Notes under the pieces: model-generated
Databases searched by the model: none
What the model was told of the DNA's origin: nothing
Seen by the model: only the letters and a program-made list of their open reading frames with translations
Assembly (NCBI GenBank): GCA_964501265.1
Contig: CAZCSK010000008.1
Span: forward strand, 387 to 64,386
Length of the DNA stretch: 64,000 bases
Reading direction: 5' to 3'
Source: an uncultured Actinomycetes bacterium
GTDB lineage: Bacteria > Actinomycetota > CADDZG01 > JAHWKV01
Made by a program: the position numbers and the translations under genes
Part shown: piece after piece, positions 1 to 64,000 of the stretch
Numbering within the stretch: the stretch's first letter is position 1
Layout of the letters: the number at the start of each line of letters is the position of its first letter

Positions 1-1
1 G

Positions 2-628
2 ACTAGGGAATGGTTTGACGAACTTCGAGACACCGCTCGGCCCGACGGGCAGGACGAGCTCATGGCCCTGGTCACTAAAGCGCTCGAGGCGTTCGGGGAA
101 AACGATTACGCAAGGGCATCGTCGCTCGCAAAACAAGCGAAGACCCGGGCCCCGCGCTCGGGCCGCCTGCGAGAACTTCTAGGGCTTGCCTACTACCACT
201 CGGGCAACTGGACCGAAGCTGCCAGTGAATTGCTGACCTACCGCCGGCTCACTGGCGACATCGACCAGAATCATGTCATCGCCGATTGTTATCGAGCAGC
301 GGGACGCTTTGACCGGGCTCTGGAGGTATGTGACGAGGTTGACCGCACGCGCGTTTCGGACGAGGTCTGGACCGAGGTCACGATCGTCGCCGCAGGCGCT
401 CTCGCGGATAAGGGTGATATCGATCAGGCCCTTACGCGCTTGGCCCGCGGCGAACTCAAACCCGCGGCCGTTGAGCCTCACCATTTGAGGCTCTGGTATG
501 TGCGGGCCGACCTACTCGATCGCTCAGGCCGTCAGCAGGAGGCGAAGGAACTCTGGGAGTTGATCCTCGGGGAGGCCGGGGAATTCTACGATGTCGACGA
601 GAGACTGAACGCTCTCGCAGAATCCTGA
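2..628 (+). CDS. TPR-repeat protein; open reading frame continues to window edge, so possibly 5' partial
   Basis: Helical TPR-like repeats (LGLAYYHSGNWTEA, CYRAAGRFDRALEV). No stop upstream of the first ATG at 62 in this frame. Confidence 0.5.
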   Translation, partial: TREWFDELRDTARPDGQDELMALVTKALEAFGENDYARASSLAKQAKTRAPRSGRLRELLGLAYYHSGNWTEAASELLTYRRLTGDIDQNHVIADCYRAAGRFDRALEVCDEVDRTRVSDEVWTEVTIVAAGALADKGDIDQALTRLARGELKPAAVEPHHLRLWYVRADLLDRSGRQQEAKELWELILGEAGEFYDVDERLNALAES

Positions 629-632
629 AACT

Positions 633-1550
633 TTAGGGACGTTTGGTCAGGTATCGAAATATTCCCGCCGCGTTCAATTCGTATGAAGTCGTACGCTCGA
701 ACTTGTCCATGGCCTCGGCAGAAAAACCAGGATAGAACTCTTCCCTCTTAGCTTTGAAGGCTTCCGCGATTTGGGACTGGTCGCCGCCTTTCGAAAACAC
801 TTCTTCTGCAACTAAGACCCATTTTGTGTACTCATCGCGAGCCTCATCGAAAGCCGCGTTCGGGTCGGCCACTTGGCCGAAATGTGTCGGGAATACGCGT
901 TGCGGCTTTAACGCACGCAGTTTCTCGATCGTGGCCAGGCTCACCTCCAGGTCAAACTCGGGTGGGGGCGTAGCGGGGCGAATGAGCCCGCCAGCTTCAG
1001 GCAAGTAGACCCCGATGGCGTCGCCCGTGAACAGGTCGCCGTTTGTCGGTTCGTACACGGCCATATGATGTTTGGCGTGGCCTGGCGAATAGATGGCATG
1101 CAGCTCGCGGCCCCCCAGATCCGCCACAGGGCCGTCCTCGGAAACCACCTGGATTCGATTCTCCGAAACCGGAATCATCTCACCCCATAAAGTCTCCATG
1201 TCTGGATAGAGACGCGCCGCTGAGGCCCACAGGCGGCTCGGATCGACAAGGTGGGGGGCGCCCTCCTCTCTCACAACCACGGTGGCGCCGGGGAATTGCT
1301 CCGCCAAGTGCCCAACCGCCCCCGCGTGGTCTAGATGGATGTGGGTAACCACAATCCAGTCAAGGCTCGTAACCCCTGCTTCCTCCAAGCCCCGGTTGGT
1401 GGCCTCAATCGAAGAGCCGGGCCCGGTCTCGATGAGCGCGGGGCGTTCCCCTGGCAGGTAGTAAGTGGCCGTGATCCCGGACCGGCCATGCATGAAAGTG
1501 TCGATTGCGACGACGCCGTTATCGTAGGTGTGTATCAAGATGCCCTTCAT
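633..1550 (-). CDS. MBL-fold metallo-hydrolase
   Basis: HxHxDH zinc motif (THIHLDHAG) plus downstream His/Asp ligands. Start taken at MKGILIH. Confidence 0.8.
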   Translation of the reverse strand: MKGILIHTYDNGVVAIDTFMHGRSGITATYYLPGERPALIETGPGSSIEATNRGLEEAGVTSLDWIVVTHIHLDHAGAVGHLAEQFPGATVVVREEGAPHLVDPSRLWASAARLYPDMETLWGEMIPVSENRIQVVSEDGPVADLGGRELHAIYSPGHAKHHMAVYEPTNGDLFTGDAIGVYLPEAGGLIRPATPPPEFDLEVSLATIEKLRALKPQRVFPTHFGQVADPNAAFDEARDEYTKWVLVAEEVFSKGGDQSQIAEAFKAKREEFYPGFSAEAMDKFERTTSYELNAAGIFRYLTKRP

Positions 1551-1576
1551 GATATCCGCAGTGATACGGTGAAACC

Positions 1577-2473
1577 GTGCGCGCACACCTGATAATGAAT
1601 CCCGAGGCTCGAGGGGTGACTCCGGCTCTAATCCGCGTCGTACACGCCGCGCTGGAAGCGCGTTTTAAGCTCGAAAGCGACGAGACGCACGCGCGGGAGT
1701 CCGCCACTCAAACCGCCCGCTCGGCCGCCGAATCCGGGGCAGAACTCGTGATTGCGTTCGGGGGCGATGGCTTGGTAAATGAGGTCGTCAACGGCATCGC
1801 GGGATCGGGGGCGATCCTTGGTGTCATTCCCGGTGGGACCATGAATGTTTTCGCGCGCAACATCGGCTTGTCGAGAGATCCTTTGGTCGCAACGGATTTC
1901 ATCCTTCAAGCAGCAGGCTCGCAGGCGCCGCAAGAGATCAGTCTGGCGCGCGCCAACGACCGGTTATTTACTTTTGCCTGCGGATGTGGCTTTGATGCCG
2001 AAGCGGCCCTTCGGGCAGAGTCGCACAAGGCGAGCAAACGCAGATTTGGGGAACCATATTTCTACGCATCTGCCGCAGCCGTTTTTCTGAAGTCCTACTT
2101 CGACCGGGAGCCGTATCTTCTTTGTGAGGGCCCCTTCGGTCGTCGTGATGCTGTCATGGCGATCGCTTTGAATCTGGGCGCGTATGCCTATCTCGCTGGA
2201 AGGGCTCTTCGCCTGGCGGGCAACGTTCGATCCGGCACCGAGATGGACGCTTTTATACTCCGAAGGCTCCGATATTCCCAGCTGCCGGCGTATGCGATTG
2301 GGGCGCTACTCACCGGCAGATTCGGCCGCGATGCAAAAGCGTTTCGAGCGGTCGAAGAGTTTCGAGTGACGGCGGATCTCCCGTTCGCAATACATGTCGA
2401 CGGCGAACCTCTGCCCGCGGTGGAGTCGGTTGAGATCCGTTCAGCAGCGGCGAAGGTGCACGTTGTCGCTTAA
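1577..2473 (+). CDS. Diacylglycerol-kinase-family lipid kinase (YegS/BmrU-like)
   Basis: DAGK_cat motifs: LIMNPEARG, AFGGDGLVNEVVNG, GVIPGGTMNVFARNIGL. Confidence 0.7.
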   Translation: MRAHLIMNPEARGVTPALIRVVHAALEARFKLESDETHARESATQTARSAAESGAELVIAFGGDGLVNEVVNGIAGSGAILGVIPGGTMNVFARNIGLSRDPLVATDFILQAAGSQAPQEISLARANDRLFTFACGCGFDAEAALRAESHKASKRRFGEPYFYASAAAVFLKSYFDREPYLLCEGPFGRRDAVMAIALNLGAYAYLAGRALRLAGNVRSGTEMDAFILRRLRYSQLPAYAIGALLTGRFGRDAKAFRAVEEFRVTADLPFAIHVDGEPLPAVESVEIRSAAAKVHVVA

Positions 2474-2497
2474 GGCCGGACGGGAAGGAACTGTCGG

Positions 2498-3193
2498 ATG
2501 CCAGTACTCATCGCTGCTGTAAATCGCGATCTAGATATCGTCATCTCACTTGCCGAAAAGTTATTGACCGGTGGAGGTGAGGTTCGCTGCTTTCTTGAAT
2601 TCGACGACCATGAGTTGCGATCGATGGGATGCAAGATCGCCGTGGGAGATCCGGGCGACGCCTACACGATGGGGGCCGCCCTCACCAATGTTCATACGTT
2701 CATTCCAATTCTTGCCGACCCTCTGTCTTTTGCTGACAACCCATCTCAGTTGATAGGTTTTGGAAAGGCGGCCGTCGAAGCCGCGACGGCCGGAAACCTG
2801 GAGCAGACCATCCTTCCGATCTCCGGAGCTTCCGGAGCCGGCAATTTGATCTTCGAAACATTGCGCTCGATTGAGGAAGCCTTCAGGGAGTCGGTCGAGC
2901 CCCTGTATGTACTGAAAACACCTTTCGTTGCCGGGCAGTTCAGGCCACTTTGGCTGGCCGACTTGGAGGAGGCCGAATACGACGGTCCGGCGGTCACTGT
3001 CGATGACCTGACTTCCGCCATCGCCTCCGCCGATGACAGGGAAGGCATCGAAGAGACTTTGAATCTTGACTATAGACGAATGGCCCTTAAGCTTCAGATG
3101 ACGGAGCAGGCGGCTACCGCCGACCTCTTGCCGCCTCTATCGGTCCTGGCGACTGGCAGCGACAACGAGTTAGAATCCTTCCGAGATGCGTAG
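2498..3193 (+). CDS. Hypothetical protein
   Basis: Long ORF with coding-like composition. No recognisable motifs. Confidence 0.45.
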   Translation: MPVLIAAVNRDLDIVISLAEKLLTGGGEVRCFLEFDDHELRSMGCKIAVGDPGDAYTMGAALTNVHTFIPILADPLSFADNPSQLIGFGKAAVEAATAGNLEQTILPISGASGAGNLIFETLRSIEEAFRESVEPLYVLKTPFVAGQFRPLWLADLEEAEYDGPAVTVDDLTSAIASADDREGIEETLNLDYRRMALKLQMTEQAATADLLPPLSVLATGSDNELESFRDA

Positions 3194-3629
3194 ACTAGCG
3201 AGCTTCGCCAATATGGTCCCAATCTTGCTACTGGTAATTGGCTTTGGGCTCATCTTTGCCGGGTGGAACGGCGCGGCCGGCATTGATTACACACAGGGGC
3301 AAATTCCATTCCTCATCTCGGGTGGCATCACCGGGCTTGCGCTAGTCGTCTTCGGGGCCACTGGCTTGCTCTTAAGGTCGATCCGTCAGGGCCAGGACCG
3401 TCAGCTAGACGAATTGAAGCAAATGAGCCAATACATGCAACGTGCCGGCTCATCGACAGCCTCCTCAAACGGTTCCAACGGCCACTCCGATGGCGACCTC
3501 GTTCTGGTGGGGGCCAGCAGTTTTCACCAAGCCTCCTGTCGCTTGGTCAAAGGCCGCAGCCCAGTAAAGGTACCGCGAGGCCAAGCCGAGGAAGAAGGGC
3601 TTCAGCCCTGCAGGATCTGTAACCCCTAG
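3186..3629 (+). CDS. Hypothetical membrane protein with C-terminal Cys pairs (zinc-ribbon-like)
   Basis: Two predicted TM helices followed by a Ser-rich linker and CxxxxxC...CxxC at the C-terminus. Confidence 0.4.
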   Translation: MRRLASFANMVPILLLVIGFGLIFAGWNGAAGIDYTQGQIPFLISGGITGLALVVFGATGLLLRSIRQGQDRQLDELKQMSQYMQRAGSSTASSNGSNGHSDGDLVLVGASSFHQASCRLVKGRSPVKVPRGQAEEEGLQPCRICNP

Positions 3630-3633
3630 CGCG

Positions 3634-4350
3634 TTAGGCCGGGGCGCCTAGGTAAGCCTCGCGAATTTCCGGCGACTCCAGAACCTCGTTGCCGGTCCCG
3701 GTGAAGACGATGTCTCCCTTTTCCATCACAAAGGTGCGATCAGAAATTGCTACCGCGCCGGTGTTTTGCTCGACGAGAATGACCGTCACTCCATCCTCGT
3801 TGATCCGCTCAACGATGTCGAAGACAGTGCTCGCAAGCACTGGAGAGAGCCCCAATGAGGCTTCATCGATCATTAGAAGTTTCGGCTCCGACATCAATCC
3901 CCGCCCGACAGCAAGCATCTGCTGCTCACCTCCTGAGAGAGTGCCGGCGAGCTGACTCGACCTTTCTAAAAGGCGCGGAAAGTAGTCGTAAACCAGTTCC
4001 ATCCTCTGCTTGATAAAGGAGGACTTCTTCCGCCGCGTCCAGGCACCCATCTGAAGATTTTTGACAACCGATAGCGCGGGAAAAATCTTACGACCCTCGG
4101 GCACGAGCACCAGCCCAGCATCAACGAGTCTTCCAACATCTTTGCCGGAAATGTCCTGGCCGTCGAAGTGAATCTTTCCTGCCCAAGGCTTCATGAAGCC
4201 GGCGATATGGAGCAGGGTTGTCGATTTCCCCGCGCCATTTAGTCCGAGAATGACGGCGGTCTCGCCTTGCTCGACGGAGAGCGAGAGGTTATGCAGCACG
4301 GGAAGGGACCCGTAACCGCCGCTGAGCTCCGTGATTTCGAGAAAGGCCAT
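3634..4350 (-). CDS. livF: Branched-chain amino-acid ABC transporter ATP-binding protein LivF
   Basis: Walker A GLNGAGKST, signature LSGGEQQML, Walker B LLMIDEAS. Sits in a liv operon. Confidence 0.85.
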   Translation of the reverse strand: MAFLEITELSGGYGSLPVLHNLSLSVEQGETAVILGLNGAGKSTTLLHIAGFMKPWAGKIHFDGQDISGKDVGRLVDAGLVLVPEGRKIFPALSVVKNLQMGAWTRRKKSSFIKQRMELVYDYFPRLLERSSQLAGTLSGGEQQMLAVGRGLMSEPKLLMIDEASLGLSPVLASTVFDIVERINEDGVTVILVEQNTGAVAISDRTFVMEKGDIVFTGTGNEVLESPEIREAYLGAPA

Positions 4351-5261
4351 TAGTCCGAATCCTTAGCGGAGACGTACTGCGACAGTCCTTCGGGTGATGA
4401 GTAGCCGGACCCCTCGGACCTGCTGACGCTGGATGCGGCCTTCAACTTCTTGGTTGATGGAGCTTTGGAAGCTTTGGGGTGCTTGGGGCTTCCCCCTTCG
4501 GGCTCTCCACCCAGGTACGCCGCGATGACTTCAGGGTGCTGCTGCACGTCTCGGGGCAAACCCTCAGTCAGCATGGTCCCGAAGTTAAGCACATAGACGT
4601 AGTCACAGACGCGGACCACGAGCGGCACGTGGTGCTCGATCATCAAGATCGTCATGCCGATCTCTTCGCGCAAGCGAAGGAGAACATTACCGAGTTCGTC
4701 GGACTCAGTCGGCGAAAGTCCTGAAGATGGCTCGTCGAGCATCAACAGCTGCGGATCGGTAGACAGGACTGTCGCGAGTTCGACGTTTTTGAGGATCCCG
4801 TAAGGGAGATCGTCTATAGCTGCGTCCCGATGGGAGGACAGGTTCACGTAGTCTAGAACCCGTTCGGCCCGTTGGCGGAGTACTCTCTCCGATTCGAAGG
4901 ACTTGGGCGACCCGAACATTCCTTCAAGGACGCCGTATTCGGCTGTCATGTGTTGCGCGGTAATCAGGTTCTGCAGCACGGTCTGGCCGCGCACGAGCCC
5001 AAGGTTCTGAAAGGAACGGGCGATGCCGAGTCCTGCTCGCTCGTGAGTCTTCAGCGTGGTGATGTCTTGATCTCTGAAGGATATTCGCCCGGAGTTCACT
5101 GGGTAGACGCCGGCAATGCAATTGAACATGGTGGTCTTACCGGCGCCGTTGGGTCCAATGAGGCCGACGATCTCCCACTCTCCAACTTCGAGGGTAACGT
5201 CAGAATTGGCGACGATGCCGCCAAACCGCTTAGTGACCTCGTGTACTTTGAGAAGCGACAT
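4350..5261 (-). CDS. livG: Branched-chain amino-acid ABC transporter ATP-binding protein LivG with ~55 aa low-complexity C-terminal tail
   Basis: Walker A GPNGAGKTT; LivG-specific segments. The tail is EPEGGSPKHPKASKAPSTKK... Start taken at MSLLKVHEV, immediately downstream of the livM stop. Confidence 0.8.
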   Translation of the reverse strand: MSLLKVHEVTKRFGGIVANSDVTLEVGEWEIVGLIGPNGAGKTTMFNCIAGVYPVNSGRISFRDQDITTLKTHERAGLGIARSFQNLGLVRGQTVLQNLITAQHMTAEYGVLEGMFGSPKSFESERVLRQRAERVLDYVNLSSHRDAAIDDLPYGILKNVELATVLSTDPQLLMLDEPSSGLSPTESDELGNVLLRLREEIGMTILMIEHHVPLVVRVCDYVYVLNFGTMLTEGLPRDVQQHPEVIAAYLGGEPEGGSPKHPKASKAPSTKKLKAASSVSRSEGSGYSSPEGLSQYVSAKDSD

Positions 5262-5263
5262 CG

Positions 5264-6325
5264 TTAGGCCGCTTCCTGGGCGGCTGGTGCGTCGCCTGAG
5301 TGCTTGCCCTTTTTGTGATGGCGAGGGAAGGGTTTGCCGGAAAGCCATTCGGTGACCGGGTGTAGTTGCTGGGCAATCCCTCCCGGGAAGCGCGTGATCG
5401 TCAAAAGCAAGAGTAGACCGGAGATGGCAATCTTTAGAACGATCAACTCATCGTAGTGCAATAACTCGCTGATTCGATCAAGGATGAATGGGAGATACGC
5501 GATGAAAGCGGAGCCTATGACGGTGCCGATTCGCGATCCAAGACCTCCCACGACTACCATGATGACGAAAGTCAGCGCAATCTGGAAGGTGAAATCTTGG
5601 CTGACGACGCGCTGATTCTTGAAGGCTAGAAGGCCTCCCCCGAGTCCGGCGATACCTCCCGCCAAAACGAAGGCAGCGACCTTGTAGAAAATGAGATTCA
5701 TCCCGAACGATGAAGCAACTTGCTCGCTGCTCTTGATAGTGAGCAGGGCCCGACCGAACTTGGTGCGCAGCATGCGCCAGTCGACGAAGAGAAGCGCTGC
5801 AAGAATCGCAAGGCAAAGGTAGGCGTAAACGGCGTCGCCCGCCAAGAACTTGGGGCGCTCGGCGGGCATGCCGAGGCCCCCGCCCGTAAACTTCTGAATG
5901 CCGAAGATCGACCTCTCTGCCACTGCGCCATAGGCCAGAGTGATCAAAGCCAGATATAGGCCAGAAATTCGCAAGGCGACCAATCCCAGCAGTGCCGCGG
6001 TAGCGGCCCCCGTGCCCGCCGCGGCGATCAACGTGAACCCGAACGGCACGCCGCTGTTAGTGGCGAGATAAGCGGCGCTGAAGGCGCCGATACCAACAAA
6101 GGCTTGATGCCCCAACGAGATCTGGCCAGCGTATCCAATAAGGATGTTGACGGACAGGCCGATGATGGCATAGATAACGGCCTGGCTGAATCTGTCGGCT
6201 CTAAAGTTTGGAACCGCACTTGGGTAATAAAGCACTCCGGCAATGAGCGCTGCGATGACGATCTTTTGCGGTAATGCGTTCTTGGAAAGAAACGGTCGTC
6301 GGGTGGCCACTGTGCTGATGCTCAT
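5264..6325 (-). CDS. livM: Branched-chain amino-acid ABC transporter permease LivM
   Basis: Polytopic membrane protein, LivM-like. Operon position. Confidence 0.8.
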   Translation of the reverse strand: MSISTVATRRPFLSKNALPQKIVIAALIAGVLYYPSAVPNFRADRFSQAVIYAIIGLSVNILIGYAGQISLGHQAFVGIGAFSAAYLATNSGVPFGFTLIAAAGTGAATAALLGLVALRISGLYLALITLAYGAVAERSIFGIQKFTGGGLGMPAERPKFLAGDAVYAYLCLAILAALLFVDWRMLRTKFGRALLTIKSSEQVASSFGMNLIFYKVAAFVLAGGIAGLGGGLLAFKNQRVVSQDFTFQIALTFVIMVVVGGLGSRIGTVIGSAFIAYLPFILDRISELLHYDELIVLKIAISGLLLLLTITRFPGGIAQQLHPVTEWLSGKPFPRHHKKGKHSGDAPAAQEAA

Positions 6326-6326
6326 G

Positions 6327-7208
6327 TTAGGCCTTTGCTCCGAATAACCCGTTCGGGCGAACTAACAAAGTTGCGATCAACACTAGGAAGATCAGGACCG
6401 TCGTCCCCTCCGGGACTACGGCGAGAGCCGGGTTTTTGACGATGACGTACTGTCCGATCCCCTCGACCAGTCCAATGATCTGCCCTGCCACCAAAGCCCC
6501 GACCAAACTCGTCATACCGCCCACGATGGCGGCAGTGAAAGCCGGAATCAAAATGGCCGTGGTCATGAAGCCCGGGTAGAACTGAGTGTCCGGTGCAAGA
6601 AGGACGCCGGCCAAAGCTCCCAGCAACCCAGCGATGCCCCAAGTGAGGGCGGAGATGCGATTTACGTTTGCGCCGACTATTCGTGCCGCGAATGAATCCT
6701 GCGAGTTGGCGAGAATCGCCATGCCGAGGAAAGTTTTCTGGAAAAAATAGGCGGCCCCCAACGCGACGATGACCAATACTCCAAGCGAGAGAAGTTTCTG
6801 GTTTGAAACTATGTACCCAAGGACCGTCGGACCATTGCCCGCAATGGCGGGTCCGACACTACGTGGTTCTGGTTTGAATCGAAACAATTCGAATCCGATC
6901 GCCAGCAACGCAATGCCGGCTGTCCCCACGAGGGCAATCACTTTGGGAGCGCTTGCCAAAGGGCGAGCCACAAACCTTTCGACGATTAGCCCGAACACGA
7001 CCCCGGAGAGCAGGGCTAGAGCAATCGCGAGGGGATAAGGAAGGCTTCCGCGCTCGGTCGAAAAGAAGATCACGTACATGGCCATCGTGCCGAACTCGGC
7101 CTGGGCGAAGTTGAAGACGCGGCTACCTTTATAGATCAGAACCAGGCCGAGCGCGGTAAGCCCATAAATCACGCCCGAGATCATGCCGATGACGACGTAG
7201 GTACCCAC
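6327..7208 (-). CDS. livH: Branched-chain amino-acid ABC transporter permease LivH
   Basis: Polytopic membrane protein, LivH-like. Operon position. Confidence 0.8.
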   Translation of the reverse strand: MGTYVVIGMISGVIYGLTALGLVLIYKGSRVFNFAQAEFGTMAMYVIFFSTERGSLPYPLAIALALLSGVVFGLIVERFVARPLASAPKVIALVGTAGIALLAIGFELFRFKPEPRSVGPAIAGNGPTVLGYIVSNQKLLSLGVLVIVALGAAYFFQKTFLGMAILANSQDSFAARIVGANVNRISALTWGIAGLLGALAGVLLAPDTQFYPGFMTTAILIPAFTAAIVGGMTSLVGALVAGQIIGLVEGIGQYVIVKNPALAVVPEGTTVLIFLVLIATLLVRPNGLFGAKA

Positions 7209-7313
7209 GGATGGGAATCCTACCCGACCCCCCGAAGTACCCGGGTGCGCGACCCCGGCCTCCGGACCCGTTGCTCGGTAGGGGTCACGCCTTAAGCGTT
7301 TCAGCGTTATCGT

Positions 7314-8894
7314 CTATAGATCGGCTGTGGTGAGCAACTTGCCGTTCTTCTCGAAGAAGTCGTACCCGGGTCTGTTGCAGTTCGCCCAAACTATGTGCAT
7401 CGATTCGCCCCCGAATTTGTCGGTGGGTGAAAAGGTCATGGGGGTGTACACGTCCACTACGTCGCCGGCCGGCGTGCTGTCCACAGCTACTGCGTTCTTT
7501 AGTTTCTGGGCAGCTCCCAAGAACCCAGAGCGAGTGAGATCCTGCCCCGCAGCGTTGAACAGGATGTGCTGAACGATCGAGCCGCCCCACAGCGCAAAGG
7601 CGATGTCGTGCTGGTCGGGAGTAGAACGATCCGAGGCATCGGGGCCCCCGAGTTCGGCCCACGCTTGCTTCCACTGGTTCGCCACGGGGCTGTACACGGA
7701 AGGCGAGGGGTGGAACATAATCGAATACTCGTAACTGGTTCTCTGGCGCCCGCAGGCAGGGATCGCGACCAGGTTGATTCCAAAGGTCAAGCCGACCCCG
7801 ACCCAACGCGGGGCGTAGGCTTGTCCCTGGGCCGGAGTGAGAATGTTGCCGAAATTAGTTGGTGAGGTGATGATGAACACCACATCCACGCCCGCCCCCT
7901 TCAGGACGTTGACTGCACTGTTCGCCTCCGATGCACTGATCGTGAATTTCGTGATCGGCACCTGCATGATCTTGTCCGTGCCCCCCACTAGGGGGCCCAT
8001 CGCCTTTAGGAACTCGTCGCGCGCGTCGTAAAAGCCTTCAGTGTTGGAGTAGAGCACGGCTATTTTGGGCTCACTCGACCCTGGGATGGCGTCGCTGCAG
8101 GCTTGGGGGTTGCAGCGATCTAAGTACACCTTGCCCCCTTTACCGGGCCCGGCGTCGAAGTTACGGACGAGTTTGGCAAGCTCGGGGGTCTGGTCGGGAT
8201 AGGTCTCGTAAAACGCCAGGTAGTTAGGCAGGCCGCTCAATATTTTCTCAGTTACTCCGGCCGACAAGTAAGGAACTTTCTTTTGGTTTGCGTAACGGCC
8301 GCAGGCTTGAATTTGATCGGTGCCAGCCCCGCCAATCAAGAGGAAAACTTGAGTCTTCTCGACCAACTCACGGCAAACCGACACAGCTATCGAAGGCGAG
8401 TACTGGTCGTCTTTGAAGGTTACGTCCACCTGCCGTCCATGAATGGAGCCCCCCTTGGCCTTCATCCAGTCGCGATAGGTGTTGACCCCGAACTTAAGGT
8501 CGTTGAGGTCGACGGCGGCGGCCCCCGTGAAGGGGGCGTGGAACCCAACCCGAATGGTGGTTTTTGTCACTCCCACGCGGTCGTTGGGGTTCGCTGAGAT
8601 GCCGACTGAGGTGCTTGGGCCTGTGGTCTTGCCGGTCGACCTCGATCCTGTTGTCCCACCGGTGCTCGATGTTGATCCACCATTGCTGACGGGGTTGCCT
8701 CCTGCATCAAGAACCTCGCCCCCTTCGCCGGCTGCGAGCGGGCCCTCACCCGAGAGCTGACCACTCGAGTCGCCGGATCCACCGGACCCAGCAACGTGTA
8801 CGCCCGGCTTTTGGCCGCAAGCCACACCGAAGAGAATCATCACGAAACCAAGTGCAAGGAGTCTCGTGTATTTCATGCTCCCTCTAGCTTTCAT
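7314..8894 (-). CDS. livK: Leu/Ile/Val-type ABC substrate-binding lipoprotein with a long Gly/Ser/Thr-rich linker after the signal peptide
   Basis: Signal peptide with Cys lipobox (LFGVAC). ~90 aa G/S/T low-complexity linker, then a type-I periplasmic-binding fold. Start at MKARGS, preceded by AGGAGA. Confidence 0.7.
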   Translation of the reverse strand: MKARGSMKYTRLLALGFVMILFGVACGQKPGVHVAGSGGSGDSSGQLSGEGPLAAGEGGEVLDAGGNPVSNGGSTSSTGGTTGSRSTGKTTGPSTSVGISANPNDRVGVTKTTIRVGFHAPFTGAAAVDLNDLKFGVNTYRDWMKAKGGSIHGRQVDVTFKDDQYSPSIAVSVCRELVEKTQVFLLIGGAGTDQIQACGRYANQKKVPYLSAGVTEKILSGLPNYLAFYETYPDQTPELAKLVRNFDAGPGKGGKVYLDRCNPQACSDAIPGSSEPKIAVLYSNTEGFYDARDEFLKAMGPLVGGTDKIMQVPITKFTISASEANSAVNVLKGAGVDVVFIITSPTNFGNILTPAQGQAYAPRWVGVGLTFGINLVAIPACGRQRTSYEYSIMFHPSPSVYSPVANQWKQAWAELGGPDASDRSTPDQHDIAFALWGGSIVQHILFNAAGQDLTRSGFLGAAQKLKNAVAVDSTPAGDVVDVYTPMTFSPTDKFGGESMHIVWANCNRPGYDFFEKNGKLLTTADL

Positions 8895-8911
8895 GGATGA
8901 ATTCTCCTGCA

Positions 8912-10063
8912 TCATTCGTCCCTCGGTGTGAAGCCCGCCATGAGCGCGCTCACCGCTCCAGGAGTGCGGACGGGTGATGGGTCAGAAAGAAGTGAAACTC
9001 CCGCGGCAAAAAGGCCAAAGAGACCCAATATCAATGCGAGCCAAGCGGTGGGGGGAATATCCCAAAAATCTGCGGGCTTGCCTTCTGAAGAAACTCCAGC
9101 GATCGGCCTGCTCCGTCCGCTCGGCTCGGTCGTGGAAGGCTCCGGCGCGAGCTCTCCGGCGAGGCCTCCGAAGTCAGAGAAGCTTGGAACATCCGAAGAG
9201 GAAAAATCCTCCGAGCCAGAAAAGGCTTCGTCCGGGAAGAAGTCAGCTGTTTCTTCCGCCGATGAGGTCGCTACCCACGCGATGTCGGCGCTCACACCGG
9301 GAAGAGGCTTATTTGCAACTGTGTAGTCCCCATTGTGGAACGTCATCATCCAGGTTTGATTTTGAGGATCGGCGGGCGGCTTGGGTTCGAAAACGAAGGA
9401 CAGGGTTTCCTCGTCCCGAACGAGGTTGCGCGCCATTGTTGTCAGGTCGAACTTCCAGGCAAATCCCCTATTTGTAATGCCGTCGGCAACGGCCGGATCG
9501 ATAAGCAATTGTTGGGGGTCGCGCACGCCGTCGACCTTCGCGGTGCCGCACTCACGAGGCGGAGCGTTGACAATCGGGGTGGCGGCCGTTCCCGCAATGA
9601 ACTGGGGCATCGGGCACGCAATGATCCCTTGAGCGTATGCGGTCGTGGCATTTGGAGTGCCATGCTGCCCCTGATTCGGGGCATCTTGGGTGTGTTCGAT
9701 CATCGTGAGCTTGAAGTTTGTGATGTCGGCGTTGTCGGGTATGCCCAACTGAAAAAGGTCGAAGTTGACTGCCGCGAAGGCCTCGGCCTTGTCGGCGTCC
9801 TGGTCGGTAGCGTCCCAGCCGACGTAGAGATGGTCGTTACCGAACTGGGTATTGGCGCCCTGGTTGGGCAGCGAGGTGTTGTATAGGGGATCTGTGGTGA
9901 CGGGTCGGTCGTAGAACCAACCCTGACCCGTGGGCCGGGCGGCGGTTAGAGATCCTCCGCCGGTCTGGGCACTGGCGGTTAACGATCCGATTACCACCCA
10001 AGCCGCCATAAGAGCCACGTACCAGGTGCGCTGAGCTCGTGTTCTGCGCGGACTCTTTCTCAT
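8912..10063 (-). CDS. Secreted hypothetical protein with acidic Ser-rich region and C-terminal TM anchor
   Basis: N-terminal signal peptide (AWVVIGSLTASAQT). C-terminal hydrophobic helix WLALILGLFGLFAAGVSLL. No known catalytic motif. Confidence 0.5.
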   Translation of the reverse strand: MRKSPRRTRAQRTWYVALMAAWVVIGSLTASAQTGGGSLTAARPTGQGWFYDRPVTTDPLYNTSLPNQGANTQFGNDHLYVGWDATDQDADKAEAFAAVNFDLFQLGIPDNADITNFKLTMIEHTQDAPNQGQHGTPNATTAYAQGIIACPMPQFIAGTAATPIVNAPPRECGTAKVDGVRDPQQLLIDPAVADGITNRGFAWKFDLTTMARNLVRDEETLSFVFEPKPPADPQNQTWMMTFHNGDYTVANKPLPGVSADIAWVATSSAEETADFFPDEAFSGSEDFSSSDVPSFSDFGGLAGELAPEPSTTEPSGRSRPIAGVSSEGKPADFWDIPPTAWLALILGLFGLFAAGVSLLSDPSPVRTPGAVSALMAGFTPRDE

Positions 10064-10140
10064 ATTCCTCGGCTTGCTCTTGGCCAGAATCTTTTAATCA
10101 TCTTACCCTAGAAGGGTTCCCTAAACACCAGAAAGTGAGG

Positions 10141-11295
10141 TCACCACGGCCCCCGCATAATCATTCCGCTTCGAGGTTTGGGCCAAAACAGAGTCGTCTT
10201 GGGCGGCATCCTCATCCCCGATAGGGCGTTTTTGGTGACGAGGTCAAGGGCGGGAGGCGCTACGAGGAATCCGACCGAGTCCGAGCCCACCGCAGTGAGG
10301 ACGCGGGAGGCGTCGTGTTCGTAGGTTACGACCGCCCCAAGACTCTCCAGCAGATGCTCCAGATACGCGGTGTCGAGTTTGTCGGAGACCTTGACCTCAT
10401 AGACACCCTGAAGCGCGGCGACACCGATGGAGCCCGGGCCCTCCTGGGCGATCTTAGCCACCAGTTCTTCCGGCTGTATGGACAATGGAACAAGATCGAC
10501 GCTCTTCGAGAGGGCATCGAAGTTGATCTTTGACGCGATGCGATGAATGGGCCGCAGGGAGGGCGGATGCACGGACGGGTCCATGATCAACGCCAGTGTC
10601 GCGTCCCAGGGTCCAGGTCCGTCCACGCTTCGCCGTTCGTCCCGATAAGTGATTGCCGTTTCATAGCGATGGTGACCGTCGGCCACTATGACCGGAGTTT
10701 CGTTGATTCTCTCCACGACACTGGCCGCCTCGTCCCCGCTGACCCTAAAGGCGCGATGCCGAACATTCCCCGAATCGGCGACGTCCATTTCCGGAAGGCC
10801 GGCCATGACTTGCTCCGTGAACTCCTTGAATCTTTCTATGGGCCGGGAAGCGAGGAACCACAGCGGTTCCAAGTTCGCTGATGTTGCGCGCATTAACTGG
10901 AGTCGGTCCGCTTTGGGACCGGGCGTTGTCTGTTCATGCGGATAGACATCGCCGGCCCCCATCGTCTCGAGCTGCAACGCCCCAATAAGGCCGGCGGAGG
11001 TTTTGGAATCGTGATCCATTGTGTAAAGCCAGAAACTCGGGTCCTTCTCGTCGACGAGAGTCTCTTGTTGAATCCATTCCTTTAAGTAACCGGCCGCTCG
11101 GGAGTAACGGTCCCGCCCGGGCTTGTCGCTCGCCTGCACCGAACCCAAAATGATCCTGACGAAGTTGTTGGGGTGTGAGTCCTCCATAGCTTTCTGCTCG
11201 TCCGCAGAGATGACGTCGTAAGGCGGAGTGGTGACTAGATCGAGCGGAATAGATTCTGCGAAACGCAGAGCTCGAAAGGGTTTGAAGAGAGGCAC
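10141..11295 (-). CDS. DUF1015-family protein
   Basis: N-terminal FKPFRALRF...PPYDVIS and internal ADGHHRY motifs typical of DUF1015. Confidence 0.55.
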   Translation of the reverse strand: MPLFKPFRALRFAESIPLDLVTTPPYDVISADEQKAMEDSHPNNFVRIILGSVQASDKPGRDRYSRAAGYLKEWIQQETLVDEKDPSFWLYTMDHDSKTSAGLIGALQLETMGAGDVYPHEQTTPGPKADRLQLMRATSANLEPLWFLASRPIERFKEFTEQVMAGLPEMDVADSGNVRHRAFRVSGDEAASVVERINETPVIVADGHHRYETAITYRDERRSVDGPGPWDATLALIMDPSVHPPSLRPIHRIASKINFDALSKSVDLVPLSIQPEELVAKIAQEGPGSIGVAALQGVYEVKVSDKLDTAYLEHLLESLGAVVTYEHDASRVLTAVGSDSVGFLVAPPALDLVTKNALSGMRMPPKTTLFWPKPRSGMIMRGPW

Positions 11296-11343
11296 GGCAA
11301 GACTTCTACCATCTTACGTGCCGAGCCGCGCGATAGTTACCCC

Positions 11344-11706
11344 ATGAATGACGAACCCGATGTGTACGACCTTGTTGCCGAGGCCAAGGAACTCATGGGT
11401 TCGGGCAACGCGCGCCGCGCGGCGGATTTGCTGGGACGAGCTTCGGCAATCGAACCGGATAAGGCTTCGATTAGAGAAGCGCTTGCGCGCGCTCTCTTTA
11501 ATAGCGGTCGGATCGCAAGGGCTAGCGAGGAGTTCACTAAGGCCATTGAGATCGACCCGGCCAATCACTACGCCCATTACGGGCTGGGTCTTTGTAAGGC
11601 TCGCCTCGGTGACAAGACAAAGGCGATTGGTTGCATCAAGATTGCCCTTGCCATGCGGCCAGACTCCGAGGATTACCAGTTTGCGTTAAGGCGGCTCGAG
11701 CATTGA
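11344..11706 (+). CDS. TPR-repeat protein
   Basis: Three TPR-like helical hairpins (AIEPD..., AIEIDPANHYAHYGLGLC...). Confidence 0.6.
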   Translation: MNDEPDVYDLVAEAKELMGSGNARRAADLLGRASAIEPDKASIREALARALFNSGRIARASEEFTKAIEIDPANHYAHYGLGLCKARLGDKTKAIGCIKIALAMRPDSEDYQFALRRLEH

Positions 11707-12479
11707 ACGAGATTTTGGATAAGTATCGAGCGTTCGCGGTCGACCTCGACGGAGTGGTTTGGCGCGGGGACGCCATGATAGAAGGCTCCGCCGAGGCTCT
11801 TAAGCAATTGCTACGACTCGGCAAGAAGATTCTGATGCTGACGAATAACGGTTCGTACACTCCCGAATCTGTGATGCAGCGCCTCGCTGCAGAGGGAGTG
11901 GACCTCGTCGAGGGCCAAGTCTTGACGTCTTCTATGGTGACCATGGATTGGCTCGTTGTGAAGGGACTACAAGGCAAGGCCGCCATGGTGCTGGCGAACT
12001 CCTCGGTGGAAACTCAATTGAAGAGTGTCGTGACACCGGTTCCCATCCGTCGAGGGTCGGGGGCATCGGTCGTTGTGGTGGGCCGGGATCTTGATTTTGA
12101 TTTCGAGAGGCTTGCAGCGGCCGCGGCAGCCGTCCGGTCGGGAGCGTCGCTGATCGCTCTCAACCGTGATGACGTGATGCCGACTGAAAATGGGCTCGAG
12201 CCCGGGACTGGCGCCATCCTTGCGGCAATCGAAGCGGCCTCTGGCCGCAAAGCCGTCATCATCGGCAAGCCGCATCTGCCTATGATGCAAGCTGCTGTGG
12301 AGCGCGTCGGGGAAACGGGCGTGTTGATGGTGGGGGATCGCGCCGAGTCCGATGTTGCCGGAGCCAGAGCCGTGGGTTGGGATGCTGCACTCGTGCTATC
12401 GGGGGCCGACGCCGCCCCAACCCAAGGTCGACTCAGGCCGGACTACGTGGCCGCGAACCTACTTGAACTGATTCAATAA
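11703..12479 (+). CDS. HAD-IIA family hydrolase
   Basis: HAD motif I FAVDLDGVVW, LTNNGS, and C-terminal GDR..SD motif. TTG start overlaps the upstream stop (TTGA). Confidence 0.7.
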   Translation: MNEILDKYRAFAVDLDGVVWRGDAMIEGSAEALKQLLRLGKKILMLTNNGSYTPESVMQRLAAEGVDLVEGQVLTSSMVTMDWLVVKGLQGKAAMVLANSSVETQLKSVVTPVPIRRGSGASVVVVGRDLDFDFERLAAAAAAVRSGASLIALNRDDVMPTENGLEPGTGAILAAIEAASGRKAVIIGKPHLPMMQAAVERVGETGVLMVGDRAESDVAGARAVGWDAALVLSGADAAPTQGRLRPDYVAANLLELIQ

Positions 12480-13222
12480 AGAGTCGGCCGTGGGCGCGGC
12501 CTTCGGGCCCACCCGCCGAAGACGAAAATCAAAATCGCGCCGGCAATGAACCCTCCCACGTGCGCTACCCAGGCGACGCCGCCTCCGGACTGCTGGCCTT
12601 GTCCGATGAAGAATTGCGACGCAAACCAGAGTCCGAGCACTACCACTGCCGGTACTCGCATTCTTCCCAAGATGAATATCAGATAGGGAATCGGCACAAT
12701 TACGTGGACTTTGGCTCGAGGAAAAAGAACGAGGTACGCGCCGAGCAGGCCCGCGACAGCACCGCTTGCTCCGATCGTTGGAACAACTGAATCTACGTTT
12801 GCGAAAACGTGGGCAAGGCTGGCGAGCAATCCGGTGAGCAAGTAGAAAATAATGAAGCGAATCTTTCCCAAGACGTCTTCGATGTTGTTGCCGAAGACCC
12901 ACAGAAAGAGCATGTTGCCGGCGATGTGAAGGATGCCTCCGTGAAGGAACATCGACGTGATGAGCGAGAGGTAGATAGATTTTTGCAGGAGCGGGACACC
13001 CTCGCAAATTGGGCCGGTCAATTGCTCGCCCGAGGAAACCTCCTGGGGGACAACGCCCCATTTGAAGAAGAATTGCCCTAATTCACAGGTTTGGCTCTGA
13101 CCTAGCTGCGGTTCCATGAAGAAGAAGACGACGTTTACTGCAATGATGGCGATCGTGATAACCGAGAGCCGCCGCGTGGGATTGTCGTCGTGGATAGGAA
13201 TGAGCGAAGTAGCGCCGAGCAT
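12473..13222 (-). CDS. Rhomboid-family intramembrane serine protease
   Basis: Rhomboid motifs HIAGNMLFLWVFG and catalytic GASGAVAGLLGAY plus downstream His. Start at MLGATSL. Confidence 0.8.
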   Translation of the reverse strand: MLGATSLIPIHDDNPTRRLSVITIAIIAVNVVFFFMEPQLGQSQTCELGQFFFKWGVVPQEVSSGEQLTGPICEGVPLLQKSIYLSLITSMFLHGGILHIAGNMLFLWVFGNNIEDVLGKIRFIIFYLLTGLLASLAHVFANVDSVVPTIGASGAVAGLLGAYLVLFPRAKVHVIVPIPYLIFILGRMRVPAVVVLGLWFASQFFIGQGQQSGGGVAWVAHVGGFIAGAILIFVFGGWARRPRPRPTLY

Positions 13223-13263
13223 GCCAATCAGGATATATCTGTAGGCCCAAACAGGAGGCGAGA

Positions 13264-13620
13264 ATGTTGGAACAGATGCGCAATGCAATCCAGGTTGTTT
13301 CCGCGGTGGCGGAGATTCCACGCAAGCAGGCGGAAAAGATCGCAAAGGACCTGGCTAATAAGGCCGGTCTAGGGTCGGGCCAAATCTCGGATCTGGCTTC
13401 TGACATCATGCAGAAGAGTCGTGAGAACGCACAAATGGTCGCCTCGTTGGTTGGTAGTGAGGTCCGTCGCCAGGTCAAAGCGATGGGGCTTGTCACCCGA
13501 GATGACTTGGAACGCGTGAACCGCAGGATCCAGGGCCTTGCTTCCAAACAGGAAGTCGAGTCGATGCTGGCCAAGTCCAAGGTCCGGCCCACTACGAAGC
13601 CTAAGACGCCCAAAAAGTAG
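13264..13620 (+). CDS. Hypothetical coiled-coil protein (phasin-like), basic C-terminus
   Basis: AGGAGG RBS 5 nt upstream of the ATG. Helical, charged sequence. Confidence 0.45.
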   Translation: MLEQMRNAIQVVSAVAEIPRKQAEKIAKDLANKAGLGSGQISDLASDIMQKSRENAQMVASLVGSEVRRQVKAMGLVTRDDLERVNRRIQGLASKQEVESMLAKSKVRPTTKPKTPKK

Positions 13621-13698
13621 CTTCGAACCGCCAGTACATACGTTTCGCCAAAGAGTTTGACAGGCTCTGAAGGGGCTGGGAGACTTGCCCTTGATCCC

Positions 13699-14652
13699 AT
13701 GCCAAGAAAGCGCGTCTCGGCGCGGCCCGCCTTTGGGCTATTCATCATCACCCTCATTGGGGCCTTGGCACAGCCGGCGGGCGCGGCTGATCCGGCTGAT
13801 ATTCAAAAGAGACTTAATGAAACCGTGGCCCAAATCAGCAAGATTCAAGTGGATCAGGCACGTATCGAACAGAAGTCCGCGAAGCTCGAGACCGAGCTAG
13901 CGGAGGCCGAGCGGACGATCGCCCAAAAGTCCGAATTGGTCAAGGCTCGGGCCGGCTACATGTACCGCTACGGCGGAGGAGGACTCTTTATAGAGAATCT
14001 CATCGGTGCTGAAGACATACATAATTTCTTACGCCGTCTTCGATATCTTGAGGTTATGGGCGACAAGGACTCCAAACTCGTCGATGGCCTTCGCCTAACT
14101 CAGTCCCGCGCCGACGACTTGCGAACGGACCTTGCGTCTGCAAGGGCCGCGCAAAAACTCCTTGTATCGCAGATGAGAGCAAAGCGCAGCCAGCTGGAGG
14201 CGCAGTTCAAGGGCGCAATCGGCGCGGCCAAGGTAGGGCGCTTTGGAAAATTCGACTCGTTTACCTTGCCCATGAGTCCCTCGGCATTTTCGAATACATG
14301 GGGGGATCCCCGTTCCGGGGGGCGCCGCCACAAGGGGACTGATGTGTTCGGCGCCTGCGGGCAGCGCGTTGTCGCCGTCACCAACTCGGTCATCAGCGGC
14401 ATACAGTCGGGTGGATCGGGTGGAATCATGATGTACATCCGAGCCGGCAATGGTGACGTCTTTTTTTACGCGCACCTCAAAGGGTATGCCGCCGGGATGC
14501 GCGAGGGACGAAGTGTCGCGACCGGAGAATTGATCGCGTATAACGGCAATACCGGTAACGCCAGAGGCGGCCCATGCCACATTCACTTCGAATGGCACCC
14601 GGGTGGCGGGGGGCCGGTTAATCCGTACTCCCTGCTCAATGCCGCGAGATAG
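13699..14652 (+). CDS. Secreted M23-family metallopeptidase with N-terminal coiled-coil
   Basis: Signal peptide, coiled-coil, then M23 motifs HKGTD and HIHFEW. An alternative start at 13657 is possible. Confidence 0.75.
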   Translation: MPRKRVSARPAFGLFIITLIGALAQPAGAADPADIQKRLNETVAQISKIQVDQARIEQKSAKLETELAEAERTIAQKSELVKARAGYMYRYGGGGLFIENLIGAEDIHNFLRRLRYLEVMGDKDSKLVDGLRLTQSRADDLRTDLASARAAQKLLVSQMRAKRSQLEAQFKGAIGAAKVGRFGKFDSFTLPMSPSAFSNTWGDPRSGGRRHKGTDVFGACGQRVVAVTNSVISGIQSGGSGGIMMYIRAGNGDVFFYAHLKGYAAGMREGRSVATGELIAYNGNTGNARGGPCHIHFEWHPGGGGPVNPYSLLNAAR

Positions 14653-14678
14653 CAGGACCGTCCCCTCCTTTAATTTCA

Positions 14679-14729
14679 GGGGTTCGCAGCTTCTGGCGCG
14701 CGCGGTTCCGTACGTAAGGGGGCTGCTAC
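14679..14729 (+). repeat. Palindromic repeat family, truncated copy (left end + core), intergenic between M23 peptidase and aroC
   Basis: GGGGTTCGCAGCTTCTGGCGCGCGCGGTTCCGTACGTAAGGGGGCTGCTACG. Lacks the right-hand C7-GAA-C6 end. Confidence 0.8.
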
Positions 14730-14763
14730 GTCCACGAGCCTCTCCGCCCAGTACGATGTGTAG

Positions 14764-15993
14764 ATGTTGAGGTTTCTTACTGCAGGGGAATCGCACGGTC
14801 CGGCTCTCAATGTGATCGTAGACGGGATTCCTGCCGGGGTTGGCATCCAGTCAAAGTTTATTGCGGACGAGCTCGCACGCCGCAGGCTCGGCTACGGACG
14901 CGGACCAAGAATGAAGATCGAGCAGGATCAGCTCGAGCTCTTGTCGGGTGTTAGATTCGGTAAGAGCCTAGGGAGCCCGATTTCCTTGATCATCCGCAAT
15001 TCGGAATGGTCGAAGTGGGAGAGAGTTATGTCGGCCGAGGGAGAGCCAGCCGGCAACATCCTTACAGAGCCCCGTCCGGGACATGCAGATCTCGCCGGGA
15101 TGCTCAAATACGGATTCACCGATGCCCGCGATGTTTTGGAGCGCGCGAGTGCCCGTGAAACCGCCGCACGAACAGCGGCCGGTGCGCTTGCCAAGCAATT
15201 GCTTCTTGAATTGGGAATTCAGATCGTGTCGCACGTAGTCGCAATAGGGCAGGTGTCAGCGGGCGGCGCGATTAGACCCCGGCCCGAGGATCAGGAGGCA
15301 ATAGACGCTTCGCAAGTCCGGTGTGCCGACCCCGGGGCGACGGAAGCAATGGTCAATGACATCGAAGCCGCGGGCGCGGCGGGGGACTCACTGGGCGGCG
15401 TCTTCGAAGTCCTGGCGTACGGCGTCCCCCCCGGTCTCGGGTCCTACGTCTCATGGGATCGCAGGCTGGACGGCCGCCTTGCGCAAGCCTTGATGTCCAT
15501 TCCTGCCATCAAGGGTGTGGAGATCGGGGACGCATTCAATGTTGCGCGCCTAAGAGGCTCAGAGGCCCACGACGAGATCTTCTTCGAAGGGGGTGACTAC
15601 GTCCGTCATACCGATCGGGCGGGAGGCTTTGAGGGGGGCATGTCCATCGGCGGTCCCATTCGAGTGCGAGCGGCGATGAAACCGCTGTCGACTCTCAAGC
15701 GCCCCTTGCAGACCGTGGACACCAGGACGAACAAACCGGCCGTTGCCTTCAAGGAGCGGACCGATGTCTGCTCGGTTCCGGCGGCAGCCGTTGTTGGAGA
15801 ATCGGTCGTCGCTCTCACGCTCGCCGACGCTTTACTCGAGAAGTTCGGCGGCGACAGTTTGGGCGACATCAAGCAAGCAATCCAAGCGTATGGCGAACGC
15901 ATCAAATCGACTTCGGGGGATTCGCAGCTTCTGGCGACTCCGACTCCTATCGATAGGCGGGAACTACCCCCCCGAACCCCCCCACAGGCGTGA
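14764..15993 (+). CDS. aroC: Chorismate synthase; C-terminal ~23 aa encoded by a palindromic repeat copy
   Basis: MLRFLTAGESHGPAL and full-length AroC similarity. Shikimate operon context. Confidence 0.9.
   Translation: MLRFLTAGESHGPALNVIVDGIPAGVGIQSKFIADELARRRLGYGRGPRMKIEQDQLELLSGVRFGKSLGSPISLIIRNSEWSKWERVMSAEGEPAGNILTEPRPGHADLAGMLKYGFTDARDVLERASARETAARTAAGALAKQLLLELGIQIVSHVVAIGQVSAGGAIRPRPEDQEAIDASQVRCADPGATEAMVNDIEAAGAAGDSLGGVFEVLAYGVPPGLGSYVSWDRRLDGRLAQALMSIPAIKGVEIGDAFNVARLRGSEAHDEIFFEGGDYVRHTDRAGGFEGGMSIGGPIRVRAAMKPLSTLKRPLQTVDTRTNKPAVAFKERTDVCSVPAAAVVGESVVALTLADALLEKFGGDSLGDIKQAIQAYGERIKSTSGDSQLLATPTPIDRRELPPRTPPQA
15915..15983 (+). repeat. Palindromic repeat family, 69-bp copy forming the aroC 3' end / aroK start region
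   Basis: GGGGGATTCGCAGCTTCTGGCG...CTACCCCCCCGAACCCCCCC. Read in a different frame from the priA/carB copies. Confidence 0.8.
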
Positions 15994-16496
15994 AGTCGGC
16001 CAGTGCGTTGAGGCCCATTGCGTTGATCGGGCCGATGGGGGCGGGCAAGACAGCAACAGCCAAGTGCTTGGCCGCCCTGATCGGCTGGCACTTCATCGAT
16101 CTTGACGATTTGGTTGTTCGCAAGTGCGGTAAAGCAATCGAGCGGATTTTTAGTGAAGACGGAGAGGAAGAGTTTAGGCGCCTAGAGTCCGAGGCTCTGA
16201 TGTCAGGGCTCGCGACGAACACAGCGGTGATCGCATGCGGCGGCGGAGTCGTCGTGGACCGGACTAACGTCGAGCTCCTGAAGTCGTCAGCCACGGTTGT
16301 CTACCTAAAAGTAGATGTCGAAGTCGCGGTGGCACGCGTAGGAAACGATTCTGATCGGCCGTTAGCGCCCCTTTTGGAGCATCTCGTCGCCGAACGTGAC
16401 CCGCTGTACGCTGAGGCCGCACACTTCACAGTCGACGCTGGCAAGAACGTCGGCGACGTGGCGGAATCCGTTCGCCGTGTCATAGGTATCGAATGA
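15990..16496 (+). CDS. aroK: Shikimate kinase
   Basis: Walker A GPMGAGKT. Operon position. GTG start overlaps the aroC stop. Confidence 0.85.
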   Translation: MKSASALRPIALIGPMGAGKTATAKCLAALIGWHFIDLDDLVVRKCGKAIERIFSEDGEEEFRRLESEALMSGLATNTAVIACGGGVVVDRTNVELLKSSATVVYLKVDVEVAVARVGNDSDRPLAPLLEHLVAERDPLYAEAAHFTVDAGKNVGDVAESVRRVIGIE

Positions 16497-17554
16497 AAAC
16501 CGTCGCGATTGCGATGGGGGACTCCTCATATGAAGTGCAAGTTGGGACGGGCCTTTTGGATTCGGTTGGAGACATCCTCAGGTTTGATTTTGGCTCCGCC
16601 CTGATAATTGAAGACGCTGCCGCGGGGGCTCTCTTCGGAGAAAGGCTCGAATTCTCTTTATCAAGGAGGGGCCGAGTGGAGCGCGTGGCGATCGAACCCG
16701 GAGAGCGGACGAAGTCATGGGAAGTGGCCGGCGATCTGCTCGGGAAGATTGCTTCTTTTGGCCTCTCCAGGGGAGACGCTGTGATTGCGTTGGGCGGGGG
16801 AGTGGCTGGGGATCTTGCCGGGTTTGTGGCTTCCATTTACATGCGGGGAGTACGGGTGGTGCAAGTTCCTACAACATTACTGGCTCAAGTCGACGCGGCG
16901 GTGGGCGGGAAGACCGGCGTTAACCTGCTCGCGGGAAAGAATTTAGCGGGATCGTTTCACCAACCGAGCGCGGTGATTTGCGATGTCGAAACCCTAAAGA
17001 CGCTCCCCGAACGCCAATTCAGATCCGGGATGGCAGAAGTCGTGAAATACGGTCTCTGCTTTGACCAAGAATTGCTATCCGAGAAATTCCTTGCGGCGGA
17101 CCCTGGAGATGCCCCTTTGCTCGAAGATCTTGTGGCCAGGTGCGTGAGGATCAAGGGAGAAGTGATTTCGCAGGACGAAAAGGACTCCGGCCTGCGGATG
17201 CAACTCAATTACGGCCACACTCTGGGTCATGCCCTAGAGGCAGCTGGTGGCTACAGCCAATTCACGCATGGAGAAGCTATCAGCGTCGGCATGATTTGCG
17301 CCGCTCATGTCGCCGCCGATCTTGGAATGCTGACAAGTTCGGGAGTAGATTTGCATAGGCGAGCCGTAGGCTGGGCCGGGCTTCCCGTTTCCGTCAAGGC
17401 GGACCCGACCGAGGTTGCACGTTTCATGGAAATGGATAAGAAGTACGACGGGTCGCCCCGCTGGGTTTTGCTTGAGGGGATCACCAACCCGATCGTTCGA
17501 AGCGGGATCGAAGAGAGTCGAATACTCGCCGCTATGCAAAAAGTTCTCGAATGA
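16493..17554 (+). CDS. aroB: 3-dehydroquinate synthase
   Basis: Gly-rich NAD motif GGGVAGDLAGF and metal-binding His residues. Operon position. Confidence 0.85.
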   Translation: MKTVAIAMGDSSYEVQVGTGLLDSVGDILRFDFGSALIIEDAAAGALFGERLEFSLSRRGRVERVAIEPGERTKSWEVAGDLLGKIASFGLSRGDAVIALGGGVAGDLAGFVASIYMRGVRVVQVPTTLLAQVDAAVGGKTGVNLLAGKNLAGSFHQPSAVICDVETLKTLPERQFRSGMAEVVKYGLCFDQELLSEKFLAADPGDAPLLEDLVARCVRIKGEVISQDEKDSGLRMQLNYGHTLGHALEAAGGYSQFTHGEAISVGMICAAHVAADLGMLTSSGVDLHRRAVGWAGLPVSVKADPTEVARFMEMDKKYDGSPRWVLLEGITNPIVRSGIEESRILAAMQKVLE

Positions 17555-18000
17555 AGCTCTTCATCTTGAATGGGCCGAACTTGGATAAGTTGGGAACGAG
17601 GGAGCCCACCATCTACGGCACCGATACTTTGGGTGAAGTCCAAAAAATGTGCGAGAAGGTGGGCGAGGACCTGGGCCTCGAGATCGACTTTCGGCAAACA
17701 AATGATGAGGGCGAGCTGGTAGGTTGGTTGCAGGAAGCGCGCAAAGAGGCTTCCGGTGTCATCATCAATCCGGCAGCGTTCACTCACTACTCACTGGCGG
17801 TGCGCGACGCTTTGGCTGCGACAGAACTTCCCGCGATGGAAGTACACATCTCGAACATCTACGCCCGGGAGGAATGGCGGGCAAAGTCGCTGATTTCGGG
17901 CGTTGCGACGGCGGTAATAGCTGGCTGCGGCACTTACGGTTACGTTCTAGCGATCGAGGCGATTGCCAAGATCTTGAGGGGGACTCAAGGGGGGGAATGA
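17551..18000 (+). CDS. aroQ: Type II 3-dehydroquinate dehydratase
   Basis: MKLFILNGPNLDKLGTREPTIYG, characteristic of type II DHQase. Confidence 0.85.
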   Translation: MKLFILNGPNLDKLGTREPTIYGTDTLGEVQKMCEKVGEDLGLEIDFRQTNDEGELVGWLQEARKEASGVIINPAAFTHYSLAVRDALAATELPAMEVHISNIYAREEWRAKSLISGVATAVIAGCGTYGYVLAIEAIAKILRGTQGGE

Positions 18001-19106
18001 TGAACTACAGACCGAGAATCGAAAAGTTGCGGGGAAAAATGAAAGAGCACGGTGCATCTTTTCTCTTTGTCACAAACACGACCAATGTCCGATACCTCTG
18101 CGGCTTCAGCGGTTCGAACGGATCAATCCTGCTAGGGACCGACGACGCCCACTTTTTCTCGGACGGCCGCTACGAGACGCAGGCGAAGGAACAGGTTGAG
18201 GGCGCCGAGATCTTCATCTACGGAACACCCGACGAGTTTTGCGACGCCCTCCGAAAATCCCTGGGCACGGATCGGGCCAAAATAGCGTTCGAAGCTTCCC
18301 ACGTAAGCGTGCTCCGCTCGCCCCAATCTGGGGATGGCCGTCCGTCGGTCGAAGAACTCGAGGGCTACTTCGAGAGCCACGACCTGATGCCATCCAAGGG
18401 ATGGGTCGAGGAAATCCGTAGGGTGAAGGATGAAGACGAGATTCGCCTTATCAAGGTCGCCGCGGAACTTGCGGACGCGGGTTTCGCGCACATCGTCGAG
18501 CGGATCGAAGTCGGAAAAACGGAGCGCGAGTTGGCGTTGGAACTCGAATTCTTCATGCGCAAATCAGGAGCGGACGGCGTGTCTTTCGAACTTATTGTCG
18601 CGGCAGGGGAACGAAGCGCACTGCCTCACGCTCGTCCCACCGACACATTGGTCGAGGAGGGCCGCTATCTTCTGTTCGACTTAGGTTGCAAGGTGGCCGG
18701 GTACTGCTCCGACCTGACTCGCACGGTAATCGTCGGCTCGGCCGACGAACGTCACCGCGAAATTTACGACCTGGTCCTAAAGGCAGAGGAGGCGTCATTG
18801 GCAGCGGTTCGTGCGGGCGTCACCGGTCTGGACCTGGACCGAATGGCGCGCGACATCATTACCGATGGGGGCTACGGGGATGCTTTTTCTCACGGGCTGG
18901 GACACGGTGTAGGTTTGGACGTTCACGAGGAACCCCGTCTTTCGCGGATCTCCAAGGACACATTACAGACCGGCAATGTCGTCACAGTGGAGCCCGGCGT
19001 TTATCTTGCCGGTTGGGGAGGAGTCCGGATCGAAGATTTGGTCCTGGTCCGCCCCCAAGGCGCAGAGGTTCTAAGTGCGGCGCCGAAAGAGTTACTGACT
19101 CTATAA
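17997..19106 (+). CDS. pepP: Xaa-Pro aminopeptidase (M24 family)
   Basis: M24 metal-ligand motifs (HGLGHGVGLDVHE, VEPG..., IED). Conserved position between aroQ and efp. Confidence 0.8.
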   Translation: MMNYRPRIEKLRGKMKEHGASFLFVTNTTNVRYLCGFSGSNGSILLGTDDAHFFSDGRYETQAKEQVEGAEIFIYGTPDEFCDALRKSLGTDRAKIAFEASHVSVLRSPQSGDGRPSVEELEGYFESHDLMPSKGWVEEIRRVKDEDEIRLIKVAAELADAGFAHIVERIEVGKTERELALELEFFMRKSGADGVSFELIVAAGERSALPHARPTDTLVEEGRYLLFDLGCKVAGYCSDLTRTVIVGSADERHREIYDLVLKAEEASLAAVRAGVTGLDLDRMARDIITDGGYGDAFSHGLGHGVGLDVHEEPRLSRISKDTLQTGNVVTVEPGVYLAGWGGVRIEDLVLVRPQGAEVLSAAPKELLTL

Positions 19107-19119
19107 ACTTGCCATCACG

Positions 19120-19680
19120 ATGATTTCAACCAACGACATGCGTCCCGGCATGACCCTCGACCTGGGCGGAGACCTTTTTACCATCGTCGAGTACGGCCAT
19201 CACAAGCCTGGCAAGGGCGGGGCAATGGTGAGGACCAAGCTGAAAAACGTCAAGAATGGGGCGGTTGTCGAAAGAACATTTCGAGCCGACGAAAAGGTGG
19301 AGTTGGCGCATCTGGACAAAAGAGCCATGCAATACCTTTACTCACAAGACGCGGATTTCGTTTTTATGGACACCGACTCATATGAGCAAGTCCACGTCGC
19401 CGGTGACTTTGTGGGCGGTTCCGCTTCTTTCCTGAAAGAAGGCTTGGTCGTGCAGATCTCCATGTATCAGGAGTCCCCGATCGGCCTCGAACTGCCGGCC
19501 AGCGTGGAACTCAAAGTCTCACAGACCGATCCAGGGTTTCAGGGCGACCGATCATCCGCAGGTACGAAGCCTGCGACTATGGAGACCGGAGCGGTGGTTC
19601 AGGTGCCGTTGTTCGTTAACAGCGGCGAGATCGTGCGCGTTGACACTCGCACCGGCAACTACATCACCCGGGTCAAGTAG
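19120..19680 (+). CDS. efp: Elongation factor P
   Basis: EF-P N-terminal KPGKGGA loop. Length 186 aa. Confidence 0.9.
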   Translation: MISTNDMRPGMTLDLGGDLFTIVEYGHHKPGKGGAMVRTKLKNVKNGAVVERTFRADEKVELAHLDKRAMQYLYSQDADFVFMDTDSYEQVHVAGDFVGGSASFLKEGLVVQISMYQESPIGLELPASVELKVSQTDPGFQGDRSSAGTKPATMETGAVVQVPLFVNSGEIVRVDTRTGNYITRVK

Positions 19681-19685
19681 GCACC

Positions 19686-20081
19686 TTGGCTCGCCGCCGG
19701 GGTGCGCGCAAGCTCGCCCTGGATATTCTGTACGAACAGGATCTGACACAAGCAGCCGTCGGAGACATTCTCGATCGCTATGCTGCCAATCCAGCATACG
19801 AATTTGCCTCGCAACTGGTGAAAGGTGTTTGGGCTCACCGAGAGGAGTTGGATGGAATCATCTCCGAGAGCGCCCCCGACTGGAAACTCGAGAGGATGCC
19901 GGCGATAGACCGCAATCTCATGAGAATCGCGCTCTTTGAGATGCTCTACCTGGACGAGTCACCGACCGCCGTCGCAATTAACGAGGCCGTTGAACTTGCG
20001 AAGATGTATTCAACACAAGATTCAAGCCGCTTCGTAAACGGGGTGCTAGGTCGAGTCGCCGCCGGTCAACTACCGCGCTAA
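19686..20081 (+). CDS. nusB: Transcription antitermination factor NusB
   Basis: RRRGARKLALDILYE typical of NusB. efp-nusB synteny. Confidence 0.85.
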   Translation: MARRRGARKLALDILYEQDLTQAAVGDILDRYAANPAYEFASQLVKGVWAHREELDGIISESAPDWKLERMPAIDRNLMRIALFEMLYLDESPTAVAINEAVELAKMYSTQDSSRFVNGVLGRVAAGQLPR

Positions 20082-20087
20082 AAGCGG

Positions 20088-20238
20088 CTACCAGCGATAC
20101 CAGCGAGAGCCGGATCCTTTTTTCATGAAACCCACGATCCAGAGCACGAGAAGGACAATCGCCACGTACCACAAGATCTTCATCGTGAATCCCGCTCCGA
20201 ACAGGATGAGCGTCAGCAGAAGGACGACTAGTAGAGGG
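20088..20238 (-). CDS. Possible small hydrophobic protein (~50 aa)
   Basis: Short ORF (LGPLLVVLLLTLILFGAGFTMKILWYVAIVLLVLWIVGFMKKGSGSRWYRW) absent from the ORF track because it is under 60 aa. Judged by eye only. Confidence 0.25.
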
Positions 20239-20244
20239 CCCAAG

Positions 20245-20454
20245 CTATTTGTTCCCTCGATCTAGGAGGTCTGCGGCCTTTCGCTTGCCATCGTCGACCA
20301 ATTCCTCAGCCTTGTCGCCTAGGTCATTCAATTTGCCTTTGACGCTGGCCCCCGCGCGGTCCAGTTTGCCTCTACGCTTGAGTTCCTCGTCGTCGGTAAG
20401 GTCGCCCACGGCTTCCTTCACCCTGCCCTTGGCTTCGTCGAATTTCTCGCCCAT
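20245..20454 (-). CDS. CsbD-family general stress protein
   Basis: CsbD fold signature KGKLNDLGDKAEE..., 69 aa. Candidate SigB-type promoter upstream. Confidence 0.75.
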   Translation of the reverse strand: MGEKFDEAKGRVKEAVGDLTDDEELKRRGKLDRAGASVKGKLNDLGDKAEELVDDGKRKAADLLDRGNK

Positions 20455-20495
20455 CTCAAAATCTCCTCTCGTTAATGACTCGCATTCAAAAGGGT

Positions 20496-20521
20496 ATTGC
20501 CCAGAAATGGGCTGCTATAAA
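20496..20521 (-). promoter_or_regulatory. Candidate SigB/SigF-type promoter (GTTTAT-N14-GGGCAA) for csbD-like gene
   Basis: Minus strand reads GTTTATagcagcccatttctGGGCAA, about 40 nt upstream of the ATG. The same architecture appears upstream of three other island genes. Confidence 0.4.
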
Positions 20522-20533
20522 CATGTAATAGGG

Positions 20534-20872
20534 TCAGTCCTTCTGGGTTGCGTCCTGAACCGAGGAATAGATGGAGAAGATCTTGTCGAGGCCGGTGACG
20601 TTAAGAATCTTTCGAACCGGCCCGTCCACACACACAAGCCGTAGATCCCCCTGGCTCTCATTCGTGCGTCTTTTTCCGGATATAAGGACAGAAAGACCGC
20701 TGGAGTCCATGAAATCCACTCCCAGAAGGTCCAGCACCAACTGGTTCCCGCCTTGTTCAATCAGCCGGATCAGTTCCGCCCGAAAGGTGGGAGAGGTGTA
20801 GATGTCGACTTCTCCCTTGACCTTCAAGACAGTCCAGTTGTCCAGGACTTCACTTTCCAAACCGATCTCCAT
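20534..20872 (-). CDS. STAS-domain anti-sigma-factor antagonist (RsbV/SpoIIAA-like)
   Basis: STAS motif LDLLGVDFMDSSGLSVL with the conserved phosphorylatable Ser. Confidence 0.8.
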   Translation of the reverse strand: MEIGLESEVLDNWTVLKVKGEVDIYTSPTFRAELIRLIEQGGNQLVLDLLGVDFMDSSGLSVLISGKRRTNESQGDLRLVCVDGPVRKILNVTGLDKIFSIYSSVQDATQKD

Positions 20873-20915
20873 CCAACCTCCATTAGTGTTCCGGCCATGT
20901 TACCGGAATGGCAAA

Positions 20916-23048
20916 TTAGTCAAACGTCACCTTAGCCACCAAAAGGACCAGGTCGTCAGCCAGTGAACCGTGAGAATAGTCTACGATCGACCGTTCCAGC
21001 CCCTCAACAATTGACTCCGCCCCGAGGCCGGCGAACTCGCCCAAGAGCGCGATGAGCCTGGCCTCTCCAAAGTTCTCCCCGTCGCGCCGCGCCTCGATCG
21101 CGCCGTCGGTGAAAAGGATGATCGCGTCTCCGTGACGGAGGTCCGCTGAATGTTCTCTTAGTTCGATATCCGGCACGGCTCCGAGCATTGTGCCCGGTTC
21201 CCCCAAAGTCTCGACTTGCCCGTTCGCCCGTAGAAGCAGCGGAGAGGGATGCCCAGCGCAGACCGTCGTGATGCGGGCTCCGAAGTCCGTTGGATCTATT
21301 TGTGCATAGGCCACGGTGCAGAACTGGTCCTCACCGCTTTGCTGCAACATGGCGTCGTTGAGCACAGTGAGAATCCGGCTGGGTTCGCGTTCTTGCATTG
21401 CCTCAGCGCGCACCGTGTACCTGATGAGCGGGGTCAAGGCAGCGGCTCTGGCCCCTCTGCCGGAGACATCTCCGATGACTATCGCCCAACGCTTCTGCCC
21501 ATACGAGAAAACGTCGTAGAAGTCACCACCTACATCGATTCCTTCGCCGGCGGCCGCGTAACGGACGGTGACTTCCATCCCTGGGATGCGTTCAACCAAC
21601 CTTGGCCGAAGGCTCTCCTGCAAGGTGGTTGCGATGTACCTCTGAGTTTCGTGAAGGCGGATGTTGTCCACTGCCAAGGCGGTACGGTCTGCAAACTCCT
21701 GGGCAAGGTCCAAGTCTTCCTTTTCGAACCTGGCCGATGATTCGTCCCGTCCCAGAGTGATCGTTCCCAAGATGCGCCCGCGCGCTCGCATGGGCACGAT
21801 GATCTGAGATGCAGATCCAAAGGCGAGGATCTCCTTGTGTTCGGAGTCGTAGAAAGTCATGCTGTCTACGAATTCCCCATGGAGGTCTAGGTTCTCGGCT
21901 TTCGACTTGTCCCTGTGAAGGATGATTGCCTTGGAGATCGACCCGCTCTCCTCCCGCATTTGGATCGCACACCAGTCGCCGAGGCTGCTCACAAGCAAGT
22001 CTCCAATCTTGCTGAGCATTGAGGCAACGTCCATCGACTTGGCAAGGATGACACCGGCTTCGGCTAAGAGCTGCATCCGGTCGTTGCGGGCCCTTAGTCG
22101 TGTCTCGGCCCGGCGCCTTTGAATGAACTGACCCATCTGAAGTGCGATCGAGTCCATCATTTCGAGCAGTGCATCGTCCCGGTCGACAACGTCACGATTA
22201 AAAAACTCGAGCACTCCAAGGACGTTGCCCGCCGACCGGACAGGTACGCCGAACGCCGCACGCAAGCCCACCTTGTCCGCGTAGAGGGCCCGGGGGAAAT
22301 TTTGATCTTGGCGTAGTTCCGGAATCCAGGCGTGCTCGCCTGTCTCCCAGACCCGGCCGGGCAGGCCGATCCCTCGGCGAAATTCGAAGCGTTGGGTGAC
22401 CGAGGCGAATTCATCCATTTCCTCAGACTCGCGCCAGACCTTGACGCAGCGGAGAAATTCACCCTCGTCATCAATGGTCCAGAGGGCTCCAAGAGCCCAA
22501 CCCAACTCGATGCAGACCGTACCTATGACCTCATTGGCAGCGTCGGACACCGGGCTGGACTTCGTAAGCGCTCTGCTAGCCGCGAACACCGCCCGCAATC
22601 GCAGCTGAGTGAGCCGCTCCTGAGTAATGTCCACCATCCAGCCGTTGATTCGGGCAGGAAAGCCCTTCCTTTTGAGCGTGACCTCGGAAGTGTCCCGGAC
22701 CCAAACTGTGCGCCCCCCGGCGCCGATCATGCGGTAGATGAGGTCGTTGGGCCGGCCATCGGTTATCGCCTCCGACCGCAAACGAATCATTTCTGCCCTG
22801 TCAGCCGGGTGCAGATGATTTTCCCAGAATTTTGAATCGGAGTACCAGTCTTGTAGTGGATACCCGAGCAGCTGTTCGCCTCCGGCGCTAACGAACTTAA
22901 ATCCGGAGAGGTTGCCGTCCGTTTCCCATATCACTGCCCCTGTGCGATCGAGGCGACCGACGGCAATCTGGCGCGCCCGATCCGCTTGCCGTCGAGCTTC
23001 GCGCTCGCGAGCGAACGCCGCAGACCTGCGCTTCAGGACTCCCGTCAA
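20916..23048 (-). CDS. PAS-GAF-GAF-PP2C (SpoIIE/RsbU-type) serine phosphatase
   Basis: C-terminal PP2C motifs GGDFYDV, GDVSGRG, FTDGAIEAR. N-terminal PAS and two GAF-like regions. Confidence 0.8.
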   Translation of the reverse strand: MTGVLKRRSAAFAREREARRQADRARQIAVGRLDRTGAVIWETDGNLSGFKFVSAGGEQLLGYPLQDWYSDSKFWENHLHPADRAEMIRLRSEAITDGRPNDLIYRMIGAGGRTVWVRDTSEVTLKRKGFPARINGWMVDITQERLTQLRLRAVFAASRALTKSSPVSDAANEVIGTVCIELGWALGALWTIDDEGEFLRCVKVWRESEEMDEFASVTQRFEFRRGIGLPGRVWETGEHAWIPELRQDQNFPRALYADKVGLRAAFGVPVRSAGNVLGVLEFFNRDVVDRDDALLEMMDSIALQMGQFIQRRRAETRLRARNDRMQLLAEAGVILAKSMDVASMLSKIGDLLVSSLGDWCAIQMREESGSISKAIILHRDKSKAENLDLHGEFVDSMTFYDSEHKEILAFGSASQIIVPMRARGRILGTITLGRDESSARFEKEDLDLAQEFADRTALAVDNIRLHETQRYIATTLQESLRPRLVERIPGMEVTVRYAAAGEGIDVGGDFYDVFSYGQKRWAIVIGDVSGRGARAAALTPLIRYTVRAEAMQEREPSRILTVLNDAMLQQSGEDQFCTVAYAQIDPTDFGARITTVCAGHPSPLLLRANGQVETLGEPGTMLGAVPDIELREHSADLRHGDAIILFTDGAIEARRDGENFGEARLIALLGEFAGLGAESIVEGLERSIVDYSHGSLADDLVLLVAKVTFD

Positions 23049-23115
23049 GCTGACTGCTCATTGGCAAAATGCACCGCCCAAGTCTAAATGACCCGGGCGG
23101 TGCTATCTCGGGGCT

Positions 23116-23352
23116 TTACTGAACGTGAGTGTGAGTTACTGGCGTTACTGGTTCTGTCGTCACTACCGTCTCACGGCGCCCAAATGGAGCCATGCTGCTC
23201 CAAAACAACAGCGACAAAAGCAACCCGAGTGAACCGACGATCATAAGGATTACGCCCATCACGTCTAGGTCAATCCCCTGAAAACTACCTGTCACCGCAA
23301 ATTTCAAAATGGCCCCGATGGCCATCAGAAAAATACCTACTCCAATACCCAT
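23116..23352 (-). CDS. Small two-TM membrane protein (stress-island member)
   Basis: Start at MGIGVGIF, preceded by AAGGAGAG. Two hydrophobic helices. SigB-type promoter upstream. Confidence 0.5.
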   Translation of the reverse strand: MGIGVGIFLMAIGAILKFAVTGSFQGIDLDVMGVILMIVGSLGLLLSLLFWSSMAPFGRRETVVTTEPVTPVTHTHVQ

Positions 23353-23407
23353 GATTCTCTCCTTGACCTTCGGCCTTAGCCCGATGGCTTGACCTCTCAA
23401 TAGTATT

Positions 23408-23432
23408 ATTCCCAGTCACCAGGATTCCAAAC
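23408..23432 (-). promoter_or_regulatory. Candidate SigB/SigF-type promoter (GTTTGG-N13-GGGAAT)
   Basis: Minus strand reads GTTTGGaatcctggtgactGGGAAT, immediately upstream of the small membrane protein gene. Confidence 0.4.
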
Positions 23433-23447
23433 ATTTTCGCTGATTCC

Positions 23448-23471
23448 GGCTGCTACCCCCCCGTACCCCCC
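23448..23471 (+). repeat. Palindromic repeat family, solo right-end fragment
   Basis: GGCTGCTACCCCCCCGTACCCCCCG. Confidence 0.6.
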
Positions 23472-23482
23472 GCTCTTCTTCA

Positions 23483-23549
23483 GGGGGTTCGCAGCTTCTG
23501 GCGCGCGCGGTTCCGTACGTAGGGGAGCTGCTACCCCCCCGAACCCCCC
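23483..23549 (+). repeat. Palindromic repeat family, full copy overlapping the 3' end (last 7 codons) of the sigma-factor gene
   Basis: GGGGGTTCGCAGCTTCTGGCGCGCGCGGTTCCGTACGTAGGGGAGCTGCTACCCCCCCGAACCCCCC. Confidence 0.85.
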
Positions 23550-24403
23550 TGTCTCAAGAGCGCTAGGCTCTTGGCCAGAAGGCGGGATACGTGCATTTGA
23601 GATATTCCGAGGTCGCGTGCGATCTCGGTTTGCGTCTTTCCCGCAACAAATCGCATATGGAGCACCTGTCGTTCCCTCCGGGGCAATTTTTCCAACAGGT
23701 TCTTTACGCTCGACCAGGCTTCGAAGAGTTCGATGGACTCGTCTGCGGAACCCATCCGCGATATGCGCGCTTCTAGGTCCTCGGCTGCAGGGGTATCCAG
23801 GGAAGCCAGGGAGTAGGCGCCGCTTGCTTCCATAGCATCCAGGATCTCCTCTTCCGAAGTGTTGAGTTGCTTTGCGATCTCAGGAATCGTGGGGGCCCGG
23901 CCAAGCTCTTGAGACATCCCCGGAACGGCCCTGGATATAGACAGTCCCATCTCCTGAAGGCGGCGGGGAACCCTAATTGCCCACCCGTGATCCCTGAAGT
24001 ACCGCTTGATCTCTCCAAGTACCGTCGGAGTCGCATATGTCGAGAACTCGATGCCCCTCGTAAGATCAAACCCTGCAATCGCCTTCAGGAGGCCAATGCT
24101 GCCGACTTGGATCAGGTCGTCGAGAGGTTCTCCTCTGCCCTGAAACTTTCTCGCCAGATACTCCACCAGCGGCATGTGGAGGCGAACCAGTTCGTCCCGG
24201 ACAGACGGCTTTTCATTTAACTGAGCGAAAAGTTGCCTCGTGAGCTCCTTGTCCGTCGCTGCAGATTCCCCCAATGCTAAACGCCGGAACTCTTGAACAT
24301 TCGAATCGCCGGGCTGCCGCCGTCGCTTTCGAACGAGACCTCGCCACTTAGAGCAGTCAGTATTTTCCAAGACAATTCCGACGCGATGCCCACAGGAGGC
24401 CAC
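23531..24403 (-). CDS. Group-3 sigma-70 family sigma factor (SigB/SigF-like); start uncertain; last 7 codons lie in a repeat copy
   Basis: Regions 2-4 present (LIQVGSIGLLKAIAGFD, YATPTVLGEIKRY, ERQVLHMRF..TQTEIARDLGISQMHVSRL). The ORF from ATG 24403 would overlap the upstream gene by 127 nt. Confidence 0.75.
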   Translation of the reverse strand: MASCGHRVGIVLENTDCSKWRGLVRKRRRQPGDSNVQEFRRLALGESAATDKELTRQLFAQLNEKPSVRDELVRLHMPLVEYLARKFQGRGEPLDDLIQVGSIGLLKAIAGFDLTRGIEFSTYATPTVLGEIKRYFRDHGWAIRVPRRLQEMGLSISRAVPGMSQELGRAPTIPEIAKQLNTSEEEILDAMEASGAYSLASLDTPAAEDLEARISRMGSADESIELFEAWSSVKNLLEKLPRRERQVLHMRFVAGKTQTEIARDLGISQMHVSRLLAKSLALLRQGGSGG

Positions 24404-24651
24404 GAGTCGGAGAGACCATCGACCGACAAACGCAACTCGAGAAAGCCTTCATTAGGGGAAATTTCTAACGTGAAGGTTCCGTCGTCACCGGCATGGTCAA
24501 GAAGGCATGCAGCAGCTTCATCTACAGCGAGCCGTATGTCGTCGATGGCGTCGATTGTGAAACCGGCCATTGCGCCCAGTCCCGCGGCATGAGTTCGCAG
24601 AAAATGGATGAAGGCCGGCTCTGCGGGCACTCGAAGAACGACGGCGCTCAT
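24277..24651 (-). CDS. RsbW-like anti-sigma-factor protein with degenerate HATPase motifs
   Basis: N-box-like IDDIRLAVDEAAACLL aligns to the RsbW N-box, but the catalytic E..N and G-boxes are substituted. Sits between the kinase and the sigma gene. Confidence 0.45.
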   Translation of the reverse strand: MSAVVLRVPAEPAFIHFLRTHAAGLGAMAGFTIDAIDDIRLAVDEAAACLLDHAGDDGTFTLEISPNEGFLELRLSVDGLSDSWPPVGIASELSWKILTALSGEVSFESDGGSPAIRMFKSSGV

Positions 24652-24758
24652 GCGGGTGGGCACGCGCCGGGTGGGTTTAGCATCAGACGTAGGATACGGG
24701 ACGTGAGCCAATCACGGCTTCGTCTGTCGGTTCCGATGGGCCCCTCTAGCGGGTGAAA

Positions 24759-25148
24759 TTAGGCCGCAAGGTCAATCTCAAACCAAACCGTCGTCTCGGA
24801 GTTGTTCGTGACACCCCAACGCGAAGAGAGCTGTTCAACAACCTCCAGGCCCCAGCCGCGCGTACCTGAATCTTCGGGGGTTCTTGTGGCGGGCGTGAAT
24901 CCGTTTCCGGAGTCGGTGACCTCGGCCCGAACAACGTCCTTTCGGATGATGATCTTCACCCCTACGGTCTCACCCGGAATTAGTCCGGCGTGCCGGATGC
25001 TGTTTGTCACGACCTCACTAATCAAGAGCTTCAGATCGTCGACCGCCTCCGCAAGAATATGATCCCTAAGCCCTTCGACCAAGCCACGAGCCACCCGCAC
25101 GGACTGCGGATCGGCGGGAAGCGAGGTTTCAATCACTTTGGTTGTCAT
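24759..25148 (-). CDS. Anti-sigma-factor serine kinase (RsbW/SpoIIAB-like, HATPase_c)
   Basis: N-box LLISEVVTNSIRHAG and G1 box DSGNGF. Confidence 0.75.
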   Translation of the reverse strand: MTTKVIETSLPADPQSVRVARGLVEGLRDHILAEAVDDLKLLISEVVTNSIRHAGLIPGETVGVKIIIRKDVVRAEVTDSGNGFTPATRTPEDSGTRGWGLEVVEQLSSRWGVTNNSETTVWFEIDLAA

Positions 25149-25245
25149 AATCTATGTTCTGCCCCTTTTTCTCCGGCTCCAATCAAACTGTGACTCAATC
25201 CACCGCGAAAACGCCCAGATCAGGCGTAAAACTCCAAAAAAAACT

Positions 25246-25707
25246 TCACGGTCGGCCCTCATCCTCGAACGCGCCGATCAAGACGCCATCGGCAGCTGTC
25301 ACGATTGCAGTCTGGAAATCGTGCTTCCGCATTCGGGTACGCATGTCCTCGATCGAGACATCTGGTCGATAGGTGCTAGGCCCATCTGTCATCACATCTT
25401 CTGCTAAGGCCTCTGGAGGAGTTTCGGCCAGCGCCTCATCGCGCAGAGCACCCAGAACGACCCCATCCTCACTCACAACAAGTGCCATATCCCATCCAGC
25501 ATCGAAGGCTCGGTTTCTAACTTCGTCGACACTGTCCCCGAGTCTGCATGTTGGCACTTGGCGAACATGCCGTCCGATCCTCGGCGTTGCGGAGTCACTC
25601 CCAATGGTGGGGAGACCATGGGCCATCCAACCGGCCTTGCCAGGCACGAAGTCGTAAACGCGCTCGAACCCGAGAGTTTCAAGCCGGCACGCGGCTCGTG
25701 GACTCAA
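25246..25707 (-). CDS. Distal part of rhodanese-CBS gene: rhodanese C-terminal half plus CBS pair, following an in-frame TGA
   Basis: CRLETLGFERVYDFVPGKAGW is the end of a rhodanese fold. Two CBS motifs follow. Same frame as the upstream fragment. Confidence 0.55.
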   Translation of the reverse strand: MSPRAACRLETLGFERVYDFVPGKAGWMAHGLPTIGSDSATPRIGRHVRQVPTCRLGDSVDEVRNRAFDAGWDMALVVSEDGVVLGALRDEALAETPPEALAEDVMTDGPSTYRPDVSIEDMRTRMRKHDFQTAIVTAADGVLIGAFEDEGRP

Positions 25708-25710
25708 ATC

Positions 25711-25914
25711 TCACTGGTAGTCGAAGCAGTAGACAATCACCGGGCGCGCCTTGTCGAGAGCCTGGGCCCTCCTTGCGCTCAGATCCTTCAACGGGAGATT
25801 GACCGCGCCGGGAATGTGTTCGGCGTCAAACTCTTCCTCGCCGAGGACCTCAACGAGCAGGGCCCCCTCCTTCACGAGCCTCTGGACTTCGATGTAGTCA
25901 ATATTCGTAACCAA
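25711..25914 (-). CDS. Proximal part of rhodanese-CBS gene: rhodanese N-terminal half ending at an in-frame TGA after the active-site Cys region
   Basis: EHIPGAVNLPL...PVIVYCFDYQ then TGA. Reading resumes in the same frame 2 codons later. Confidence 0.55.
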   Translation of the reverse strand: MVTNIDYIEVQRLVKEGALLVEVLGEEEFDAEHIPGAVNLPLKDLSARRAQALDKARPVIVYCFDYQ

Positions 25915-26202
25915 TCGGACCTCCCTGGAAGCGGTCTTCCCTGAAGACTAGGCGCGGCCCCGTGTTCGCGGAAACCTGACGTTCCAATGTACGTAGCATG
26001 TGTCCCGTTGGTTGTAGACAGAAAGAGGTGTCTCGCACCCGGGAAATGAGCATTCTCGATTGACGTGGCTTGAAGGAACGAGGGGGCGCGCCGGGTTGGG
26101 TCGAGTTCCTTTCAATGTTGTCGATCTATGCATATCGCGGGTCCTCTTGAAGGATTGAGATTGTTCTACCCATTTTCGTGGAGGAAATAACGCGTGCTGC
26201 AT

Positions 26203-26228
26203 GTTTAGAGATATCGAGCCGCGGGTAA
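26203..26228 (+). promoter_or_regulatory. Candidate SigB/SigF-type promoter (GTTTAG-N14-GGGTAA)
   Basis: GTTTAGagatatcgagccgcGGGTAA, about 38 nt upstream of the ATG at 26266. Lies in an unusually AT-rich intergenic stretch. Confidence 0.45.
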
Positions 26229-26265
26229 GACAAGTTGGAGTCACCAACCGAGAAGGAGGAAAGCT

Positions 26266-26475
26266 ATGTGTGTATCGTGCGGATGTAGTACACCCGATGA
26301 CGACCACGGCGATGAAAAGCACATCGTCATGGATGAAGTAAAAAAGACCGGCGGTGCAGATCAGATTACGGAAGACCGCCTGCAGAAGGCCGCGGAAGCC
26401 GCTGGCATCACCACCGAACAAGCCAAGCAAAACGTGCGTGAGGGCCGTGAAACCGTGTCCTCACCCAACGCCTAA
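26266..26475 (+). CDS. Small acidic protein with N-terminal Cys cluster (MCVSCGCS...)
   Basis: Strong RBS GAAGGAGGAAAGCT before the ATG. 69 aa. No known family. Confidence 0.55.
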   Translation: MCVSCGCSTPDDDHGDEKHIVMDEVKKTGGADQITEDRLQKAAEAAGITTEQAKQNVREGRETVSSPNA

Positions 26476-26489
26476 AGGAGGAGAAGTAA

Positions 26490-26780
26490 ATGTCACACAT
26501 TCACGAGCCTGGTAACACGACCACAGTCGTCGAAGACTCATCCTCGTCGGCTCTGTTGATAGTAGTTGCGGTAATAGTGGGAATTGTGTTGATATGGGCC
26601 ATCTTTTTTAGCGGTTGGGTCATCGACCGCAGCCCCGACAGCGGCGTCACGAACATAGACAACACGACGGAGGGTGACACCAACGTTAACAATCCCCCCC
26701 AGCCCACTCAGCCAACTCAAACTGAACCGGCTCCAACTCAGCCGGCTCCAACTCAGCCAGCTCCGACGACGGCGCCTTAG
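26490..26780 (+). CDS. Single-pass membrane protein with Pro/Thr/Gln-rich tandem repeat tail
   Basis: Strong RBS AAAGGAGGAGAAG. TM helix LLIVVAVIVGIVLIWAIFF. The tail is PTQPTQTEPAPTQPAPTQPAPT, encoded by short tandem DNA repeats. Confidence 0.55.
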   Translation: MSHIHEPGNTTTVVEDSSSSALLIVVAVIVGIVLIWAIFFSGWVIDRSPDSGVTNIDNTTEGDTNVNNPPQPTQPTQTEPAPTQPAPTQPAPTTAP

Positions 26781-26911
26781 CGGGCGTTGCCGTCCAGAGA
26801 CAAACGCCGCCTGAGGCAGATGACTCGGGCGGCGTTTGGCCGTCCGTAACTACTTTGGCCTTCCCCCGATTTGACGGACATCCGAGATACGGGGCACCGA
26901 GATCAGCCGAT

Positions 26912-26937
26912 GTTTGGCACCGGCCGATTCTGGGCAT
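26912..26937 (+). promoter_or_regulatory. Candidate SigB/SigF-type promoter (GTTTGG-N14-GGGCAT)
   Basis: GTTTGGcaccggccgattctGGGCAT, about 38 nt upstream of the second csbD-like gene. Confidence 0.4.
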
Positions 26938-26975
26938 GAATCCATTGGAATCAATCGAACAGAATGGACATCTAG

Positions 26976-27185
26976 ATGGGCGAGAGAATCGACGAAGTCG
27001 CGGGCAGGGCCAAGGAGGCTCTAGGCGATTTGACCGATGACAAGGAACTGCAGCGCGAGGGCAAGCTCGACCGTGCAGGCGCAGACCTTAAGCGGACAAT
27101 CAACGGCATCGGCGACAAAGCTGAGGATGGAGTCGACGCAGCCAAGAGGAAAGTTGAAGACGTTCTAGAACCTCAGAGGAACTAA
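26976..27185 (+). CDS. CsbD-family general stress protein (second copy)
   Basis: 69 aa. About 60% identical to the 20245..20454 product. KELQREGKLDRAGADLKRTINGIGDKAEDG. Confidence 0.75.
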   Translation: MGERIDEVAGRAKEALGDLTDDKELQREGKLDRAGADLKRTINGIGDKAEDGVDAAKRKVEDVLEPQRN

Positions 27186-27198
27186 CACGTAGGATTCG

Positions 27199-27230
27199 AA
27201 AGCCCGCCCTTGAAGGGCGGGCTTTCTCGT
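27199..27230 (+). terminator. Rho-independent terminator
   Basis: GCCCGCCC-TTGAA-GGGCGGGC perfect 8-bp GC stem followed by TTTCTCGT. Confidence 0.75.
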
Positions 27231-27264
27231 ACGCCCGACAGAACTGTGGACCAGGAGCAATGAC

Positions 27265-28845
27265 TTGAGGAACAAATGGCGGTGGGTGGGCGTCCCCATA
27301 CTCTTGCTGCTCATGCTCTTTGCAGCCGCAGCGACCTTCTTACAAGCGGACCTGCTGGCAGCCCCGGACGTCCTATTGATCCTGGGCACATGGGTCGCGA
27401 TCGCCACGGTGATCGCTGTCGCCAAGATCGACAAGCGGTTCGTTCGGTCCCATCAACCAACTACCTGGATCGGCAGGCGTTTCGGGCGGGGACCGCGCGG
27501 CATCGCACTGACGGCGTCCATCCTGCTGACGATCGTATGTGCAATAGCGGTCTACTTGCTCGGACAGCGAGTCAGTGTTGTCACCTCAGAGATTTCGCGC
27601 TTTGACCTTCGCATCGTCGACCTCGCCCATGCCCAAGAAACCATCAACCAACGTCCGGTGATGTCTGCCCTTACCGAGATCGGCCGGGGGCGGATAACGA
27701 CGATCATGCTGGTCCTCGTAGCACTAGGTGCAATGGTCGCGGGTGCAAGACGCGCGGTGTTGTTGATGGTGGCAATTCCGGCGCTTTCGAGTATCGCAGT
27801 GACGACGCTCAAAGCATTTCACTCACGGCCGCGCCCGGCATTTGGGAGTTTGCTCGAGGCTTCTCACAGCTTTCCCAGTGGGCACAGCGCCGGAGGGCTC
27901 GCACTCGCCGCGGGAGTTTTGGTGATGGCCCGCCGGTGTGGCTTCAAACGGACGTGGTTGGCGAGCGGCATCCTGCTTCCACTTGGGCTGTCCATCGGTT
28001 ACAGCCGTGCATATCTAAGTGTTCACTGGACATCTGATGTTGTGGGAGGCTGGCTAGTGGCAGCGGCCATAACCGGGCTAGTGCTAGCGCTGTCATTGGC
28101 TCTTCCTCGTACGGCGGAAAAGTGGGAAGTCAAGCACGGATGGATCGACGCCGGTCTTGGGGCGGCCATTGTCGTGGCATTAATAGTTGGATTTGACGGC
28201 GCGCGTAACTCTTTCCCTGACTTTCCTGCAACTATTCCGGAAAAAGTCGCCGAGCTCGCGGCCGTGCTGAAGAAGCTTCCACCGACCTCCGAGACGCTTC
28301 TGGGCCGCCAGGTAGAACCGGTCAACCTGCTCCTCACCAGCGCCGAAGGGGACCTTCAGGGCACTCTGCGCGACTTGGGCTACACCCGAGCGCTCCATCT
28401 GACGCCTCTGCGCATCATTAATCCTGACCGCTCAGAAGACCTGAAGGAGCTCTCCGTATCCCGCGCTTTCCTGGATACGCGGGTCCAGGATTTCGCGATG
28501 CAAATGCCGTCGCAAAAAGGCCTCTCGCGGCATTACGCCAGATTTTGGAGGCTGCCAGTCTCGCTCCAAAACGGCTGCGACGTTTGGGCAATCAATGCAA
28601 CGTTGCGCGACAGTTCCGGTCGATTGGAGTGGCAATTAATCCCGGAATCTCACATCCGACCTAAAGTGGACGAAGAACGTGAATTTCTTACCATGAAGTT
28701 GGTTGACTCGGGACTATTTCGTTTTTCCGAGCTTCGACGTGTCCGCAACACTCAAAGCGATCGCTCTGCTGGCGGTGATCTTTTCGTTACCGACGGGAAG
28801 ATAGCACTACTCGAAACCCTCGCACCCTGCGAGACCAAGCGGTAG
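27265..28845 (+). CDS. Polytopic PAP2 phosphatase with ~250 aa C-terminal extracytoplasmic domain (LssY_C-like)
   Basis: PAP2 motifs KAFHSRPRP, PSGHS, SRAYLSVHWTSD inside an 8-TM region. Large soluble C-terminal domain. Confidence 0.65.
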   Translation: MRNKWRWVGVPILLLLMLFAAAATFLQADLLAAPDVLLILGTWVAIATVIAVAKIDKRFVRSHQPTTWIGRRFGRGPRGIALTASILLTIVCAIAVYLLGQRVSVVTSEISRFDLRIVDLAHAQETINQRPVMSALTEIGRGRITTIMLVLVALGAMVAGARRAVLLMVAIPALSSIAVTTLKAFHSRPRPAFGSLLEASHSFPSGHSAGGLALAAGVLVMARRCGFKRTWLASGILLPLGLSIGYSRAYLSVHWTSDVVGGWLVAAAITGLVLALSLALPRTAEKWEVKHGWIDAGLGAAIVVALIVGFDGARNSFPDFPATIPEKVAELAAVLKKLPPTSETLLGRQVEPVNLLLTSAEGDLQGTLRDLGYTRALHLTPLRIINPDRSEDLKELSVSRAFLDTRVQDFAMQMPSQKGLSRHYARFWRLPVSLQNGCDVWAINATLRDSSGRLEWQLIPESHIRPKVDEEREFLTMKLVDSGLFRFSELRRVRNTQSDRSAGGDLFVTDGKIALLETLAPCETKR

Positions 28846-28856
28846 CCTTAGAGGCC

Positions 28857-30332
28857 ATGCGCGAACGCAAGCGAAGACATCTTCCGAAACCGGTCCAACG
28901 TTGGGATCTTGCGATGTTTCGGCGACTATCGGGGGTCGAGTCCTCGATTCTCGACAAGACTCTTATGCCCCTAACGCATGCCGCCAATGACTCGCGACTA
29001 TGGATTGTCTTGGCGGCACTAATTGCGACATTTGGAGGAAGATTTGGCCGGCGAGCCGCTCTTCGAGGACTCATGTCACTTGCAATCACATCGGGGATCG
29101 TGAATTTGCCGGCAAAGTATCTTGCACATAGGCATCGGCCGGACGACGAGCGTCGAAGGCGGCGCCGACTGGCCATTCTTCCCGCATCTTCGTCATTCCC
29201 GTCGGGGCACTCCGCCTCCGCCGCCGCCTTTGCCACCGGTGTCGCTTTAGAGTTACCTACTCTCGCGGTGCCGGTGGGAGTGCTGGCAACCGCGACTGGG
29301 TTCTCGCGGGTCTACGCCGGCGTGCATTACCCGCTCGACGTCTTGGTTGGCGCGGCATTGGGAGTGACCGCCGCACTGACAACACGGCGGTGGTGGCCGG
29401 TGGCCCCGCGCGAGACCGCCCAGATGCGACCTACTGTCATGGCAGCAAAAACAAACCCACTCGTCGATGGCAACGGTCTCGTGATCTTTGTAAATCCTTC
29501 TGCCGGCCCAGCATTGTCACGAAACGGAACGTCCCAAATCAAGGACTTGCTTCCCAATGCAGAAGTGATCGAACTGGATGATGACGCTGACCTGGAGGAA
29601 CAGTTGACACATGCAGCCCAGCGATGCCATGCCTTGGGAGTTTGCGGCGGCGACGGTTCCATCAATTGTGGAGCGGAAGTGGCCTTGAAACACGACAAGC
29701 CATACGTGGCTATGCCAGGAGGCACTTTGAACCACCTGGCGCGCGATCTTGGGATCGCGTCTCTCGAAGACGCTGCGACGGCGGTTATCGAGGGCCAGAC
29801 CGCTGCGATGGATGTCGGCCTCATCGATGGCAAACCTTTCCTCAACACAGCAAGTGCTGGCGCTTATGTCGAACTGGTCGACGCCCGCGAGCGGCTGGAA
29901 AGCAGGATCGGCAAGTGGCCGGCGGTCATCGTTGCTCTGGTGACCGTTTTGAGTAAAGGCACACCGCTGCGCGTAGAAATCGATGGAGTGCCCAAGGTAA
30001 TCTGGATGATCTTCATCGGTAACTGCCGTTATCACCCACAGGGATTTGCACCGAGTTGGCGCGAGCGACTCGATGACGGAGATTTAGACCTGCGGATCGT
30101 GAACGGGTCGGAGCCATGGTCTAGGACCCGCTTGGTGCTGGCCGTTATGACTGGGCGGCTGGGACGCAGCCGAGTCTACGAGGCCAGGATCGCGAAACGA
30201 ATCGAGATAAGGTCAATGGAGGGTCCGCTGCGGTTGGCACGCGACGGTGAAACGTTCGATGGTTCAGACTCGTTCCTCATTGAAAAACACAAGGAACGTT
30301 TGACCGTCTATGTCCCGGGCGAGGGGACCTAG
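28857..30332 (+). CDS. Fusion protein: membrane PAP2 phosphatase + DAGK-type lipid kinase catalytic domain
   Basis: PAP2 motifs (RHRPDD, PSGHSA, SRVYAGVHYPLD), then DAGK_cat motifs (LVIFVNPSAG, GGDGSIN, PGGTLNHLARDLG). Confidence 0.7.
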   Translation: MRERKRRHLPKPVQRWDLAMFRRLSGVESSILDKTLMPLTHAANDSRLWIVLAALIATFGGRFGRRAALRGLMSLAITSGIVNLPAKYLAHRHRPDDERRRRRRLAILPASSSFPSGHSASAAAFATGVALELPTLAVPVGVLATATGFSRVYAGVHYPLDVLVGAALGVTAALTTRRWWPVAPRETAQMRPTVMAAKTNPLVDGNGLVIFVNPSAGPALSRNGTSQIKDLLPNAEVIELDDDADLEEQLTHAAQRCHALGVCGGDGSINCGAEVALKHDKPYVAMPGGTLNHLARDLGIASLEDAATAVIEGQTAAMDVGLIDGKPFLNTASAGAYVELVDARERLESRIGKWPAVIVALVTVLSKGTPLRVEIDGVPKVIWMIFIGNCRYHPQGFAPSWRERLDDGDLDLRIVNGSEPWSRTRLVLAVMTGRLGRSRVYEARIAKRIEIRSMEGPLRLARDGETFDGSDSFLIEKHKERLTVYVPGEGT

Positions 30333-30976
30333 GACTCCCGGTTCAGATACCTGCCGATGAGAAACAGCAAGCCGAACAGAACGACTACACCAACTCCGGT
30401 TATTAGCCAGGTCGTTTTGGGATCGTCCTTATTGAAAAACCCACCCAACAAGTAGCCGACCGACATCACTTCAGCGATACCCACCAGAGCGCCGATTGCA
30501 TCAGGCGGTAGAAACTGCTTCGCCTTGACTTTGGACGAGCCCGCTGCAGCCCCCACTAGCGCTGAAGGGAAGGCAGCGAGCCGACCCCAGAATACGACCC
30601 TCGAGCCTTTCTTCTTGAGCACTTTTTGCAATTTCGCTATCTTTTTCAGCGGTAAGATTCTGCCCACGATGCCAGGTAACTTCTCGCTCTTGATCTCTGT
30701 TGCATAAAGTCGGCCGAGGTAATAGAAATGCCAGACTCCCAGTATCGACAACGGGATCGCGGCCAGCACTATCTGAAGTAAAAGAGCCGAAGATTGGGTA
30801 GCCCGTGCTTTGTAGGCTCCTGCTAACAGGACTTCTTTCGTGGGCCGCATCACAACCAGCAGCAAGAAGTGGTCGGAATACAGAAACTTCGCCAGCGGAA
30901 TAGCGGCAATGCCCAGGAGGATGCGGAAACCCGCGAGCCAAAGTAAAAACGTTCGAAGGCGCGTGGACTTTTTCAC
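30329..30976 (-). CDS. DedA/VTT-family membrane protein
   Basis: Multi-TM protein with the DedA-like VVFWGRLAAFPSALVGAAAG motif. Start uncertain. Confidence 0.5.
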   Translation of the reverse strand: MKKSTRLRTFLLWLAGFRILLGIAAIPLAKFLYSDHFLLLVVMRPTKEVLLAGAYKARATQSSALLLQIVLAAIPLSILGVWHFYYLGRLYATEIKSEKLPGIVGRILPLKKIAKLQKVLKKKGSRVVFWGRLAAFPSALVGAAAGSSKVKAKQFLPPDAIGALVGIAEVMSVGYLLGGFFNKDDPKTTWLITGVGVVVLFGLLFLIGRYLNRES

Positions 30977-30996
30977 AAGTTAGCATTCTCCTTAAG

Positions 30997-31692
30997 GTGA
31001 AAAAGAGCAACCCTACAATGCTATGGGCATATTCGATCGGGGCGGGCATCGCGGTTCTGTCAGGTGTCGGCGTCGCTGTGGGATTCTTACTCAAGCGGTC
31101 GTCCTGGGGCATAGACGCATCGATAGTTCGCTCTCTGCATGAGAGATTGAGTTGCGACAACCCCTTCATCGTCGCCGCGAAGTTCATCGTGTACCTGGGC
31201 TTGCCTCCTTGGTTCTACCTGCTCATTGGGGGTACTTGTATTTACCTGGCTATCCGCAAACGCTGGGGTGAAATCGCCTACCTGTTGATCTCTTCTGTAG
31301 GGGGCGGACTTATCGACACAATCGTTAAGCGTGTCGTCGATCGTCCTCGTCCGAACGTGGGACGGCCCTGCAACTTCCAAACATTCAGTGGTGAAGGATG
31401 GAGCTTCCCATCGGGTCATTCAATGACGTCCGTGATCGTGTACGGGGCTCTGATGGTGATCTTTCTCCCACGACTAGCCCCACGCTGGCGCATCCCGGGA
31501 ATCATTCTTGCAGTCCTACTCCCACTTGCGATCGGGTTTTCCCGGCTTTCTCTAGGGGTTCACTGGGTGAGCGACATCATCGGAGGATGGCTATTGGGGG
31601 TAGCTTGGCTTGCAGTTTCGACATTCAGTTTCAAAAGGTGGGGAGAAACGCACCCTTTCGAAACAACGGCATCACCAACCCCTGGAGACTGA
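30997..31692 (+). CDS. PAP2-family lipid phosphatase (UppP/PgpB-like)
   Basis: KRVVDRPRP, PSGHS, SRLSLGVHWVSD in a 6-TM protein. Confidence 0.75.
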   Translation: MKKSNPTMLWAYSIGAGIAVLSGVGVAVGFLLKRSSWGIDASIVRSLHERLSCDNPFIVAAKFIVYLGLPPWFYLLIGGTCIYLAIRKRWGEIAYLLISSVGGGLIDTIVKRVVDRPRPNVGRPCNFQTFSGEGWSFPSGHSMTSVIVYGALMVIFLPRLAPRWRIPGIILAVLLPLAIGFSRLSLGVHWVSDIIGGWLLGVAWLAVSTFSFKRWGETHPFETTASPTPGD

Positions 31693-31812
31693 CGAGGTCT
31701 AGAACCCTGGTCTCAATTTCGCGTGCCTTTAAACGGAATACCACTTTCACCACGGAGGGTCAGCCCTGCGGGTGTGTTAAAGTAGCTCTCGATCTGCTCA
31801 ACCTTTAAGACT

Positions 31813-31883
31813 GGTCCTGAGAGGCCGGAAAGGGAGCCACATGAACACGCGCAACGCCGGATGCTCGGGCTCCGGCGTTTTTT
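31813..31883 (+). promoter_or_regulatory. PyrR-binding attenuator in pyr operon leader (binding loop + intrinsic terminator)
   Basis: GGTCCTGAGAGGCCGGAAAGGGAGCC matches the PyrR box (UCCnGAGAGGCu...). It is followed by an ACGCCGGA/TCCGGCGT hairpin and TTTTTT. Confidence 0.7.
31854..31883 (+). terminator. Attenuator terminator hairpin of pyr leader
   Basis: 8-bp GC-rich stem, 9-nt loop, and a run of 6 T. Confidence 0.7.
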
Positions 31884-31902
31884 CATTCGGGACCAATCTT
31901 TG

Positions 31903-32454
31903 ATGGGCTCCCCTCGACCGGTCGGCAACTCCAAGGTGGTGCTCGAGGTCGATGACATTACCAGGGCGATAAGGCGCATGGCCCATGAGATCATCGAGCG
32001 CAACAAGGGCTCGTTAGATCTTGCCCTCGTTGGGATTCGCAAACGTGGCGTTCCCCTCGCTCACCGCCTAGCAGCCGAAATTGAAGGCATAGAGGGTTCG
32101 ACGGTTCCTACAGGGGACCTCGACGTATCGTTCTACCGCGACGATGTCGGCATCCGCAGGCCGCAGGAAATTTTCAGCACCAACGTAAAGTTCGATCTCA
32201 ACAACATGACCGTCGTCCTGGTTGATGATGTTCTCTACACGGGCAGGACGGTGAGGGCGGCCATCGATGCCGTCGTCGACTTCGGCCGACCTCGCTATAT
32301 TCAATTGGCAGTCCTTGTAGATAGGGGCCACCGCGAGCTTCCGATCCGGGCGGACTTCATCGGAAAGAACCTTCCTACCGCGCCCGGCCAGGAAGTGAAT
32401 GTCCACCTTCAAGAGACCGACGGGGAGGATGCGGTGATAGTGGTTACGCCATGA
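31903..32454 (+). CDS. pyrR: Bifunctional pyrimidine operon regulator / uracil phosphoribosyltransferase PyrR
   Basis: PRTase motif VVLVDDVLYTGRT and PyrR family similarity. Start placed after the attenuator terminator. Confidence 0.85.
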   Translation: MGSPRPVGNSKVVLEVDDITRAIRRMAHEIIERNKGSLDLALVGIRKRGVPLAHRLAAEIEGIEGSTVPTGDLDVSFYRDDVGIRRPQEIFSTNVKFDLNNMTVVLVDDVLYTGRTVRAAIDAVVDFGRPRYIQLAVLVDRGHRELPIRADFIGKNLPTAPGQEVNVHLQETDGEDAVIVVTP

Positions 32455-33365
32455 TCAAACATCTTCTATCGATTGACCAACTTGTGGTGGAACAAATCGA
32501 GCGCGTAATGACCACTGCAGATTCCTTTCTTGAGGTCGGCGGCCGAACCATCAAGAAAGTCCCGGTTCTGCGAGGTCGGACGATTTGCAATCTATTTTAC
32601 GAACCATCAACGCGCACTCGCATCTCATTCGAGCTCGCGGCGAAACGCTTGTCGGCGGACGTCGTCAACTTCACCGCGGACGCTAAGACGTCCGTGACAA
32701 AGGGAGAATCCTTCAAGGACACGGCGTTGACGCTTCAAGCGATGGGGCTCGATGCGATCGTTGTCAGGCATTCATCGGCCGGGGCCCCCTTAAGACTGTC
32801 GCAATGGGTTGAGGCCAGCGTGATCAACGCCGGCGACGGGGCCCACGAGCACCCTACGCAAGCCCTGCTGGATGTTTACAGCATCCGAGAAAGATTCAAG
32901 ACCCTCGACGGATTGCGGATTGCACTGGTCGGCGACGTAGTTCACTCGCGCGTTGCGCGCTCGAATATTAAGGCGATGACAAAGATGGGAGCGCACGTAA
33001 CTCTCGTTGGCCCCCCGACACTCATCCCGGCATCGGCCGAAACCTGGGGCGTGGACATTTTGTCGGACATTGACCAAGTCTTGCCCAAGATTGATGTCGT
33101 CTATTTGCTCAGAGTTCAAAAGGAGCGGCAGAACGAGCAGTTGTTCCCGTCGGTTAGAGAGTATGCGGCTCTTTGGGGGCTCGACGGGCGCCGGGTTGAC
33201 TTGATGAAGCCCGAAGCTCTAATCATGCACCCAGGCCCCATGAATCGTGGCGTCGAGATCTCCTCGGACGTCGCAGACATGGACCGTTCCATCATCACGG
33301 ATCAGGTGACCAATGGGATCGCAGTACGCGCTGCCATCCTGTATCTGATGTTGGGGCAAGATTGA
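32451..33365 (+). CDS. pyrB: Aspartate carbamoyltransferase catalytic subunit
   Basis: STRTR carbamoyl-phosphate motif and HPxQ motif (HEHPTQAL). Confidence 0.9.
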   Translation: MIKHLLSIDQLVVEQIERVMTTADSFLEVGGRTIKKVPVLRGRTICNLFYEPSTRTRISFELAAKRLSADVVNFTADAKTSVTKGESFKDTALTLQAMGLDAIVVRHSSAGAPLRLSQWVEASVINAGDGAHEHPTQALLDVYSIRERFKTLDGLRIALVGDVVHSRVARSNIKAMTKMGAHVTLVGPPTLIPASAETWGVDILSDIDQVLPKIDVVYLLRVQKERQNEQLFPSVREYAALWGLDGRRVDLMKPEALIMHPGPMNRGVEISSDVADMDRSIITDQVTNGIAVRAAILYLMLGQD

Positions 33366-34675
33366 TGAGTAGCGTTGTCTTCAAGGGTGGGCGATTGATC
33401 GACCCAGCCTCTGGATTCGATGGGCTTGCCGACGTGGCCGTCACCGATGGTCTCGTCTCGGAGGTCGGAGTCGGCATTTCTTCCGGCAGCGCGGACGCGA
33501 TTGATATTTCGGGTTCAGTGATCTGTCCCGGTTTCGTCGACTTGCACGTTCACCTTCGGGAGCCGGGACGTGAGGACGAGGAAACGATTGCTTCCGGATC
33601 TGCTGCGGCGGCCCTCGGGGGCTTTACGGGGATCTGCTCTATGCCCAACACCGACCCTGTCTGCGACAACACCTCGGTGGCCGAAATGATTTCCTCGCAG
33701 GCAGCCCGAGTCGGCTTGATCAAGATCGTTCCCGCAGCTTCGATCACCAAGGGGCTCGAGGGCAAGACACTCTCGCCCATAGGTGAGCTGGTTCGCGCCG
33801 GAGTTCGCATGTTCACCGACGATGGACACGGTGTTCAAGATGCCTCATTAATGCGGCGGGCCATGGAATACATCAAGGGATTCGACGCTTTGTGCGCCGA
33901 GCACTGCGAAGACGACCCCTTATCCGAAGGTGGGCAGATGCACGAAGGCGAAGTATCGGACGCCCTCGGCCTAAAGGGTATCCCCGCCGCGGCAGAGGAG
34001 GTTGCACTCGCCCGAGACCTGATGCTGGCGCAACTTACAGGGGTCCGCTTTCATGCTCTCCATGTGTCGACCGCCGGATCGGTCGATCTCATTCGCAAAG
34101 CGAAGGAGCGCGGCATTCGGGTAACGGCCGAGGTAACGCCCCACCATCTTGCTCTTACGGATGCCGAAGTCGGCTCATACGACCCGAACTTCAAGGTCAA
34201 TCCACCTCTGCGCGCGAGCCAAGACGTCGAGGCTCTTCGCGCTGGTCTGGCCGACGGGACCATCGATGCGATCGCGACCGACCACGCCCCCCACTCCGCT
34301 GAGGAGAAGGAATCGGAGTTTGAGTTGGCGCCCCCGGGGATGCTCGGGCTGGAGACCGCTCTCGCCGTGATCCTCACAGAGGTCGTCGGCAAAGGGGTGA
34401 TCGATCTTCCTGCGGCCCTGCGGCTGCTCTCCACTTCGCCGGCTCGCATTTTGGGCCTCGAAGGGCATGGGGGCCCCGTGTCTGTCGGAGTTCCGGCGAA
34501 TCTCACGGTCTTCGATCCAAAAGCTGAGTGGCTCGTCGAGCCTTCCCAATTCGCATCGCTCAGCAGAAACTCGCCCTGGAGCGGACGAACCCTGAAGGGA
34601 AGGGTGCTCCACACGATCTTTGAGGGGCGTCTGGTGGTGCGTGACGGGATGCTACTTGAAGCGGTGAAGACTTGA
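33365..34675 (+). CDS. pyrC: Dihydroorotase
   Basis: Metal-binding [10 protein letters not shown]... and DHAPH motifs. Confidence 0.85.
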
Positions 34676-35949
34676 GGCCCGCCGTCCTGGTACTCGAAGA
34701 CGGAGAAACCTTTTTCGGCGAGGCGTTTGGGGCGGAACGAGAGGCCTTCGGCGAAGTCGTATTCAACACCTCGATGACCGGATATCAAGAGGTCCTCACG
34801 GACCCGTCCTACGAAGGCCAAATAGTGGCGATGACCTACCCGCACATCGGTAACTATGGCGTCAACGACGAGGACGGCGAGAGTTCCGCCGTGCGGGTGA
34901 ATGGATTCGTGGTCAGAGATGTTGCGGCGGCTTGGTCCTCGTGGCGAGGGCGCACGAGCCTTAACGAGTACCTCAAGGACCAGGGGATCGCGGGCATCGC
35001 CGAGGTCGACACTCGCCGGCTGACCCGGCACATTCGCGACAAGGGCGCAATGCGCGGCGCAATCTCAACGGCCTCAGATGTGGCCCAACTGAAGTCTCGC
35101 GTGACCGAGTCGCAGCAAATGCTGGGCGCCGATTATGTAAAGGCGGTTACGACGTCGGCGCCGTACGAATGGCCGACGACGGGGGAGGCCCGATATCGCG
35201 TGGCTGCATATGACTTCGGAATCAAGCACAACATCCTTCGGCTGCTCGCCGCATCGGGATGCGCTGTTACGGTTTATCCGGCAACGACGCCCGCAAGCGA
35301 AGTTCTTGCCGCCGATCCCAACGGTGTCTTCTTGTCGAATGGCCCCGGCGATCCTGAAGCCGTCTCCTACGGGGTAAGAGCCATCGACCAGCTCCTCGGC
35401 CGCGTTCCGATTTTCGGTATATGCCTCGGCCATCAGTTGATGGGGCTGGCGCTGGGTCTGCAGACATTCAAGCTACCCTTCGGACATCGGGGAGCGAACC
35501 ATCCAGTCGCCAGGCTCGACGACGGGGCCATCGAAATCACCACTCAAAACCACGGCTTCGCGGTTTCGGGAAGTCATTTCCTGTTGGAAGCCGCGAAACC
35601 GGGGGCTGGTATGCCCGAGGCCACTATCGTCCAAACGCCTCGGGGCGGAGTGCAACTAACTCACGTCAATTTGAACGACTACACGGTGGAGGGGTTCCGC
35701 ATGCTCGACGAGCCGGCGTTCTGTGTGCAGTACCACCCGGAAGCGGGCCCCGGCCCCCACGATTCGCGTTACCTGTTCGAACAATTCAACCTATTAATGG
35801 GGGGGCTCGGGGGGGCGCTGAAACGGGGAGGCGCGACCCCAATGCGTGAAACGGCCCGGAGGACGGGGTCGCGCAGGTCCGAGCACGAATTCGCGACAAC
35901 GAAAGGACTTGAATCAACACGAGAGGAAGGGGGTGAATCATTTGGGTAG
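34672..35949 (+). CDS. carA: Carbamoyl-phosphate synthase small (glutaminase) subunit with ~45 aa C-terminal extension
   Basis: GATase triad region GICLGHQL...H..E. Extension begins [14 protein letters not shown], a degenerate repeat-end fragment. Confidence 0.85.
35799..35815 (+). repeat. Degenerate terminal fragment of the repeat family (G7-CTC-G7) inside the carA 3' extension
   Basis: GGGGGGGCTCGGGGGGG, compared with the family end GGGGGGTTCGGGGGGG. Confidence 0.45.
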
Positions 35950-36058
35950 AGGAGATAGAGGCAAAGTTAGTTGGGCATCGAAGCGACAGACCGCTAAGAA
36001 GACCGCCGTTAAAAAGAAAGCCGCTGCAAAAGGAGTAGCTAGAAAGGCCGCCAAGTAA

Positions 36059-39000
36059 TTGCCTAAGAGAAGTGACATTCAATCGATATTGATCATCGGG
36101 TCGGGTCCGATCGTCATCGGACAGGCCTGTGAGTTTGACTACTCCGGCACACAGGCATGCAAGGTGCTTCGTGAGGAGGGGATCCGCGTGATCCTTCTAA
36201 ATTCAAACCCCGCGACGATCATGACCGATCCGGAGTTGACCGACCGAACCTACATCGAACCGATTACGCCCGGTGTAATCGAACAGATAATCGCTGTGGA
36301 GCGCCCGAGCGCTTGCCTACCGACCTTGGGAGGACAGACTGCCCTGAATGCCGCCATCGCGGCGAGCGAGGCGGGGATCTTCGAGGCATACGGGGTTGAA
36401 TTGATCGGCGCCGGGCCCGCCTCCATCCGCATGGCGGAAGATCGAAAGCTCTTTCGTGAGGCGATGATCGACATCGGGCTCGACCTCCCACGCTCCGGGT
36501 TCGCGTATTCATTGGAGGAGGCAAGGAAGGTCGCCGACGAGGTTGGCCTCCCCGCCGTCGTCAGGGCTTCATTCACACTGGGAGGCTCAGGGTCAGGCAT
36601 TGCCCGCACCGGTCAGGAATTCGAGGCCGTAGTAGCAGAGGGTCTTGAACTTTCTCCGATTTCCGAGGTATTGATCGAGGAATCTATCGAGGGTTGGAAA
36701 GAGTTCGAACTCGAGGTGATGCGGGACTACAAGGACAATTTCGTTGTCGTTTGTTCGATCGAAAACTTCGACGCTATGGGAGTCCACACGGGCGACTCGA
36801 TAACCGTGGCTCCGGCGCAAACCTTGACCGATCGCGAGTACCAGTTGATGCGGGATGCTGCCGGAAAAGTGATTCGCAAGATAGGTGTCGACACCGGTGG
36901 GTCGAATATCCAGTTCGCCGTCGAACCGACGACCGGTCGGATGGTTGTGATCGAGATGAACCCCAGGGTGTCGCGCTCCTCCGCGCTTGCCTCGAAAGCA
37001 ACAGGTTTTCCGATTGCGAAAATAGCTGCAAAACTTGCCATCGGCTACACGCTCGACGAAATAGCCAACGACATCACTTTGAAAACCCCGGCTTCATTTG
37101 AACCGTCTATCGACTACGTGGTGGTGAAAATTCCCCGGTGGGCGTTTGAAAAGTTTCCGGAGGCCGAGCCGCTGCTCACCACGAAAATGAAATCGGTCGG
37201 CGAGGTCATGTCGATCGGACGGACCTTCCCTGAGGCCCTTCAAAAGGCACTCCGTTCACTGGAAATTGACAGGTTCGGGTTAGGGGCCGGCGGCCGCGGG
37301 GGGTTCGGGGGGGTAACTGATGACGAATTGCTGCAGCGCCTCAAATCCCCTCGGGAAGACAGGCTGTTTCTGATCGACGAGGCTTTGGGAAGAGGAATCG
37401 GCGTAGATCGAGTGGCTCAGGCGACATCGGTTGATCCGTGGTTCATCGATCAAATGCAATTAATCGCATCCGCAAAGGAAGAACTGCGAGCCGCTCCCGA
37501 GTTAGACCACCATGCGATGCGCAAGGCGAAGAGGATGGGCTTCTCGGACCATCAAATCGGGTGGTTAAGGGGCTCCGACGAACAGCAGATTCGGCGAGAC
37601 AGGATTGCGATGGGCCTGACTCCGACTTTCAAGACCGTTGACACATGCGCGGCCGAGTTCGACGCTTACACCCCGTACTACTACTCAACGTACGAGGATG
37701 AGGACGAAACATTCACAACCGAGCGGCAAAGTGTAGTCATACTCGGTTCCGGCCCGAACCGCATCGGGCAGGGACTCGAATTCGACTACTGCTGCGTGCA
37801 CGCTGCCCTTGCGGTGCGAGCCGCAGGCTACGACGCCATCATGATCAACTGCAATCCGGAGACGGTCTCTACTGACTACGACATATCAACGCGCCTCTAC
37901 TTCGAGCCGCTGACATTTGAAGACGTCATGAACATCGTCGAGCGCGAGAAGCCCTTGGGAGTGATTGTGTCACTCGGCGGCCAGACTCCCCTAAAACTTG
38001 CCGTTCCACTCGAGCGGGCCGGAGTGAAGATTCTCGGAACTTCGCCGGACTCGATCGATGCAGCCGAAGATCGGGGACGGTTTACCGAACTTCTTTCTGC
38101 TCTTGAAATCGCTCAGGCCCCTGGACGCGTTGCGTCGTCAGCTGAAGAGGCCTTGCAGATAACTGGCGAGATCGGGTATCCGGTACTCGTGCGCCCCTCA
38201 TACGTGCTGGGGGGGCGTGCCATGGAAATCGTCTACAACGACGAAATGCTCGCCCTCTATATCGAAAATGCAGTTCAGGTATCACCCGATCATCCGGTGC
38301 TCATCGATCGATTCTTGGAGGGCGCGATTGAGGTCGACGTGGATGCGGTATCCGACGGAGTCGACGTTTATATCGGCGGGATAATGGAGCACATCGAGGA
38401 GGCGGGTATCCACTCCGGTGATTCGGCCTGCGTGCTGCCGCCGTTTTCGATCGGTATTGGAAAACTTCGAAGAATCGCCGAAGCCACCGAGCGTCTGGCG
38501 AAAGCCCTCGCAGTCGTCGGTCTGATCAACGTACAGTTTGCAATCAAGGAGGAGGAGATCTACTGCCTGGAAGTCAATCCCCGTGCTTCACGAACGGTGC
38601 CTTTCGTCGGCAAGGTGACCGGGATTCCTCTGGCGAAAGTAGCGGTTAGCGCGATTTTGGGCCAAAAGTTGGTCGACATGGCCCCAATTGATTCCGGGGG
38701 GTTCGCAGCTTCTGGCGCGCCGGAGTCGGTGACTGGGACCGCTGCTACCCCCCCGAGCCCCCCCATCTTGCCACCCAAGCCCGCCTCGGGTCCGTGGTGG
38801 TCAATCGACAAGCTGAATCACGTGGGAGTGAAAGAGGCGGTGCTTCCATTCGCGCGGTTTCCTGGCGTCGACATAATCTTGGGGCCGGAAATGAAGTCCA
38901 CGGGAGAGGTGATGGGCATAGATCGGGAATTGGGCGCCGCGTTCGCCAAGGCCCAATCCGGAGGAGGTTTTGCGTTGCCAGGCAAGGGGACGGTCTTCAT

Positions 39001-39376
39001 TTCGGTCGCCGACAAAGACAAACGCGCTATCGTCTTTCCCGCGAAACGCCTGTCGGATTTGGGTTTTGAGATCCTCGCTACCGAAGGGACCGCCGATGTT
39101 CTGCGGAAATCCGGCGTGCCGGTTGCGTCCGTGCGCAAACATTCAGAAGGATCACCCAACATCGTCGAAGCGATAACCGCAGGCGAAGTGGATCTTGTGG
39201 TCAATACACCGTTCGGCCGGGGGGCGCGCTCTGACGGGTACTACATTAGGACGGCCGCTCTCGCAAAAGACATTCCATGTATCACCACGCTTGCAGGCAT
39301 ACAGGCGGCCGTGCAGGGGATCGAGGCGCAGCGCGGAGGCCTGAGCGTTCGCTGCTTGCAGGAGTACCTCGCTTGA
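36059..39376 (+). CDS. carB: Carbamoyl-phosphate synthase large subunit (carries two in-frame palindromic-repeat-derived insertions)
   Basis: Duplicated ATP-grasp halves and MGS-like domain. N-terminus (L)[21 protein letters not shown] with a TTG start. Confidence 0.9.
37298..37315 (+). repeat. Solo 18-bp terminal fragment of the repeat family (reverse orientation) in frame inside carB
   Basis: GGGGGGTTCGGGGGGGTA equals the reverse complement of the right end TACCCCCCCGAACCCCCC. Encodes GGFGGV. Confidence 0.65.
38696..38764 (+). repeat. Palindromic repeat family, 69-bp copy in frame inside carB
   Basis: GGGGGGTTCGCAGCTTCTGGCGCGCCGGAGTCGGTGACTGGGACCGCTGCTACCCCCCCGAGCCCCCC. Encodes [23 protein letters not shown]. 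Confidence 0.85.
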
Positions 39377-40218
39377 TCCAGCAACTCGGCGAAGTGTTTT
39401 CGTACAAGAAACTTGGCGACGAGTATCACGTACTCTCAATCGTCGCGCCGGAGATCGCTGAGGCCGCGAAGCCCGGTCAGTTCGTAAACCTGCGCCCCAA
39501 CCCGGGCCGCGACTTCATCTTAAGAAGGCCGTTCTCGATATACCGCGTGAACAGAAGAGGAGATTGGGCGGCCACGATCGAAATTTTGTTCGACATACGT
39601 GGGCCGGGCTCCGATGCATTGGCTCGTCTGCGACAGCACGATGCCATCGACCTCATCGGCCCGATCGGGCGGGGCTTTACAATCCCACGCAAGCAGCGGT
39701 CATGTCTGTTGGTGGGCGGAGGAGTAGGCGCCGTTCCGTTGTTTTTTCTTGCTGAGGAGCTGAGAGCTGCCGAGAAACGAGTTGACGTTCTTTGGGGGGC
39801 GGCTCACGCTGGCCGTTTGGTCAATCCCATCGACGCGAAGAGGTTGGGGGCATCATCGGCGTTTTGCACCGACGACGGAAGCGAAGGCCATCACGGCCTC
39901 GTCACCGATCTATTGCCCGAGATGATCGAGAAATGCGGGACGGAAGTGGTCTATGCATGCGGCCCCGACAGGATGCTCGCCGCAGTCAGCCGGATCGCCA
40001 CCAAACTGCGCGTGCCGGTGCAAGTTGCAACCGAGGCTCTTATGGGCTGTGGCATTGGGATTTGTATGACTTGCGTACAGCCAATATGGAACCGCGAAGG
40101 GACCGACATCATGCACGTACGGACGTGCGTCGACGGGCCGGTGTTCAACGGCGCGCGCATTGCCTGGGACGCGCATGCGCCCAAGGCTTCTGCCCAAGTC
40201 GCGCCGCCAGGGAACTGA
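39373..40218 (+). CDS. pyrK: Dihydroorotate dehydrogenase electron-transfer subunit PyrK
   Basis: FAD/NAD-binding fold and C-terminal 2Fe-2S ligands [12 protein letters not shown] start overlaps the carB stop. Confidence 0.8.
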
Positions 40219-40220
40219 CA

Positions 40221-41141
40221 ATGAGTGCTGACATCTCTGTAGACTTGGCCGGAGTCCGGCTTCGAAGCCCCGTCGTGACCGCATCGGGCTGTTTTGCTTC
40301 AGGACGCGAAGTGTCGGAGTTTATTGATCTGCGAAAGATCGGCGCAGTTGTGGTTAAGTCGATGACGATCGAGCCCTGGCCTGGCAAGCCGACTCCGCGT
40401 ATGGCCGAGACGCCGTCGGGAATGCTGAACGCGATCGGTCTTCAGAACAAGGGAGTGCAGCATTTCCTGGCGGAGGACCTTCCGTGGCTAAATAAAATGA
40501 AGGTTCCGGTGATCGCCTCGATCGCTGGCAACACGGTCCAGGAGTTTATACAAGTGGCGGAATGGTTGCGACAGGCACCTGGTGTGATTGCGATTGAAAT
40601 CAACATCTCATGCCCGAACCTGGCCGACCGCAACAACATGTTTGCCCATGATCCCAGTGCCACGGCGTCCGTTGTGGGCGCAGTCAGAAGGGTTAGCGGT
40701 GTTCCGGTATTTGCAAAACTCTCCCCGAACGTCACGAGCATCACCGAGATCGCAGGCGCGGCCCTCGATGCAGGAGCCGACGGACTGAGTCTTATCAATA
40801 CACTTCTCGGAATGGCGATCGACATAGAAAAGGCTCGGCCAAAACTCGCGGGGGTGATGGGCGGCCTGTCGGGACCGGCCATCCGTCCGGTCGCGGTAAG
40901 AGCAGTGTTCGAAGTCCACCGGGCGTTCCCGGATGTTCCGATTATCGGAATGGGAGGCATCATGGATCACCGCGACGCCATCGAGTTCATCATGGCAGGC
41001 GCAACAGCGGTGGCGATCGGTACGGCCAACTTCATCGACCCCGGCGTTACGGTTGCTGTCTCAGAGGGGATCGGCCGTTTCTTGGAAACTAAAGGCGTGC
41101 GAAATCTAGAGGCGCTCCGAGGGCAGGTGAAGGTGGAATGA
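40221..41141 (+). CDS. pyrD: Dihydroorotate dehydrogenase catalytic subunit (class 1B)
   Basis: TIM-barrel DHODH motifs (VTASGCF, IEINISCPN, GGI..). Confidence 0.85.
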   Translation: MSADISVDLAGVRLRSPVVTASGCFASGREVSEFIDLRKIGAVVVKSMTIEPWPGKPTPRMAETPSGMLNAIGLQNKGVQHFLAEDLPWLNKMKVPVIASIAGNTVQEFIQVAEWLRQAPGVIAIEINISCPNLADRNNMFAHDPSATASVVGAVRRVSGVPVFAKLSPNVTSITEIAGAALDAGADGLSLINTLLGMAIDIEKARPKLAGVMGGLSGPAIRPVAVRAVFEVHRAFPDVPIIGMGGIMDHRDAIEFIMAGATAVAIGTANFIDPGVTVAVSEGIGRFLETKGVRNLEALRGQVKVE

Positions 41142-41830
41142 GGACGACCGGACTGATCGTCGCGCTGGACGATCCTGATCTTCCCAAAGCCGAGGCCCTC
41201 GCGCGCAAACTGTCGGGACGCGTAGCGGCCTTCAAAGTGGGCCCGATTCTCTTCAACTCTTACGGCCCCGAGGCGATCATGGAGATCGGACAGCACGGCC
41301 CCATCTTTTGCGATCTCAAGCTCCACGACATTCCGAACACTGTTGGGGCAGCAGCATTGGAGCTGACCCGGCAGGGAGTGTGGATGTTCACGGTCCATGC
41401 GTCCGGTGGGGCCCCGATGATCGCAGTAGCGGTGGACGCCGCCGCAACTCGTTCGCCCTCGCCGCTGATAGCTGCGGTAACGGTGTTGACGAGTCTTTCG
41501 GAAACCGATCTGGAGGCCGTGGGGCAGCACGGGCCACCGCAAGATCAGGTGATGCGACTGGCGCGCCTTTCGGTGACGGCTGGCGCCACCGCGCTGGTGT
41601 GCTCCGCCAAAGAGGCTGCGATGTTACGCGAGACACTCGGCTCTGAGATTGTTTTGGTGACCCCCGGAGTCCGGCCGTCAGGTGTGGATTCGGGGGATCA
41701 GGCGCGCGTCGGAACTCCCGCTAAGGCCCGAGACGCTGGAGCCGACTACGTCGTCGTAGGGCGGCCGATAACTGCAGACCCGGATCCGGCCCGCGCCGTC
41801 GAACGAGTTCTTGCGGAGTTGTCCTTATGA
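41138..41830 (+). CDS. pyrF: Orotidine 5'-phosphate decarboxylase
   Basis: IVALD..., DLKLHDIPNT catalytic motif. Confidence 0.85.
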   Translation: MRTTGLIVALDDPDLPKAEALARKLSGRVAAFKVGPILFNSYGPEAIMEIGQHGPIFCDLKLHDIPNTVGAAALELTRQGVWMFTVHASGGAPMIAVAVDAAATRSPSPLIAAVTVLTSLSETDLEAVGQHGPPQDQVMRLARLSVTAGATALVCSAKEAAMLRETLGSEIVLVTPGVRPSGVDSGDQARVGTPAKARDAGADYVVVGRPITADPDPARAVERVLAELSL

Positions 41831-42393
41831 CGTCGGATGAAGTGATTGCGCTGTTGACGGAAATCGGCGCCATCTCAATGGGGCATTTCGTGCTTAGTTC
41901 GGGGCGGCATTCCGACTTTTACGTCGAGAAGTTCAGGGCCTTCGAGAGGCCCCAAGCTGCGATGCGTCTTGGGGACGCCATTGCGGAAAAGTTTCAAGAC
42001 GACAACATCGACGTCGTCCTGGCGCCTGCGGTCGGGGGCATAATCCTCGGATTCGCAACCGCTCACGCCCTAGGTGCCCGGTCGATCTTTGCTGAGCGCG
42101 AAGGCGGAGTAGTGACTCTGCGACGGGGGTTTCTCATCTATCCGGACGAGAAGGTACTTGTGGTCGAGGACATCATTACGACGGGAAAATCCTTACGAGA
42201 GATTTTGCCGCTAGCCGCACCCGGGGACCTCGCAGGGATCGGCGCTTTGTTAGACCGATCCATCGGAGGCGAAGAGTGGCCCGTCCGGTTTGAAAGTCTT
42301 AGTACTCTAGATGTCGTCTCTTGGCCAGCCGACGATTGCCCGCTGTGCGCGAAGGGAGTGCCAACAGCGGCCCCCGGTAGCCGGCATTTGTAG
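41827..42393 (+). CDS. pyrE: Orotate phosphoribosyltransferase
   Basis: PRTase motif VLVVEDIITTGKS and the HFVLSSGRHS orotate-binding region. Confidence 0.85.
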   Translation: MTSDEVIALLTEIGAISMGHFVLSSGRHSDFYVEKFRAFERPQAAMRLGDAIAEKFQDDNIDVVLAPAVGGIILGFATAHALGARSIFAEREGGVVTLRRGFLIYPDEKVLVVEDIITTGKSLREILPLAAPGDLAGIGALLDRSIGGEEWPVRFESLSTLDVVSWPADDCPLCAKGVPTAAPGSRHL

Positions 42394-42425
42394 CCCGCCC
42401 ATCACGATGACAAGATTTTAGAGCG

Positions 42426-43976
42426 GTGAGCACTACAGGAAAAACAAGAGGGATTCGACATTTCCGGAGATACGTCGCGCTCGCGCTTTTGGCCGTGGCT
42501 GCGGCGCTGGCAGTTCTTCTTCCGTCCGCTCTCACCGGCCCGCAATCCGAAAAAGCACCCGAGCAAACAAGTGCACCAAAGCAAAACCCGCCCTCTCACA
42601 AGCTATGTGTCGGGAGCCCTCCACTTCAAACAGAAGATCCGCTATCGCCGCCCTGCGTTGCCTTCTTCGATGGTGACAATTTTGGCGCCACAACTAAGGG
42701 CGTAACCAGGGGCGAAGTCACCGTGGTCTTGTTCAGCGTCAACGGGCCGGAGGGTCAGTTCATAGACTGCGCGCTCGACCCCGATCTTAAGGACAGCGCG
42801 ATAGACCTTGGGTGCAAGGCCTACATGCGGTACTTCAACGAGCGCTACCAGACTTATGGGCGCAAAGTCCACATGTGGCAGTTCTACGCTTCAAGGACTT
42901 CTACTGCCAAAGCAAAGGCCGCAGCCATCGAGATGGACAGCAAGAAGAATCCTTTCGCGGAGGTCGGGGACGGCAGGAATGCGACTAGTGCACTTGATGA
43001 GGAAAACGCGAGTCGGAAAATCCTAACCACAGTATTCCCCGGAGTCCTTCGAAAACGTCAACAGGAGTCCGCCCCTTTCCTCATTACTTTCAAACCGGAC
43101 TACGAGGACCAATCCAGCATCGTAGCGAGCTACGTCTGTTTGAAGCTTGCGGGGCAGGCGGCAAGGTATGCGGGCCCGGGCACCAACCAGACCGACCCTC
43201 GCCGATTCGCCTTCTATGGGCTCGATAAGGACTTCCAAGAGCGCTTGAATGCTCAACTGCAGAATCAATGCGATCTCAAGGTCACCATCTCCGAAGACCT
43301 TTCATTGGTCGGACCTGCGCCTGCGACGCGGATGCGGGGGGCGGGGGTGACGACCGCCATCGTGTTCGGGGGAGGCAGCGACAACATAAGCCAGGCGACG
43401 ACCGGTGCGACTGAAGCAGGCTGGTTTCCAGAGTGGTTCATCGCTGGAAGCAACTTCACATACTCGACGGACTCAGACTCCGCGGCCCGCAACTTCGAAC
43501 CGACCCAATGGTCGCATGCATTCGGTGTCAGCTTTGACTATCGGCGCAAGGGGTTCGTCGAGCAGCCTTGGTATCAAGCTTATCGAGAGGCCTGCCCCAG
43601 CTGCCCCGAGCCCGATCGCGAGGCTTCGGCCGTCTACGACTCGCTCGCCATGCTCTTTTACGGTATTCAGGCAGCCGGTCCCCGTCTCACCGCTGAGAAT
43701 CTGGACAAGGGGATGCATGCGATTCCGCCCAATGGGAGTTCGACACCGTACAAGCCGGCTGCCTACTTCTCGCCGGGAAATTTCTCCTACGTAAAGGACG
43801 GCATGGAGATCTGGTGGGATGCGAGCGCCCAGGCGCCAGGTGAGGCCGGGCTCGGCTGCTATCGACTGACCAACGGGGGTCAGAGGTTTAGATTAGGAGA
43901 GTGGCTTTCGGGCGACCATAACTTGAAGCAACCCGACTCCCCGTGCCAGGGGTCCACCGCGGCGGGCCCGCGCTAG
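42426..43976 (+). CDS. Secreted hypothetical protein (periplasmic-binding-protein-like)
   Basis: Signal peptide (LALLAVAAALAVLL), Pro-rich linker, ~450 aa mature domain. No catalytic motif recognised. Confidence 0.45.
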   Translation: MSTTGKTRGIRHFRRYVALALLAVAAALAVLLPSALTGPQSEKAPEQTSAPKQNPPSHKLCVGSPPLQTEDPLSPPCVAFFDGDNFGATTKGVTRGEVTVVLFSVNGPEGQFIDCALDPDLKDSAIDLGCKAYMRYFNERYQTYGRKVHMWQFYASRTSTAKAKAAAIEMDSKKNPFAEVGDGRNATSALDEENASRKILTTVFPGVLRKRQQESAPFLITFKPDYEDQSSIVASYVCLKLAGQAARYAGPGTNQTDPRRFAFYGLDKDFQERLNAQLQNQCDLKVTISEDLSLVGPAPATRMRGAGVTTAIVFGGGSDNISQATTGATEAGWFPEWFIAGSNFTYSTDSDSAARNFEPTQWSHAFGVSFDYRRKGFVEQPWYQAYREACPSCPEPDREASAVYDSLAMLFYGIQAAGPRLTAENLDKGMHAIPPNGSSTPYKPAAYFSPGNFSYVKDGMEIWWDASAQAPGEAGLGCYRLTNGGQRFRLGEWLSGDHNLKQPDSPCQGSTAAGPR

Positions 43977-43996
43977 GGGATGCTCCTGCCTCCCGT

Positions 43997-44002
43997 ATAA
44001 TC
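43997..44002 (+). promoter_or_regulatory. Candidate -10 element (TATAAT) giving near-leaderless mihF transcript
   Basis: Perfect TATAAT ending 9 nt upstream of the mihF ATG. Confidence 0.35.
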
Positions 44003-44011
44003 GACCCCCCA

Positions 44012-44329
44012 ATGCCACTGCCCCCGCAACTTACCGACCAGCAGCGCCGCGATGCGCTTGCTAAGGCCGCCGAGGCCCGCCGCAAGCGGGCAGCAATCAA
44101 GGAGGATCTGCGTGCGGGCCGAACAAACCTTGCATCTTTGGTAGAGCGATCTGACGACGAGTTCGTAGGCAAACTCAAAGTCTCCTCAGTCCTTGAAGCG
44201 TTGCCCGGTGTTGGTAAGATCCGCGCCCGCAAAATCATGGAGAGGCTTGAGATTTCGGAATCGCGGCGCATCCGTGGTCTCGGCAGTAAGCAGAAAAAGG
44301 CCCTACTAGCGGAGTTTGGTGCAAGATAG
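44012..44329 (+). CDS. mihF: Actinobacterial integration host factor mIHF
   Basis: PPQLTDQQRRDALAKAAEARRKRA...GKLKVSSVLEALPGVGKIRARKIMERLEI matches the mIHF family. Conserved mihF-gmk-rpoZ synteny. Confidence 0.8.
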   Translation: MPLPPQLTDQQRRDALAKAAEARRKRAAIKEDLRAGRTNLASLVERSDDEFVGKLKVSSVLEALPGVGKIRARKIMERLEISESRRIRGLGSKQKKALLAEFGAR

Positions 44330-44895
44330 CCCGCCCTCGACTTTTCATCATTTCAGGTCCCTCCGGCGCCGGTAAAGGCACCGTCATCCAGGGGGTCCTC
44401 GCTCTACGGCCAGATATCAAACTTTCAGTTTCAGCTACAACCCGTCCGGCGCGCTCGATGGAGATACACGGCGTGCATTACGACTTTGTATCTAATCGAG
44501 ACTTTGCGCTGATGCGCGAGAGGGGAGAGTTTCTGGAGTGGGCGGAGGTCCACGGCAATTTTTACGGGACCCCTCGGGCGGAAGTGGAGCGTCAACTCGC
44601 CGGCGGCCAGGATGTCATTTTGGAGATCGACGTTCAAGGGGCCGTCCAGGCCAAAGCGGCCATTCCAGACGCGTTCTTGATATTTGTTGAGCCTCCCTCG
44701 ATGCAGATCCTCCGCCAACGGCTCCGGGACCGAAAAACCGAGTCGCAGGAGGCGATGGACCGCCGGGTATCCGACGCTCACGAGGAACTCAGGCGTAAGA
44801 ATCTCTACGACGGAGTGGTCGTGAACTTAGATGTCGGTCGGGCGGTCGAAGAGATGTTAAGTTTGATGGACCAACTGAAAGAGAGAGACGGTTGA
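44326..44895 (+). CDS. gmk: Guanylate kinase (start codon not canonical/uncertain)
   Basis: RLFIISGPSGAGKGT P-loop is encoded upstream of the first ATG. No in-frame ATG/GTG/TTG between the upstream stop at 44287 and the P-loop. Confidence 0.75.
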   Translation: MARPRLFIISGPSGAGKGTVIQGVLALRPDIKLSVSATTRPARSMEIHGVHYDFVSNRDFALMRERGEFLEWAEVHGNFYGTPRAEVERQLAGGQDVILEIDVQGAVQAKAAIPDAFLIFVEPPSMQILRQRLRDRKTESQEAMDRRVSDAHEELRRKNLYDGVVVNLDVGRAVEEMLSLMDQLKERDG

Positions 44896-45146
44896 TATAT
44901 CCAAAGATTGAAGACTTCACCGACAAGGTGGATAGCCGCTACACATTGGTTGTGCTCGCCGCAAAGCGAGCCCGGCAGATCAATGCCTACTACGCTCAGC
45001 TCGGCCAGGGGGTAAGGGAGTTTGTGCCGCCCCAGGTTTCGAGTCTCGCCGAGAACGCCAAGGCGCTTTCGATCGCGCTGGAAGAGATCGGCGCCGGCAA
45101 GTTTTCCTGGGACCGTCCGCCGGAGGTTGAGACCCGGGTCAAGTAG
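44892..45146 (+). CDS. rpoZ: DNA-directed RNA polymerase omega subunit
   Basis: SRYTLVVLAAKRARQIN, the RpoZ signature. Confidence 0.8.
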   Translation: MIYPKIEDFTDKVDSRYTLVVLAAKRARQINAYYAQLGQGVREFVPPQVSSLAENAKALSIALEEIGAGKFSWDRPPEVETRVK

Positions 45147-46387
45147 TGCTTGCCAACGTCGCCGGCAAACGTATCGCCCTCGGAGTTTGCGGGGGCATCG
45201 CGGCATACAAAGTAGTCGAGGTGGCGCGGGAACTGACGCAAGCGGGGGCGGATGTTTGCGTCGTTATGTCGCCATCCGCAACCAACTTCGTCGGTGCTAT
45301 CACTTTTTCAACCTTGACCGCGAATCCGGTCCGTACGGATCTTTTTCCGGACGAAGCCCCATCCCAGATTCCCCACACCGACCTTGGCCGCACATCCGAC
45401 CTGGTTGTGATCGCTCCGGCCACGGCGAAAACGATGGCCAAATTCGCGCAAGGAATCTCAGACGACTTGATGTCGGCTCTGCTGCTTTCCGCCGCATGTC
45501 CAATTTTGATGGCGCCGGCGATGCACACCGAGATGTGGGAGAATGAGGCTACGCAGTCCAACATCGATACGCTGCGTGCGCGGGGAGTGACGTTCGTCGG
45601 CCCCGAGTCGGGGGCGCTTGCCGGGCCTGATGTGGGCGTCGGCAGGCTCGCCGAGCCCACCACGATTCTGCAGGCGATCGACGATGAGCTTCGCAAACGC
45701 GAGGAGTTGTCGGGAGTGAATGTGATCGTCACCGCTGGGGGCACGCAAGAGCCCATCGATGCGGTGCGGTTTATCGGCAATCGCTCGTCCGGGCTGATGG
45801 GATACGAAATTGCCCGAAGTGCAATAAGAAGGGGAGCAAAGGTAACGCTCATCACCGGGCCGAGTCATCTGACCCCGCCGGCAGCTGCGGAGGTGATCGC
45901 GATCAGCACCGCAGCCGAGATGCGCGACGCCGTCGCCGGGGTAGCCGATCGCGCCGAGGTCCTCATCATGGCCGCGGCGGTTTCCGATTGGGCACCTGTT
46001 GCACCGGCGGGCGGCAAGTTGAAGAAGGCCGAAGGCCCCCCACCGGTTGCCCTTGAGGCGACTGTCGACGTCCTGGCAGAGGTGGGCCAGATGCGGGCGG
46101 AGGGCCGCCTCCCAGGCCTGCGGGCGCTCGTGGGCTTCTGCGCAGAAACCTCGGACCTCCCCGCCCATGCCAAAGCGAAGCTCGCGTCCAAGCAAGCCGA
46201 TTTGATGATTGCGAACTTAGTTGGCCAACCCGACTCTGGATTCGACGCGCCCACCAACCAGGCAGTGATCTCCGATGCATTGGGCGCCGAAGAACTGCCG
46301 ATGATGCCAAAGCGGTTGCTCGCCGATTTGATTCTCGACCGAGTGGCCCGGTTGCTCCAGGCAGGCACCCCTTCAGATTCCAGGTGA
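45146..46387 (+). CDS. coaBC: Bifunctional phosphopantothenoylcysteine decarboxylase / phosphopantothenate-cysteine ligase
   Basis: N-terminal flavoprotein motif (GVCGGIAAYK, PAMHTEMW). C-terminal CoaB domain. Confidence 0.85.
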   Translation: MLANVAGKRIALGVCGGIAAYKVVEVARELTQAGADVCVVMSPSATNFVGAITFSTLTANPVRTDLFPDEAPSQIPHTDLGRTSDLVVIAPATAKTMAKFAQGISDDLMSALLLSAACPILMAPAMHTEMWENEATQSNIDTLRARGVTFVGPESGALAGPDVGVGRLAEPTTILQAIDDELRKREELSGVNVIVTAGGTQEPIDAVRFIGNRSSGLMGYEIARSAIRRGAKVTLITGPSHLTPPAAAEVIAISTAAEMRDAVAGVADRAEVLIMAAAVSDWAPVAPAGGKLKKAEGPPPVALEATVDVLAEVGQMRAEGRLPGLRALVGFCAETSDLPAHAKAKLASKQADLMIANLVGQPDSGFDAPTNQAVISDALGAEELPMMPKRLLADLILDRVARLLQAGTPSDSR

Positions 46388-46451
46388 AAGAGTCGATTAT
46401 CCAAGAGGGGCCTTGGTTCTCCGGTAGGCTAAAGGTTCTACTTGGGGGATT

Positions 46452-46475
46452 GGAATAGTCAGAATCGACTATTCC
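46452..46475. promoter_or_regulatory. Perfect 9-bp inverted repeat GGAATAGTC-N6-GACTATTCC between coaBC and flp
   Basis: Seen directly in the sequence. Could be an operator in the flp promoter region or the coaBC terminator stem (T-rich tract follows). Confidence 0.35.
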
Positions 46476-46549
46476 AAGTATCTCTTTTGCGGCCGCATTA
46501 TGTACTAAGGATTTGGATATGGCGTCAGGGACGCCGAAAGGGGACAGAA

Positions 46550-46756
46550 ATGGATTTGATCGAGCGAGTGGTGCTCGCGGTGTGCGGATTTGGTACCCAT
46601 TTGAGACAGCGTCTCGCCGCCGAAGAAGGTGCGACGGCAGTTGAGTATGGGCTCTTGGTAGCGCTGATAGCAGCCGTAATCATCGCGACTGTTGGTTTTT
46701 TGGGTACGGAAATAAATGATGCGTTCCAGACGATCCTAACCGAGTTGACTAACTGA
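46550..46756 (+). CDS. flp: Flp-family type IVb pilin
   Basis: Prepilin motif EEGATAVEYGLLVALIAAVI (G/A cleavage site, conserved EY). 68 aa. Confidence 0.8.
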   Translation: MDLIERVVLAVCGFGTHLRQRLAAEEGATAVEYGLLVALIAAVIIATVGFLGTEINDAFQTILTELTN

Positions 46757-46849
46757 CCTTTGCTACCACCTAGATTGGCAAAGTTGTTCTGAGAGGACGA
46801 TCGTGGCCACGACCCGGCGGCCGAAGCTCGGACGAACGTATTCGAAAGT

Positions 46850-48100
46850 GTGACAGCAAGGATGGGCACACCGCGCAGACATAAGTTGTTCTACAGCAGC
46901 CGCCTCGGCCGGGAAGAGGGCGCGACTGCCATCTTGATCGCGTTGTTGGCGCTCTTCGTGTTGCTGCCTTTGGCGGGCCTGAGTACTTCGTCATTCATAC
47001 GATCCGGCACCCAAGCCGAATTGAACCTCGCCGCAGACGCGGGAGCCCTCGCGGGCGCAGCCAATATCCCGATGGGAGACCTTGCGTTCGTCGTCACGTA
47101 TGTGAACAGCTTTGCTCAGGTTCGGGCGTGTCCCCCGCTCCCCTGTGACCAAGTGCCCCCCAACGACGCCATCGACCCGAACAACCCGAACGATGCAATC
47201 AATGAGCAGATTGAGATGATCCTCCCGGGCAAGCCAAATCCAATCACGATCGCTTGCGATCAGGCTGAGGCCGCTCTGGAAAGAAATGGCCGTCTCGGCG
47301 ACGCATTTGGAACGGAGGCTCCATTTTGTTCGGCGAATTATATCGTCGATCCCGATTTTCTGACGGCGTTCGGGGCCTGTGTCAATGTCATTGGAACCAA
47401 TCCGGTGGGCCCTGCATTGAAAGGCCTAGCAGACTCGCTCCCAGCTTTGCTGAAACCCGGGATTAGCGTGACATTCACCCGTCGCGTGGACCCCCCTCTG
47501 GAATCGTTGATCGGTGAGACCGATGTCCAACACCGGGTCACCTCCCATGCGCGACGCCGATTCAAAAATGCTGTCGTGGTGCCCGTGCTCCCTAGCATTC
47601 CCCCCACGTCCACAGTTATCGACTTAGACCCTTTCGTCACCCAAACCGTCACGGTCGACGTTCCCGGACAAGATCCTAACGTGATTCCCTTGAACGAGGT
47701 GGTCGGCCAAAGGCGTGAAGACGTGCTTGACCGAATTGACGCAATCGAGGACGCGATTGATGGCTACAACGACATGGTAGGTCCGCTCGGCACCCCGTTG
47801 CCTGATTTTCCTTCAGCCTGCCGCGGGGTTCTGCCCGCGCTTCGCGACGACTTCGTTGACGTGGCCAACCCACCCGAAGGGGAACCCTCCCCCCTGGAGA
47901 TAGTGGCACCATCACCCGCCACAGACCCCAACGCGTTGGTACTTCGACTCTTTGTGGGAACACCGTTCTTCGACTTTGTACCAGTCTGCGTGGCGGGATC
48001 GGGCGGTAATCTGGCTGGCCTTGCAGGGCCTACTGGCGCTGGCTGCACCGCTAACGCCCCTGGAGCATTCCGCGCGACTCTTGTGCGGCCCGATTCATGA
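46850..48100 (+). CDS. Tad pilus assembly protein, TadG-like (large pseudopilin)
   Basis: N-terminal TadE/G-like motif EEGATAILIALLALFVLLPLAGL followed by a ~370 aa domain. Confidence 0.6.
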   Translation: MTARMGTPRRHKLFYSSRLGREEGATAILIALLALFVLLPLAGLSTSSFIRSGTQAELNLAADAGALAGAANIPMGDLAFVVTYVNSFAQVRACPPLPCDQVPPNDAIDPNNPNDAINEQIEMILPGKPNPITIACDQAEAALERNGRLGDAFGTEAPFCSANYIVDPDFLTAFGACVNVIGTNPVGPALKGLADSLPALLKPGISVTFTRRVDPPLESLIGETDVQHRVTSHARRRFKNAVVVPVLPSIPPTSTVIDLDPFVTQTVTVDVPGQDPNVIPLNEVVGQRREDVLDRIDAIEDAIDGYNDMVGPLGTPLPDFPSACRGVLPALRDDFVDVANPPEGEPSPLEIVAPSPATDPNALVLRLFVGTPFFDFVPVCVAGSGGNLAGLAGPTGAGCTANAPGAFRATLVRPDS

Positions 48101-48546
48101 GGATTCGCCACTCCGAAAGAGGTACTGTTGCCCTGGAATTTGCCCTCCTCCTACCGGTGATCTTGCTCTTTATCGGGGCGCTGATGATCGCAGGGATGAG
48201 AGGTGTCTACTCGGCCCTCGCTCAGCACGAAGCACGCGTTGGGGCGCGTGAGGCCAGCATCAGGCTGGGCCAAGCATCCTCCGATCCTTATCCAACGCAA
48301 TTCCAGATCTGCGACTCTCCTAACCGTCTTCTGGCCTTTCCGGGTAGCGATTTCATCCAAGCCGAGTGCACGGTCTCGAACAGCTCCGCACCGACTGCCA
48401 GGGGGTTGGGTACGGGAGACATAGTCACGGTGACTCTTGTCTATCGACTCCCCGCAATCACCGCCCTGAGTGATTTTGTGGAAAACGCATTCAACGCCGG
48501 AGCCCTTGCCGTGGTGTCTCAGTCAGCATCGGTCATGCGGGAATGA
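48097..48546 (+). CDS. tadE: TadE-like pseudopilin
   Basis: ERGTVALEFALLLPVILLFIGALM, the TadE-family N-terminus. Confidence 0.65.
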   Translation: MRIRHSERGTVALEFALLLPVILLFIGALMIAGMRGVYSALAQHEARVGAREASIRLGQASSDPYPTQFQICDSPNRLLAFPGSDFIQAECTVSNSSAPTARGLGTGDIVTVTLVYRLPAITALSDFVENAFNAGALAVVSQSASVMRE

Positions 48547-49001
48547 CTCGGGCTCGACGGGAAGAAGATTCGGGCCTTGCGGCATTGGAGTTCCTCTTTG
48601 TTTATCTTCTGGTTTTCTCGCTCCTAGCCCTAAGCGTCCCCCTGGTTATCGCCATGCAAGAGCGCGTTCGCCTCGAACGGACGGCCGGGCACACAGCACG
48701 ATTTGCTACGGCGGCACCCGACCGTCCCCGTTTTGGTTCGGCTACAAGAAGGCCTTCAGTTGAAGATGTGGAGGCCGAGGCCTTTCGGGCGTATAGTCTG
48801 ATCGGCGCCTCGGATCCTGGGGCCAACTTTGATGTAGTTGTGGGCAATGATCCCAGAACGGCCCTTCCGGGCGATCAGATCACGATCACAATCATTAAGA
48901 CAGTCGACCTGGGGCTCATCGGAGCGCTGATGAATGTGATAGGCGTAACGCAGAGTTCAGATATTGAGATGACCGTCACCGCTGTGGGACGGCAGGAATA
49001 G
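48543..49001 (+). CDS. TadE/TadF-like pseudopilin
   Basis: DSGLAALEFLFVYLLVFSLLAL, a TadE-like N-terminus. Confidence 0.6.
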   Translation: MTRARREEDSGLAALEFLFVYLLVFSLLALSVPLVIAMQERVRLERTAGHTARFATAAPDRPRFGSATRRPSVEDVEAEAFRAYSLIGASDPGANFDVVVGNDPRTALPGDQITITIIKTVDLGLIGALMNVIGVTQSSDIEMTVTAVGRQE

Positions 49002-49008
49002 GGGAGAA

Positions 49009-49800
49009 ATGAGAAAACTCAGCGTCACCGTAGCGGTTGGTTTGATTGTTGCATTGGTCGGAGGTGGGTTGGTATTCGCATACGGCCGGAGTGTGGATCA
49101 AAGGATCGCGGACGGAAAGAAGACTGTGGATGTGCTTGTTGCGCTGAAAGCCCTGGCCGCCGGCACCCCCTCGATCGCGCTCGACAAAGACACCCAACTA
49201 AGAAAGATTCCGCAGGCCTATCTTCCTGAGGGCTTCATCAAGGATCTTAACGAGGTCGCCGGCCAGGTTCTTGTGGGGCCACTTCCTGCAGGCGCGAGTC
49301 TCAACCGTACGCATTTCGGATCCCCGGCAACAGTCGGCGCCGTGGAGCCGACGGAGGGGAACGTGGCCTTGGCTGTGCAGGTCGGCATCTCGCCTGGCGT
49401 CGCGCGTTATGTACGCGTTGGCAGTTTCGTCGATGTCTTCGTAACGTACTCGGGAACGGGAGGCGGGGTGGGGCTGGGTCAGCAGGGCAAGCCTTCTCAA
49501 TCGGAGAACCGCACCAAGCTGTTCGTGACCGGGGTCAAGGTGCTTGCGGTCTCGATAGCCGAACCTAGGGTTGAAGAGCAGACCGAAGGGGGCTCCGGCA
49601 ACCAAAACCGCCAGGCTCAAAGCCGGGAATCGGGATCAAGCCAAGTGATTGCCATCTTGGATGTTGACCCTATTACGGCTGAAAGAATAGTCAACGCCGT
49701 TTCGATCGGAGAACTGTATCTTGCGCTGTCCAAGCAGAACGCCGGCCACAAGACGCCAACCGGAGTGGTGCCGGACGATGTTGTTACCTCCAACAGGTGA
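49009..49800 (+). CDS. cpaB: Flp pilus assembly protein CpaB/RcpC
   Basis: N-terminal TM helix, SAF-like domain. Position ahead of cpaE/tadZ. Confidence 0.7.
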   Translation: MRKLSVTVAVGLIVALVGGGLVFAYGRSVDQRIADGKKTVDVLVALKALAAGTPSIALDKDTQLRKIPQAYLPEGFIKDLNEVAGQVLVGPLPAGASLNRTHFGSPATVGAVEPTEGNVALAVQVGISPGVARYVRVGSFVDVFVTYSGTGGGVGLGQQGKPSQSENRTKLFVTGVKVLAVSIAEPRVEEQTEGGSGNQNRQAQSRESGSSQVIAILDVDPITAERIVNAVSIGELYLALSKQNAGHKTPTGVVPDDVVTSNR

Positions 49801-51098
49801 TATCGCTTGGCGTCGTTGACCGCACGGGAGTCTTGCTTTCCGTAGCGGAGTCAGCTGCAAAGTCGGTTAGTCCAGAGATGCAAGTTCGATCTATGGGAGA
49901 GCCCACGGAATTGGGGCCTTCTTCGGGCCCCGCCGACATCCTTTTGCTGGGACCCGAAGAACTCACGCCCGCCGGAATACGGCGCTCCCAGTCGTGGCGC
50001 GCTCAGCATCCTGCCAGTCTTTTGATCGCAGTCGTCCCGAGAGGATCTCTAACCACAGCCGAGCTGGGGGGCCTCGGCGTCAATCACGTCATCCAAGGCA
50101 AATTCAGCGAGGCCAAGGCCGTCAAGACCCTCCTGCATGCGGTCGAACAACTCGATCGCCTCGCCCAGGAGGCAAGCGAGTGGCGATCTCTTGAGCAAGT
50201 CGAGGTGGAGGAGGTTGATGTTTCCGAATCCATCATCGAGGACGCTAAACAGCCCCGCGAGCCAGTCTTGGTTTCCATTGCCTCCCCTACCGGCGGCAGC
50301 GGCAAGACTTTCTACGCATGCAACCTGGCCGGGGCTTTGGCGGCGGTGGGCCTCAAGGTTTTAATCGTCGACCTCGATCTTCAATTTGGCGAGGTTGCCG
50401 TTGGTCTTCGTCTGCAACACCCGTATTCCATCTATGACGGACTCTACGACAGCAGGGGAACTCCGCTCCCGGTAGAGGCCCTGGCCGAGCATGTCGATGA
50501 ACTCGTGTGCCACCACGAATTGGGTTTCGATGTTCTCACCGCTCCCAAGAATCCAGAACTCGCCGATTACATCGGCGCTGCAGATGCGGCCCGCGTTTTA
50601 GACGTTGTTGTTCCGCGGTATGAGGTCATCATTGCTGATACACCCCCTTCGCTGAATGAGGTAGTTCTGACCGTCCTGGACCGGAGCGACCTTGTGGTTG
50701 TCCTTGCAACCCCAGATGTTCCTAGTCTTAAGAACCTGGGCGTGTTTCTCGACACACTTCACCGGCTCCAGGTCGTGGATAGCCACATCCAACTGATCCT
50801 AAACAAGGTGGAAAGTGACATTGGCCTGGACGTCAAGGAAATTCAGGGCGCTTTCTCAGATCGATTCGTGGGTTTCATTCCCCAATCCCGAATAGTGTCG
50901 CGGGCACTAAATACCGGAAAGCCGATAGTAGCTTTCGCGCCCCGCTCAGATGTTGGCGTCGAATTAATGAAGAGCTTCGCCGCCGTATTTCCGTCCGAGG
51001 CGCTTCGCATGAAGGCACCCAAGATCGCAGGGAAGAAAAAGTCTTGGAACCCATTCGCCAGATGGCGGCGTAAGATCGGAACGAAAGGAGTGCTATGA
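49797..51098 (+). CDS. cpaE: Pilus assembly protein CpaE/TadZ (receiver-like + ParA/MinD-type ATPase)
   Basis: Deviant Walker A SPTGGSGKT and MinD-like fold following an N-terminal receiver-like domain. Confidence 0.75.
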   Translation: MISLGVVDRTGVLLSVAESAAKSVSPEMQVRSMGEPTELGPSSGPADILLLGPEELTPAGIRRSQSWRAQHPASLLIAVVPRGSLTTAELGGLGVNHVIQGKFSEAKAVKTLLHAVEQLDRLAQEASEWRSLEQVEVEEVDVSESIIEDAKQPREPVLVSIASPTGGSGKTFYACNLAGALAAVGLKVLIVDLDLQFGEVAVGLRLQHPYSIYDGLYDSRGTPLPVEALAEHVDELVCHHELGFDVLTAPKNPELADYIGAADAARVLDVVVPRYEVIIADTPPSLNEVVLTVLDRSDLVVVLATPDVPSLKNLGVFLDTLHRLQVVDSHIQLILNKVESDIGLDVKEIQGAFSDRFVGFIPQSRIVSRALNTGKPIVAFAPRSDVGVELMKSFAAVFPSEALRMKAPKIAGKKKSWNPFARWRRKIGTKGVL

Positions 51099-52504
51099 AA
51101 CTTTCTGAGAGACTGACTCGCGAGAAGGAAAAGGAAGCCAAACCCAAGAAGAACTCCGGTCTCAAGCAAAAGGATGCTATTAAACTGACCCCGGCTGCCG
51201 GTCAGGCCTCTCCCATGACTGGACGGCGTTCGGCTGATTCGGGGGATATGGATGGCCTGAAGGCCCGGCTTAGAACCGCTGTGGTGGCCGAGTTGGGCCC
51301 ACGTCTTTCGCGGGGCGCCGTTGATGAGTCGACGCTCCGGCAGCGTGTCACGGTCCACCTCGACGATCTCATTCGTCAGTCGCGCGTCACCATTGGTCCG
51401 CAAGAGCGACATTCCTTCATGGAATCGCTGTTGGCGGACATGTTGGGCTGGGGTCCCCTCGAGACGCTCATGGCCGACCCCGACGTAACGGAAGTGATGT
51501 GTAATTCCTACGACGAGGTGTGGATCGAGCGCAACGGGAGAATCGAACCGACGGAAGTCAAGTTTCCCAACCCCGGCGCGTATCGTCAGGTGATCGATCG
51601 CATGCTTGCAAGCGTCGGACGCCGCATCGACGAGGCATCGCCTATGGCCGATGGTCGTCTTCCCGACGGCAGTCGCATCAACGCGATCATTCCTCCGCTC
51701 GCGACGCGGGCCCCCGTCCTAACGGTGCGAAGGTTTCGCGAGGTGCCGTACACGGTTGCAGACATGATCACCATGGAGTCGATCTCCGCTGATGCAGCGG
51801 TATTCATAGAGGCCGCCGTTCGCTCCAAAATCAACATGCTGATCAGCGGCGGATCGGGTTCGGGGAAAACGACGCTTCTAAACGTTGTTTCATCTTTTAT
51901 TCCCGACACCGAGCGCGTCGTTACAATCGAAGATGCCGCGGAGTTGCGACTTGGGCAGCCACACGTGGTTGCGCTCGAGGCTCGCCCACCCAATATCGAA
52001 GGCGCGGGCCAGGTGACAATTCGAGATCTTGTTCGCAACTCCCTGCGGATGAGGCCGGACCGAATCATCGTGGGAGAGGTTCGTGGGGCGGAGGCCCTGG
52101 ACATGCTCCAAGCGATGAACACGGGTCACGAGGGTTCGATAACCACCGTCCATGCCAACTCCCCTCGCGACGCCTTGGCCCGTGTCGAAACGATGACTCT
52201 CATGGCGGGGATTGAACTGCCGCTCCGGGCCGTGAGAGATCAGGTCGCCAGCGCTCTGGAACTTCTTTTGCACCTCGAGCGTCTGCCGACGGGCCAAAGA
52301 GTCCTTTCCAGCATTACCGAGATTCAAGGCCGTGAGGGCGAGACCATCACTTTGCAGGAGGTATTTACACGACGAGGCAAACTCCTGGAGGCAACGGGTC
52401 TGCGGCCGAAAGTCGCCGAGAAAATCGCTGAGCGCGGCGGTACGTTGCCGAGCACGATCTTTCGGGGCAGAGCCTCATCCGCGGTTGCAAGAAGGGCCAG
52501 ATAG
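51095..52504 (+). CDS. cpaF: Tad pilus secretion ATPase CpaF/TadA
   Basis: Walker A GGSGSGKTT, Asp/His boxes, and TadA-like N-terminus. Confidence 0.85.
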   Translation: MKLSERLTREKEKEAKPKKNSGLKQKDAIKLTPAAGQASPMTGRRSADSGDMDGLKARLRTAVVAELGPRLSRGAVDESTLRQRVTVHLDDLIRQSRVTIGPQERHSFMESLLADMLGWGPLETLMADPDVTEVMCNSYDEVWIERNGRIEPTEVKFPNPGAYRQVIDRMLASVGRRIDEASPMADGRLPDGSRINAIIPPLATRAPVLTVRRFREVPYTVADMITMESISADAAVFIEAAVRSKINMLISGGSGSGKTTLLNVVSSFIPDTERVVTIEDAAELRLGQPHVVALEARPPNIEGAGQVTIRDLVRNSLRMRPDRIIVGEVRGAEALDMLQAMNTGHEGSITTVHANSPRDALARVETMTLMAGIELPLRAVRDQVASALELLLHLERLPTGQRVLSSITEIQGREGETITLQEVFTRRGKLLEATGLRPKVAEKIAERGGTLPSTIFRGRASSAVARRAR

Positions 52505-52510
52505 AAAACG

Positions 52511-53467
52511 ATGAGCGCGCTCGCTGGGGTTCTGGTCACGGCCGGCCTATTCGGAATGTGGCTGGCGCAGGGCCTGAAGCAGCGCCGCCGCGTGTCCAAC
52601 CTGAAGGTTCTTCTCGAATCTGCCTATATGGAACAGGCCGGCACCGCCGAGCATCAGTCCGCAGACATCCAAAAGCTCCTTGCAAGGACCGGCCTTGCCG
52701 CCGAGTATCTTTTTGCGAGGGCGAGTTTTTTCCAAAAGTTGAAGTCCAAGATCGAGAGAAGCAATTGGACCGTCACTGCCGGTGAGTTTTTGGCGGTCTC
52801 GGCGCTGCTCGGGGCCGTAGGCGCTTTTATAGGATTCCTCGGGACGTCGTCGCCGTTGGCGGTACTGCTTGCGGTCGTTGGGGCTGCGTCTCCTTACATA
52901 TTCGTAAGCCGCGCGATCGCAAGCCGCAGGTCAAGATTCGAAGGTCAGTTGCCAGAGGTTCTGGACCTCATGGCCGCGAGTCTGGAATCGGGGGCGGGAG
53001 TACCTCAGGCCCTGGAACTGGTGGTGGCCGAAGCAGACAACCCGTCGGCTGAGGAGTTCGCAAGGGTGCTGTCGGCCACGCGCCTCGGCAATCCCATTGT
53101 CGAGGCACTGAAAGTCATGTCCGAAAGGCTTGAATCGCGCGATCTGAACTGGACCATTCAGGCGATCATCGTGCAGCAACGCACCGGCGGCAAACTTGCC
53201 GACGTCCTTCGCATCGTTGCCGGTTTCATGCGGGGAAGAGAGGAAGTCAAACGCGAACTGGCAGCGCTCACAGCAGAAGGGAAGCTTTCGGCGTTCATCC
53301 TGGGTGGTCTTCCTTTCGGTCTCGCGATATTCCTTTTGATCGTAAATCCGGATTATCTAACTCCGCTTTTTACAACGGCGATCGGAATTGCAATGCTTGT
53401 GATCACCGGAACTCTCATGCTCATCGGCTTCTTCATCATGTCAAGGATCATCAAGATTGATGTCTGA
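52511..53467 (+). CDS. tadB: Tad pilus platform protein TadB (T2SS-F family)
   Basis: GspF-like membrane domain. Confidence 0.75.
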   Translation: MSALAGVLVTAGLFGMWLAQGLKQRRRVSNLKVLLESAYMEQAGTAEHQSADIQKLLARTGLAAEYLFARASFFQKLKSKIERSNWTVTAGEFLAVSALLGAVGAFIGFLGTSSPLAVLLAVVGAASPYIFVSRAIASRRSRFEGQLPEVLDLMAASLESGAGVPQALELVVAEADNPSAEEFARVLSATRLGNPIVEALKVMSERLESRDLNWTIQAIIVQQRTGGKLADVLRIVAGFMRGREEVKRELAALTAEGKLSAFILGGLPFGLAIFLLIVNPDYLTPLFTTAIGIAMLVITGTLMLIGFFIMSRIIKIDV

Positions 53468-54365
53468 AATTGTAATTCTGTCGGGACTGCTTTTCGGCGC
53501 TGGGGCCGGTCTTGTGGGATTCGTCTTGGCGCGTACCCGACAGGTCGTCACGGCCGCTCCGACGCATATCGAACTGGCTCTCGGGGAACGGGCGATCCAG
53601 GAAGAGACTCCGCAAGTTGGCTTTGCGTACCGCATTGTGGAACCCCTCCTGAAGGTCGCTGCCCGGATAGTGAGACGGCTTTCTCCAGTCAAAAGAATCG
53701 ATTTGATTCGCCGGCGACTCACATACGCCGGCATGGAGGCGACAATGTCGGTCGAAGGGATACTCGCGTACAAGGCCGCAAGCGCGGTCGCTGGCTTCCT
53801 CTTCGGTTTCGTCTTTAATCCGGGCCGAATTCCGGCCCTGGCCTGGGGGATCATCCTCGCCTTTCTAGCCTCCTTTGTGCCCGACATCATCCTTGACTCA
53901 AGGGCGAAGGCCCGGCAGGGCGAGATTGCGCGGGACCTTCCCGAAGCCCTCGACCTGGTCGCTATCACGGTCGAAGCTGGACTTGGATTGGAACAAGCTC
54001 TGGAGATTGTCACAGAGAACATGAAAGGCCCGTTCGCGCAAGAACTGTCGCGCCTTCTGCGAGAGATCGAGCTTGGCGTCCCGCGCCGGGTCGCGCTAAA
54101 CGGGCTTCGGGACCGTACCGACGTGTCCGAGCTGTCCGCCTTCATCGTGGCCCTGATCCAGGCCGACATCATGGGGATGGCGATCGCTCAGGTACTAAAA
54201 ATCCAGGCTGAGCAAGTCCGCCTTAAGAGACGACAAAGGGCCCGCGAGCAGGCCGCGAAGACTCCCGTCAAGATCTTGTTTCCCCTGATCTTCGGTATCT
54301 TCCCAGCTATCTTCACCGTCACCATCGGCCCCGGAATAATCAACATCATCGACGCCCTGTTCTAA
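53457..54365 (+). CDS. tadC: Tad pilus platform protein TadC (T2SS-F family)
   Basis: Second GspF-like membrane protein directly after tadB. Confidence 0.75.
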   Translation: MMSEIVILSGLLFGAGAGLVGFVLARTRQVVTAAPTHIELALGERAIQEETPQVGFAYRIVEPLLKVAARIVRRLSPVKRIDLIRRRLTYAGMEATMSVEGILAYKAASAVAGFLFGFVFNPGRIPALAWGIILAFLASFVPDIILDSRAKARQGEIARDLPEALDLVAITVEAGLGLEQALEIVTENMKGPFAQELSRLLREIELGVPRRVALNGLRDRTDVSELSAFIVALIQADIMGMAIAQVLKIQAEQVRLKRRQRAREQAAKTPVKILFPLIFGIFPAIFTVTIGPGIINIIDALF

Positions 54366-54431
54366 TCGCTGAACATGCATGAGCGCCCGCCTATAATCGG
54401 GCAACCTCCCATCTAGGCCAAGGAGCCCGTA

Positions 54432-55637
54432 ATGAAACGCCGCTATCTGTTCACGTCTGAGTCCGTCACGGAGGGTCACCCCGACAAACTGGCTGACCGG
54501 ATTTCCGACGCGATCCTCGATGCGTTGATCACGCAAGACCCGAACTCACGTGTGGCTTGCGAAACGCTTGTTACAACTGGGCAGGCGATCGTCGCCGGCG
54601 AGATCTCTACAGAGACCTACATCGACATAAGAAGTGTAGTGCGCGAGGCGATCAAGGAAGTGGGATACACGGACGCCAAGAGCGGATTCGACGGCGACAC
54701 TTGCGGTGTACTCGTCGCCATTCAGGAGCAGTCTCCCGACATCGCCATGGGCGTGGAGCATGCACTCGAGGAGCGGGAGGGCGGATCCGACGAACTCGAT
54801 CGCCTCGGCGCGGGTGACCAGGGCATGATGTTCGGCTACGCCTCACGCGAGGGCGGGCTCGAGACCGAACTGATGCCCGCCCCCATCTGGCTCGCGCATC
54901 GCCTGGCCCAACGGCTTGCCGAGGAACGGCGCAACGGCGAGATGCCCTACCTTCGGCCCGACGGCAAGACCCAGGTGACTGTCGTCTACGAGGACGACGT
55001 GCCCGTCGGCATCGATACGATCGTGATATCCGCACAGCATCAGCCCGAAGTAGACATCGAATCGCTCTTATCCCCGGATTTGATGGAACACGTCGTGAAG
55101 CCCGTCGTTCCCGAGGAGCTTTGGTCCGACAAGATCCGCTTTCTGGTCAACCCCACCGGCCGCTTTGAGATCGGTGGGCCGACGGGCGACACGGGCCTAA
55201 CGGGCCGAAAGATCATCGTCGACTCTTACGGTGGTATGTGCAGTCAGGGAGGCGGCTGCTTCTCAGGCAAGGACCCAACGAAGGTGGATCGATCGGGTGC
55301 ATACATGGCGCGCTACGTCGCCAAGAACCTCGTTGCCTCGGGCCTTGTCGAACGATGCGAAGTGCGAATCGCGTACGCCATCGGCGTGGCTCATCCCGTT
55401 TCGGTGAATATCGATGATCGCGGCACCGCCAAGGTAGATCCCGAGAAGTTGGAGGCTCTGGTTGCCGAACAATTTGACTTCCGCCCCGCGGCGATAATCA
55501 GACAGCTCGACCTTCTTCGTCCAATCTACAAAGAGTTGAGCGCTTATGGCCACTTCGGCCGAATCGACAAAGAGCGCTTCACCTGGGAGCGCACCGACCG
55601 GGCCGAAGAACTGGCCAAACTGGCCCGGGACCTATAA
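54432..55637 (+). CDS. metK: S-adenosylmethionine synthetase
   Basis: [25 protein letters not shown], and full-length MetK similarity. Confidence 0.9.
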
Positions 55638-55639
55638 CC

Positions 55640-57466
55640 GGTATAGTCGGCCCGCTCACTGCCGAGGTAATAGTCGACGTCTCCGCGTGGGGGCTCGATC
55701 GTACGCTGACATATGAGATCCCTGAAAAACTCATCGGCAAACTGGTCATCGGGTCCATAGTCCGGGTTCCGCTGCGCGGCCGTCGAACACGAGGGTGGGT
55801 CGTCGCGCTCGACGCGAGTCAGAGTCTGTCGGAGGATCTGTCACCGATTGCGTCGGTGAGTGGGCGCGGTCCGGTGTTCGATGAGGCGCTGCTTGCGATG
55901 GCACGCCGACTTGCGCGTCGCTACGTCCATCCCTTATCGACCTTTCTTTCCCTGTTCACTCCGCCGCGTCTGCAGCGCGGAGCGTTTGACGCTCCTGCGC
56001 CGCAGTTACACACCGGACCGCTACACGTTACAGTGATGCGCCCGAGCCTTCGTGGTGACATCGTCGAACGCTACTCTGCCGAGATCTCCGCCGGCCTGGA
56101 CAAGGGCAAGGGGACGATCGTAGCGGTTCCCGAAGTGCGAGAGGGCTCGCGGGTTCTTGAATCACTCGCCGCGAAGTTCCCGAACGACATTGCAATAGTT
56201 CACAGCGGCCTCGACGATGCCGAACGCTCACGCAACATTTGGAATGTGGCTACCGGGAAGGCAAAGGTGGTGCTGGGTGGACGGGCCTCACTTTTCGTTC
56301 CGCCGCTGCACCTCGGCAATATCATCATTCACGATGAGGACGATAGATCTTTCAAGGATCAACGAACCCCCTACTACGACGCGCGCGAAGTAGCGATCGA
56401 AAGGGCCAGGTTCACGGGTGCTTCCGTGCTGCTGGTGAGTCGCACTCCTTCATTGACAAGCATGCACGAATCAAGCTGGGAGTTGGAGGAACCCGATCGC
56501 ACGACCGAGCGCGCCGCCTGGCCAATCGTCGAGGTTGTGAGGCCACCGAGAACCGGAATGGCTCGCCGCGCAATTGCCGCAATAATCGAAACCCGAAGGC
56601 GCGGGCAGCAATCCCTGGTGCTTTTGCCTCGCGCTCACAGCACGAAAGCGGGCCTTGGGCCGGAGGCCGTGGTGGCATTTCTCGAACGCGTCGTCCCTGG
56701 AGCCCGAATAAGCAGGGCCGATCGCCCCGCCCTGGGCCAGCGTCCCGGAGCCCTTGTGGAGGCACTGAAGGCAGATGTCATCGTTGCAACTGAGGCTGCG
56801 CTTGCCGAGGTGCAGCGGCCGCCCGTCTCTCTAGCGGTCGCCCTGGGGGTTGACACTTATTTTCAACGTCCGAGCCTTGGCGCGGCGGAGGACACGTTCA
56901 GCATTCTTTACAGCCTCGCGACGCTGGTCGCCGGCATTCAGCCCAAAGGACGGCTTGTCGTGGAAACTGAAAGCTCAGACCACCATGTCATCCAGGCACT
57001 GGTACGCGGCGACTATCGATACTTCGCCTCCCACGAACTGGAAGTTCGTAAGGAGTCTTCAAATCCGCCGTTTGTCTCGCTGGTCCGCTTGCGGACTAAC
57101 TCAGCACTAGTCGACCTCGGGGGGGTAGCAGCTTCTAGCGCGCGGGGGTCCGTACGTAAGGGGGCTGCTACCCCCCCGAACCCCCCACTTGATTTCGGGG
57201 GGTTCGCAGCTTCTGGCGCGCGCGGTTCCGCACGTAGGGGGGCTGCTACCCCCCCGAACCCCCCTACCTTGGAAGGTAAGGATTTGATGGAACAGTTGCG
57301 CGGTCTGCCGGGCGTAGAAGTGCTCGGCCCCATTGAGGGCGAAGGGGGAGGGGCCGAGATTCTGCTCAAGGTTACTGACCTCGAACCGATCCTCGACCAA
57401 TTGGGTAGCATCGTATCGCTCCACAAGGGCGACATCCACGTAGAGATGGATCCAAGGCAATGGTGA
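55640..57466 (+). CDS. priA: Primosomal protein PriA homologue with degenerate Walker A and two tandem repeat-derived insertions; start codon uncertain
   Basis: N-terminal VDVSAWGLDRTLTYEIPE... and DEDD/HDED box are present. The expected GxGKT is replaced by TVMRPSLRGD. The frame is open from 55640, but the first ATG is at 55856. Confidence 0.7.
   Translation, partial: GIVGPLTAEVIVDVSAWGLDRTLTYEIPEKLIGKLVIGSIVRVPLRGRRTRGWVVALDASQSLSEDLSPIASVSGRGPVFDEALLAMARRLARRYVHPLSTFLSLFTPPRLQRGAFDAPAPQLHTGPLHVTVMRPSLRGDIVERYSAEISAGLDKGKGTIVAVPEVREGSRVLESLAAKFPNDIAIVHSGLDDAERSRNIWNVATGKAKVVLGGRASLFVPPLHLGNIIIHDEDDRSFKDQRTPYYDAREVAIERARFTGASVLLVSRTPSLTSMHESSWELEEPDRTTERAAWPIVEVVRPPRTGMARRAIAAIIETRRRGQQSLVLLPRAHSTKAGLGPEAVVAFLERVVPGARISRADRPALGQRPGALVEALKADVIVATEAALAEVQRPPVSLAVALGVDTYFQRPSLGAAEDTFSILYSLATLVAGIQPKGRLVVETESSDHHVIQALVRGDYRYFASHELEVRKESSNPPFVSLVRLRTNSALVDLGGVAASSARGSVRKGAATPPNPPLDFGGFAASGARGSARRGAATPPNPPTLEGKDLMEQLRGLPGVEVLGPIEGEGGGAEILLKVTDLEPILDQLGSIVSLHKGDIHVEMDPRQW
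57119..57186 (+). repeat. Palindromic repeat family, first of two tandem copies in frame inside priA
   Basis: GGGGGGGTAGCAGCTTCTAGCGCGCGGGGGTCCGTACGTAAGGGGGCTGCTACCCCCCCGAACCCCCC. Confidence 0.85.
57197..57264 (+). repeat. Palindromic repeat family, second tandem copy in frame inside priA (closest to consensus)
   Basis: GGGGGGTTCGCAGCTTCTGGCGCGCGCGGTTCCGCACGTAGGGGGGCTGCTACCCCCCCGAACCCCCC. Copy-to-copy offset is 78 bp (26 codons). Confidence 0.85.
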
Positions 57467-57467
57467 G

Positions 57468-57986
57468 ATGACGACGTTTACGATTCGACTCTTCGGCGAC
57501 CCCGTCTTACGCCAGCGCGCTGCCGAGGTCGCGGAGGTCGACGATTCTGTCCGCAAGTTAATACGCGACTTAACCGACACAATGCCGGCTTCGGGCCTCG
57601 GTCTTGCCGCGCCCCAGATTGGCATTACGCGCAGGGTCTTCGTTTGGAAAAACGAAGACGACACCGGAGCTCTCGCCAACCCGCGCTTGCTGGAATCGTC
57701 AGGTGAAGTCGAATCCGACGAAGGGTGCCTATCACTGCCGGGCTTAAGTTTTCCAGTTCGAAGAGCGCAGTGGGTTCGTGTCGAGGGGCTCAACGAGTCT
57801 GACCAAAGGGTCGTTCTAGAGGCAACCGACTTGACTGCGCGCATCTTTCAGCACGAAATCGATCACCTCGATGGCGTGCTATTCATCGACCATCTGCCCA
57901 GAGACCTGCAACGCGAGGCACGACGGATGTTGCGCGAACAAATGCTGAGTGGGATGGCGCAAACCACGAGTCCCGGCGGACTCTAA
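57468..57986 (+). CDS. def: Peptide deformylase
   Basis: Motifs GLGLAAPQIG, EGCLS, HEIDHLDG. Confidence 0.9.
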   Translation: MTTFTIRLFGDPVLRQRAAEVAEVDDSVRKLIRDLTDTMPASGLGLAAPQIGITRRVFVWKNEDDTGALANPRLLESSGEVESDEGCLSLPGLSFPVRRAQWVRVEGLNESDQRVVLEATDLTARIFQHEIDHLDGVLFIDHLPRDLQREARRMLREQMLSGMAQTTSPGGL

Positions 57987-58006
57987 ACGCTATCCAGGGG
58001 CGGGGC

Positions 58007-58960
58007 GTGAGAATCGTGTTCTTCGGGACGCCCGAAGCAGCCGTTCCCATACTTGAGTCGCTCACCGCTCATCATGAAGTGGTTGCCGTCGTAACCGCTC
58101 CCGACCGGCCACGAGGACGCGGCCTTGAGGTTGCAGGATCTCCGATCAAGCAAGCAGCGATGGAGGCCGGAATCGATGTCTTTCAGCCGCCAACGCTACG
58201 ACGTGGGCAGCTACCGGCTTGGCCCGAAGCCGATATCTTCGTGGTGGCGGCCTATGGGTTGATTCTTCCCCTCCATGTCCTTTTGCTACCGCCGCGGGGC
58301 TGCCTTAACGTTCATTTCTCCTTGCTTCCCAAACTCAGAGGCGCAGCGCCCGTTCAATGGGCCCTGATCCAGGGGTTGGAACATTCCGGAGTCACGATCA
58401 TGCAAATGGACGAAGGACTCGACACTGGTCCGATCCTCGCGCAGGTCAAAGAGGCGATCACAACGGATGACACCGCGGGGAGTTTGGAGATGCGCCTCGC
58501 GCACACCGGGGCCAACCTGCTCATGGAGACCTTGCAGTCGGTGGAGGCCGGGACCTCGACGCCGGTGCCGCAGAATCACTCCCAGGCGACTCTAGCCCCC
58601 AGCCTCAAACCATCCGATGCCCGCATCGCCTGGGCGCAAACGGCTAACGAAATCTCTAACCGTGTCCGAGCCTTCAACCCAAAACCCGGGGCCTGGACCA
58701 TGTTGGGGAACAGGCGTGTGAAAATTTATCGGGCCACGGGGCGTCAATCCGCGACGCCGGGCAAGCCGGGTGAGATTTTCGTTCCACCGAAAGGTGATCA
58801 TCCACCGAAAGGTGATCATGGGGCCGATGAGATGCTTGTCGTCTGCGGAAGTGGGGGAGTTCTCGTGATCAGCGAGTTACAACTTGAGGGGAAGGACCGA
58901 CTACCAGCGAGCCAATTTTTAAGAGGAGTCCGAATCGAAAGCGGTGAGTGTTTCGAATGA
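58007..58960 (+). CDS. fmt: Methionyl-tRNA formyltransferase (contains an 18-bp tandem duplication, PPKGDH x2)
   Basis: IVFFGTPEAAVP, HFSLLPKLRGAAP. Confidence 0.85.
   Translation: MRIVFFGTPEAAVPILESLTAHHEVVAVVTAPDRPRGRGLEVAGSPIKQAAMEAGIDVFQPPTLRRGQLPAWPEADIFVVAAYGLILPLHVLLLPPRGCLNVHFSLLPKLRGAAPVQWALIQGLEHSGVTIMQMDEGLDTGPILAQVKEAITTDDTAGSLEMRLAHTGANLLMETLQSVEAGTSTPVPQNHSQATLAPSLKPSDARIAWAQTANEISNRVRAFNPKPGAWTMLGNRRVKIYRATGRQSATPGKPGEIFVPPKGDHPPKGDHGADEMLVVCGSGGVLVISELQLEGKDRLPASQFLRGVRIESGECFE
58784..58819 (+). repeat. Perfect 18-bp tandem duplication inside fmt
   Basis: CCACCGAAAGGTGATCAT x2, encoding PPKGDH-PPKGDH. Confidence 0.8.
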
Positions 58961-59613
58961 ACCTTGAGATTGCTCCATCAATCCTGTCGGCCGACTTCTC
59001 GCGCCTCGGGGATGAAATCAAAGCGGTGGAACCTCATGCTTCACGGATACACGTCGACGTCATGGACGGACACTTCGTTCCGAACTTGACCATGGGCCCA
59101 GTCGTCGTGCAATCTATTCGACCGGCTACTCGATTGCCTATCGAAGTTCATCTCATGGTGACCGGCCCTGCTCTCTTCATCGGACCATTCATCGAAGCCG
59201 GCGCCGACCGCATCATCTTCCACGTCGAGACAGTGAATGACCCACTCGCTTTGTGCCGCTTGATAAACGCCGCCGGGGCGTCGGCCGGTGTGGCTCTCAG
59301 TCCCGAAACCGATTGGACGGATGGGGCCGATTGGCTGGAGGCCGCTGATCTAGCGCTCATCATGACTGTGCGACCGGGGTTCGGGGGCCAAACGTTCTTA
59401 CACGAGATGCTCGGAAAAGTCCAAGCGGCACGAAACGGCGCACCCGCTTCGATGGACGTTGAAGTTGACGGGGGCATAGATTCCGCGACTGCTCCCCTAG
59501 CCCGTGATGCCGGTGCAAACGTCTTTGTGGCCGGAAATTCCATCTTCAAAGCGGCCGATCCAGCCAACGCCGCGAAGAGCCTTAGAATCGCAATTCAAGA
59601 GAGGGGCTCGTGA
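58957..59613 (+). CDS. rpe: Ribulose-phosphate 3-epimerase
   Basis: IAPSILSADF, HVDVMDGHFVPN. ATG overlaps the fmt stop (a GTG at 58948 is an alternative). Confidence 0.85.
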   Translation: MNLEIAPSILSADFSRLGDEIKAVEPHASRIHVDVMDGHFVPNLTMGPVVVQSIRPATRLPIEVHLMVTGPALFIGPFIEAGADRIIFHVETVNDPLALCRLINAAGASAGVALSPETDWTDGADWLEAADLALIMTVRPGFGGQTFLHEMLGKVQAARNGAPASMDVEVDGGIDSATAPLARDAGANVFVAGNSIFKAADPANAAKSLRIAIQERGS

Positions 59614-60539
59614 AGCAGACCATCCTTGTTGCCGACGACGACGAGCAGGTACGTCAGTTCGTCGAGTTGACTCTAAAACTCGAAGGGTTCGAGCTAATTA
59701 CGGCGCGAGATGGGGAAGAAGCACTGAAACTTGCGATTGAAGAAATACCGGACCTCATACTCCTCGACATCCGGATGCCGGGCCCGGATGGATTTGAGAT
59801 CTTGCGTCGTTTGAGAGCAGACTCCGCGACCGAGACGATACCCGTAATCTTGCTAACCGCAAAAAACCTATCCTCAGAGAAAGTCGTGGGGCTAGCGGCG
59901 GGAGCAGACGACTACATACTCAAGCCGTTTGACCCGATGGAACTCACGGCGCGCGTGCAATCGACATTGAAACGATCGAAGGGAATGCGTGAGGCCAACC
60001 CGCTGACTGGCTTTCCCGGCAACTTTGCTATCGTGTCGGAACTGGAAGCCCGGGTGTCGTCGGGGGAACCTTTCGCGCTGATGCACATCGATCTCGACAA
60101 CTTCAAAGCGTTCAACGATCGGTACGGGTTTGGGCACGGGGACCAGGCGATTAAACTGCTGGCGAGGCTTCTGCGGAAGTTAGGCCTGGAGAACGATCAA
60201 GGACGTTTCTTCCTCGGACACATCGGCGGTGACGATTTTGCGGTGATTTGCGGCGCCTCCGAGATTGAGCAGGTCGCAAAGAGAATAATTGCAGACTTCG
60301 AAGAAGGGGTTCTAGAACTCTACGACCCGGATGATGTCGCTCATGGATACGTCCTGGTTAAAGACCGTCGCGGGGACATGCAACAGTTTCCCACTATGAC
60401 AGTCTCGATAGGCATCGTTACCAACGTCACGCACACCTTCACGTCCTACCTCGAAGCCAGCGAGATCGCGGGAGAGATGAAGCAGTTCGCCAAACAAAAG
60501 CCAACGAGTTGGTACTCGATCGACCGACGAACCGATTGA
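59610..60539 (+). CDS. Response regulator with receiver domain fused to GGDEF-type diguanylate cyclase domain (variant GGDDF motif)
   Basis: Receiver motifs ILVADDD...DLILLDIRMP. GGDEF-domain landmarks NPLTGFPGN, HIDLDNFKAFNDRYGFGHGD, and HIGGDDFAV. Confidence 0.75.
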   Translation: MKQTILVADDDEQVRQFVELTLKLEGFELITARDGEEALKLAIEEIPDLILLDIRMPGPDGFEILRRLRADSATETIPVILLTAKNLSSEKVVGLAAGADDYILKPFDPMELTARVQSTLKRSKGMREANPLTGFPGNFAIVSELEARVSSGEPFALMHIDLDNFKAFNDRYGFGHGDQAIKLLARLLRKLGLENDQGRFFLGHIGGDDFAVICGASEIEQVAKRIIADFEEGVLELYDPDDVAHGYVLVKDRRGDMQQFPTMTVSIGIVTNVTHTFTSYLEASEIAGEMKQFAKQKPTSWYSIDRRTD

Positions 60540-60559
60540 CGCTCATGGTGCATACTCTT

Positions 60560-60695
60560 TGTAAGAAGTCTTCGGGGCACGGTGAAATTCCGGACCGGCG
60601 GTCATAGCCCGCGAACCTCTCGATAACGAGGGGCCGACCCGGCTTTATTCCGGGGCCGACAGTTACAGACTGGATGGGAGAAGACTTTTGGCGGC
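60560..60695 (+). promoter_or_regulatory. FMN riboswitch (RFN element) upstream of ribD
   Basis: Conserved RFN segments CTTCGGGGCACGGTGAAATTCCGGACCGGCGGT, AGCCCGCGAAC, CCGGGGCCGACAGTTACAGACTGGATGGGAGAAGAC. A GC hairpin follows. Confidence 0.8.
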
Positions 60696-60750
60696 GCCGC
60701 GCGCCGCCTAAGTTCGCATGCCCCGGCGACCAAGAGGACCGGGAGAGCGA

Positions 60751-61845
60751 GTGTCGAAAGCGGAAGACGAATCGTTGATGAAGCGGGCTCTTCGCCTTGC
60801 CGCGAAAGGCGCTGGCATGACGAGTCCGAATCCAATGGTCGGCGCCATCGTCGTTCAGGGGCATCGAATCGTGGGGTCCGGATGGCACCGCTCGGCCGGG
60901 AGTGCGCACGCGGAAACCCTGGCGCTCGACCAAGCGGGAGAGTCGGCCCGCGGCGCCACGTGTTACGTCAATCTCGAACCATGCGCGCATGTTGGAAACA
61001 CTCCGCCGTGCTCCGATGCCCTTATCCAAGCCGGAATCGAACGGGTGGTCGTTGCGATGACCGACCCAGATCCGAGAGTCTCGGGAACCGGAATCGACGC
61101 TTTGCGCCGAGCCGGGATAACGGTGGACACGGGGATTCTCGAGGCGTCGGCTCGCGAACTCAACGACGCCTACACAGTTCATCGCACCATGGGCCGGCCG
61201 TTCGTGACGTATAAGGCCGGCGCGTCATTGGACGGTAGAACTTCCGCCACCGATGGAAGTTCCATGTGGATCACCGGCGAAGCGGCCCGGCGCGATGTTC
61301 ACCGTTTGCGTGCCAAGTCAGACGCCATTTGCGTCGGTATCGGAACCGTGTTGGCAGACAACCCTTCATTGACCTTCAGGGATGTTCGTTCCCACCGGCC
61401 GCCGCTCCGAGTAGTGATCGACTCGCAGGGGCGACTACCTGCGACCGCGAGCGTACTCTCGCCGGGAGCGCCAACACTGGTCATCACGGCCGACGCGCCA
61501 GAGTCTTTCGCGGCCAGCGTTGACGGCCGCGCCGAGGTCGAATACGCGCCGGGCGATGATGGAAGAGTGTCGATCGAAGCGGCACTGAAACTGCTGGGGG
61601 CCAGGGGAGTGGTCTCGTTGCTACTCGAAGGCGGCCCCGTGCTCGCCGGCGCTTTCCAGCGCGCGGAGTTGATCGACCGATACGTGATCTACGTTGCCCC
61701 GAAGCTGCTGGGAAGCGCAGGCGGAAACGGCATCCTCGAAGGTTGGGCGGCTCCGACGATTGAAGATGCGCCTTCGCTTGTGATCCGTTCGATGCGAAAG
61801 ATAGGCGGCGATGTGCGCATCATCGCGGAACCAGTGAGGAACTAG
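60751..61845 (+). CDS. ribD: Bifunctional riboflavin biosynthesis deaminase/reductase RibD (start uncertain; ORF open from ATG 60718)
   Basis: Deaminase zinc motif (HAE...PCAH...C). C-terminal reductase domain. Confidence 0.8.
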   Translation: MSKAEDESLMKRALRLAAKGAGMTSPNPMVGAIVVQGHRIVGSGWHRSAGSAHAETLALDQAGESARGATCYVNLEPCAHVGNTPPCSDALIQAGIERVVVAMTDPDPRVSGTGIDALRRAGITVDTGILEASARELNDAYTVHRTMGRPFVTYKAGASLDGRTSATDGSSMWITGEAARRDVHRLRAKSDAICVGIGTVLADNPSLTFRDVRSHRPPLRVVIDSQGRLPATASVLSPGAPTLVITADAPESFAASVDGRAEVEYAPGDDGRVSIEAALKLLGARGVVSLLLEGGPVLAGAFQRAELIDRYVIYVAPKLLGSAGGNGILEGWAAPTIEDAPSLVIRSMRKIGGDVRIIAEPVRN

Positions 61846-62433
61846 ATGTTTACGGGAATTATTGAAAGCATCGGAGTGATCGATGTGATCTCGGCCCGTG
61901 CACTCACAGTCAAAACAGACCTCGAGCCGCTCAATCCGGGTGAGTCGATCGCGGTCGAGGGAGTCTGCCTCACGGTGACCTCCTGGGAATCCAGCGGGTT
62001 CACCGTCGAACTCTCAGAAGAAACGATGCGCCGGACAACTCTTGGCGAATTGATCGCGGGCCGGACTGTTAATCTCGAACGCCCATTGGCCGCCTCAGCC
62101 CGATTTGGCGGCCACATAGTCCAGGGCCATGTCGACGGCGTTGGGAGGATTGTCGAGATTATCGGATTCGAAGGATCTCAGGAAGTGTCGATCGAAGTCC
62201 CTGCGAATCTCCTTCGTTATCTGGTGGTCAAGGGTTCGGTCGCGGTCGATGGAGTGAGCTTGACTATCTCTGGATTGGACGGCGCTATCTTCAAGGTGGC
62301 CCTGATTCCTCACACAATGCTCGCTTCGACCTTCGGCGGTAAGGCGCAGGGCGATCCCGTCAATATCGAGGTCGACATTATTGCTAAGTATGTTGAGCGC
62401 CTCTTGGGCGCTCGAAAGGAGGATCAAGCATGA
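61846..62433 (+). CDS. ribE: Riboflavin synthase alpha subunit
   Basis: MFTGIIE start and duplicated lumazine-binding halves. Confidence 0.85.
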   Translation: MFTGIIESIGVIDVISARALTVKTDLEPLNPGESIAVEGVCLTVTSWESSGFTVELSEETMRRTTLGELIAGRTVNLERPLAASARFGGHIVQGHVDGVGRIVEIIGFEGSQEVSIEVPANLLRYLVVKGSVAVDGVSLTISGLDGAIFKVALIPHTMLASTFGGKAQGDPVNIEVDIIAKYVERLLGARKEDQA

Positions 62434-63740
62434 CTTTTGCTACCGTCGAAGAAGCCGTCGAAGAACTTCGTCTTGGCCGAATGATCATCGTAGTCGACGA
62501 TGAGAGCCGCGAGAACGAAGGCGATTTCGTCATGGCGGCTGAGACTGTCACGCCCGAGACGATCAACTTCATGGCCCGCGAGGCGGGTGTTCCGATCTGT
62601 GTGCCCATGACTAAGTCCAGGCTTGACGAATTGGGCCTGCCCATGATGGTGTCGGAGAACACATCGCCGCACGGCACGGCCTTCACGGTGTCCGTTGACA
62701 TTAAGATTGCAGGCCACACAGGATCCAGCGCCTTCGACCGGGCCGCAACGATTCGCGCTCTTGCCGATCCCGCCAGTCTCGCATCAGACTTCGTCCGCCC
62801 TGGACATGTCTTCCCGCTGCGCGTGGCGCAAGGTGGAGTATTAAAGAGGTGGGGCCACACCGAAGCCGCCGCCGATCTCGCCACGCTCGCCGGCTTCGCG
62901 CCCGTAGGAGTTGTCGCTGAGATCATGGATTCGAATGGCGAAATGGCGCGCCTTCAACAGCTCCAAGAGCTCGCCAATCGCCACGGATTGAAGGTACTAA
63001 TGATCAAGGACTTGATTGCCTACAGAAGTCACCGAGAGAAATTGATCGAGCGAGTTGCATCGGCCACAATGCCCACCGGGTTCGGCGACTTCACGTGTAT
63101 CGCCTACCAGTCCAAGATCGATGGACAGGAGTATGTTGCCTTCGTCAAGGGCGAGGTCGCGGGGCAGAAGGATGTTCTGGTGCGGGTGCACTCACAATGT
63201 CTCACTGGAGATGTTTTTCAGTCCGCCCGGTGCGACTGCGGCTATCAGTTGCGCGAGGCGATGCGGCTGATCGATGCAGAAGGGCAGGGAGTTGTCCTCT
63301 ACATCATGGCGCACGAGGGTCGCGGTATCGGACTCATGCACAAGATTCGGGCTTACAAACTTCAGGAGGAGGGCCTCGATACGGTGGAAGCAAACGAGCA
63401 GTTGGGCTTTGCTGCCGATCAGCGCGATTACGGGATTGGGGCGCAGGTGCTTGCCGATTTGGGAATCACATCCATGCGTCTTCTCACTAACAGCCCCCAG
63501 AAGTACGCCGGGGTCGAGGGCTATGGCTTGTCGATCACAGAGCGCGTTCCACTTCAAAGCACGGCCACGGAGCAGAACATTGCGTATCTTCGGACCAAGC
63601 GCGACCGCCTCGGGCACTTCCTCGAAGGCTTGGATGAGACAGCTGCGGACGACCTCTCGGGGGGGTTCGGGGGGGTAGCAGCGGCCAACGGAGACGACTT
63701 GAGCGCGCCAGAAACTGCGAACCCCCCGAAGTCAACTTGA
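62430..63740 (+). CDS. ribBA: Bifunctional DHBP synthase / GTP cyclohydrolase II; C-terminal ~24 aa from a reverse-oriented repeat copy
   Basis: DHBP synthase N-half (DENRENEGDF). GCH-II C-half with CxCGYQ zinc site. Confidence 0.9.
   Translation: MTFATVEEAVEELRLGRMIIVVDDESRENEGDFVMAAETVTPETINFMAREAGVPICVPMTKSRLDELGLPMMVSENTSPHGTAFTVSVDIKIAGHTGSSAFDRAATIRALADPASLASDFVRPGHVFPLRVAQGGVLKRWGHTEAAADLATLAGFAPVGVVAEIMDSNGEMARLQQLQELANRHGLKVLMIKDLIAYRSHREKLIERVASATMPTGFGDFTCIAYQSKIDGQEYVAFVKGEVAGQKDVLVRVHSQCLTGDVFQSARCDCGYQLREAMRLIDAEGQGVVLYIMAHEGRGIGLMHKIRAYKLQEEGLDTVEANEQLGFAADQRDYGIGAQVLADLGITSMRLLTNSPQKYAGVEGYGLSITERVPLQSTATEQNIAYLRTKRDRLGHFLEGLDETAADDLSGGFGGVAAANGDDLSAPETANPPKST
63659..63727 (-). 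repeat. Palindromic repeat family, 69-bp copy in reverse orientation forming the ribBA C-terminal tail
   Basis: GGGGGGGTTCGGGGGGGTAGCAGCGGCCAACGGAGACGACTTGAGCGCGCCAGAAACTGCGAACCCCCC. Ends match the reverse complement of the canonical ends; the core has diverged. Confidence 0.8.
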
Positions 63741-64000
63741 AGGAATTACGCGGTAGCCACGACGGCCGGGGCCTTCGAATAGGCGTCGTCGTAAGCAGAT
63801 TCAATGAACGCATCACAAGCGGCCTTCTGGAAGGGGCGCTGAAAGCCCTCAAGGAAGCTGACGTCACCGATGACAACGTCGTAGTGATTTCGGTCCCTGG
63901 GGCCTTCGAGATTCCGGGGGCCGCACAAAAGCTGGCTTTAACCAGAACGATCGACGCCGTCGTCTGTCTCGGTGCCGTGATTCGGGGAGAGACAGAACAC
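63737..64000 (+). CDS. ribH: 6,7-dimethyl-8-ribityllumazine synthase (3' partial at window edge)
   Basis: RIGVVVSRFNE...VPGAFEIP...VVCLGAVIRGETEH. TTG start overlaps the ribBA stop. Confidence 0.8.
   Translation, partial: MKELRGSHDGRGLRIGVVVSRFNERITSGLLEGALKALKEADVTDDNVVVISVPGAFEIPGAAQKLALTRTIDAVVCLGAVIRGETEH

Follow-up and report, generated by a model that had tools for sequence, protein, structure and literature searches.

A Conserved Membrane-Lipid Module of a PAP2-Kinase Fusion, a DedA-Family Protein and a PAP2 Phosphatase in Uncultured Actinomycetota

Introduction

A membrane phosphatase and a lipid kinase joined in one polypeptide raise the question of how the two activities can coexist without forming a futile cycle. 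Such a gene (g2) is found in a stretch of 64,000 nucleotides from an uncultured Actinomycetes bacterium, which is referred to as the window, together with two further PAP2 phosphatase genes (g1 and g4) and a gene for a DedA-family membrane protein (g3). The initial annotation regarded these genes as a lipid-phosphate remodeling cluster, which might recycle the carrier lipid C55-P or switch between phosphatidic acid (PA) and diacylglycerol (DAG). Here, the gene organization, domain architecture, predicted fold and conserved synteny of the locus are described, and the possible functions of the genes are weighed.

Results and Discussion

Gene Organization

As shown in Table 1, the four open reading frames were present where they had been annotated, and the domain calls for all four genes were correct. 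The genes do not form a single operon, as g3 is on the opposite strand. It is convergent with g2, where the two stop codons share the CTAG at 30329-30332, and divergent from g4, where the gap is 20-41 nt depending on which g4 start is used. The inverted repeat at this divergent junction is made by the GTG-AAA-AAG starts of both genes, and the Shine-Dalgarno sequence of g3, AAGGAG, sits in its spacer.

Independent gene calls on an identical contig start g2 at M20 (position 28914), which gives 472 aa, and g4 at M8, which gives 224 aa. For g2, the longer form is favoured by the conservation of D17 and F21 in the family and by the LpxE-like helix alpha1. For g4, the true start is likely the ATG at 31018, giving the product of 224 aa.

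Table 1. Coordinates of the genes and sequence features of the locus in the window.
Feature	Position	Strand	Description	Basis
g1	27265-28845	+	526 aa; PAP2 + LssY_C	Pfam
g2	28857-30332	+	491 aa; PAP2 + DAGK_cat fusion	Pfam
g3	30329-30976	-	215 aa; VTT_dom, DedA/VTT membrane protein	Pfam
g4	30997-31692	+	231 aa; stand-alone PAP2	Pfam
Inverted repeat at the divergent g3/g4 starts	30968..31005		9-bp CTTTTTCAC-N20-GTGAAAAAG	Read from sequence
Terminator-like GC-rich hairpin, csbD/g1 interval	27198..27226	+		Folding energy

Domain Architecture and Fold

The active-site motifs C1 (KxxxxxxRP), C2 (PSGH) and C3 (SRxxxxxHxxxD) are intact in all three PAP2 domains, and each domain scores above the Pfam gathering cutoff: 54.9 bits for g1 (motifs at residues 183, 204 and 247), 72.9 bits for g2 (residues 87, 115 and 150) and 90.6 bits for g4 (residues 111, 138 and 182). 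None reaches a family-specific NCBIfam cutoff among those compared, where the scores were 48.6-56.8 bits for SepP (cutoff 250), 28.7-32.3 bits for PRK11837 (cutoff 229), 17.9-41.3 bits for PgpB (cutoff 261) and 17.7 bits for LpxE (cutoff 177).

The g2 protein consists of an LpxE-type PAP2 domain with five transmembrane (TM) segments (residues ~11-178), a linker of ~27 residues and a soluble lipid kinase of the DgkB/YegS type (residues ~205-487). The kinase half scores 57.1 bits for DAGK_cat, which bears out the annotated identity of the C-terminal region, while the score for YegS_C, 23 bits, is under its Pfam cutoff; the best NCBIfam lipid-kinase model, PRK13057 'lipid kinase', gives 106.8 bits against a cutoff of 274, so that no equivalog cutoff of this kind is reached. 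In 22 homologues, the invariant residues include K87, R94, P95, S116, G117, H118, R151, H157 and D161 in the PAP2 half, and G264-G267 (GGDG), T290, N292 and D463-E465 in the kinase half, of which the GGDG and DGE motifs align to DgkB. The AF2 model (pLDDT 82.7) shows a seven-helix pattern like that of LpxE. Its kinase half has the complete two-lobe fold and was matched by Foldseek to DgkB, YegS and SphK1, with an E-value of about 1e-15 and a TM-score of about 0.7 against 3t5p, 2qv7 and 2p1r. The PAP2 half was matched by profile to LpxE (6ebu, residues 15-170) and to YodM (5jki) after its TM1; soluble class A acid phosphatases were also matched, with lower scores. The last PAP2 helix (residues 159-178) links the C3 motif with an RRWWP interface, after which the kinase follows.

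The fusion had been described as uncommon, which proved wrong. A database search gave at least 4,107 matches, 565 or more species genomes spread over the Actinomycetota encode the fusion, and the PAP2-then-DAGK_cat architecture is common to all of the 120 best homologues. Several of these carry the NCBI standard name of the fusion, 'bifunctional phosphatase PAP2/diacylglycerol kinase family protein', and a member from Mycobacterium smegmatis, MSMEG_0633, has been partly studied (PMC8225852). The family is thus already known and named. In Nocardia, Rhodococcus and Pseudonocardiales, its genes are flanked by proteasome (prcA-like) and pafA-like genes.

The g4 protein is a six-TM PAP2 protein like PgpB/YodM, matching 5jki with an E-value of 6e-14. 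The g1 protein has nine TM segments, consisting of a six-helix core of the YodM/PgpB type, two extra N-terminal segments and one linker segment; in its AF2 model (pLDDT 84.6), the core is superposed on 5jki with a TM-score of 0.87. Its LssY_C domain (PF14067; residues 337-512) has a score of 71.9 bits (cutoff 25) and is predicted to be extracytoplasmic because one extra TM segment separates it from the PAP2 core. The PAP2-LssY_C architecture is common to 34 aligned homologues.

The VTT_dom score of g3 is 38 bits (Pfam cutoff 33.9), and it belongs to a small, divergent DedA subfamily with 383 homologues among the database matches. The family HMM scores highest for YghB (32.6 bits; YdjZ 18.0, YdjX 1.9, YqaA 0.9), so that YghB/COG0586 is the nearest group. 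In undecaprenyl phosphate (UndP) flippases, a pair of arginines in re-entrant helix 2, R130 and R136 in YghB, was reported to be essential (PMC10127716). Among 14 members of the g3 family, Arg is invariant at the first of these positions, whereas the second is always Ser. As for the acidic residues of re-entrant helix 1, the column of YghB D51 is an invariant Lys, with an invariant E/D one position on, and the column of E39 is D/E in 10 of the 14; the tip of this helix reads R-P-T-K-E invariantly. The score of g3 for the NCBIfam UptA equivalog, 17.4 bits, is far below the cutoff of 300.

Membrane Orientation of the Fusion

For LpxE, the N-terminus and the active site are periplasmic (PMC6581854). 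The kinase of g2 should face the cytoplasm because the LpxE-like layout would place the N-terminus outside and the active site outward, and because the kinase is ATP-dependent. The orientation proposed here, with the two halves probably on opposite faces of the membrane, is thus supported by the kinase's need for ATP and by the outward-facing homologues of the PAP2 half, LpxE and YodM. The earlier suggestion of opposite faces agrees with this homology to outward-facing PAP2 proteins, but the loop charges break the positive-inside rule: the net charge of the proposed outside parts is +4.7 for the N-terminal tail and +6.7 for the C1-C2 loop, against an inside total of about +6.4. Nothing was found that places both domains on the same side.

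Conserved Synteny

The gene for a g4-type PAP2 adjoins that for a g3-type DedA protein in 42 of 43 evaluable metagenome loci. The fusion is paired with a g3-type DedA protein in 26 of 36, and the full triad occurs in 21 of 28. The triad is present in L082, L083/84 and L086/87. The adjacency outlasts inversion of the fusion gene, as observed in L107, L110, L114 and L138. The entire four-gene block recurs with wholly different flanks in a relative of 81% identity (L081); since it does so, and since the triad recurs widely, the clustering of these genes is not due to chance. Among 97 ORFs in the flanks, no Pfam family is found in more than two, and the neighbouring genes offer no hint of a pathway. 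In the L086 triad locus, a gene for a PlsC-type acyltransferase lies beside the PAP2 gene.

A g1-type gene adjoins the fusion in none of 80 genome loci; among the relatives, just the closest ones, L081/L149 and L150 (77% identical), have it there. It is an accessory gene that was added to the module in this lineage. The functional link that had been suggested for the lipid-phosphate genes is upheld for g2, g3 and g4 by strongly conserved synteny. The three genes, encoding the PAP2-kinase fusion, a putative DedA-family lipid transporter and a PAP2 phosphatase, are a conserved membrane-lipid module in uncultured Actinomycetota, where they occur in a subclade of the phylum. A second DAGK_cat reading frame at 1577-2473 (84.5 bits), which the initial annotation also pointed out, is 25 kb away, and no evidence of its linkage was found.

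Proposed Mechanism and Alternatives

We give a probability of about 0.5 to the reading that g2, g3 and g4 are a lipid-phosphate module in which the PAP2 and kinase activities work on opposite leaflets and the substrate is a PA-type glycerolipid. The PAP2 sites of g2 and g4, at the outer face of the cytoplasmic membrane, would strip the phosphate from an anionic lipid, most likely PA or a related glycerolipid phosphate, which would yield DAG. The uncharged product would flip spontaneously, and the fused DgkB/YegS-type kinase at the cytoplasmic face would re-phosphorylate it with ATP. A futile cycle within one leaflet would not arise because the phosphatase and the kinase would act on opposite leaflets. 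The pair may set the PA/DAG balance, or bring an outer-leaflet lipid phosphate back to the inner leaflet, while the DedA protein would carry the charged lipid phosphate between the leaflets. The orientation, the substrate, the direction of the flux and the role of the DedA protein are what we infer, unlike the architecture, motifs, fold and synteny.

Between PA/DAG and polyprenyl phosphate, a glycerolipid substrate is favoured. DAG is the substrate of DgkB and Rv2252, the bacterial DAGK_cat kinases that have been characterised, and the PlsC-type acyltransferase gene of the L086 locus also fits a glycerolipid. MSMEG_0633 and the adjacent PAP2 protein MSMEG_0634 each caused 3-4-fold more DAG in an E. 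coli dgk mutant, and a double knockout lowered early triacylglycerol (TAG) synthesis (PMC8225852). The rise of DAG in E. coli is not proof of the native substrate because PAP2 proteins of this structural type are promiscuous; LpxE, for example, acts on lipid A 1-phosphate, C55-PP and PGP (PMC6581854).

The carrier-lipid recycling that the initial annotation also considered is possible, although we regard it as rather unlikely. In this scheme, g4 and perhaps g1 would convert C55-PP (or decaprenyl-PP) to C55-P outside and the DedA protein would flip C55-P inward, with the fusion as a second, ATP-driven route: its PAP2 half would convert C55-P to undecaprenol outside, the alcohol would flip, and the kinase would remake C55-P inside. 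DedA-PAP2 and DUF368-PAP2 fusions are documented and have been taken as evidence for such recycling (PMC9876793; PMC10127716), and C55-PP is a substrate of LpxE and YodM, which are related in structure (PMC6581854). In addition, of the references compared, the g3 family comes nearest to YghB of COG0586 (32.6 bits, with no other above 18) and keeps the R130 equivalent, and the undecaprenyl-diphosphatase SepP is the best partial NCBIfam match for all three PAP2 domains. A PAP2-LssY_C homologue at L152 adjoins the gene for an AftB_C arabinofuranosyltransferase, which uses a polyprenyl-P sugar donor. However, the scheme is weakened by the Ser at R136 and the Lys at D51 in the g3 family, and by scores far under the equivalog cutoffs for UptA and for the undecaprenyl diphosphatases (for SepP, 49-57 against 250). 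No DAGK_cat enzyme is known to us to phosphorylate polyprenols, and the kinase known for undecaprenol, DgkA, is unrelated. The flanks contain no recurring cell-wall genes, and the experiments on the same architecture, in MSMEG_0633, point to DAG (PMC8225852). A broader form of the ATP-driven return route, in which either a polyprenyl phosphate carrier or PA would be dephosphorylated outside, flipped as the neutral alcohol and re-phosphorylated inside, in parallel to or gated by a DedA variant with an altered substrate site, is considered improbable. If it were true, the DAGK_cat domain would be the first bacterial polyprenol or non-canonical lipid kinase of its fold.

It is still less probable that the block belongs to an envelope-stress regulon under the adjacent SigB/F-type sigma island and serves stress-induced lipid remodelling. 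A gene of the CsbD family precedes g1 by 80 bp and has the same orientation, but the two are parted by the hairpin, which has a minimum free energy of -32 kcal/mol (z -5.9; none of 200 shuffled sequences folds as stably), and the sigma genes lie at a distance of more than 2.8 kb on the other strand. One GTTT-N16-GGGTA motif occurs at 26203-26227, upstream of plus-strand small genes, and GTTT-N12-16-GGGTAA occurs upstream of the DedA gene in some relatives, a count that was made post hoc on sequences related to each other; in the window, the motif is missing directly upstream of g1, g3 and g4. The phenotype of the M. smegmatis double mutant appears in nitrogen limitation or acid stress (PMC8225852), but no sigma, anti-sigma, CBS or pyr neighbour is kept in 80 genome loci or in the annotated contexts, and the suggested link to the sigma island is not supported. 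The least probable reading places both halves of g2 on the cytoplasmic side. Its weakly hydrophobic, Arg-rich PAP2 half would be inverted or monotopic, and the phosphatase and kinase would share an inner-leaflet PA/DAG pool and be reciprocally regulated, feeding TAG synthesis, to which cytoplasmic PA contributes (PMC8225852). The K/R distribution favours an inside N-terminus and cytoplasmic C1-C2 loops, only one segment of g2 is above 1.5 on the Kyte-Doolittle scale, and the matches to soluble class A acid phosphatases point the same way. However, given five TM helices, the ATP-dependent kinase of an inverted protein would end up outside the cell; the best structural relatives, LpxE and YodM, are integral-membrane proteins that match the domain along its full length, and helix 159-178 followed by RRWWP resembles a true membrane span.

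Comparison with Known Systems

By domain architecture, the closest known protein is msPAPalpha (MSMEG_0633) of M. smegmatis, which has the same PF01569 and PF00781 domains as g2 and conserved PAP2 catalytic residues. The stand-alone PAP2 protein msPAPbeta (MSMEG_0634) is encoded next to it, as in the actinobacterial pairing described here, and Lpp-alpha/beta of Streptomyces coelicolor is grouped with this pair as a close known system (PMC8225852).

In the PAP2 half of g2, seven helices are arranged as in LpxE of Aquifex aeolicus (6EBU), and the first TM segment of Bacillus subtilis YodM/PgpB (5JKI) is missing; the six-helix core of YodM is shared by g1 and g4. The K-RP / PSGH / SR-H-D active site of LpxE and YodM is common to g1, g2 and g4, whereas LpxE and YodM carry neither a kinase like that of g2 nor an LssY_C domain like that of g1. 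The N-terminal tail of LpxE is short, whereas that of the g2 family has ~45 residues with about 9 K/R. The g2 kinase shares the two-lobe fold and the GGDG, GT-N and DGE motifs with DgkB (2QV7), YegS (2BON/2JGR) and BmrU (3T5P); these are free-standing peripheral proteins, whereas in g2 a membrane phosphatase holds the kinase at the membrane.

The g3 protein shares the VTT/DedA fold, the R130 equivalent and the association with PAP2 with the COG0586 UndP flippases (UptA, YghB/YqjA), but differs from them in the replacements of R136 by Ser and D51 by Lys and in the shift of the acidic residue by one position. DedA-PAP2 associations have been read as C55-PP/C55-P recycling (PMC10127716; PMC9876793); in the DedA-PAP2 fusion proteins, the PAP2 domain is fused, whereas the PAP2 partner of g3 is encoded by a separate, divergently transcribed gene. 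No DedA protein is reported for the mycobacterial MSMEG_0633 locus, whereas g2 here belongs to a triad with a specialised DedA protein. The new element thus appears to be the synteny, in which the fusion is tightly paired with this specialised DedA protein.

Gene organization of the lipid-phosphate block

As shown in the table, four consecutive open reading frames encode a PAP2 phosphatase carrying an LssY_C domain (g1), a PAP2-DAGK_cat fusion (g2), a DedA/VTT protein (g3), and a stand-alone PAP2 phosphatase (g4). Their positions match those of the initial annotation exactly, and Pfam agrees with all of the domain assignments made there. One point had been missed, namely that g3 lies on the strand opposite to g1, g2, and g4. 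The fusion and DedA genes are convergent, and a palindromic CTAG supplies both stop codons. The 3′ ends of the two genes are likewise tight or overlapping in the related loci L081, L083, and L091; such an arrangement would imply either that the two transcripts overlap as antisense RNAs at their 3′ ends or that transcription of each gene interferes with that of the other.

The distance between the starts of g3 and g4 is 20-41 nt. Gene calls on the identical public contig give alternative starts at M20 of g2 and M8 of g4; the longer g2 is favoured by D17 and F21, which are conserved in the family, and by a first helix resembling that of LpxE.

The C1, C2, and C3 catalytic motifs are intact in the PAP2 domains of g1, g2, and g4, and g2 also has the GGDG loop. 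The mutual identity of the three PAP2 cores is only approximately 38%, which indicates that they are old paralogues and rules out a recent tandem duplication of the three genes. The stand-alone DAGK_cat kinase has no PAP2 domain and is located 25 kb from the block, and no evidence of its linkage to the g1-g4 module was seen.

Features of the block and its surroundings in the window
Feature	Position	Strand	Length	Description
Stand-alone kinase	1577-2473	+		DAGK_cat, YegS/Rv2252-type, 84.5 bits (Pfam)
sigmaB/sigmaF-type promoter-like motif	26203-26227	+		GTTT-N16-GGGTA; GTTTAGAGATATCGAGCCGCGGGTA
Small ORF	26266-26475	+	69 aa	Cys/His/Asp-rich
csbD	26976-27185	+	69 aa	CsbD-family general-stress gene, 80 bp upstream of g1
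Hairpin, csbD/g1 gap	27198-27226	+		GC-rich, perfect; AAAGCCCGCCC-TTGAA-GGGCGGGCTTT; -32 kcal/mol, z -5.9
g1	27265-28845	+	526 aa	PAP2 + LssY_C (Pfam)
LssY_C domain of g1	28195-28842			Residues 311-526
g2	28857-30332	+	491 aa	PAP2 + DAGK_cat, YegS_C sub-threshold (Pfam)
N-terminal tail of g2	28857-28994			Residues 1-46
C1-C2 loop of g2	29115-29210			Residues 87-118
g2/g3 stop codons	30329-30332			CTAG
g3	30329-30976	minus	215 aa	VTT/DedA, 38 bits vs cutoff 33.9 (Pfam)
g3/g4 divergent start region	30968-31005			9-bp perfect inverted repeat CTTTTTCAC-N20-GTGAAAAAG
g4	30997-31692	+	231 aa	PAP2 (Pfam)

Conserved synteny of the triad

The proposal that these genes form a functional lipid-phosphate module is supported by the conserved synteny of the fusion, DedA, and PAP2 genes, which also rules out a chance juxtaposition of the PAP2 genes. 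In L081, an 81%-identical relative, the whole four-gene block lies between topA/tmk/holB and M16 peptidase genes, and the search with g1 reached the same contig. In L082 (58% identity), the triad of fusion, minus-strand DedA, and PAP2 genes has other flanks again and is not accompanied by the LssY gene. The g3 family is small (383 matches); around its members, each of the five places inspected has an adjoining divergent PAP2 gene, and four of them have the fusion as well. A scan of metagenome contigs added 57 loci. Among the loci evaluable for each count, a g4-type PAP2 gene adjoins DedA in 42 of 43, the fusion does so in 26 of 36, and 21 of 28 have the complete triad.

The fusion gene is flipped in L107, L110, and L114, where it follows DedA directly and in the same direction, and it directly precedes DedA in L138; therefore, the adjacency outlasts rearrangement. 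What looks in L107, L110, and L114 like a triple fusion of DedA, PAP2, and kinase is a set of separate co-directional genes in different reading frames.

Among the 80 best genome loci of the fusion, a g3-type DedA gene is present in only 4 and a g4-like PAP2 gene in approximately 13, which indicates that the triad is confined to a single subclade within a far larger family of fusions. The fusion gene of Mycobacteriales and Pseudonocardiales lies between prcA-like (proteasome alpha-subunit-like) and pafA/pafBC-like genes (L042-L076, from Nocardia, Rhodococcus, Saccharopolyspora, Amycolatopsis, and others). No flanking Pfam family recurs more than twice among 97 flanking ORFs of 17 loci. The triad module is autonomous, and its flanking genes give no pathway clue.

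Fusion family and predicted topology of g2

The fusion had been regarded as uncommon, which is not the case. A search of 5.8 billion proteins gave at least 4,107 homologues of g2 among the matches listed, and at least 565 species carry the fusion when a single genome of each is scanned. The PAP2+DAGK_cat architecture is common to all 120 best matches (52-96% identity), several of which bear the NCBI name 'bifunctional phosphatase PAP2/diacylglycerol kinase family protein'. Carriers include Streptomyces, Kitasatospora, Frankia, Nocardia, Rhodococcus, Saccharopolyspora, and Amycolatopsis, and the fusion also occurs in MAGs of Acidimicrobiia, Solirubrobacterales, and Nitriliruptorales.

One protein of this architecture has been studied experimentally, MSMEG_0633 (msPAPalpha) of M. 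smegmatis, whose likeness to g2 is one of domain order. Its gene adjoins the PAP2 gene MSMEG_0634 (msPAPbeta). Either of the two alone increased DAG 3-4-fold in a dgk mutant of E. coli; when both were knocked out, less TAG was made early under stress and biofilm formation was impaired. The kinase domain of MSMEG_0633 was noted by its authors (PMC8225852). Loss of pafBC lowers the level of the MSMEG_0633 protein 1.7-fold (PMC5656591).

Across 22 aligned g2 homologues (53-81% identity), neither the catalytic residues of PAP2 nor the kinase motifs GGDG, GT-N, and DGE vary. The C-terminal approximately 300 residues of g2 match the structures of DgkB, YegS, BmrU, and sphingosine kinase (E about 1e-15), with GGDG and DGE aligned to the DgkB motifs, and the AF2 model of g2 is a confident one, with a pLDDT of 82.7. 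In alignment and model, both the PAP2 and the kinase halves look CATALYTICALLY competent.

Along its entire length, the PAP2 half matches two structures of integral-membrane PAP2 enzymes in the g2-family profile search, namely residues 15-170 of Aquifex LpxE (6EBU) and, from just past its first TM helix, YodM/PgpB of B. subtilis (5JKI). Of the seven helices of LpxE, the N-terminal one is amphiphilic and lies on the periplasmic surface, alpha2 penetrates the membrane halfway, and the other five are TM helices; both the N-terminus and the active site are on the periplasmic side, and the first TM of YodM is absent from LpxE (PMC6581854). The g2 model likewise has seven helices in an LpxE-like pattern (residues 11-25, 30-44, 47-59, 61-90, 117-132, 134-153, and 159-178), the last of which carries the C3 motif at its start and RRWWP at its end, followed by a linker of approximately 27 residues and the kinase. 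A kinase of the DAGK_cat type requires ATP. Because of this need and the LpxE-like layout, the simplest reading of the model is that the phosphatase would face outside and the kinase inside; the opposite faces envisaged in the initial annotation are thus supported by the LpxE/YodM homology, the seven-helix model, and the ATP need.

The proposed outside of g2 is more positive than the inside loops (N-tail, net +4.7 with approximately 9 K/R; C1-C2 loop, +6.7). The positive-inside charge count is opposite in sign to the homology-based orientation, and it was set aside as evidence. The fusion family has a long N-terminal tail rich in K/R (9 on average) and a C1-C2 loop rich in Arg, which contains RRRRRR in the window. 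By homology, both should be extracytoplasmic, in an unexplained breach of the positive-inside rule.

The DedA protein and the LssY_C domain

The undecaprenyl-phosphate (UndP) flippases of COG0586 are defined by acidic residues in re-entrant helix 1 and, in helix 2, by arginines corresponding to R130 and R136 of YghB, and members of COG0398 and COG1238 lack some of these features (PMC10127716). The g3-family HMM scores YghB at 32.6 bits, YdjZ at 18.0, YdjX at 1.9, and YqaA at 0.9. The equivalent of R130 is invariant in the family, and that of R136 is always Ser. The D51 column of YghB is always Lys, with an acidic residue one position on, the E39 column is D/E in 10 of 14 members, and the tip of re-entrant helix 1 is an invariant R-P-T-K-E. 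The UptA equivalog score of g3 is 17 against a cutoff of 300. Because YghB scores best, R130 is kept, and R136 is replaced by Ser, g3 is, to judge from its sequence, a divergent branch resembling COG0586 in which one of the features that define the UndP flippases is missing. The basic residues of the tip suggest that the substrate may be an anionic lipid. The ESSF(F/L/I/V)P motif, the subject of a report of a DedA 'phosphatase' (PMC6355987), was judged irrelevant to g3. In L081, a second, different VTT/DedA gene (149-784, minus strand) is located beside topA, approximately 5.5 kb upstream of the block.

In g1, two extra N-terminal TMs precede a six-helix YodM-type core (TM-score of 0.87 against 5jki) and one further TM; from this helix count, LssY_C is predicted to lie outside. 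The domain has a confident mixed beta/alpha model, for which no PDB relative was detectable with Foldseek or phmmer, and its conserved motifs RxRHHxRxW, PTHHIxPxIDxERD, and GDxFFTDG suggest a His/Asp/Glu-lined site. LssY_C was found in 348 cluster representatives, mostly C-terminal on PAP2 proteins of 500-715 aa or alone. In L152 (689-2467 and 2984-4672), a PAP2-LssY_C homologue (approximately 31-39% identity to g1) is located near an AftB_C-domain gene. AftB is an arabinofuranosyltransferase whose sugar donor is decaprenyl-phosphate-linked, and this single case hints at a polyprenyl-phosphate link.

Proposed mechanism

The favoured reading is a trans-bilayer phosphatase/kinase module acting on glycerolipid phosphate. 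PAP2 would convert PA to DAG on the outer side, DAG would flip across the bilayer, the fusion kinase would convert DAG to PA on the inner side, and DedA would move charged lipid species. This reading is favoured because the only experiments on proteins of this architecture found DAG to be produced, DAG is the substrate of the characterised bacterial DAGK_cat kinases, and one triad context carries a PlsC-type acyltransferase gene.

The main rival is a module recycling polyprenyl phosphate (C55-P). DedA-PAP2 associations have precedent in the literature (PMC10127716; PMC9876793), and both LpxE and YodM act on C55-PP (PMC6581854). The COG0586-like affinity of g3 points in the same direction. Against the rival stand the loss of one arginine in g3, equivalog scores below threshold, and the fact that no polyprenol kinase with the DAGK_cat fold is known. 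Since PA/DAG is chemically parallel to C55-P/C55-OH and PAP2s are promiscuous, the sequence alone fits either substrate.

Transcription signals

The position of the block beside a stress-sigma island had been taken as a hint of envelope-stress control. This hint is not supported, because the context is not conserved in relatives, a hairpin lies between csbD and g1, and the promoter-like motif does not occur directly upstream of g1, g3, or g4. None of the relatives among the loci compared keeps sigma, anti-sigma, CBS, or pyr neighbours, and a BLAST-level neighbour search of the 80 best genome loci found none of these genes, nor LssY_C, beside the fusion. The hairpin probably ends csbD transcription before g1. 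The promoter-like motif is located approximately 1 kb upstream of g1 and 38 nt upstream of the small Cys/His/Asp-rich ORF, the first in a run of small plus-strand genes of which csbD is the last. Motifs of this type occur four times in the window against 0.98 expected, and the window scan found none directly upstream of g1, g3, or g4. No sigma-70 promoters were found in a scan of 26400-32000, and no Rfam matches in 25000-33000.

The inverted repeat between g3 and g4 arises because both genes start with GTG-AAA-AAG (MKK), and its spacer contains the AAGGAG for g3. Upstream of DedA in relatives, two position-specific motifs were picked out post hoc among related sequences, and neither is present in the window: GTTTGCCC-N13-15-GAGCAAAAC-N6-8-ATG in 10 of 53 loci and GTTT-N12-16-GGGTAA in 6 of 53 (L093, L097, L102, L113, L116, L083, and others; L107, L118, L120, and L123). 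The latter sits within the 5′ part of the PAP2 coding sequence, on the opposite strand, where it forces rare TTA/CTA Leu codons.

Relation to known systems

The substrate specificity of DedA proteins and the return of charged lipid phosphates to the inner leaflet are active questions, and the g3 subfamily, with its defined enzymatic partners, is a compact setting in which to ask what a non-canonical DedA carries. With PA/DAG as the substrate, the module would bear on actinobacterial TAG and membrane homeostasis; with polyprenyl phosphate, it would bear on the recycling of the cell-wall carrier and on antibiotics against that pathway. The g3 subfamily is also a way into the role of the kinase half in msPAPalpha-type proteins.

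The PAP2-DAGK fusion is a member of a known, already named family. As far as the literature searched shows, the triad with its specialised DedA is an apparently undescribed variant of the known PAP2-DedA partnership, where the new part is the tight, rearrangement-resistant link of a phosphatase predicted to face outward and a lipid kinase predicted to face inward with a DedA variant that lacks one arginine reported to be essential for undecaprenyl-phosphate flipping.

Follow-up and report, generated by a model that had tools for sequence, protein, structure and literature searches.

In-frame dimer of a 78-nt palindromic repeat within a reduced PriA-like protein whose gene has a putative non-canonical start after metK

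The gene that follows metK in this uncultured actinomycete encodes a divergent PriA-like protein, and its sequence is probably best explained by three superimposed layers: an in-frame dimer of a mobile repeat, a reduced PriA scaffold operating independently of ATP, and a non-canonical start coupled to metK. The gene lies on a 64,000-nt stretch of DNA (the window) and comprises the following features:

55640..57466, + strand: priA-like ORF, 608 codons as read here, with a provisional 5' end.
55664..55963, + strand: PriA 3' DNA-binding domain, residues 9–108 (Pfam PF17764 PriA_3primeBD, E 7.8e-19, profile 1–96 of 96).
56042..56065, + strand: Walker A (motif I) equivalent, PSLRGDIV versus E. coli GVTGSGKT, from the alignment to 6dcr/8fak.
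56330..56344, + strand: Walker B (motif II) equivalent, H-D-E-D-D versus E. coli D-E-E-H-D.
57077..57463, + strand: PriA C-terminal domain, β-α-β-β-α-β, with the β1-α1 loop broken by the insert.

NCBIfam PriA models matched the protein at E values of 1e-64 to 1e-47, with every score falling under the equivalog cut-off: the best model, NF004066 (PRK05580), gave 217.8 against a cut-off of 813, and TIGR00595 gave 162.5 bits against 230.35. The PriA structures of E. coli and Klebsiella were matched by phmmer at E 7e-33. The AlphaFold model (pLDDT 87.9, pTM 0.87) kept the overall PriA fold, with two RecA-like helicase lobes and the C-terminal domain. The top Foldseek matches were all PriA (8fak_H from E. 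coli at E 1e-33 and TM 0.77, then 6dcr and 4nl4), and the next family was Mfd at E 1e-11.

The first-pass annotation had described the Walker A motif as degenerate, with the string TVMRPSLRGD standing in its place. Since E143-R-Y aligns with E. coli E232-V-Y, the residues corresponding to GVTGSGKT are PSLRGDIV; the degeneracy is real, while the string had been shifted by ~3 residues. An intact Walker A elsewhere in the sequence, which that annotation had named as a finding that could overturn it, is not present: a search for GK[ST] through the entire protein returned none. The HDED box had been considered retained, and this proved incorrect, as it aligns against D-E-E-H with the Walker B aspartate replaced.

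Such losses characterise the whole clade, a group of uncultured Actinomycetota. A P-loop was found in 0 of 83 members, whose consensus at this position reads L-[WR]-R-L-G-P-G-E-D-P-x-x-R-Y, and the Walker B DEEH is replaced by HDED here and by HQEH in the clade consensus. H231, E233 and D235 are invariant in the 83 sequences (position 232 being Q, S, A or D) and are therefore conserved for some reason; the protein may possess a non-canonical nucleotide site. Nor does any of the 83 members have Walker B, motif VI, a winged-helix domain or a zinc-binding Cys-rich region. In the window protein, which contains no Cys (0–5 per protein across the clade), the Cys-rich region with its four CxxC zinc ligand pairs is missing (E. 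coli 411–482 is unmatched, and the query passes straight from 320 to 332), as is the winged-helix domain (query 123–143 spans E. coli 115–232). Other PriAs without a winged-helix domain were otherwise intact (645–690 aa, Walker A at about residue 155), and some longer PriAs that keep the Cys-rich region (best models PRK14873) also carry a degenerate P-loop.

Over the whole gene, dN/dS of priA against the orthologue L001 was 0.18. As judged from sequence, motifs I and II have been lost from a PriA descendant while the gene stays under selection, which is the Deinococcus-type situation. Being degenerate yet under purifying selection, the product is most likely an ATPase-inactive pseudohelicase scaffold. 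The clade PriA would have been cut down to the 3' DNA-binding domain, two RecA-like folds and the C-terminal domain, and would serve as an ATP-independent scaffold for fork recognition and helicase loading. Indirect evidence of such a restart role (fork binding and DnaB loading) comes from the purifying selection and the conserved metK-priA-def-fmt order. Precedents for PriA working without ATP are biochemical in Deinococcus radiodurans and genetic in E. coli, whose cells carrying priA300 (K230R) are much like wild type (PMC5778457).

Alternatively, the gene could be a decaying pseudogene, with the motif loss, the missing start and the repeats all stemming from relaxed selection. Degenerate Walker A and B motifs, the absence of a canonical start, NCBIfam scores that are all under the equivalog cut-offs and a truncated NCBI product (530 aa) would fit such decay, whereas an uninterrupted ORF of over 608 codons, a dN/dS of 0.18 overall and 0.12 in the start-less region, and a pLDDT of 87.9 outside the insert would not. 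The architecture is moreover shared by the 83 sequences, many of whose residues are invariant, and the metK-priA-def-fmt order is conserved. The pseudogene reading is largely refuted by these observations and has next to no chance of being correct.

Within the gene for this putative scaffold lie two units of a repeat:

57109..57186, + strand: element unit 1, 78 nt, with the 5' boundary uncertain by ~3 nt.
57187..57264, + strand: element unit 2, 78 nt, near the family consensus.

Tandem Repeats Finder reported a period of 78 at 57117–57264 (1.9 copies, 90% matches, 0 indels, score 247), and a repeat search returned two 70-nt copies at a spacing of 78 nt, with inverted arms of 16–17 nt each. The 78 nt correspond to 26 codons, and priA reads both units head to tail in one shared frame, resulting in a 52-residue insert that is rich in Gly, Ala and Pro and contains PPNPP motifs. 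The whole block is missing from orthologues at 44–57% identity; in the clade, 2 of 83 members carry it and 81 do not. The first-pass annotation had proposed that a repeat found across the genome was inserted here twice in tandem, and this was confirmed. The location of the insert had been given as between the helicase core and the C-terminal domain, which is not quite exact: the insert sits inside the C-terminal domain, after the first β-strand (the β1-α1 loop). The AlphaFold secondary structure here runs E480-486, insert, H544-554, E559-566, E572-578, H582-594 and E599-603, and query residue 486 aligns with E. coli residue 641 (phmmer). Residues 494–542, belonging to the insert, form the sole AlphaFold segment at pLDDT <50, and the insert is predicted to be a disordered surface loop.

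A head-to-tail dimer of a 78-nt mobile element would have been inserted in frame into priA before the window genome split from an 89%-identical relative; the insert is maintained in frame in two genomes that are dS ~0.32 apart. Among 56 repeat-bearing metagenome loci, none was priA (the matches were to the repeat peptide only), and the history of the insert is therefore that of two genomes. In L001, units 1 and 2 are identical across the 70-nt body and match at 73 of 78 positions overall; orthologous unit pairs between the window and L001 match at only 64–65 of 78. Unit 2 of the window matches the window copy at 23472–23549 at 70 of 78 positions, and the 5' arm of unit 1 is now perfectly complementary to its own 3' arm. 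Conversion or re-duplication may keep the two copies alike. Against L001, the insert had a dN/dS of ~1.8 (1.85), a value derived from ~25 substitutions only and possibly distorted by gene conversion, compared with 0.135 upstream and 0.106 downstream of it. Conservation within the insert falls on the nucleotide arms and not on the centre of the peptide, and the insert peptide is probably not under selection at the protein level.

The 23-mer GCTGCTACCCCCCCGAACCCCCC had 8 window matches at <=3 mismatches (0 expected from shuffles). The element ends in 10-nt terminal inverted repeats, GGGGGGTTCG / CGAACCCCCC, and its arms measure 16 nt. Further copies in the window are located as follows:

15905..15982, + strand: family copy in the C-terminal tail of chorismate synthase (aroC), frame +1, SGDSQLLA...LPPRTPP.
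23449..23549, + strand: partial then full copy with 3' ends 78 nt apart, overlapping a - strand sigma-70 factor gene at its 3' end.
38686..38763, + strand: in-frame family copy within carB, lying between the second ATP-grasp and MGS domains.
63660..63737, - strand: family copy in the ribBA C-terminal tail, GGFGGVAA...ANPPK, shared with L001.

A 19-mer core was present on 56 metagenome contigs, which divide into three subfamilies with common termini; across the family the arms are conserved and the loop is variable, and a leader, yTGAyTTC, apparently belongs to the unit. Dimers or trimers arranged head to tail at 75–78 nt were seen in L032, L038, L067 and L075, as well as in the window at 23449/23527; dimer formation is a habit of the element family and not peculiar to priA. 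Metagenome copies lie in frame in DnaE, Lhr and acyl-CoA carboxylase (ACCase). Seven host genes were confirmed by Pfam; Lhr was recognised by eye from its translation. In-frame copies fall between Pfam domains or in C-terminal tails. The carB, ACCase and DnaE copies use the peptide frame of the priA insert, and across unrelated proteins the element appears in both orientations and three frames. ORFs of at least 150 aa span 27 of 29 subfamily-A copies, a crude count inflated by spurious GC-rich ORFs. Site occupancy differs between genomes, which speaks for mobility, as does the lack of the priA insert in 81 of 83 orthologues: one site is filled in L001 (10727–10806) and empty at window 60541–60545, an 82-nt block facing 'CTCA'. 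No target-site duplication was consistent across copies, and none was clean at this filled/empty site. By analogy, the family resembles MITEs or Rickettsia palindromic elements (RPEs), being multi-copy, GC-rich and palindromic.

An inactive PriA scaffold tolerating linker expansion had been suggested at first pass. The scaffold remains the most economical reading, but the tolerance should be attributed to the landing place, not to PriA inactivity, because the family is also found in frame, at domain boundaries, in enzymes that are catalytically intact, such as CarB and DnaE. The degenerate P-loop, presented as a feature of this particular priA, is real but clade-wide (83/83), and therefore does not explain why priA of this genome tolerates the insert. 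Survival of the insert would follow from three properties: the unit equals 26 codons, the frame used has no stop and encodes a Gly/Ala/Pro-rich peptide, and the β1-α1 surface loop can take 52 disordered residues without disturbance of the fold.

We also considered that the 52 residues were co-opted as a flexible tether giving PriA a new interaction or spacing function. The maintenance of the insert in frame in two genomes dS ~0.32 apart and the use of its peptide frame in carB, ACCase and DnaE are consistent with co-option, as is a position in the C-terminal domain, which in E. coli PriA contacts fork DNA at the leading-strand duplex and the lagging-strand ssDNA (PMC10175261). Co-option is nevertheless improbable in view of the 81 of 83 clade members without an insert, the dN/dS of ~1.8 versus 0.1 in the flanks, the pLDDT of <50, the conservation of arms as nucleotides and not of the peptide centre, and the occurrence of the element in either orientation and three frames of unrelated proteins.

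An RNA role of the element in the metK-priA-def-fmt operon, which would be compatible with a selfish element, is unlikely. The hairpin could slow ribosomes, protect the mRNA upstream of it against 3' exonucleases, or make priA expression independent of that of def-fmt. Folding energies are -52 kcal/mol (z -5.0) for the unit 1 RNA hairpin and -99.7 kcal/mol (z -5.05) for the whole dimer, the arms are conserved and the loop variable, and several copies are located at gene 3' ends (aroC, ribBA and the sigma factor gene). However, several other copies are no more stably folded than shuffled sequence (z -0.7 to -1.9), many lie deep in long ORFs (DnaE, Lhr, carB), which makes a 3'-end role implausible, and there is no T-tract or terminator-like site. 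A scan of 54300–58100 found no terminator-like sites, and the repeat hairpins are thus not intrinsic-terminator-like.

The third layer concerns the start of priA and its neighbours:

54432..55637, + strand: metK (S-adenosylmethionine synthetase), three Pfam S-AdoMet synthetase domains, E 1e-43 to 1e-63.
55634..55636, + strand: candidate start ATA in the priA frame, overlapping the metK stop (ctATAAcc).
57468..57986, + strand: def (peptide deformylase), Pfam PF01327, E 5e-44.

The def gene begins 2 nt past the priA stop, in one operon with priA, and the order metK-priA-def-fmt is conserved among relatives. A promoter-like site was observed at 54370–54397, near metK.

The metK stop TAA occupies 55635–55637 and overlaps the first candidate priA start. 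We found no in-frame ATG, GTG or TTG from this stop to GTG 55856, in agreement with the first-pass annotation, and its proposal of a non-canonical or metK-coupled start is supported. Initiation at GTG 55856, the first canonical start, would remove the greater part of the 3' DNA-binding domain. The 74 codons that precede this GTG had a dN/dS of 0.12 against L001 (16.5 synonymous and 6.5 non-synonymous differences), and by this substitution pattern the region is clearly translated.

A sequencing or assembly artefact, or a true start at GTG 55856/55874 yielding a protein without the 3' DNA-binding domain, is very improbable. Gene callers at NCBI and ENA did choose downstream starts (P0001, 530 aa, and P0002, 547 aa, both without this domain). 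Against a sequencing error, which the earlier reading had itself raised as a possible refutation, the start-less junction is repeated in an independent assembly at 89% identity (ENA k141_1867108), with a 9-nt in-frame indel as the sole length difference, and nine further orthologues from different samples (L013, L014, L015, L019 and L077–L081) also lack a canonical start. A downstream start is opposed by the dN/dS of 0.12 over the upstream 74 codons and by the full-length Pfam 3'BD match. Among 17 unselected orthologues, a canonical start was absent in 4, while 13 had ordinary separate starts.

In 9 of 11 start-less cases, 5 of which had been picked for truncated gene calls, a near-cognate ATA, CTG or ACG overlapped the metK stop or lay 0–1 codon from it. 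The ATA at the metK stop is conserved in L001, the same ATA-overlapping-stop layout recurs in L081, and a CTG or ACG lies 0–1 codon from the stop in 6 other start-less orthologues; in L014 the near-cognate codon beside the metK stop is absent. The pattern could arise partly from the conserved MetK C-terminus (..DL*). We infer ATA 55634..55636 to be the best candidate non-canonical start. A further ATA, at 55670, is preceded by GAGG 55664–55667 at only 2 nt, too close to be convincing as a Shine-Dalgarno sequence. We also dropped the idea that the junction is unusually conserved DNA, such as an RNA element: its 74-nt perfect run compares with runs of 98 and 89 nt inside def. No Rfam match was obtained at the metK-priA junction or the repeat, the sole window match being an FMN riboswitch.

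The most likely route of priA expression would be termination-reinitiation after metK at the ATA overlapping TAA. Translation as a MetK-PriA fusion, through frameshifting or stop-codon read-through at the metK end, is very unlikely. In the window (from ~55478), as in several orthologues, the reading frame of priA extends without interruption back into metK, and in L019 and L079 metK and priA share one frame with only a stop codon between them. The frame relation varies (0, +1, +2) among start-less loci, however, and therefore no single recoding event fits them all; in addition, no slippery heptamer is evident by eye, and 13 of the 17 unselected orthologues have ordinary separate starts. With reinitiation as the preferred route, a more far-reaching reading is tentative and on balance doubtful: the clade PriA would be a minimal ATP-independent scaffold, built solely from the 3' DNA-binding domain, two dead RecA-like lobes and the C-terminal domain, and would be synthesised without need of a canonical start, by post-metK reinitiation at whichever near-cognate codon (ATA, CTG or ACG) the stop offers, which would tie its amount to SAM synthetase expression.

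Because of the non-canonical start, gene callers systematically truncate this priA-like gene. Like P0001 and P0002, each of five further short calls that were checked had lost the 3' DNA-binding domain through such a start, and the truncation may extend to additional short calls among the matches. A metK-coupled start rule would correct truncated annotations.

Compared with known coupled junctions (ATGA, TAATG), the metK-priA junction likewise has an upstream stop that overlaps or abuts the first candidate downstream codon, and likewise has no convincing Shine-Dalgarno sequence. It differs in that ribosomes would restart at a near-cognate codon (ATA, CTG, ACG) instead of ATG, GTG or TTG, and in that the near-cognate case recurs clade-wide for one gene pair.

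The closest parallel for the protein is PriA of Deinococcus radiodurans, which binds DNA and interacts with DnaB but has no ATPase or helicase activity (Lopper et al. 2015, PMC4504706). In each of these two PriA orthologues, motifs I and II are degenerate although the protein evidently still has a function, a likeness shown biochemically for Deinococcus and known from sequence for the window clade. Reduction goes further in the window clade: Deinococcus-Thermus PriA has the GKT lysine changed to arginine and poor motif I/II matches, whereas in this clade a different sequence stands in for the complete P-loop (PSLRGDIV in the window, GPGEDP as clade consensus), an invariant His takes the place of the Walker B aspartate, and neither motif VI, nor the winged-helix domain, nor any of the Cys-rich region remains. 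If our interpretation is correct, the pseudohelicase idea, so far demonstrated for Deinococcus PriA alone, would reach a far more reduced PriA, one without P-loop, DExH box, arginine-finger motif, winged-helix domain, zinc-binding wedge and PriB-docking region. The minimal PriA kept by evolution would then consist of the 3' DNA-binding domain, a scaffold of RecA-like lobes and the C-terminal domain.

The related sequences P0148 and P0155, with PRK14873 as their best models, share the 'PGED' P-loop replacement. Relative to actinobacterial PriA (PRK14873), the window clade is ~100 residues shorter (~550 aa) and has lost the Cys-rich region retained in P0148 and P0139, and the window protein scores best on the PRK05580 model, below every equivalog cut-off. 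Mycobacterial PriA is flagged in UniProt as having no detectable helicase domains. Actinobacterial PriA is smaller and more divergent than its proteobacterial counterpart (PMC1193525), and M. tuberculosis PriA (Rv1402) is essential in a genome without DnaC, DnaT, PriB and PriC (PMC5694481). Our search of the literature on actinobacterial PriA motifs yielded statements that PriA is essential and one remark by Rocha et al., and no biochemical study. A reduced PriA scaffold would be relevant to DnaB reloading in bacteria without PriB, PriC, DnaT and DnaC.

The repeat shares its short, palindromic, multi-copy nature and terminal inverted repeats with REP/BIME, Correia/NEMIS, ERIC and other bacterial MITE-like elements, which are frequently clustered and homogenised by conversion. 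These families are mostly extragenic, whereas many of the copies examined here lie inside conserved ORFs. In this respect the element is closer to the RPEs (Ogata et al.), a likeness by features and not by sequence, no sequence relationship being expected. Both are short, multi-copy and palindromic, have a frame-compatible length with at least one frame without a stop, encode a family-specific peptide, and occur in frame within unrelated housekeeping genes at fold-compatible positions. At 78 nt, the window element is about half the length of RPEs (~150 bp), has an extreme GC content, including runs of G6-7 and C6-7, and is often head-to-tail dimeric and used in both orientations. The hosts differ as well, free-living soil and sediment Actinomycetota here and an obligate intracellular alphaproteobacterium for RPEs. 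If the resemblance is meaningful, RPE-like colonisation of coding regions would extend beyond reduced intracellular genomes.

The priA-like ORF (55640-57466, plus strand, 608 codons) belongs to a plus-strand block at 54432-58960 comprising metK, priA, def and fmt. A promoter-like site precedes metK, and the block itself contains no terminator-like site. Tandem Repeats Finder reported a 78-nt period at 57117-57264 (1.9 copies, 90% matches, 0 indels), and each of the two copies carries inverted arms of 16–17 nt. One unit of 78 nt corresponds to 26 codons and both units are read in the priA frame, confirming the in-frame tandem double repeat described in the first-pass annotation. Together with the element's 8-nt leader, the inserted block covers about 57109-57264, that is, 156 nt or 52 codons. 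Elsewhere in the block, fmt contains a perfect 18-nt tandem repeat TCCACCGAAAGGTGATCA (58783-58819, plus strand, 2.1 copies) which leaves methionyl-tRNA formyltransferase with the peptide PPKGDH twice near its C-terminal domain. At 26699-26764 there is a further tandem repeat, imperfect and with a 15/30-nt period (ACTCAGCCAGCTCCA, about 4 copies, 76–81% matches).

Among the 83 aligned PriA orthologues of the clade, only the window protein and P0002, encoded on L001 (ENA contig k141_1867108), a contig of an 89%-identical relative, carry the insert, while the remaining members bridge its position with 3–5 residues. The dimer occupies exactly the same priA site in both genomes, and the insertion therefore predates the window/L001 split (dS ~0.32). 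In L001 the two units are identical across a 70-nt body (73/78 matches overall) and in the window they match at 67/78 positions, while orthologous units match at only 64–65/78 between the two genomes. This pattern points to conversion or re-duplication of the units, i.e., concerted evolution. L001 is otherwise collinear with the window at ~90% identity and lacks a block of ~8 kb at 46350-54385 that includes Tad-like pilus/secretion genes; L001 positions 4503/4575 join window positions 46349/54386, and the block may reflect a recent insertion or deletion.

In the window, the 5' arm of unit 1 has changed so that it now pairs perfectly with the 3' arm. Comparison of 57117-57132 with 57195-57210 gives GGGGGGGTAGCAGC for this arm against the family consensus GGGGGGTTCGCAGC, the departures being exactly those that complement its own 3' arm, which suggests templated repair or conversion within the element. 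The change takes the hairpin from about -42 to -52 kcal/mol (the dimer folds at -99.7 kcal/mol, z -5). Runs of G6-7 and C6-7 are brought into coding sequence by every element copy (e.g., 57119-57125 and 57170-57176), with the 5' G run varying from G5 to G7 among copies; such tracts are slippage-prone and could cause frameshifts in host genes.

At the protein level, the insert evolves with a dN/dS of 1.85 between the window and L001 (20.2 non-synonymous and 4.8 synonymous differences), as against 0.135 upstream and 0.106 downstream of it. In an AlphaFold2 model built with the 83-sequence alignment (mean pLDDT 87.9, pTM 0.87), residues 494-542, corresponding to the insert, form the only segment with pLDDT <50. 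In the β-α-β-β-α-β C-terminal domain, strand 480-486 precedes the insert and helix 544-554 follows it; since residue 486 aligns to E. coli PriA residue 641, the insert belongs to the β1-α1 loop inside this domain rather than strictly between the helicase core and the C-terminal domain, as initially proposed. We conclude that the priA insert is a tolerated disordered loop supplied by selfish DNA, whose hairpin may have a side effect at the RNA level as well.

The 3' arm of the element, GCTGCTACCCCCCCGAACCCCCC, had 8 matches in the window and none in shuffled sequences. Outside priA, the following full or partial copies were located (approximate coordinates):

15905-15982, element copy
23449-23549, element copy
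37298-37320, element copy
38686-38763, element copy
63660-63737, element copy

The consensus reads yTGAyT-TCrGGGGGTyCGCAGCTTCTGGCGCGC-(variable)-GCTGCTACCCCCCCGAACCCCCC, and the termini GGGGGGTTCG and CGAACCCCCC are perfect 10-nt inverted repeats. An exact 19-mer scan retrieved 56 matching JGI metagenome contigs, which fall into three subfamilies with common termini and an inner stem of GCAGC/GCTGC, GCTCGC/GCGAGC or GCCGCC/GGCGGC. At window 23449/23527 and at six metagenome loci (L032, L038, L067, L075, L063, L023), dimers or trimers are arranged head to tail with a 75–78-nt period; doubling is habitual in this family and not a peculiarity of priA.

Two frames of the element are stop-free, one per orientation, encoding the Gly/Ala/Pro-rich peptides FGGFAASGA...GAATPPNPP and GGFGGVAA...PEAANPPK; a third (SGGSQLLA...LPPRTPP) is used as well. 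In-frame copies were found in the following genes, all confirmed with Pfam except lhr, which was recognized by eye in translation:

Chorismate synthase, C-terminal tail
CarB, between the second ATP-grasp domain and the MGS domain
RibBA, C-terminal tail
Sigma-70 factor, extreme C-terminus
DnaE (contig L056), two inter-domain sites
Lhr helicase (contig L072), by eye from the translation
Acyl-CoA carboxylase α subunit (contig L074), linker between the biotin carboxylase and biotinyl domains

The first-pass annotation had attributed tolerance of the linker to an inactive PriA. Because the same element is also present in active enzymes, tolerance is explained by the landing site. The dnaE gene, for DNA polymerase III α (L056 758-4180, metagenome Ga0183260_10001933), holds two full in-frame copies in opposite orientations and a probable remnant, 'ataanppkst', all between Pfam domains. 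Inside carB, 17 nt at 37298-37320 (minus strand; ACCCCCCCGAACCCCCC on that strand) correspond to the 3' end of the element and encode GGFGGV at a second CarB site, ahead of the oligomerisation domain; they could be what is left of an older, decayed insertion, or could match by chance.

One copy is present at L001 10727-10806 and absent from the corresponding window site, 60541-60545, where 'CTCA' stands in place of the 82-nt element, between a GGDEF response-regulator gene and an FMN riboswitch. No clean target-site duplication was seen at this filled/empty pair and no consistent one at element copies. The riboswitch (60564-60689, plus strand; RF00050, 110 bits, E 1e-24) precedes the ribD-ribE-ribBA-ribH operon and is the only Rfam match at the gathering threshold within the window.

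The identity of the host protein was supported by phmmer matches to E. coli and Klebsiella PriA among PDB chains (E ~1e-32) and by a Foldseek match of the model to E. coli PriA 8fak_H (E 1e-33, TM 0.77), with the next family, Mfd, far weaker. Pfam detected only the 3' DNA-binding domain, and all NCBIfam PriA equivalogs matched below their own cut-offs. The alignment gave the following correspondences:

PriA motifs and domains aligned between E. coli and the window protein
Walker A: E. coli GVTGSGKT; window protein PSLRGDIV
Walker B: E. coli DEEHD; window protein HDEDD
Motif VI: E. coli QVAGRAGR; window protein LATLVAGI
Winged-helix domain: E. coli residues 115-232; window protein about 20 residues
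Cys-rich region: E. coli residues 411-482; absent from the window protein, which has no Cys

Thus, the degenerate Walker A noted earlier was borne out, while the HDED box that had been read as retained is not a retained Walker B.

Throughout the 83-sequence set, L-[WR]-R-L-G-P-G-E-D-P-x-x-R-Y stands at the Walker A position (R134, D140, Y145 conserved) and H-[QSA]-E-[HD]-D at the Walker B position (H231, E233, D235 invariant); each protein contains 0–5 Cys. When 1.84 billion representative proteins were searched with a profile, scores dropped sharply from the clade (≥511 bits) to all others (≤286 bits, bar a handful of short fragments). An intact P-loop is combined with the Cys-rich region in 125 of the 137 sequences that follow. 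A small number of longer proteins, among them P0148 (670 aa; best NCBIfam model PRK14873), have the Cys-rich region and no P-loop, and others, including P0155 and P0172, have neither; P0148 and P0155 share 'WRP-x-PGED/AGED' with the clade at the Walker A position. These P-loop-less proteins outside the clade make the Walker A loss appear older and broader than the clade, and loss of the Cys-rich region is a further reduction on top of it.

With a whole-gene dN/dS of 0.18 between the window and L001, priA is not decaying. D. radiodurans PriA binds DNA and interacts with DnaB without ATPase or helicase activity (PMC4504706), and E. coli priA300 (K230R) cells are much like wild type (PMC5778457). 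The E. coli Cys-rich region serves as an unwinding wedge and PriB docking site (PMC10175261). In mycobacteria, PriA is essential and PriB, PriC, DnaT and DnaC are all absent (PMC5694481), and Rocha et al. described actinobacterial PriA as 'smaller and very divergent' (PMC1193525). From these precedents, we infer that the window PriA would act as an ATP-independent scaffold for fork recognition and helicase loading. The ATPase-inactive scaffold proposed by the first-pass annotation thus holds in outline, with the correction that the predicted dead ATPase is a lineage trait reaching well past Walker A.

The reported lack of a start codon was also reproduced: no ATG, GTG or TTG occurs in the priA frame from well inside metK to GTG 55856, which is codon 73 in the present reading of the ORF. 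Sequencing error is ruled out by the same metK-priA junction in L001, which differs in length only by a 9-nt in-frame indel. Ahead of GTG 55856, 74 codons with dS 0.35 and dN/dS 0.12 against L001 encode a full-length 3' DNA-binding domain, and both features show that this region is translated. The indel, CGGTATAGT at 55640-55648, lies just past the metK stop, and its extra sequence GGTATAGTCGG is similar to GGTAATAGTCGA downstream at 55666-55677, as though part of the putative initiation region had undergone duplication.

Most orthologues have an ATG, GTG or TTG start at the motif M-[LIV]-[AV]-x-V-[IV]-V-D, equivalent to CTC 55655 in the window. In an unselected set of 17 species-representative loci, a canonical start was absent from four (L013, L014, L015 and L019), and L012 starts five codons later. 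In all five further clade members picked for N-terminally short gene calls (L077–L081), the conserved N-terminus follows the metK stop directly and in frame, again without a canonical start. A near-cognate codon overlaps the metK stop or lies 0–1 codon from it in 9 of 11 loci without a canonical start and in 1 of 6 with canonical starts and differing frames, counts that include a bias in local sequence from the conserved MetK C-terminus (..DL*):

ATA overlapping TAA or TAG: window, L001, L081
CTG overlapping TGA: L080
Stop-N-CTG: L013, L077, L078
CTG immediately after the stop: L019
ACG immediately after the stop: L079

These codons suggest that priA may start by termination-reinitiation coupling at a near-cognate codon after metK, which, if true, would mean low PriA output; L014 does not fit the pattern. 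Other candidate starts in the window are ATA 55643, missing from L001, and ATA 55670, which GAGG precedes by no more than 2 nt. The frame of priA relative to metK differs among loci, which makes a MetK-PriA fusion by recoding unlikely.

Overall, the combination is of moderate interest to specialists, above all for the extreme PriA reduction and the repeated loss of a canonical start. For each part a precedent exists: Rickettsia palindromic elements for the repeat, the Deinococcus pseudohelicase for the protein and coupled translation for the start. The element itself, mobile and in frame in unrelated genes, behaves as described for the Rickettsia palindromic elements (PMC10969869).
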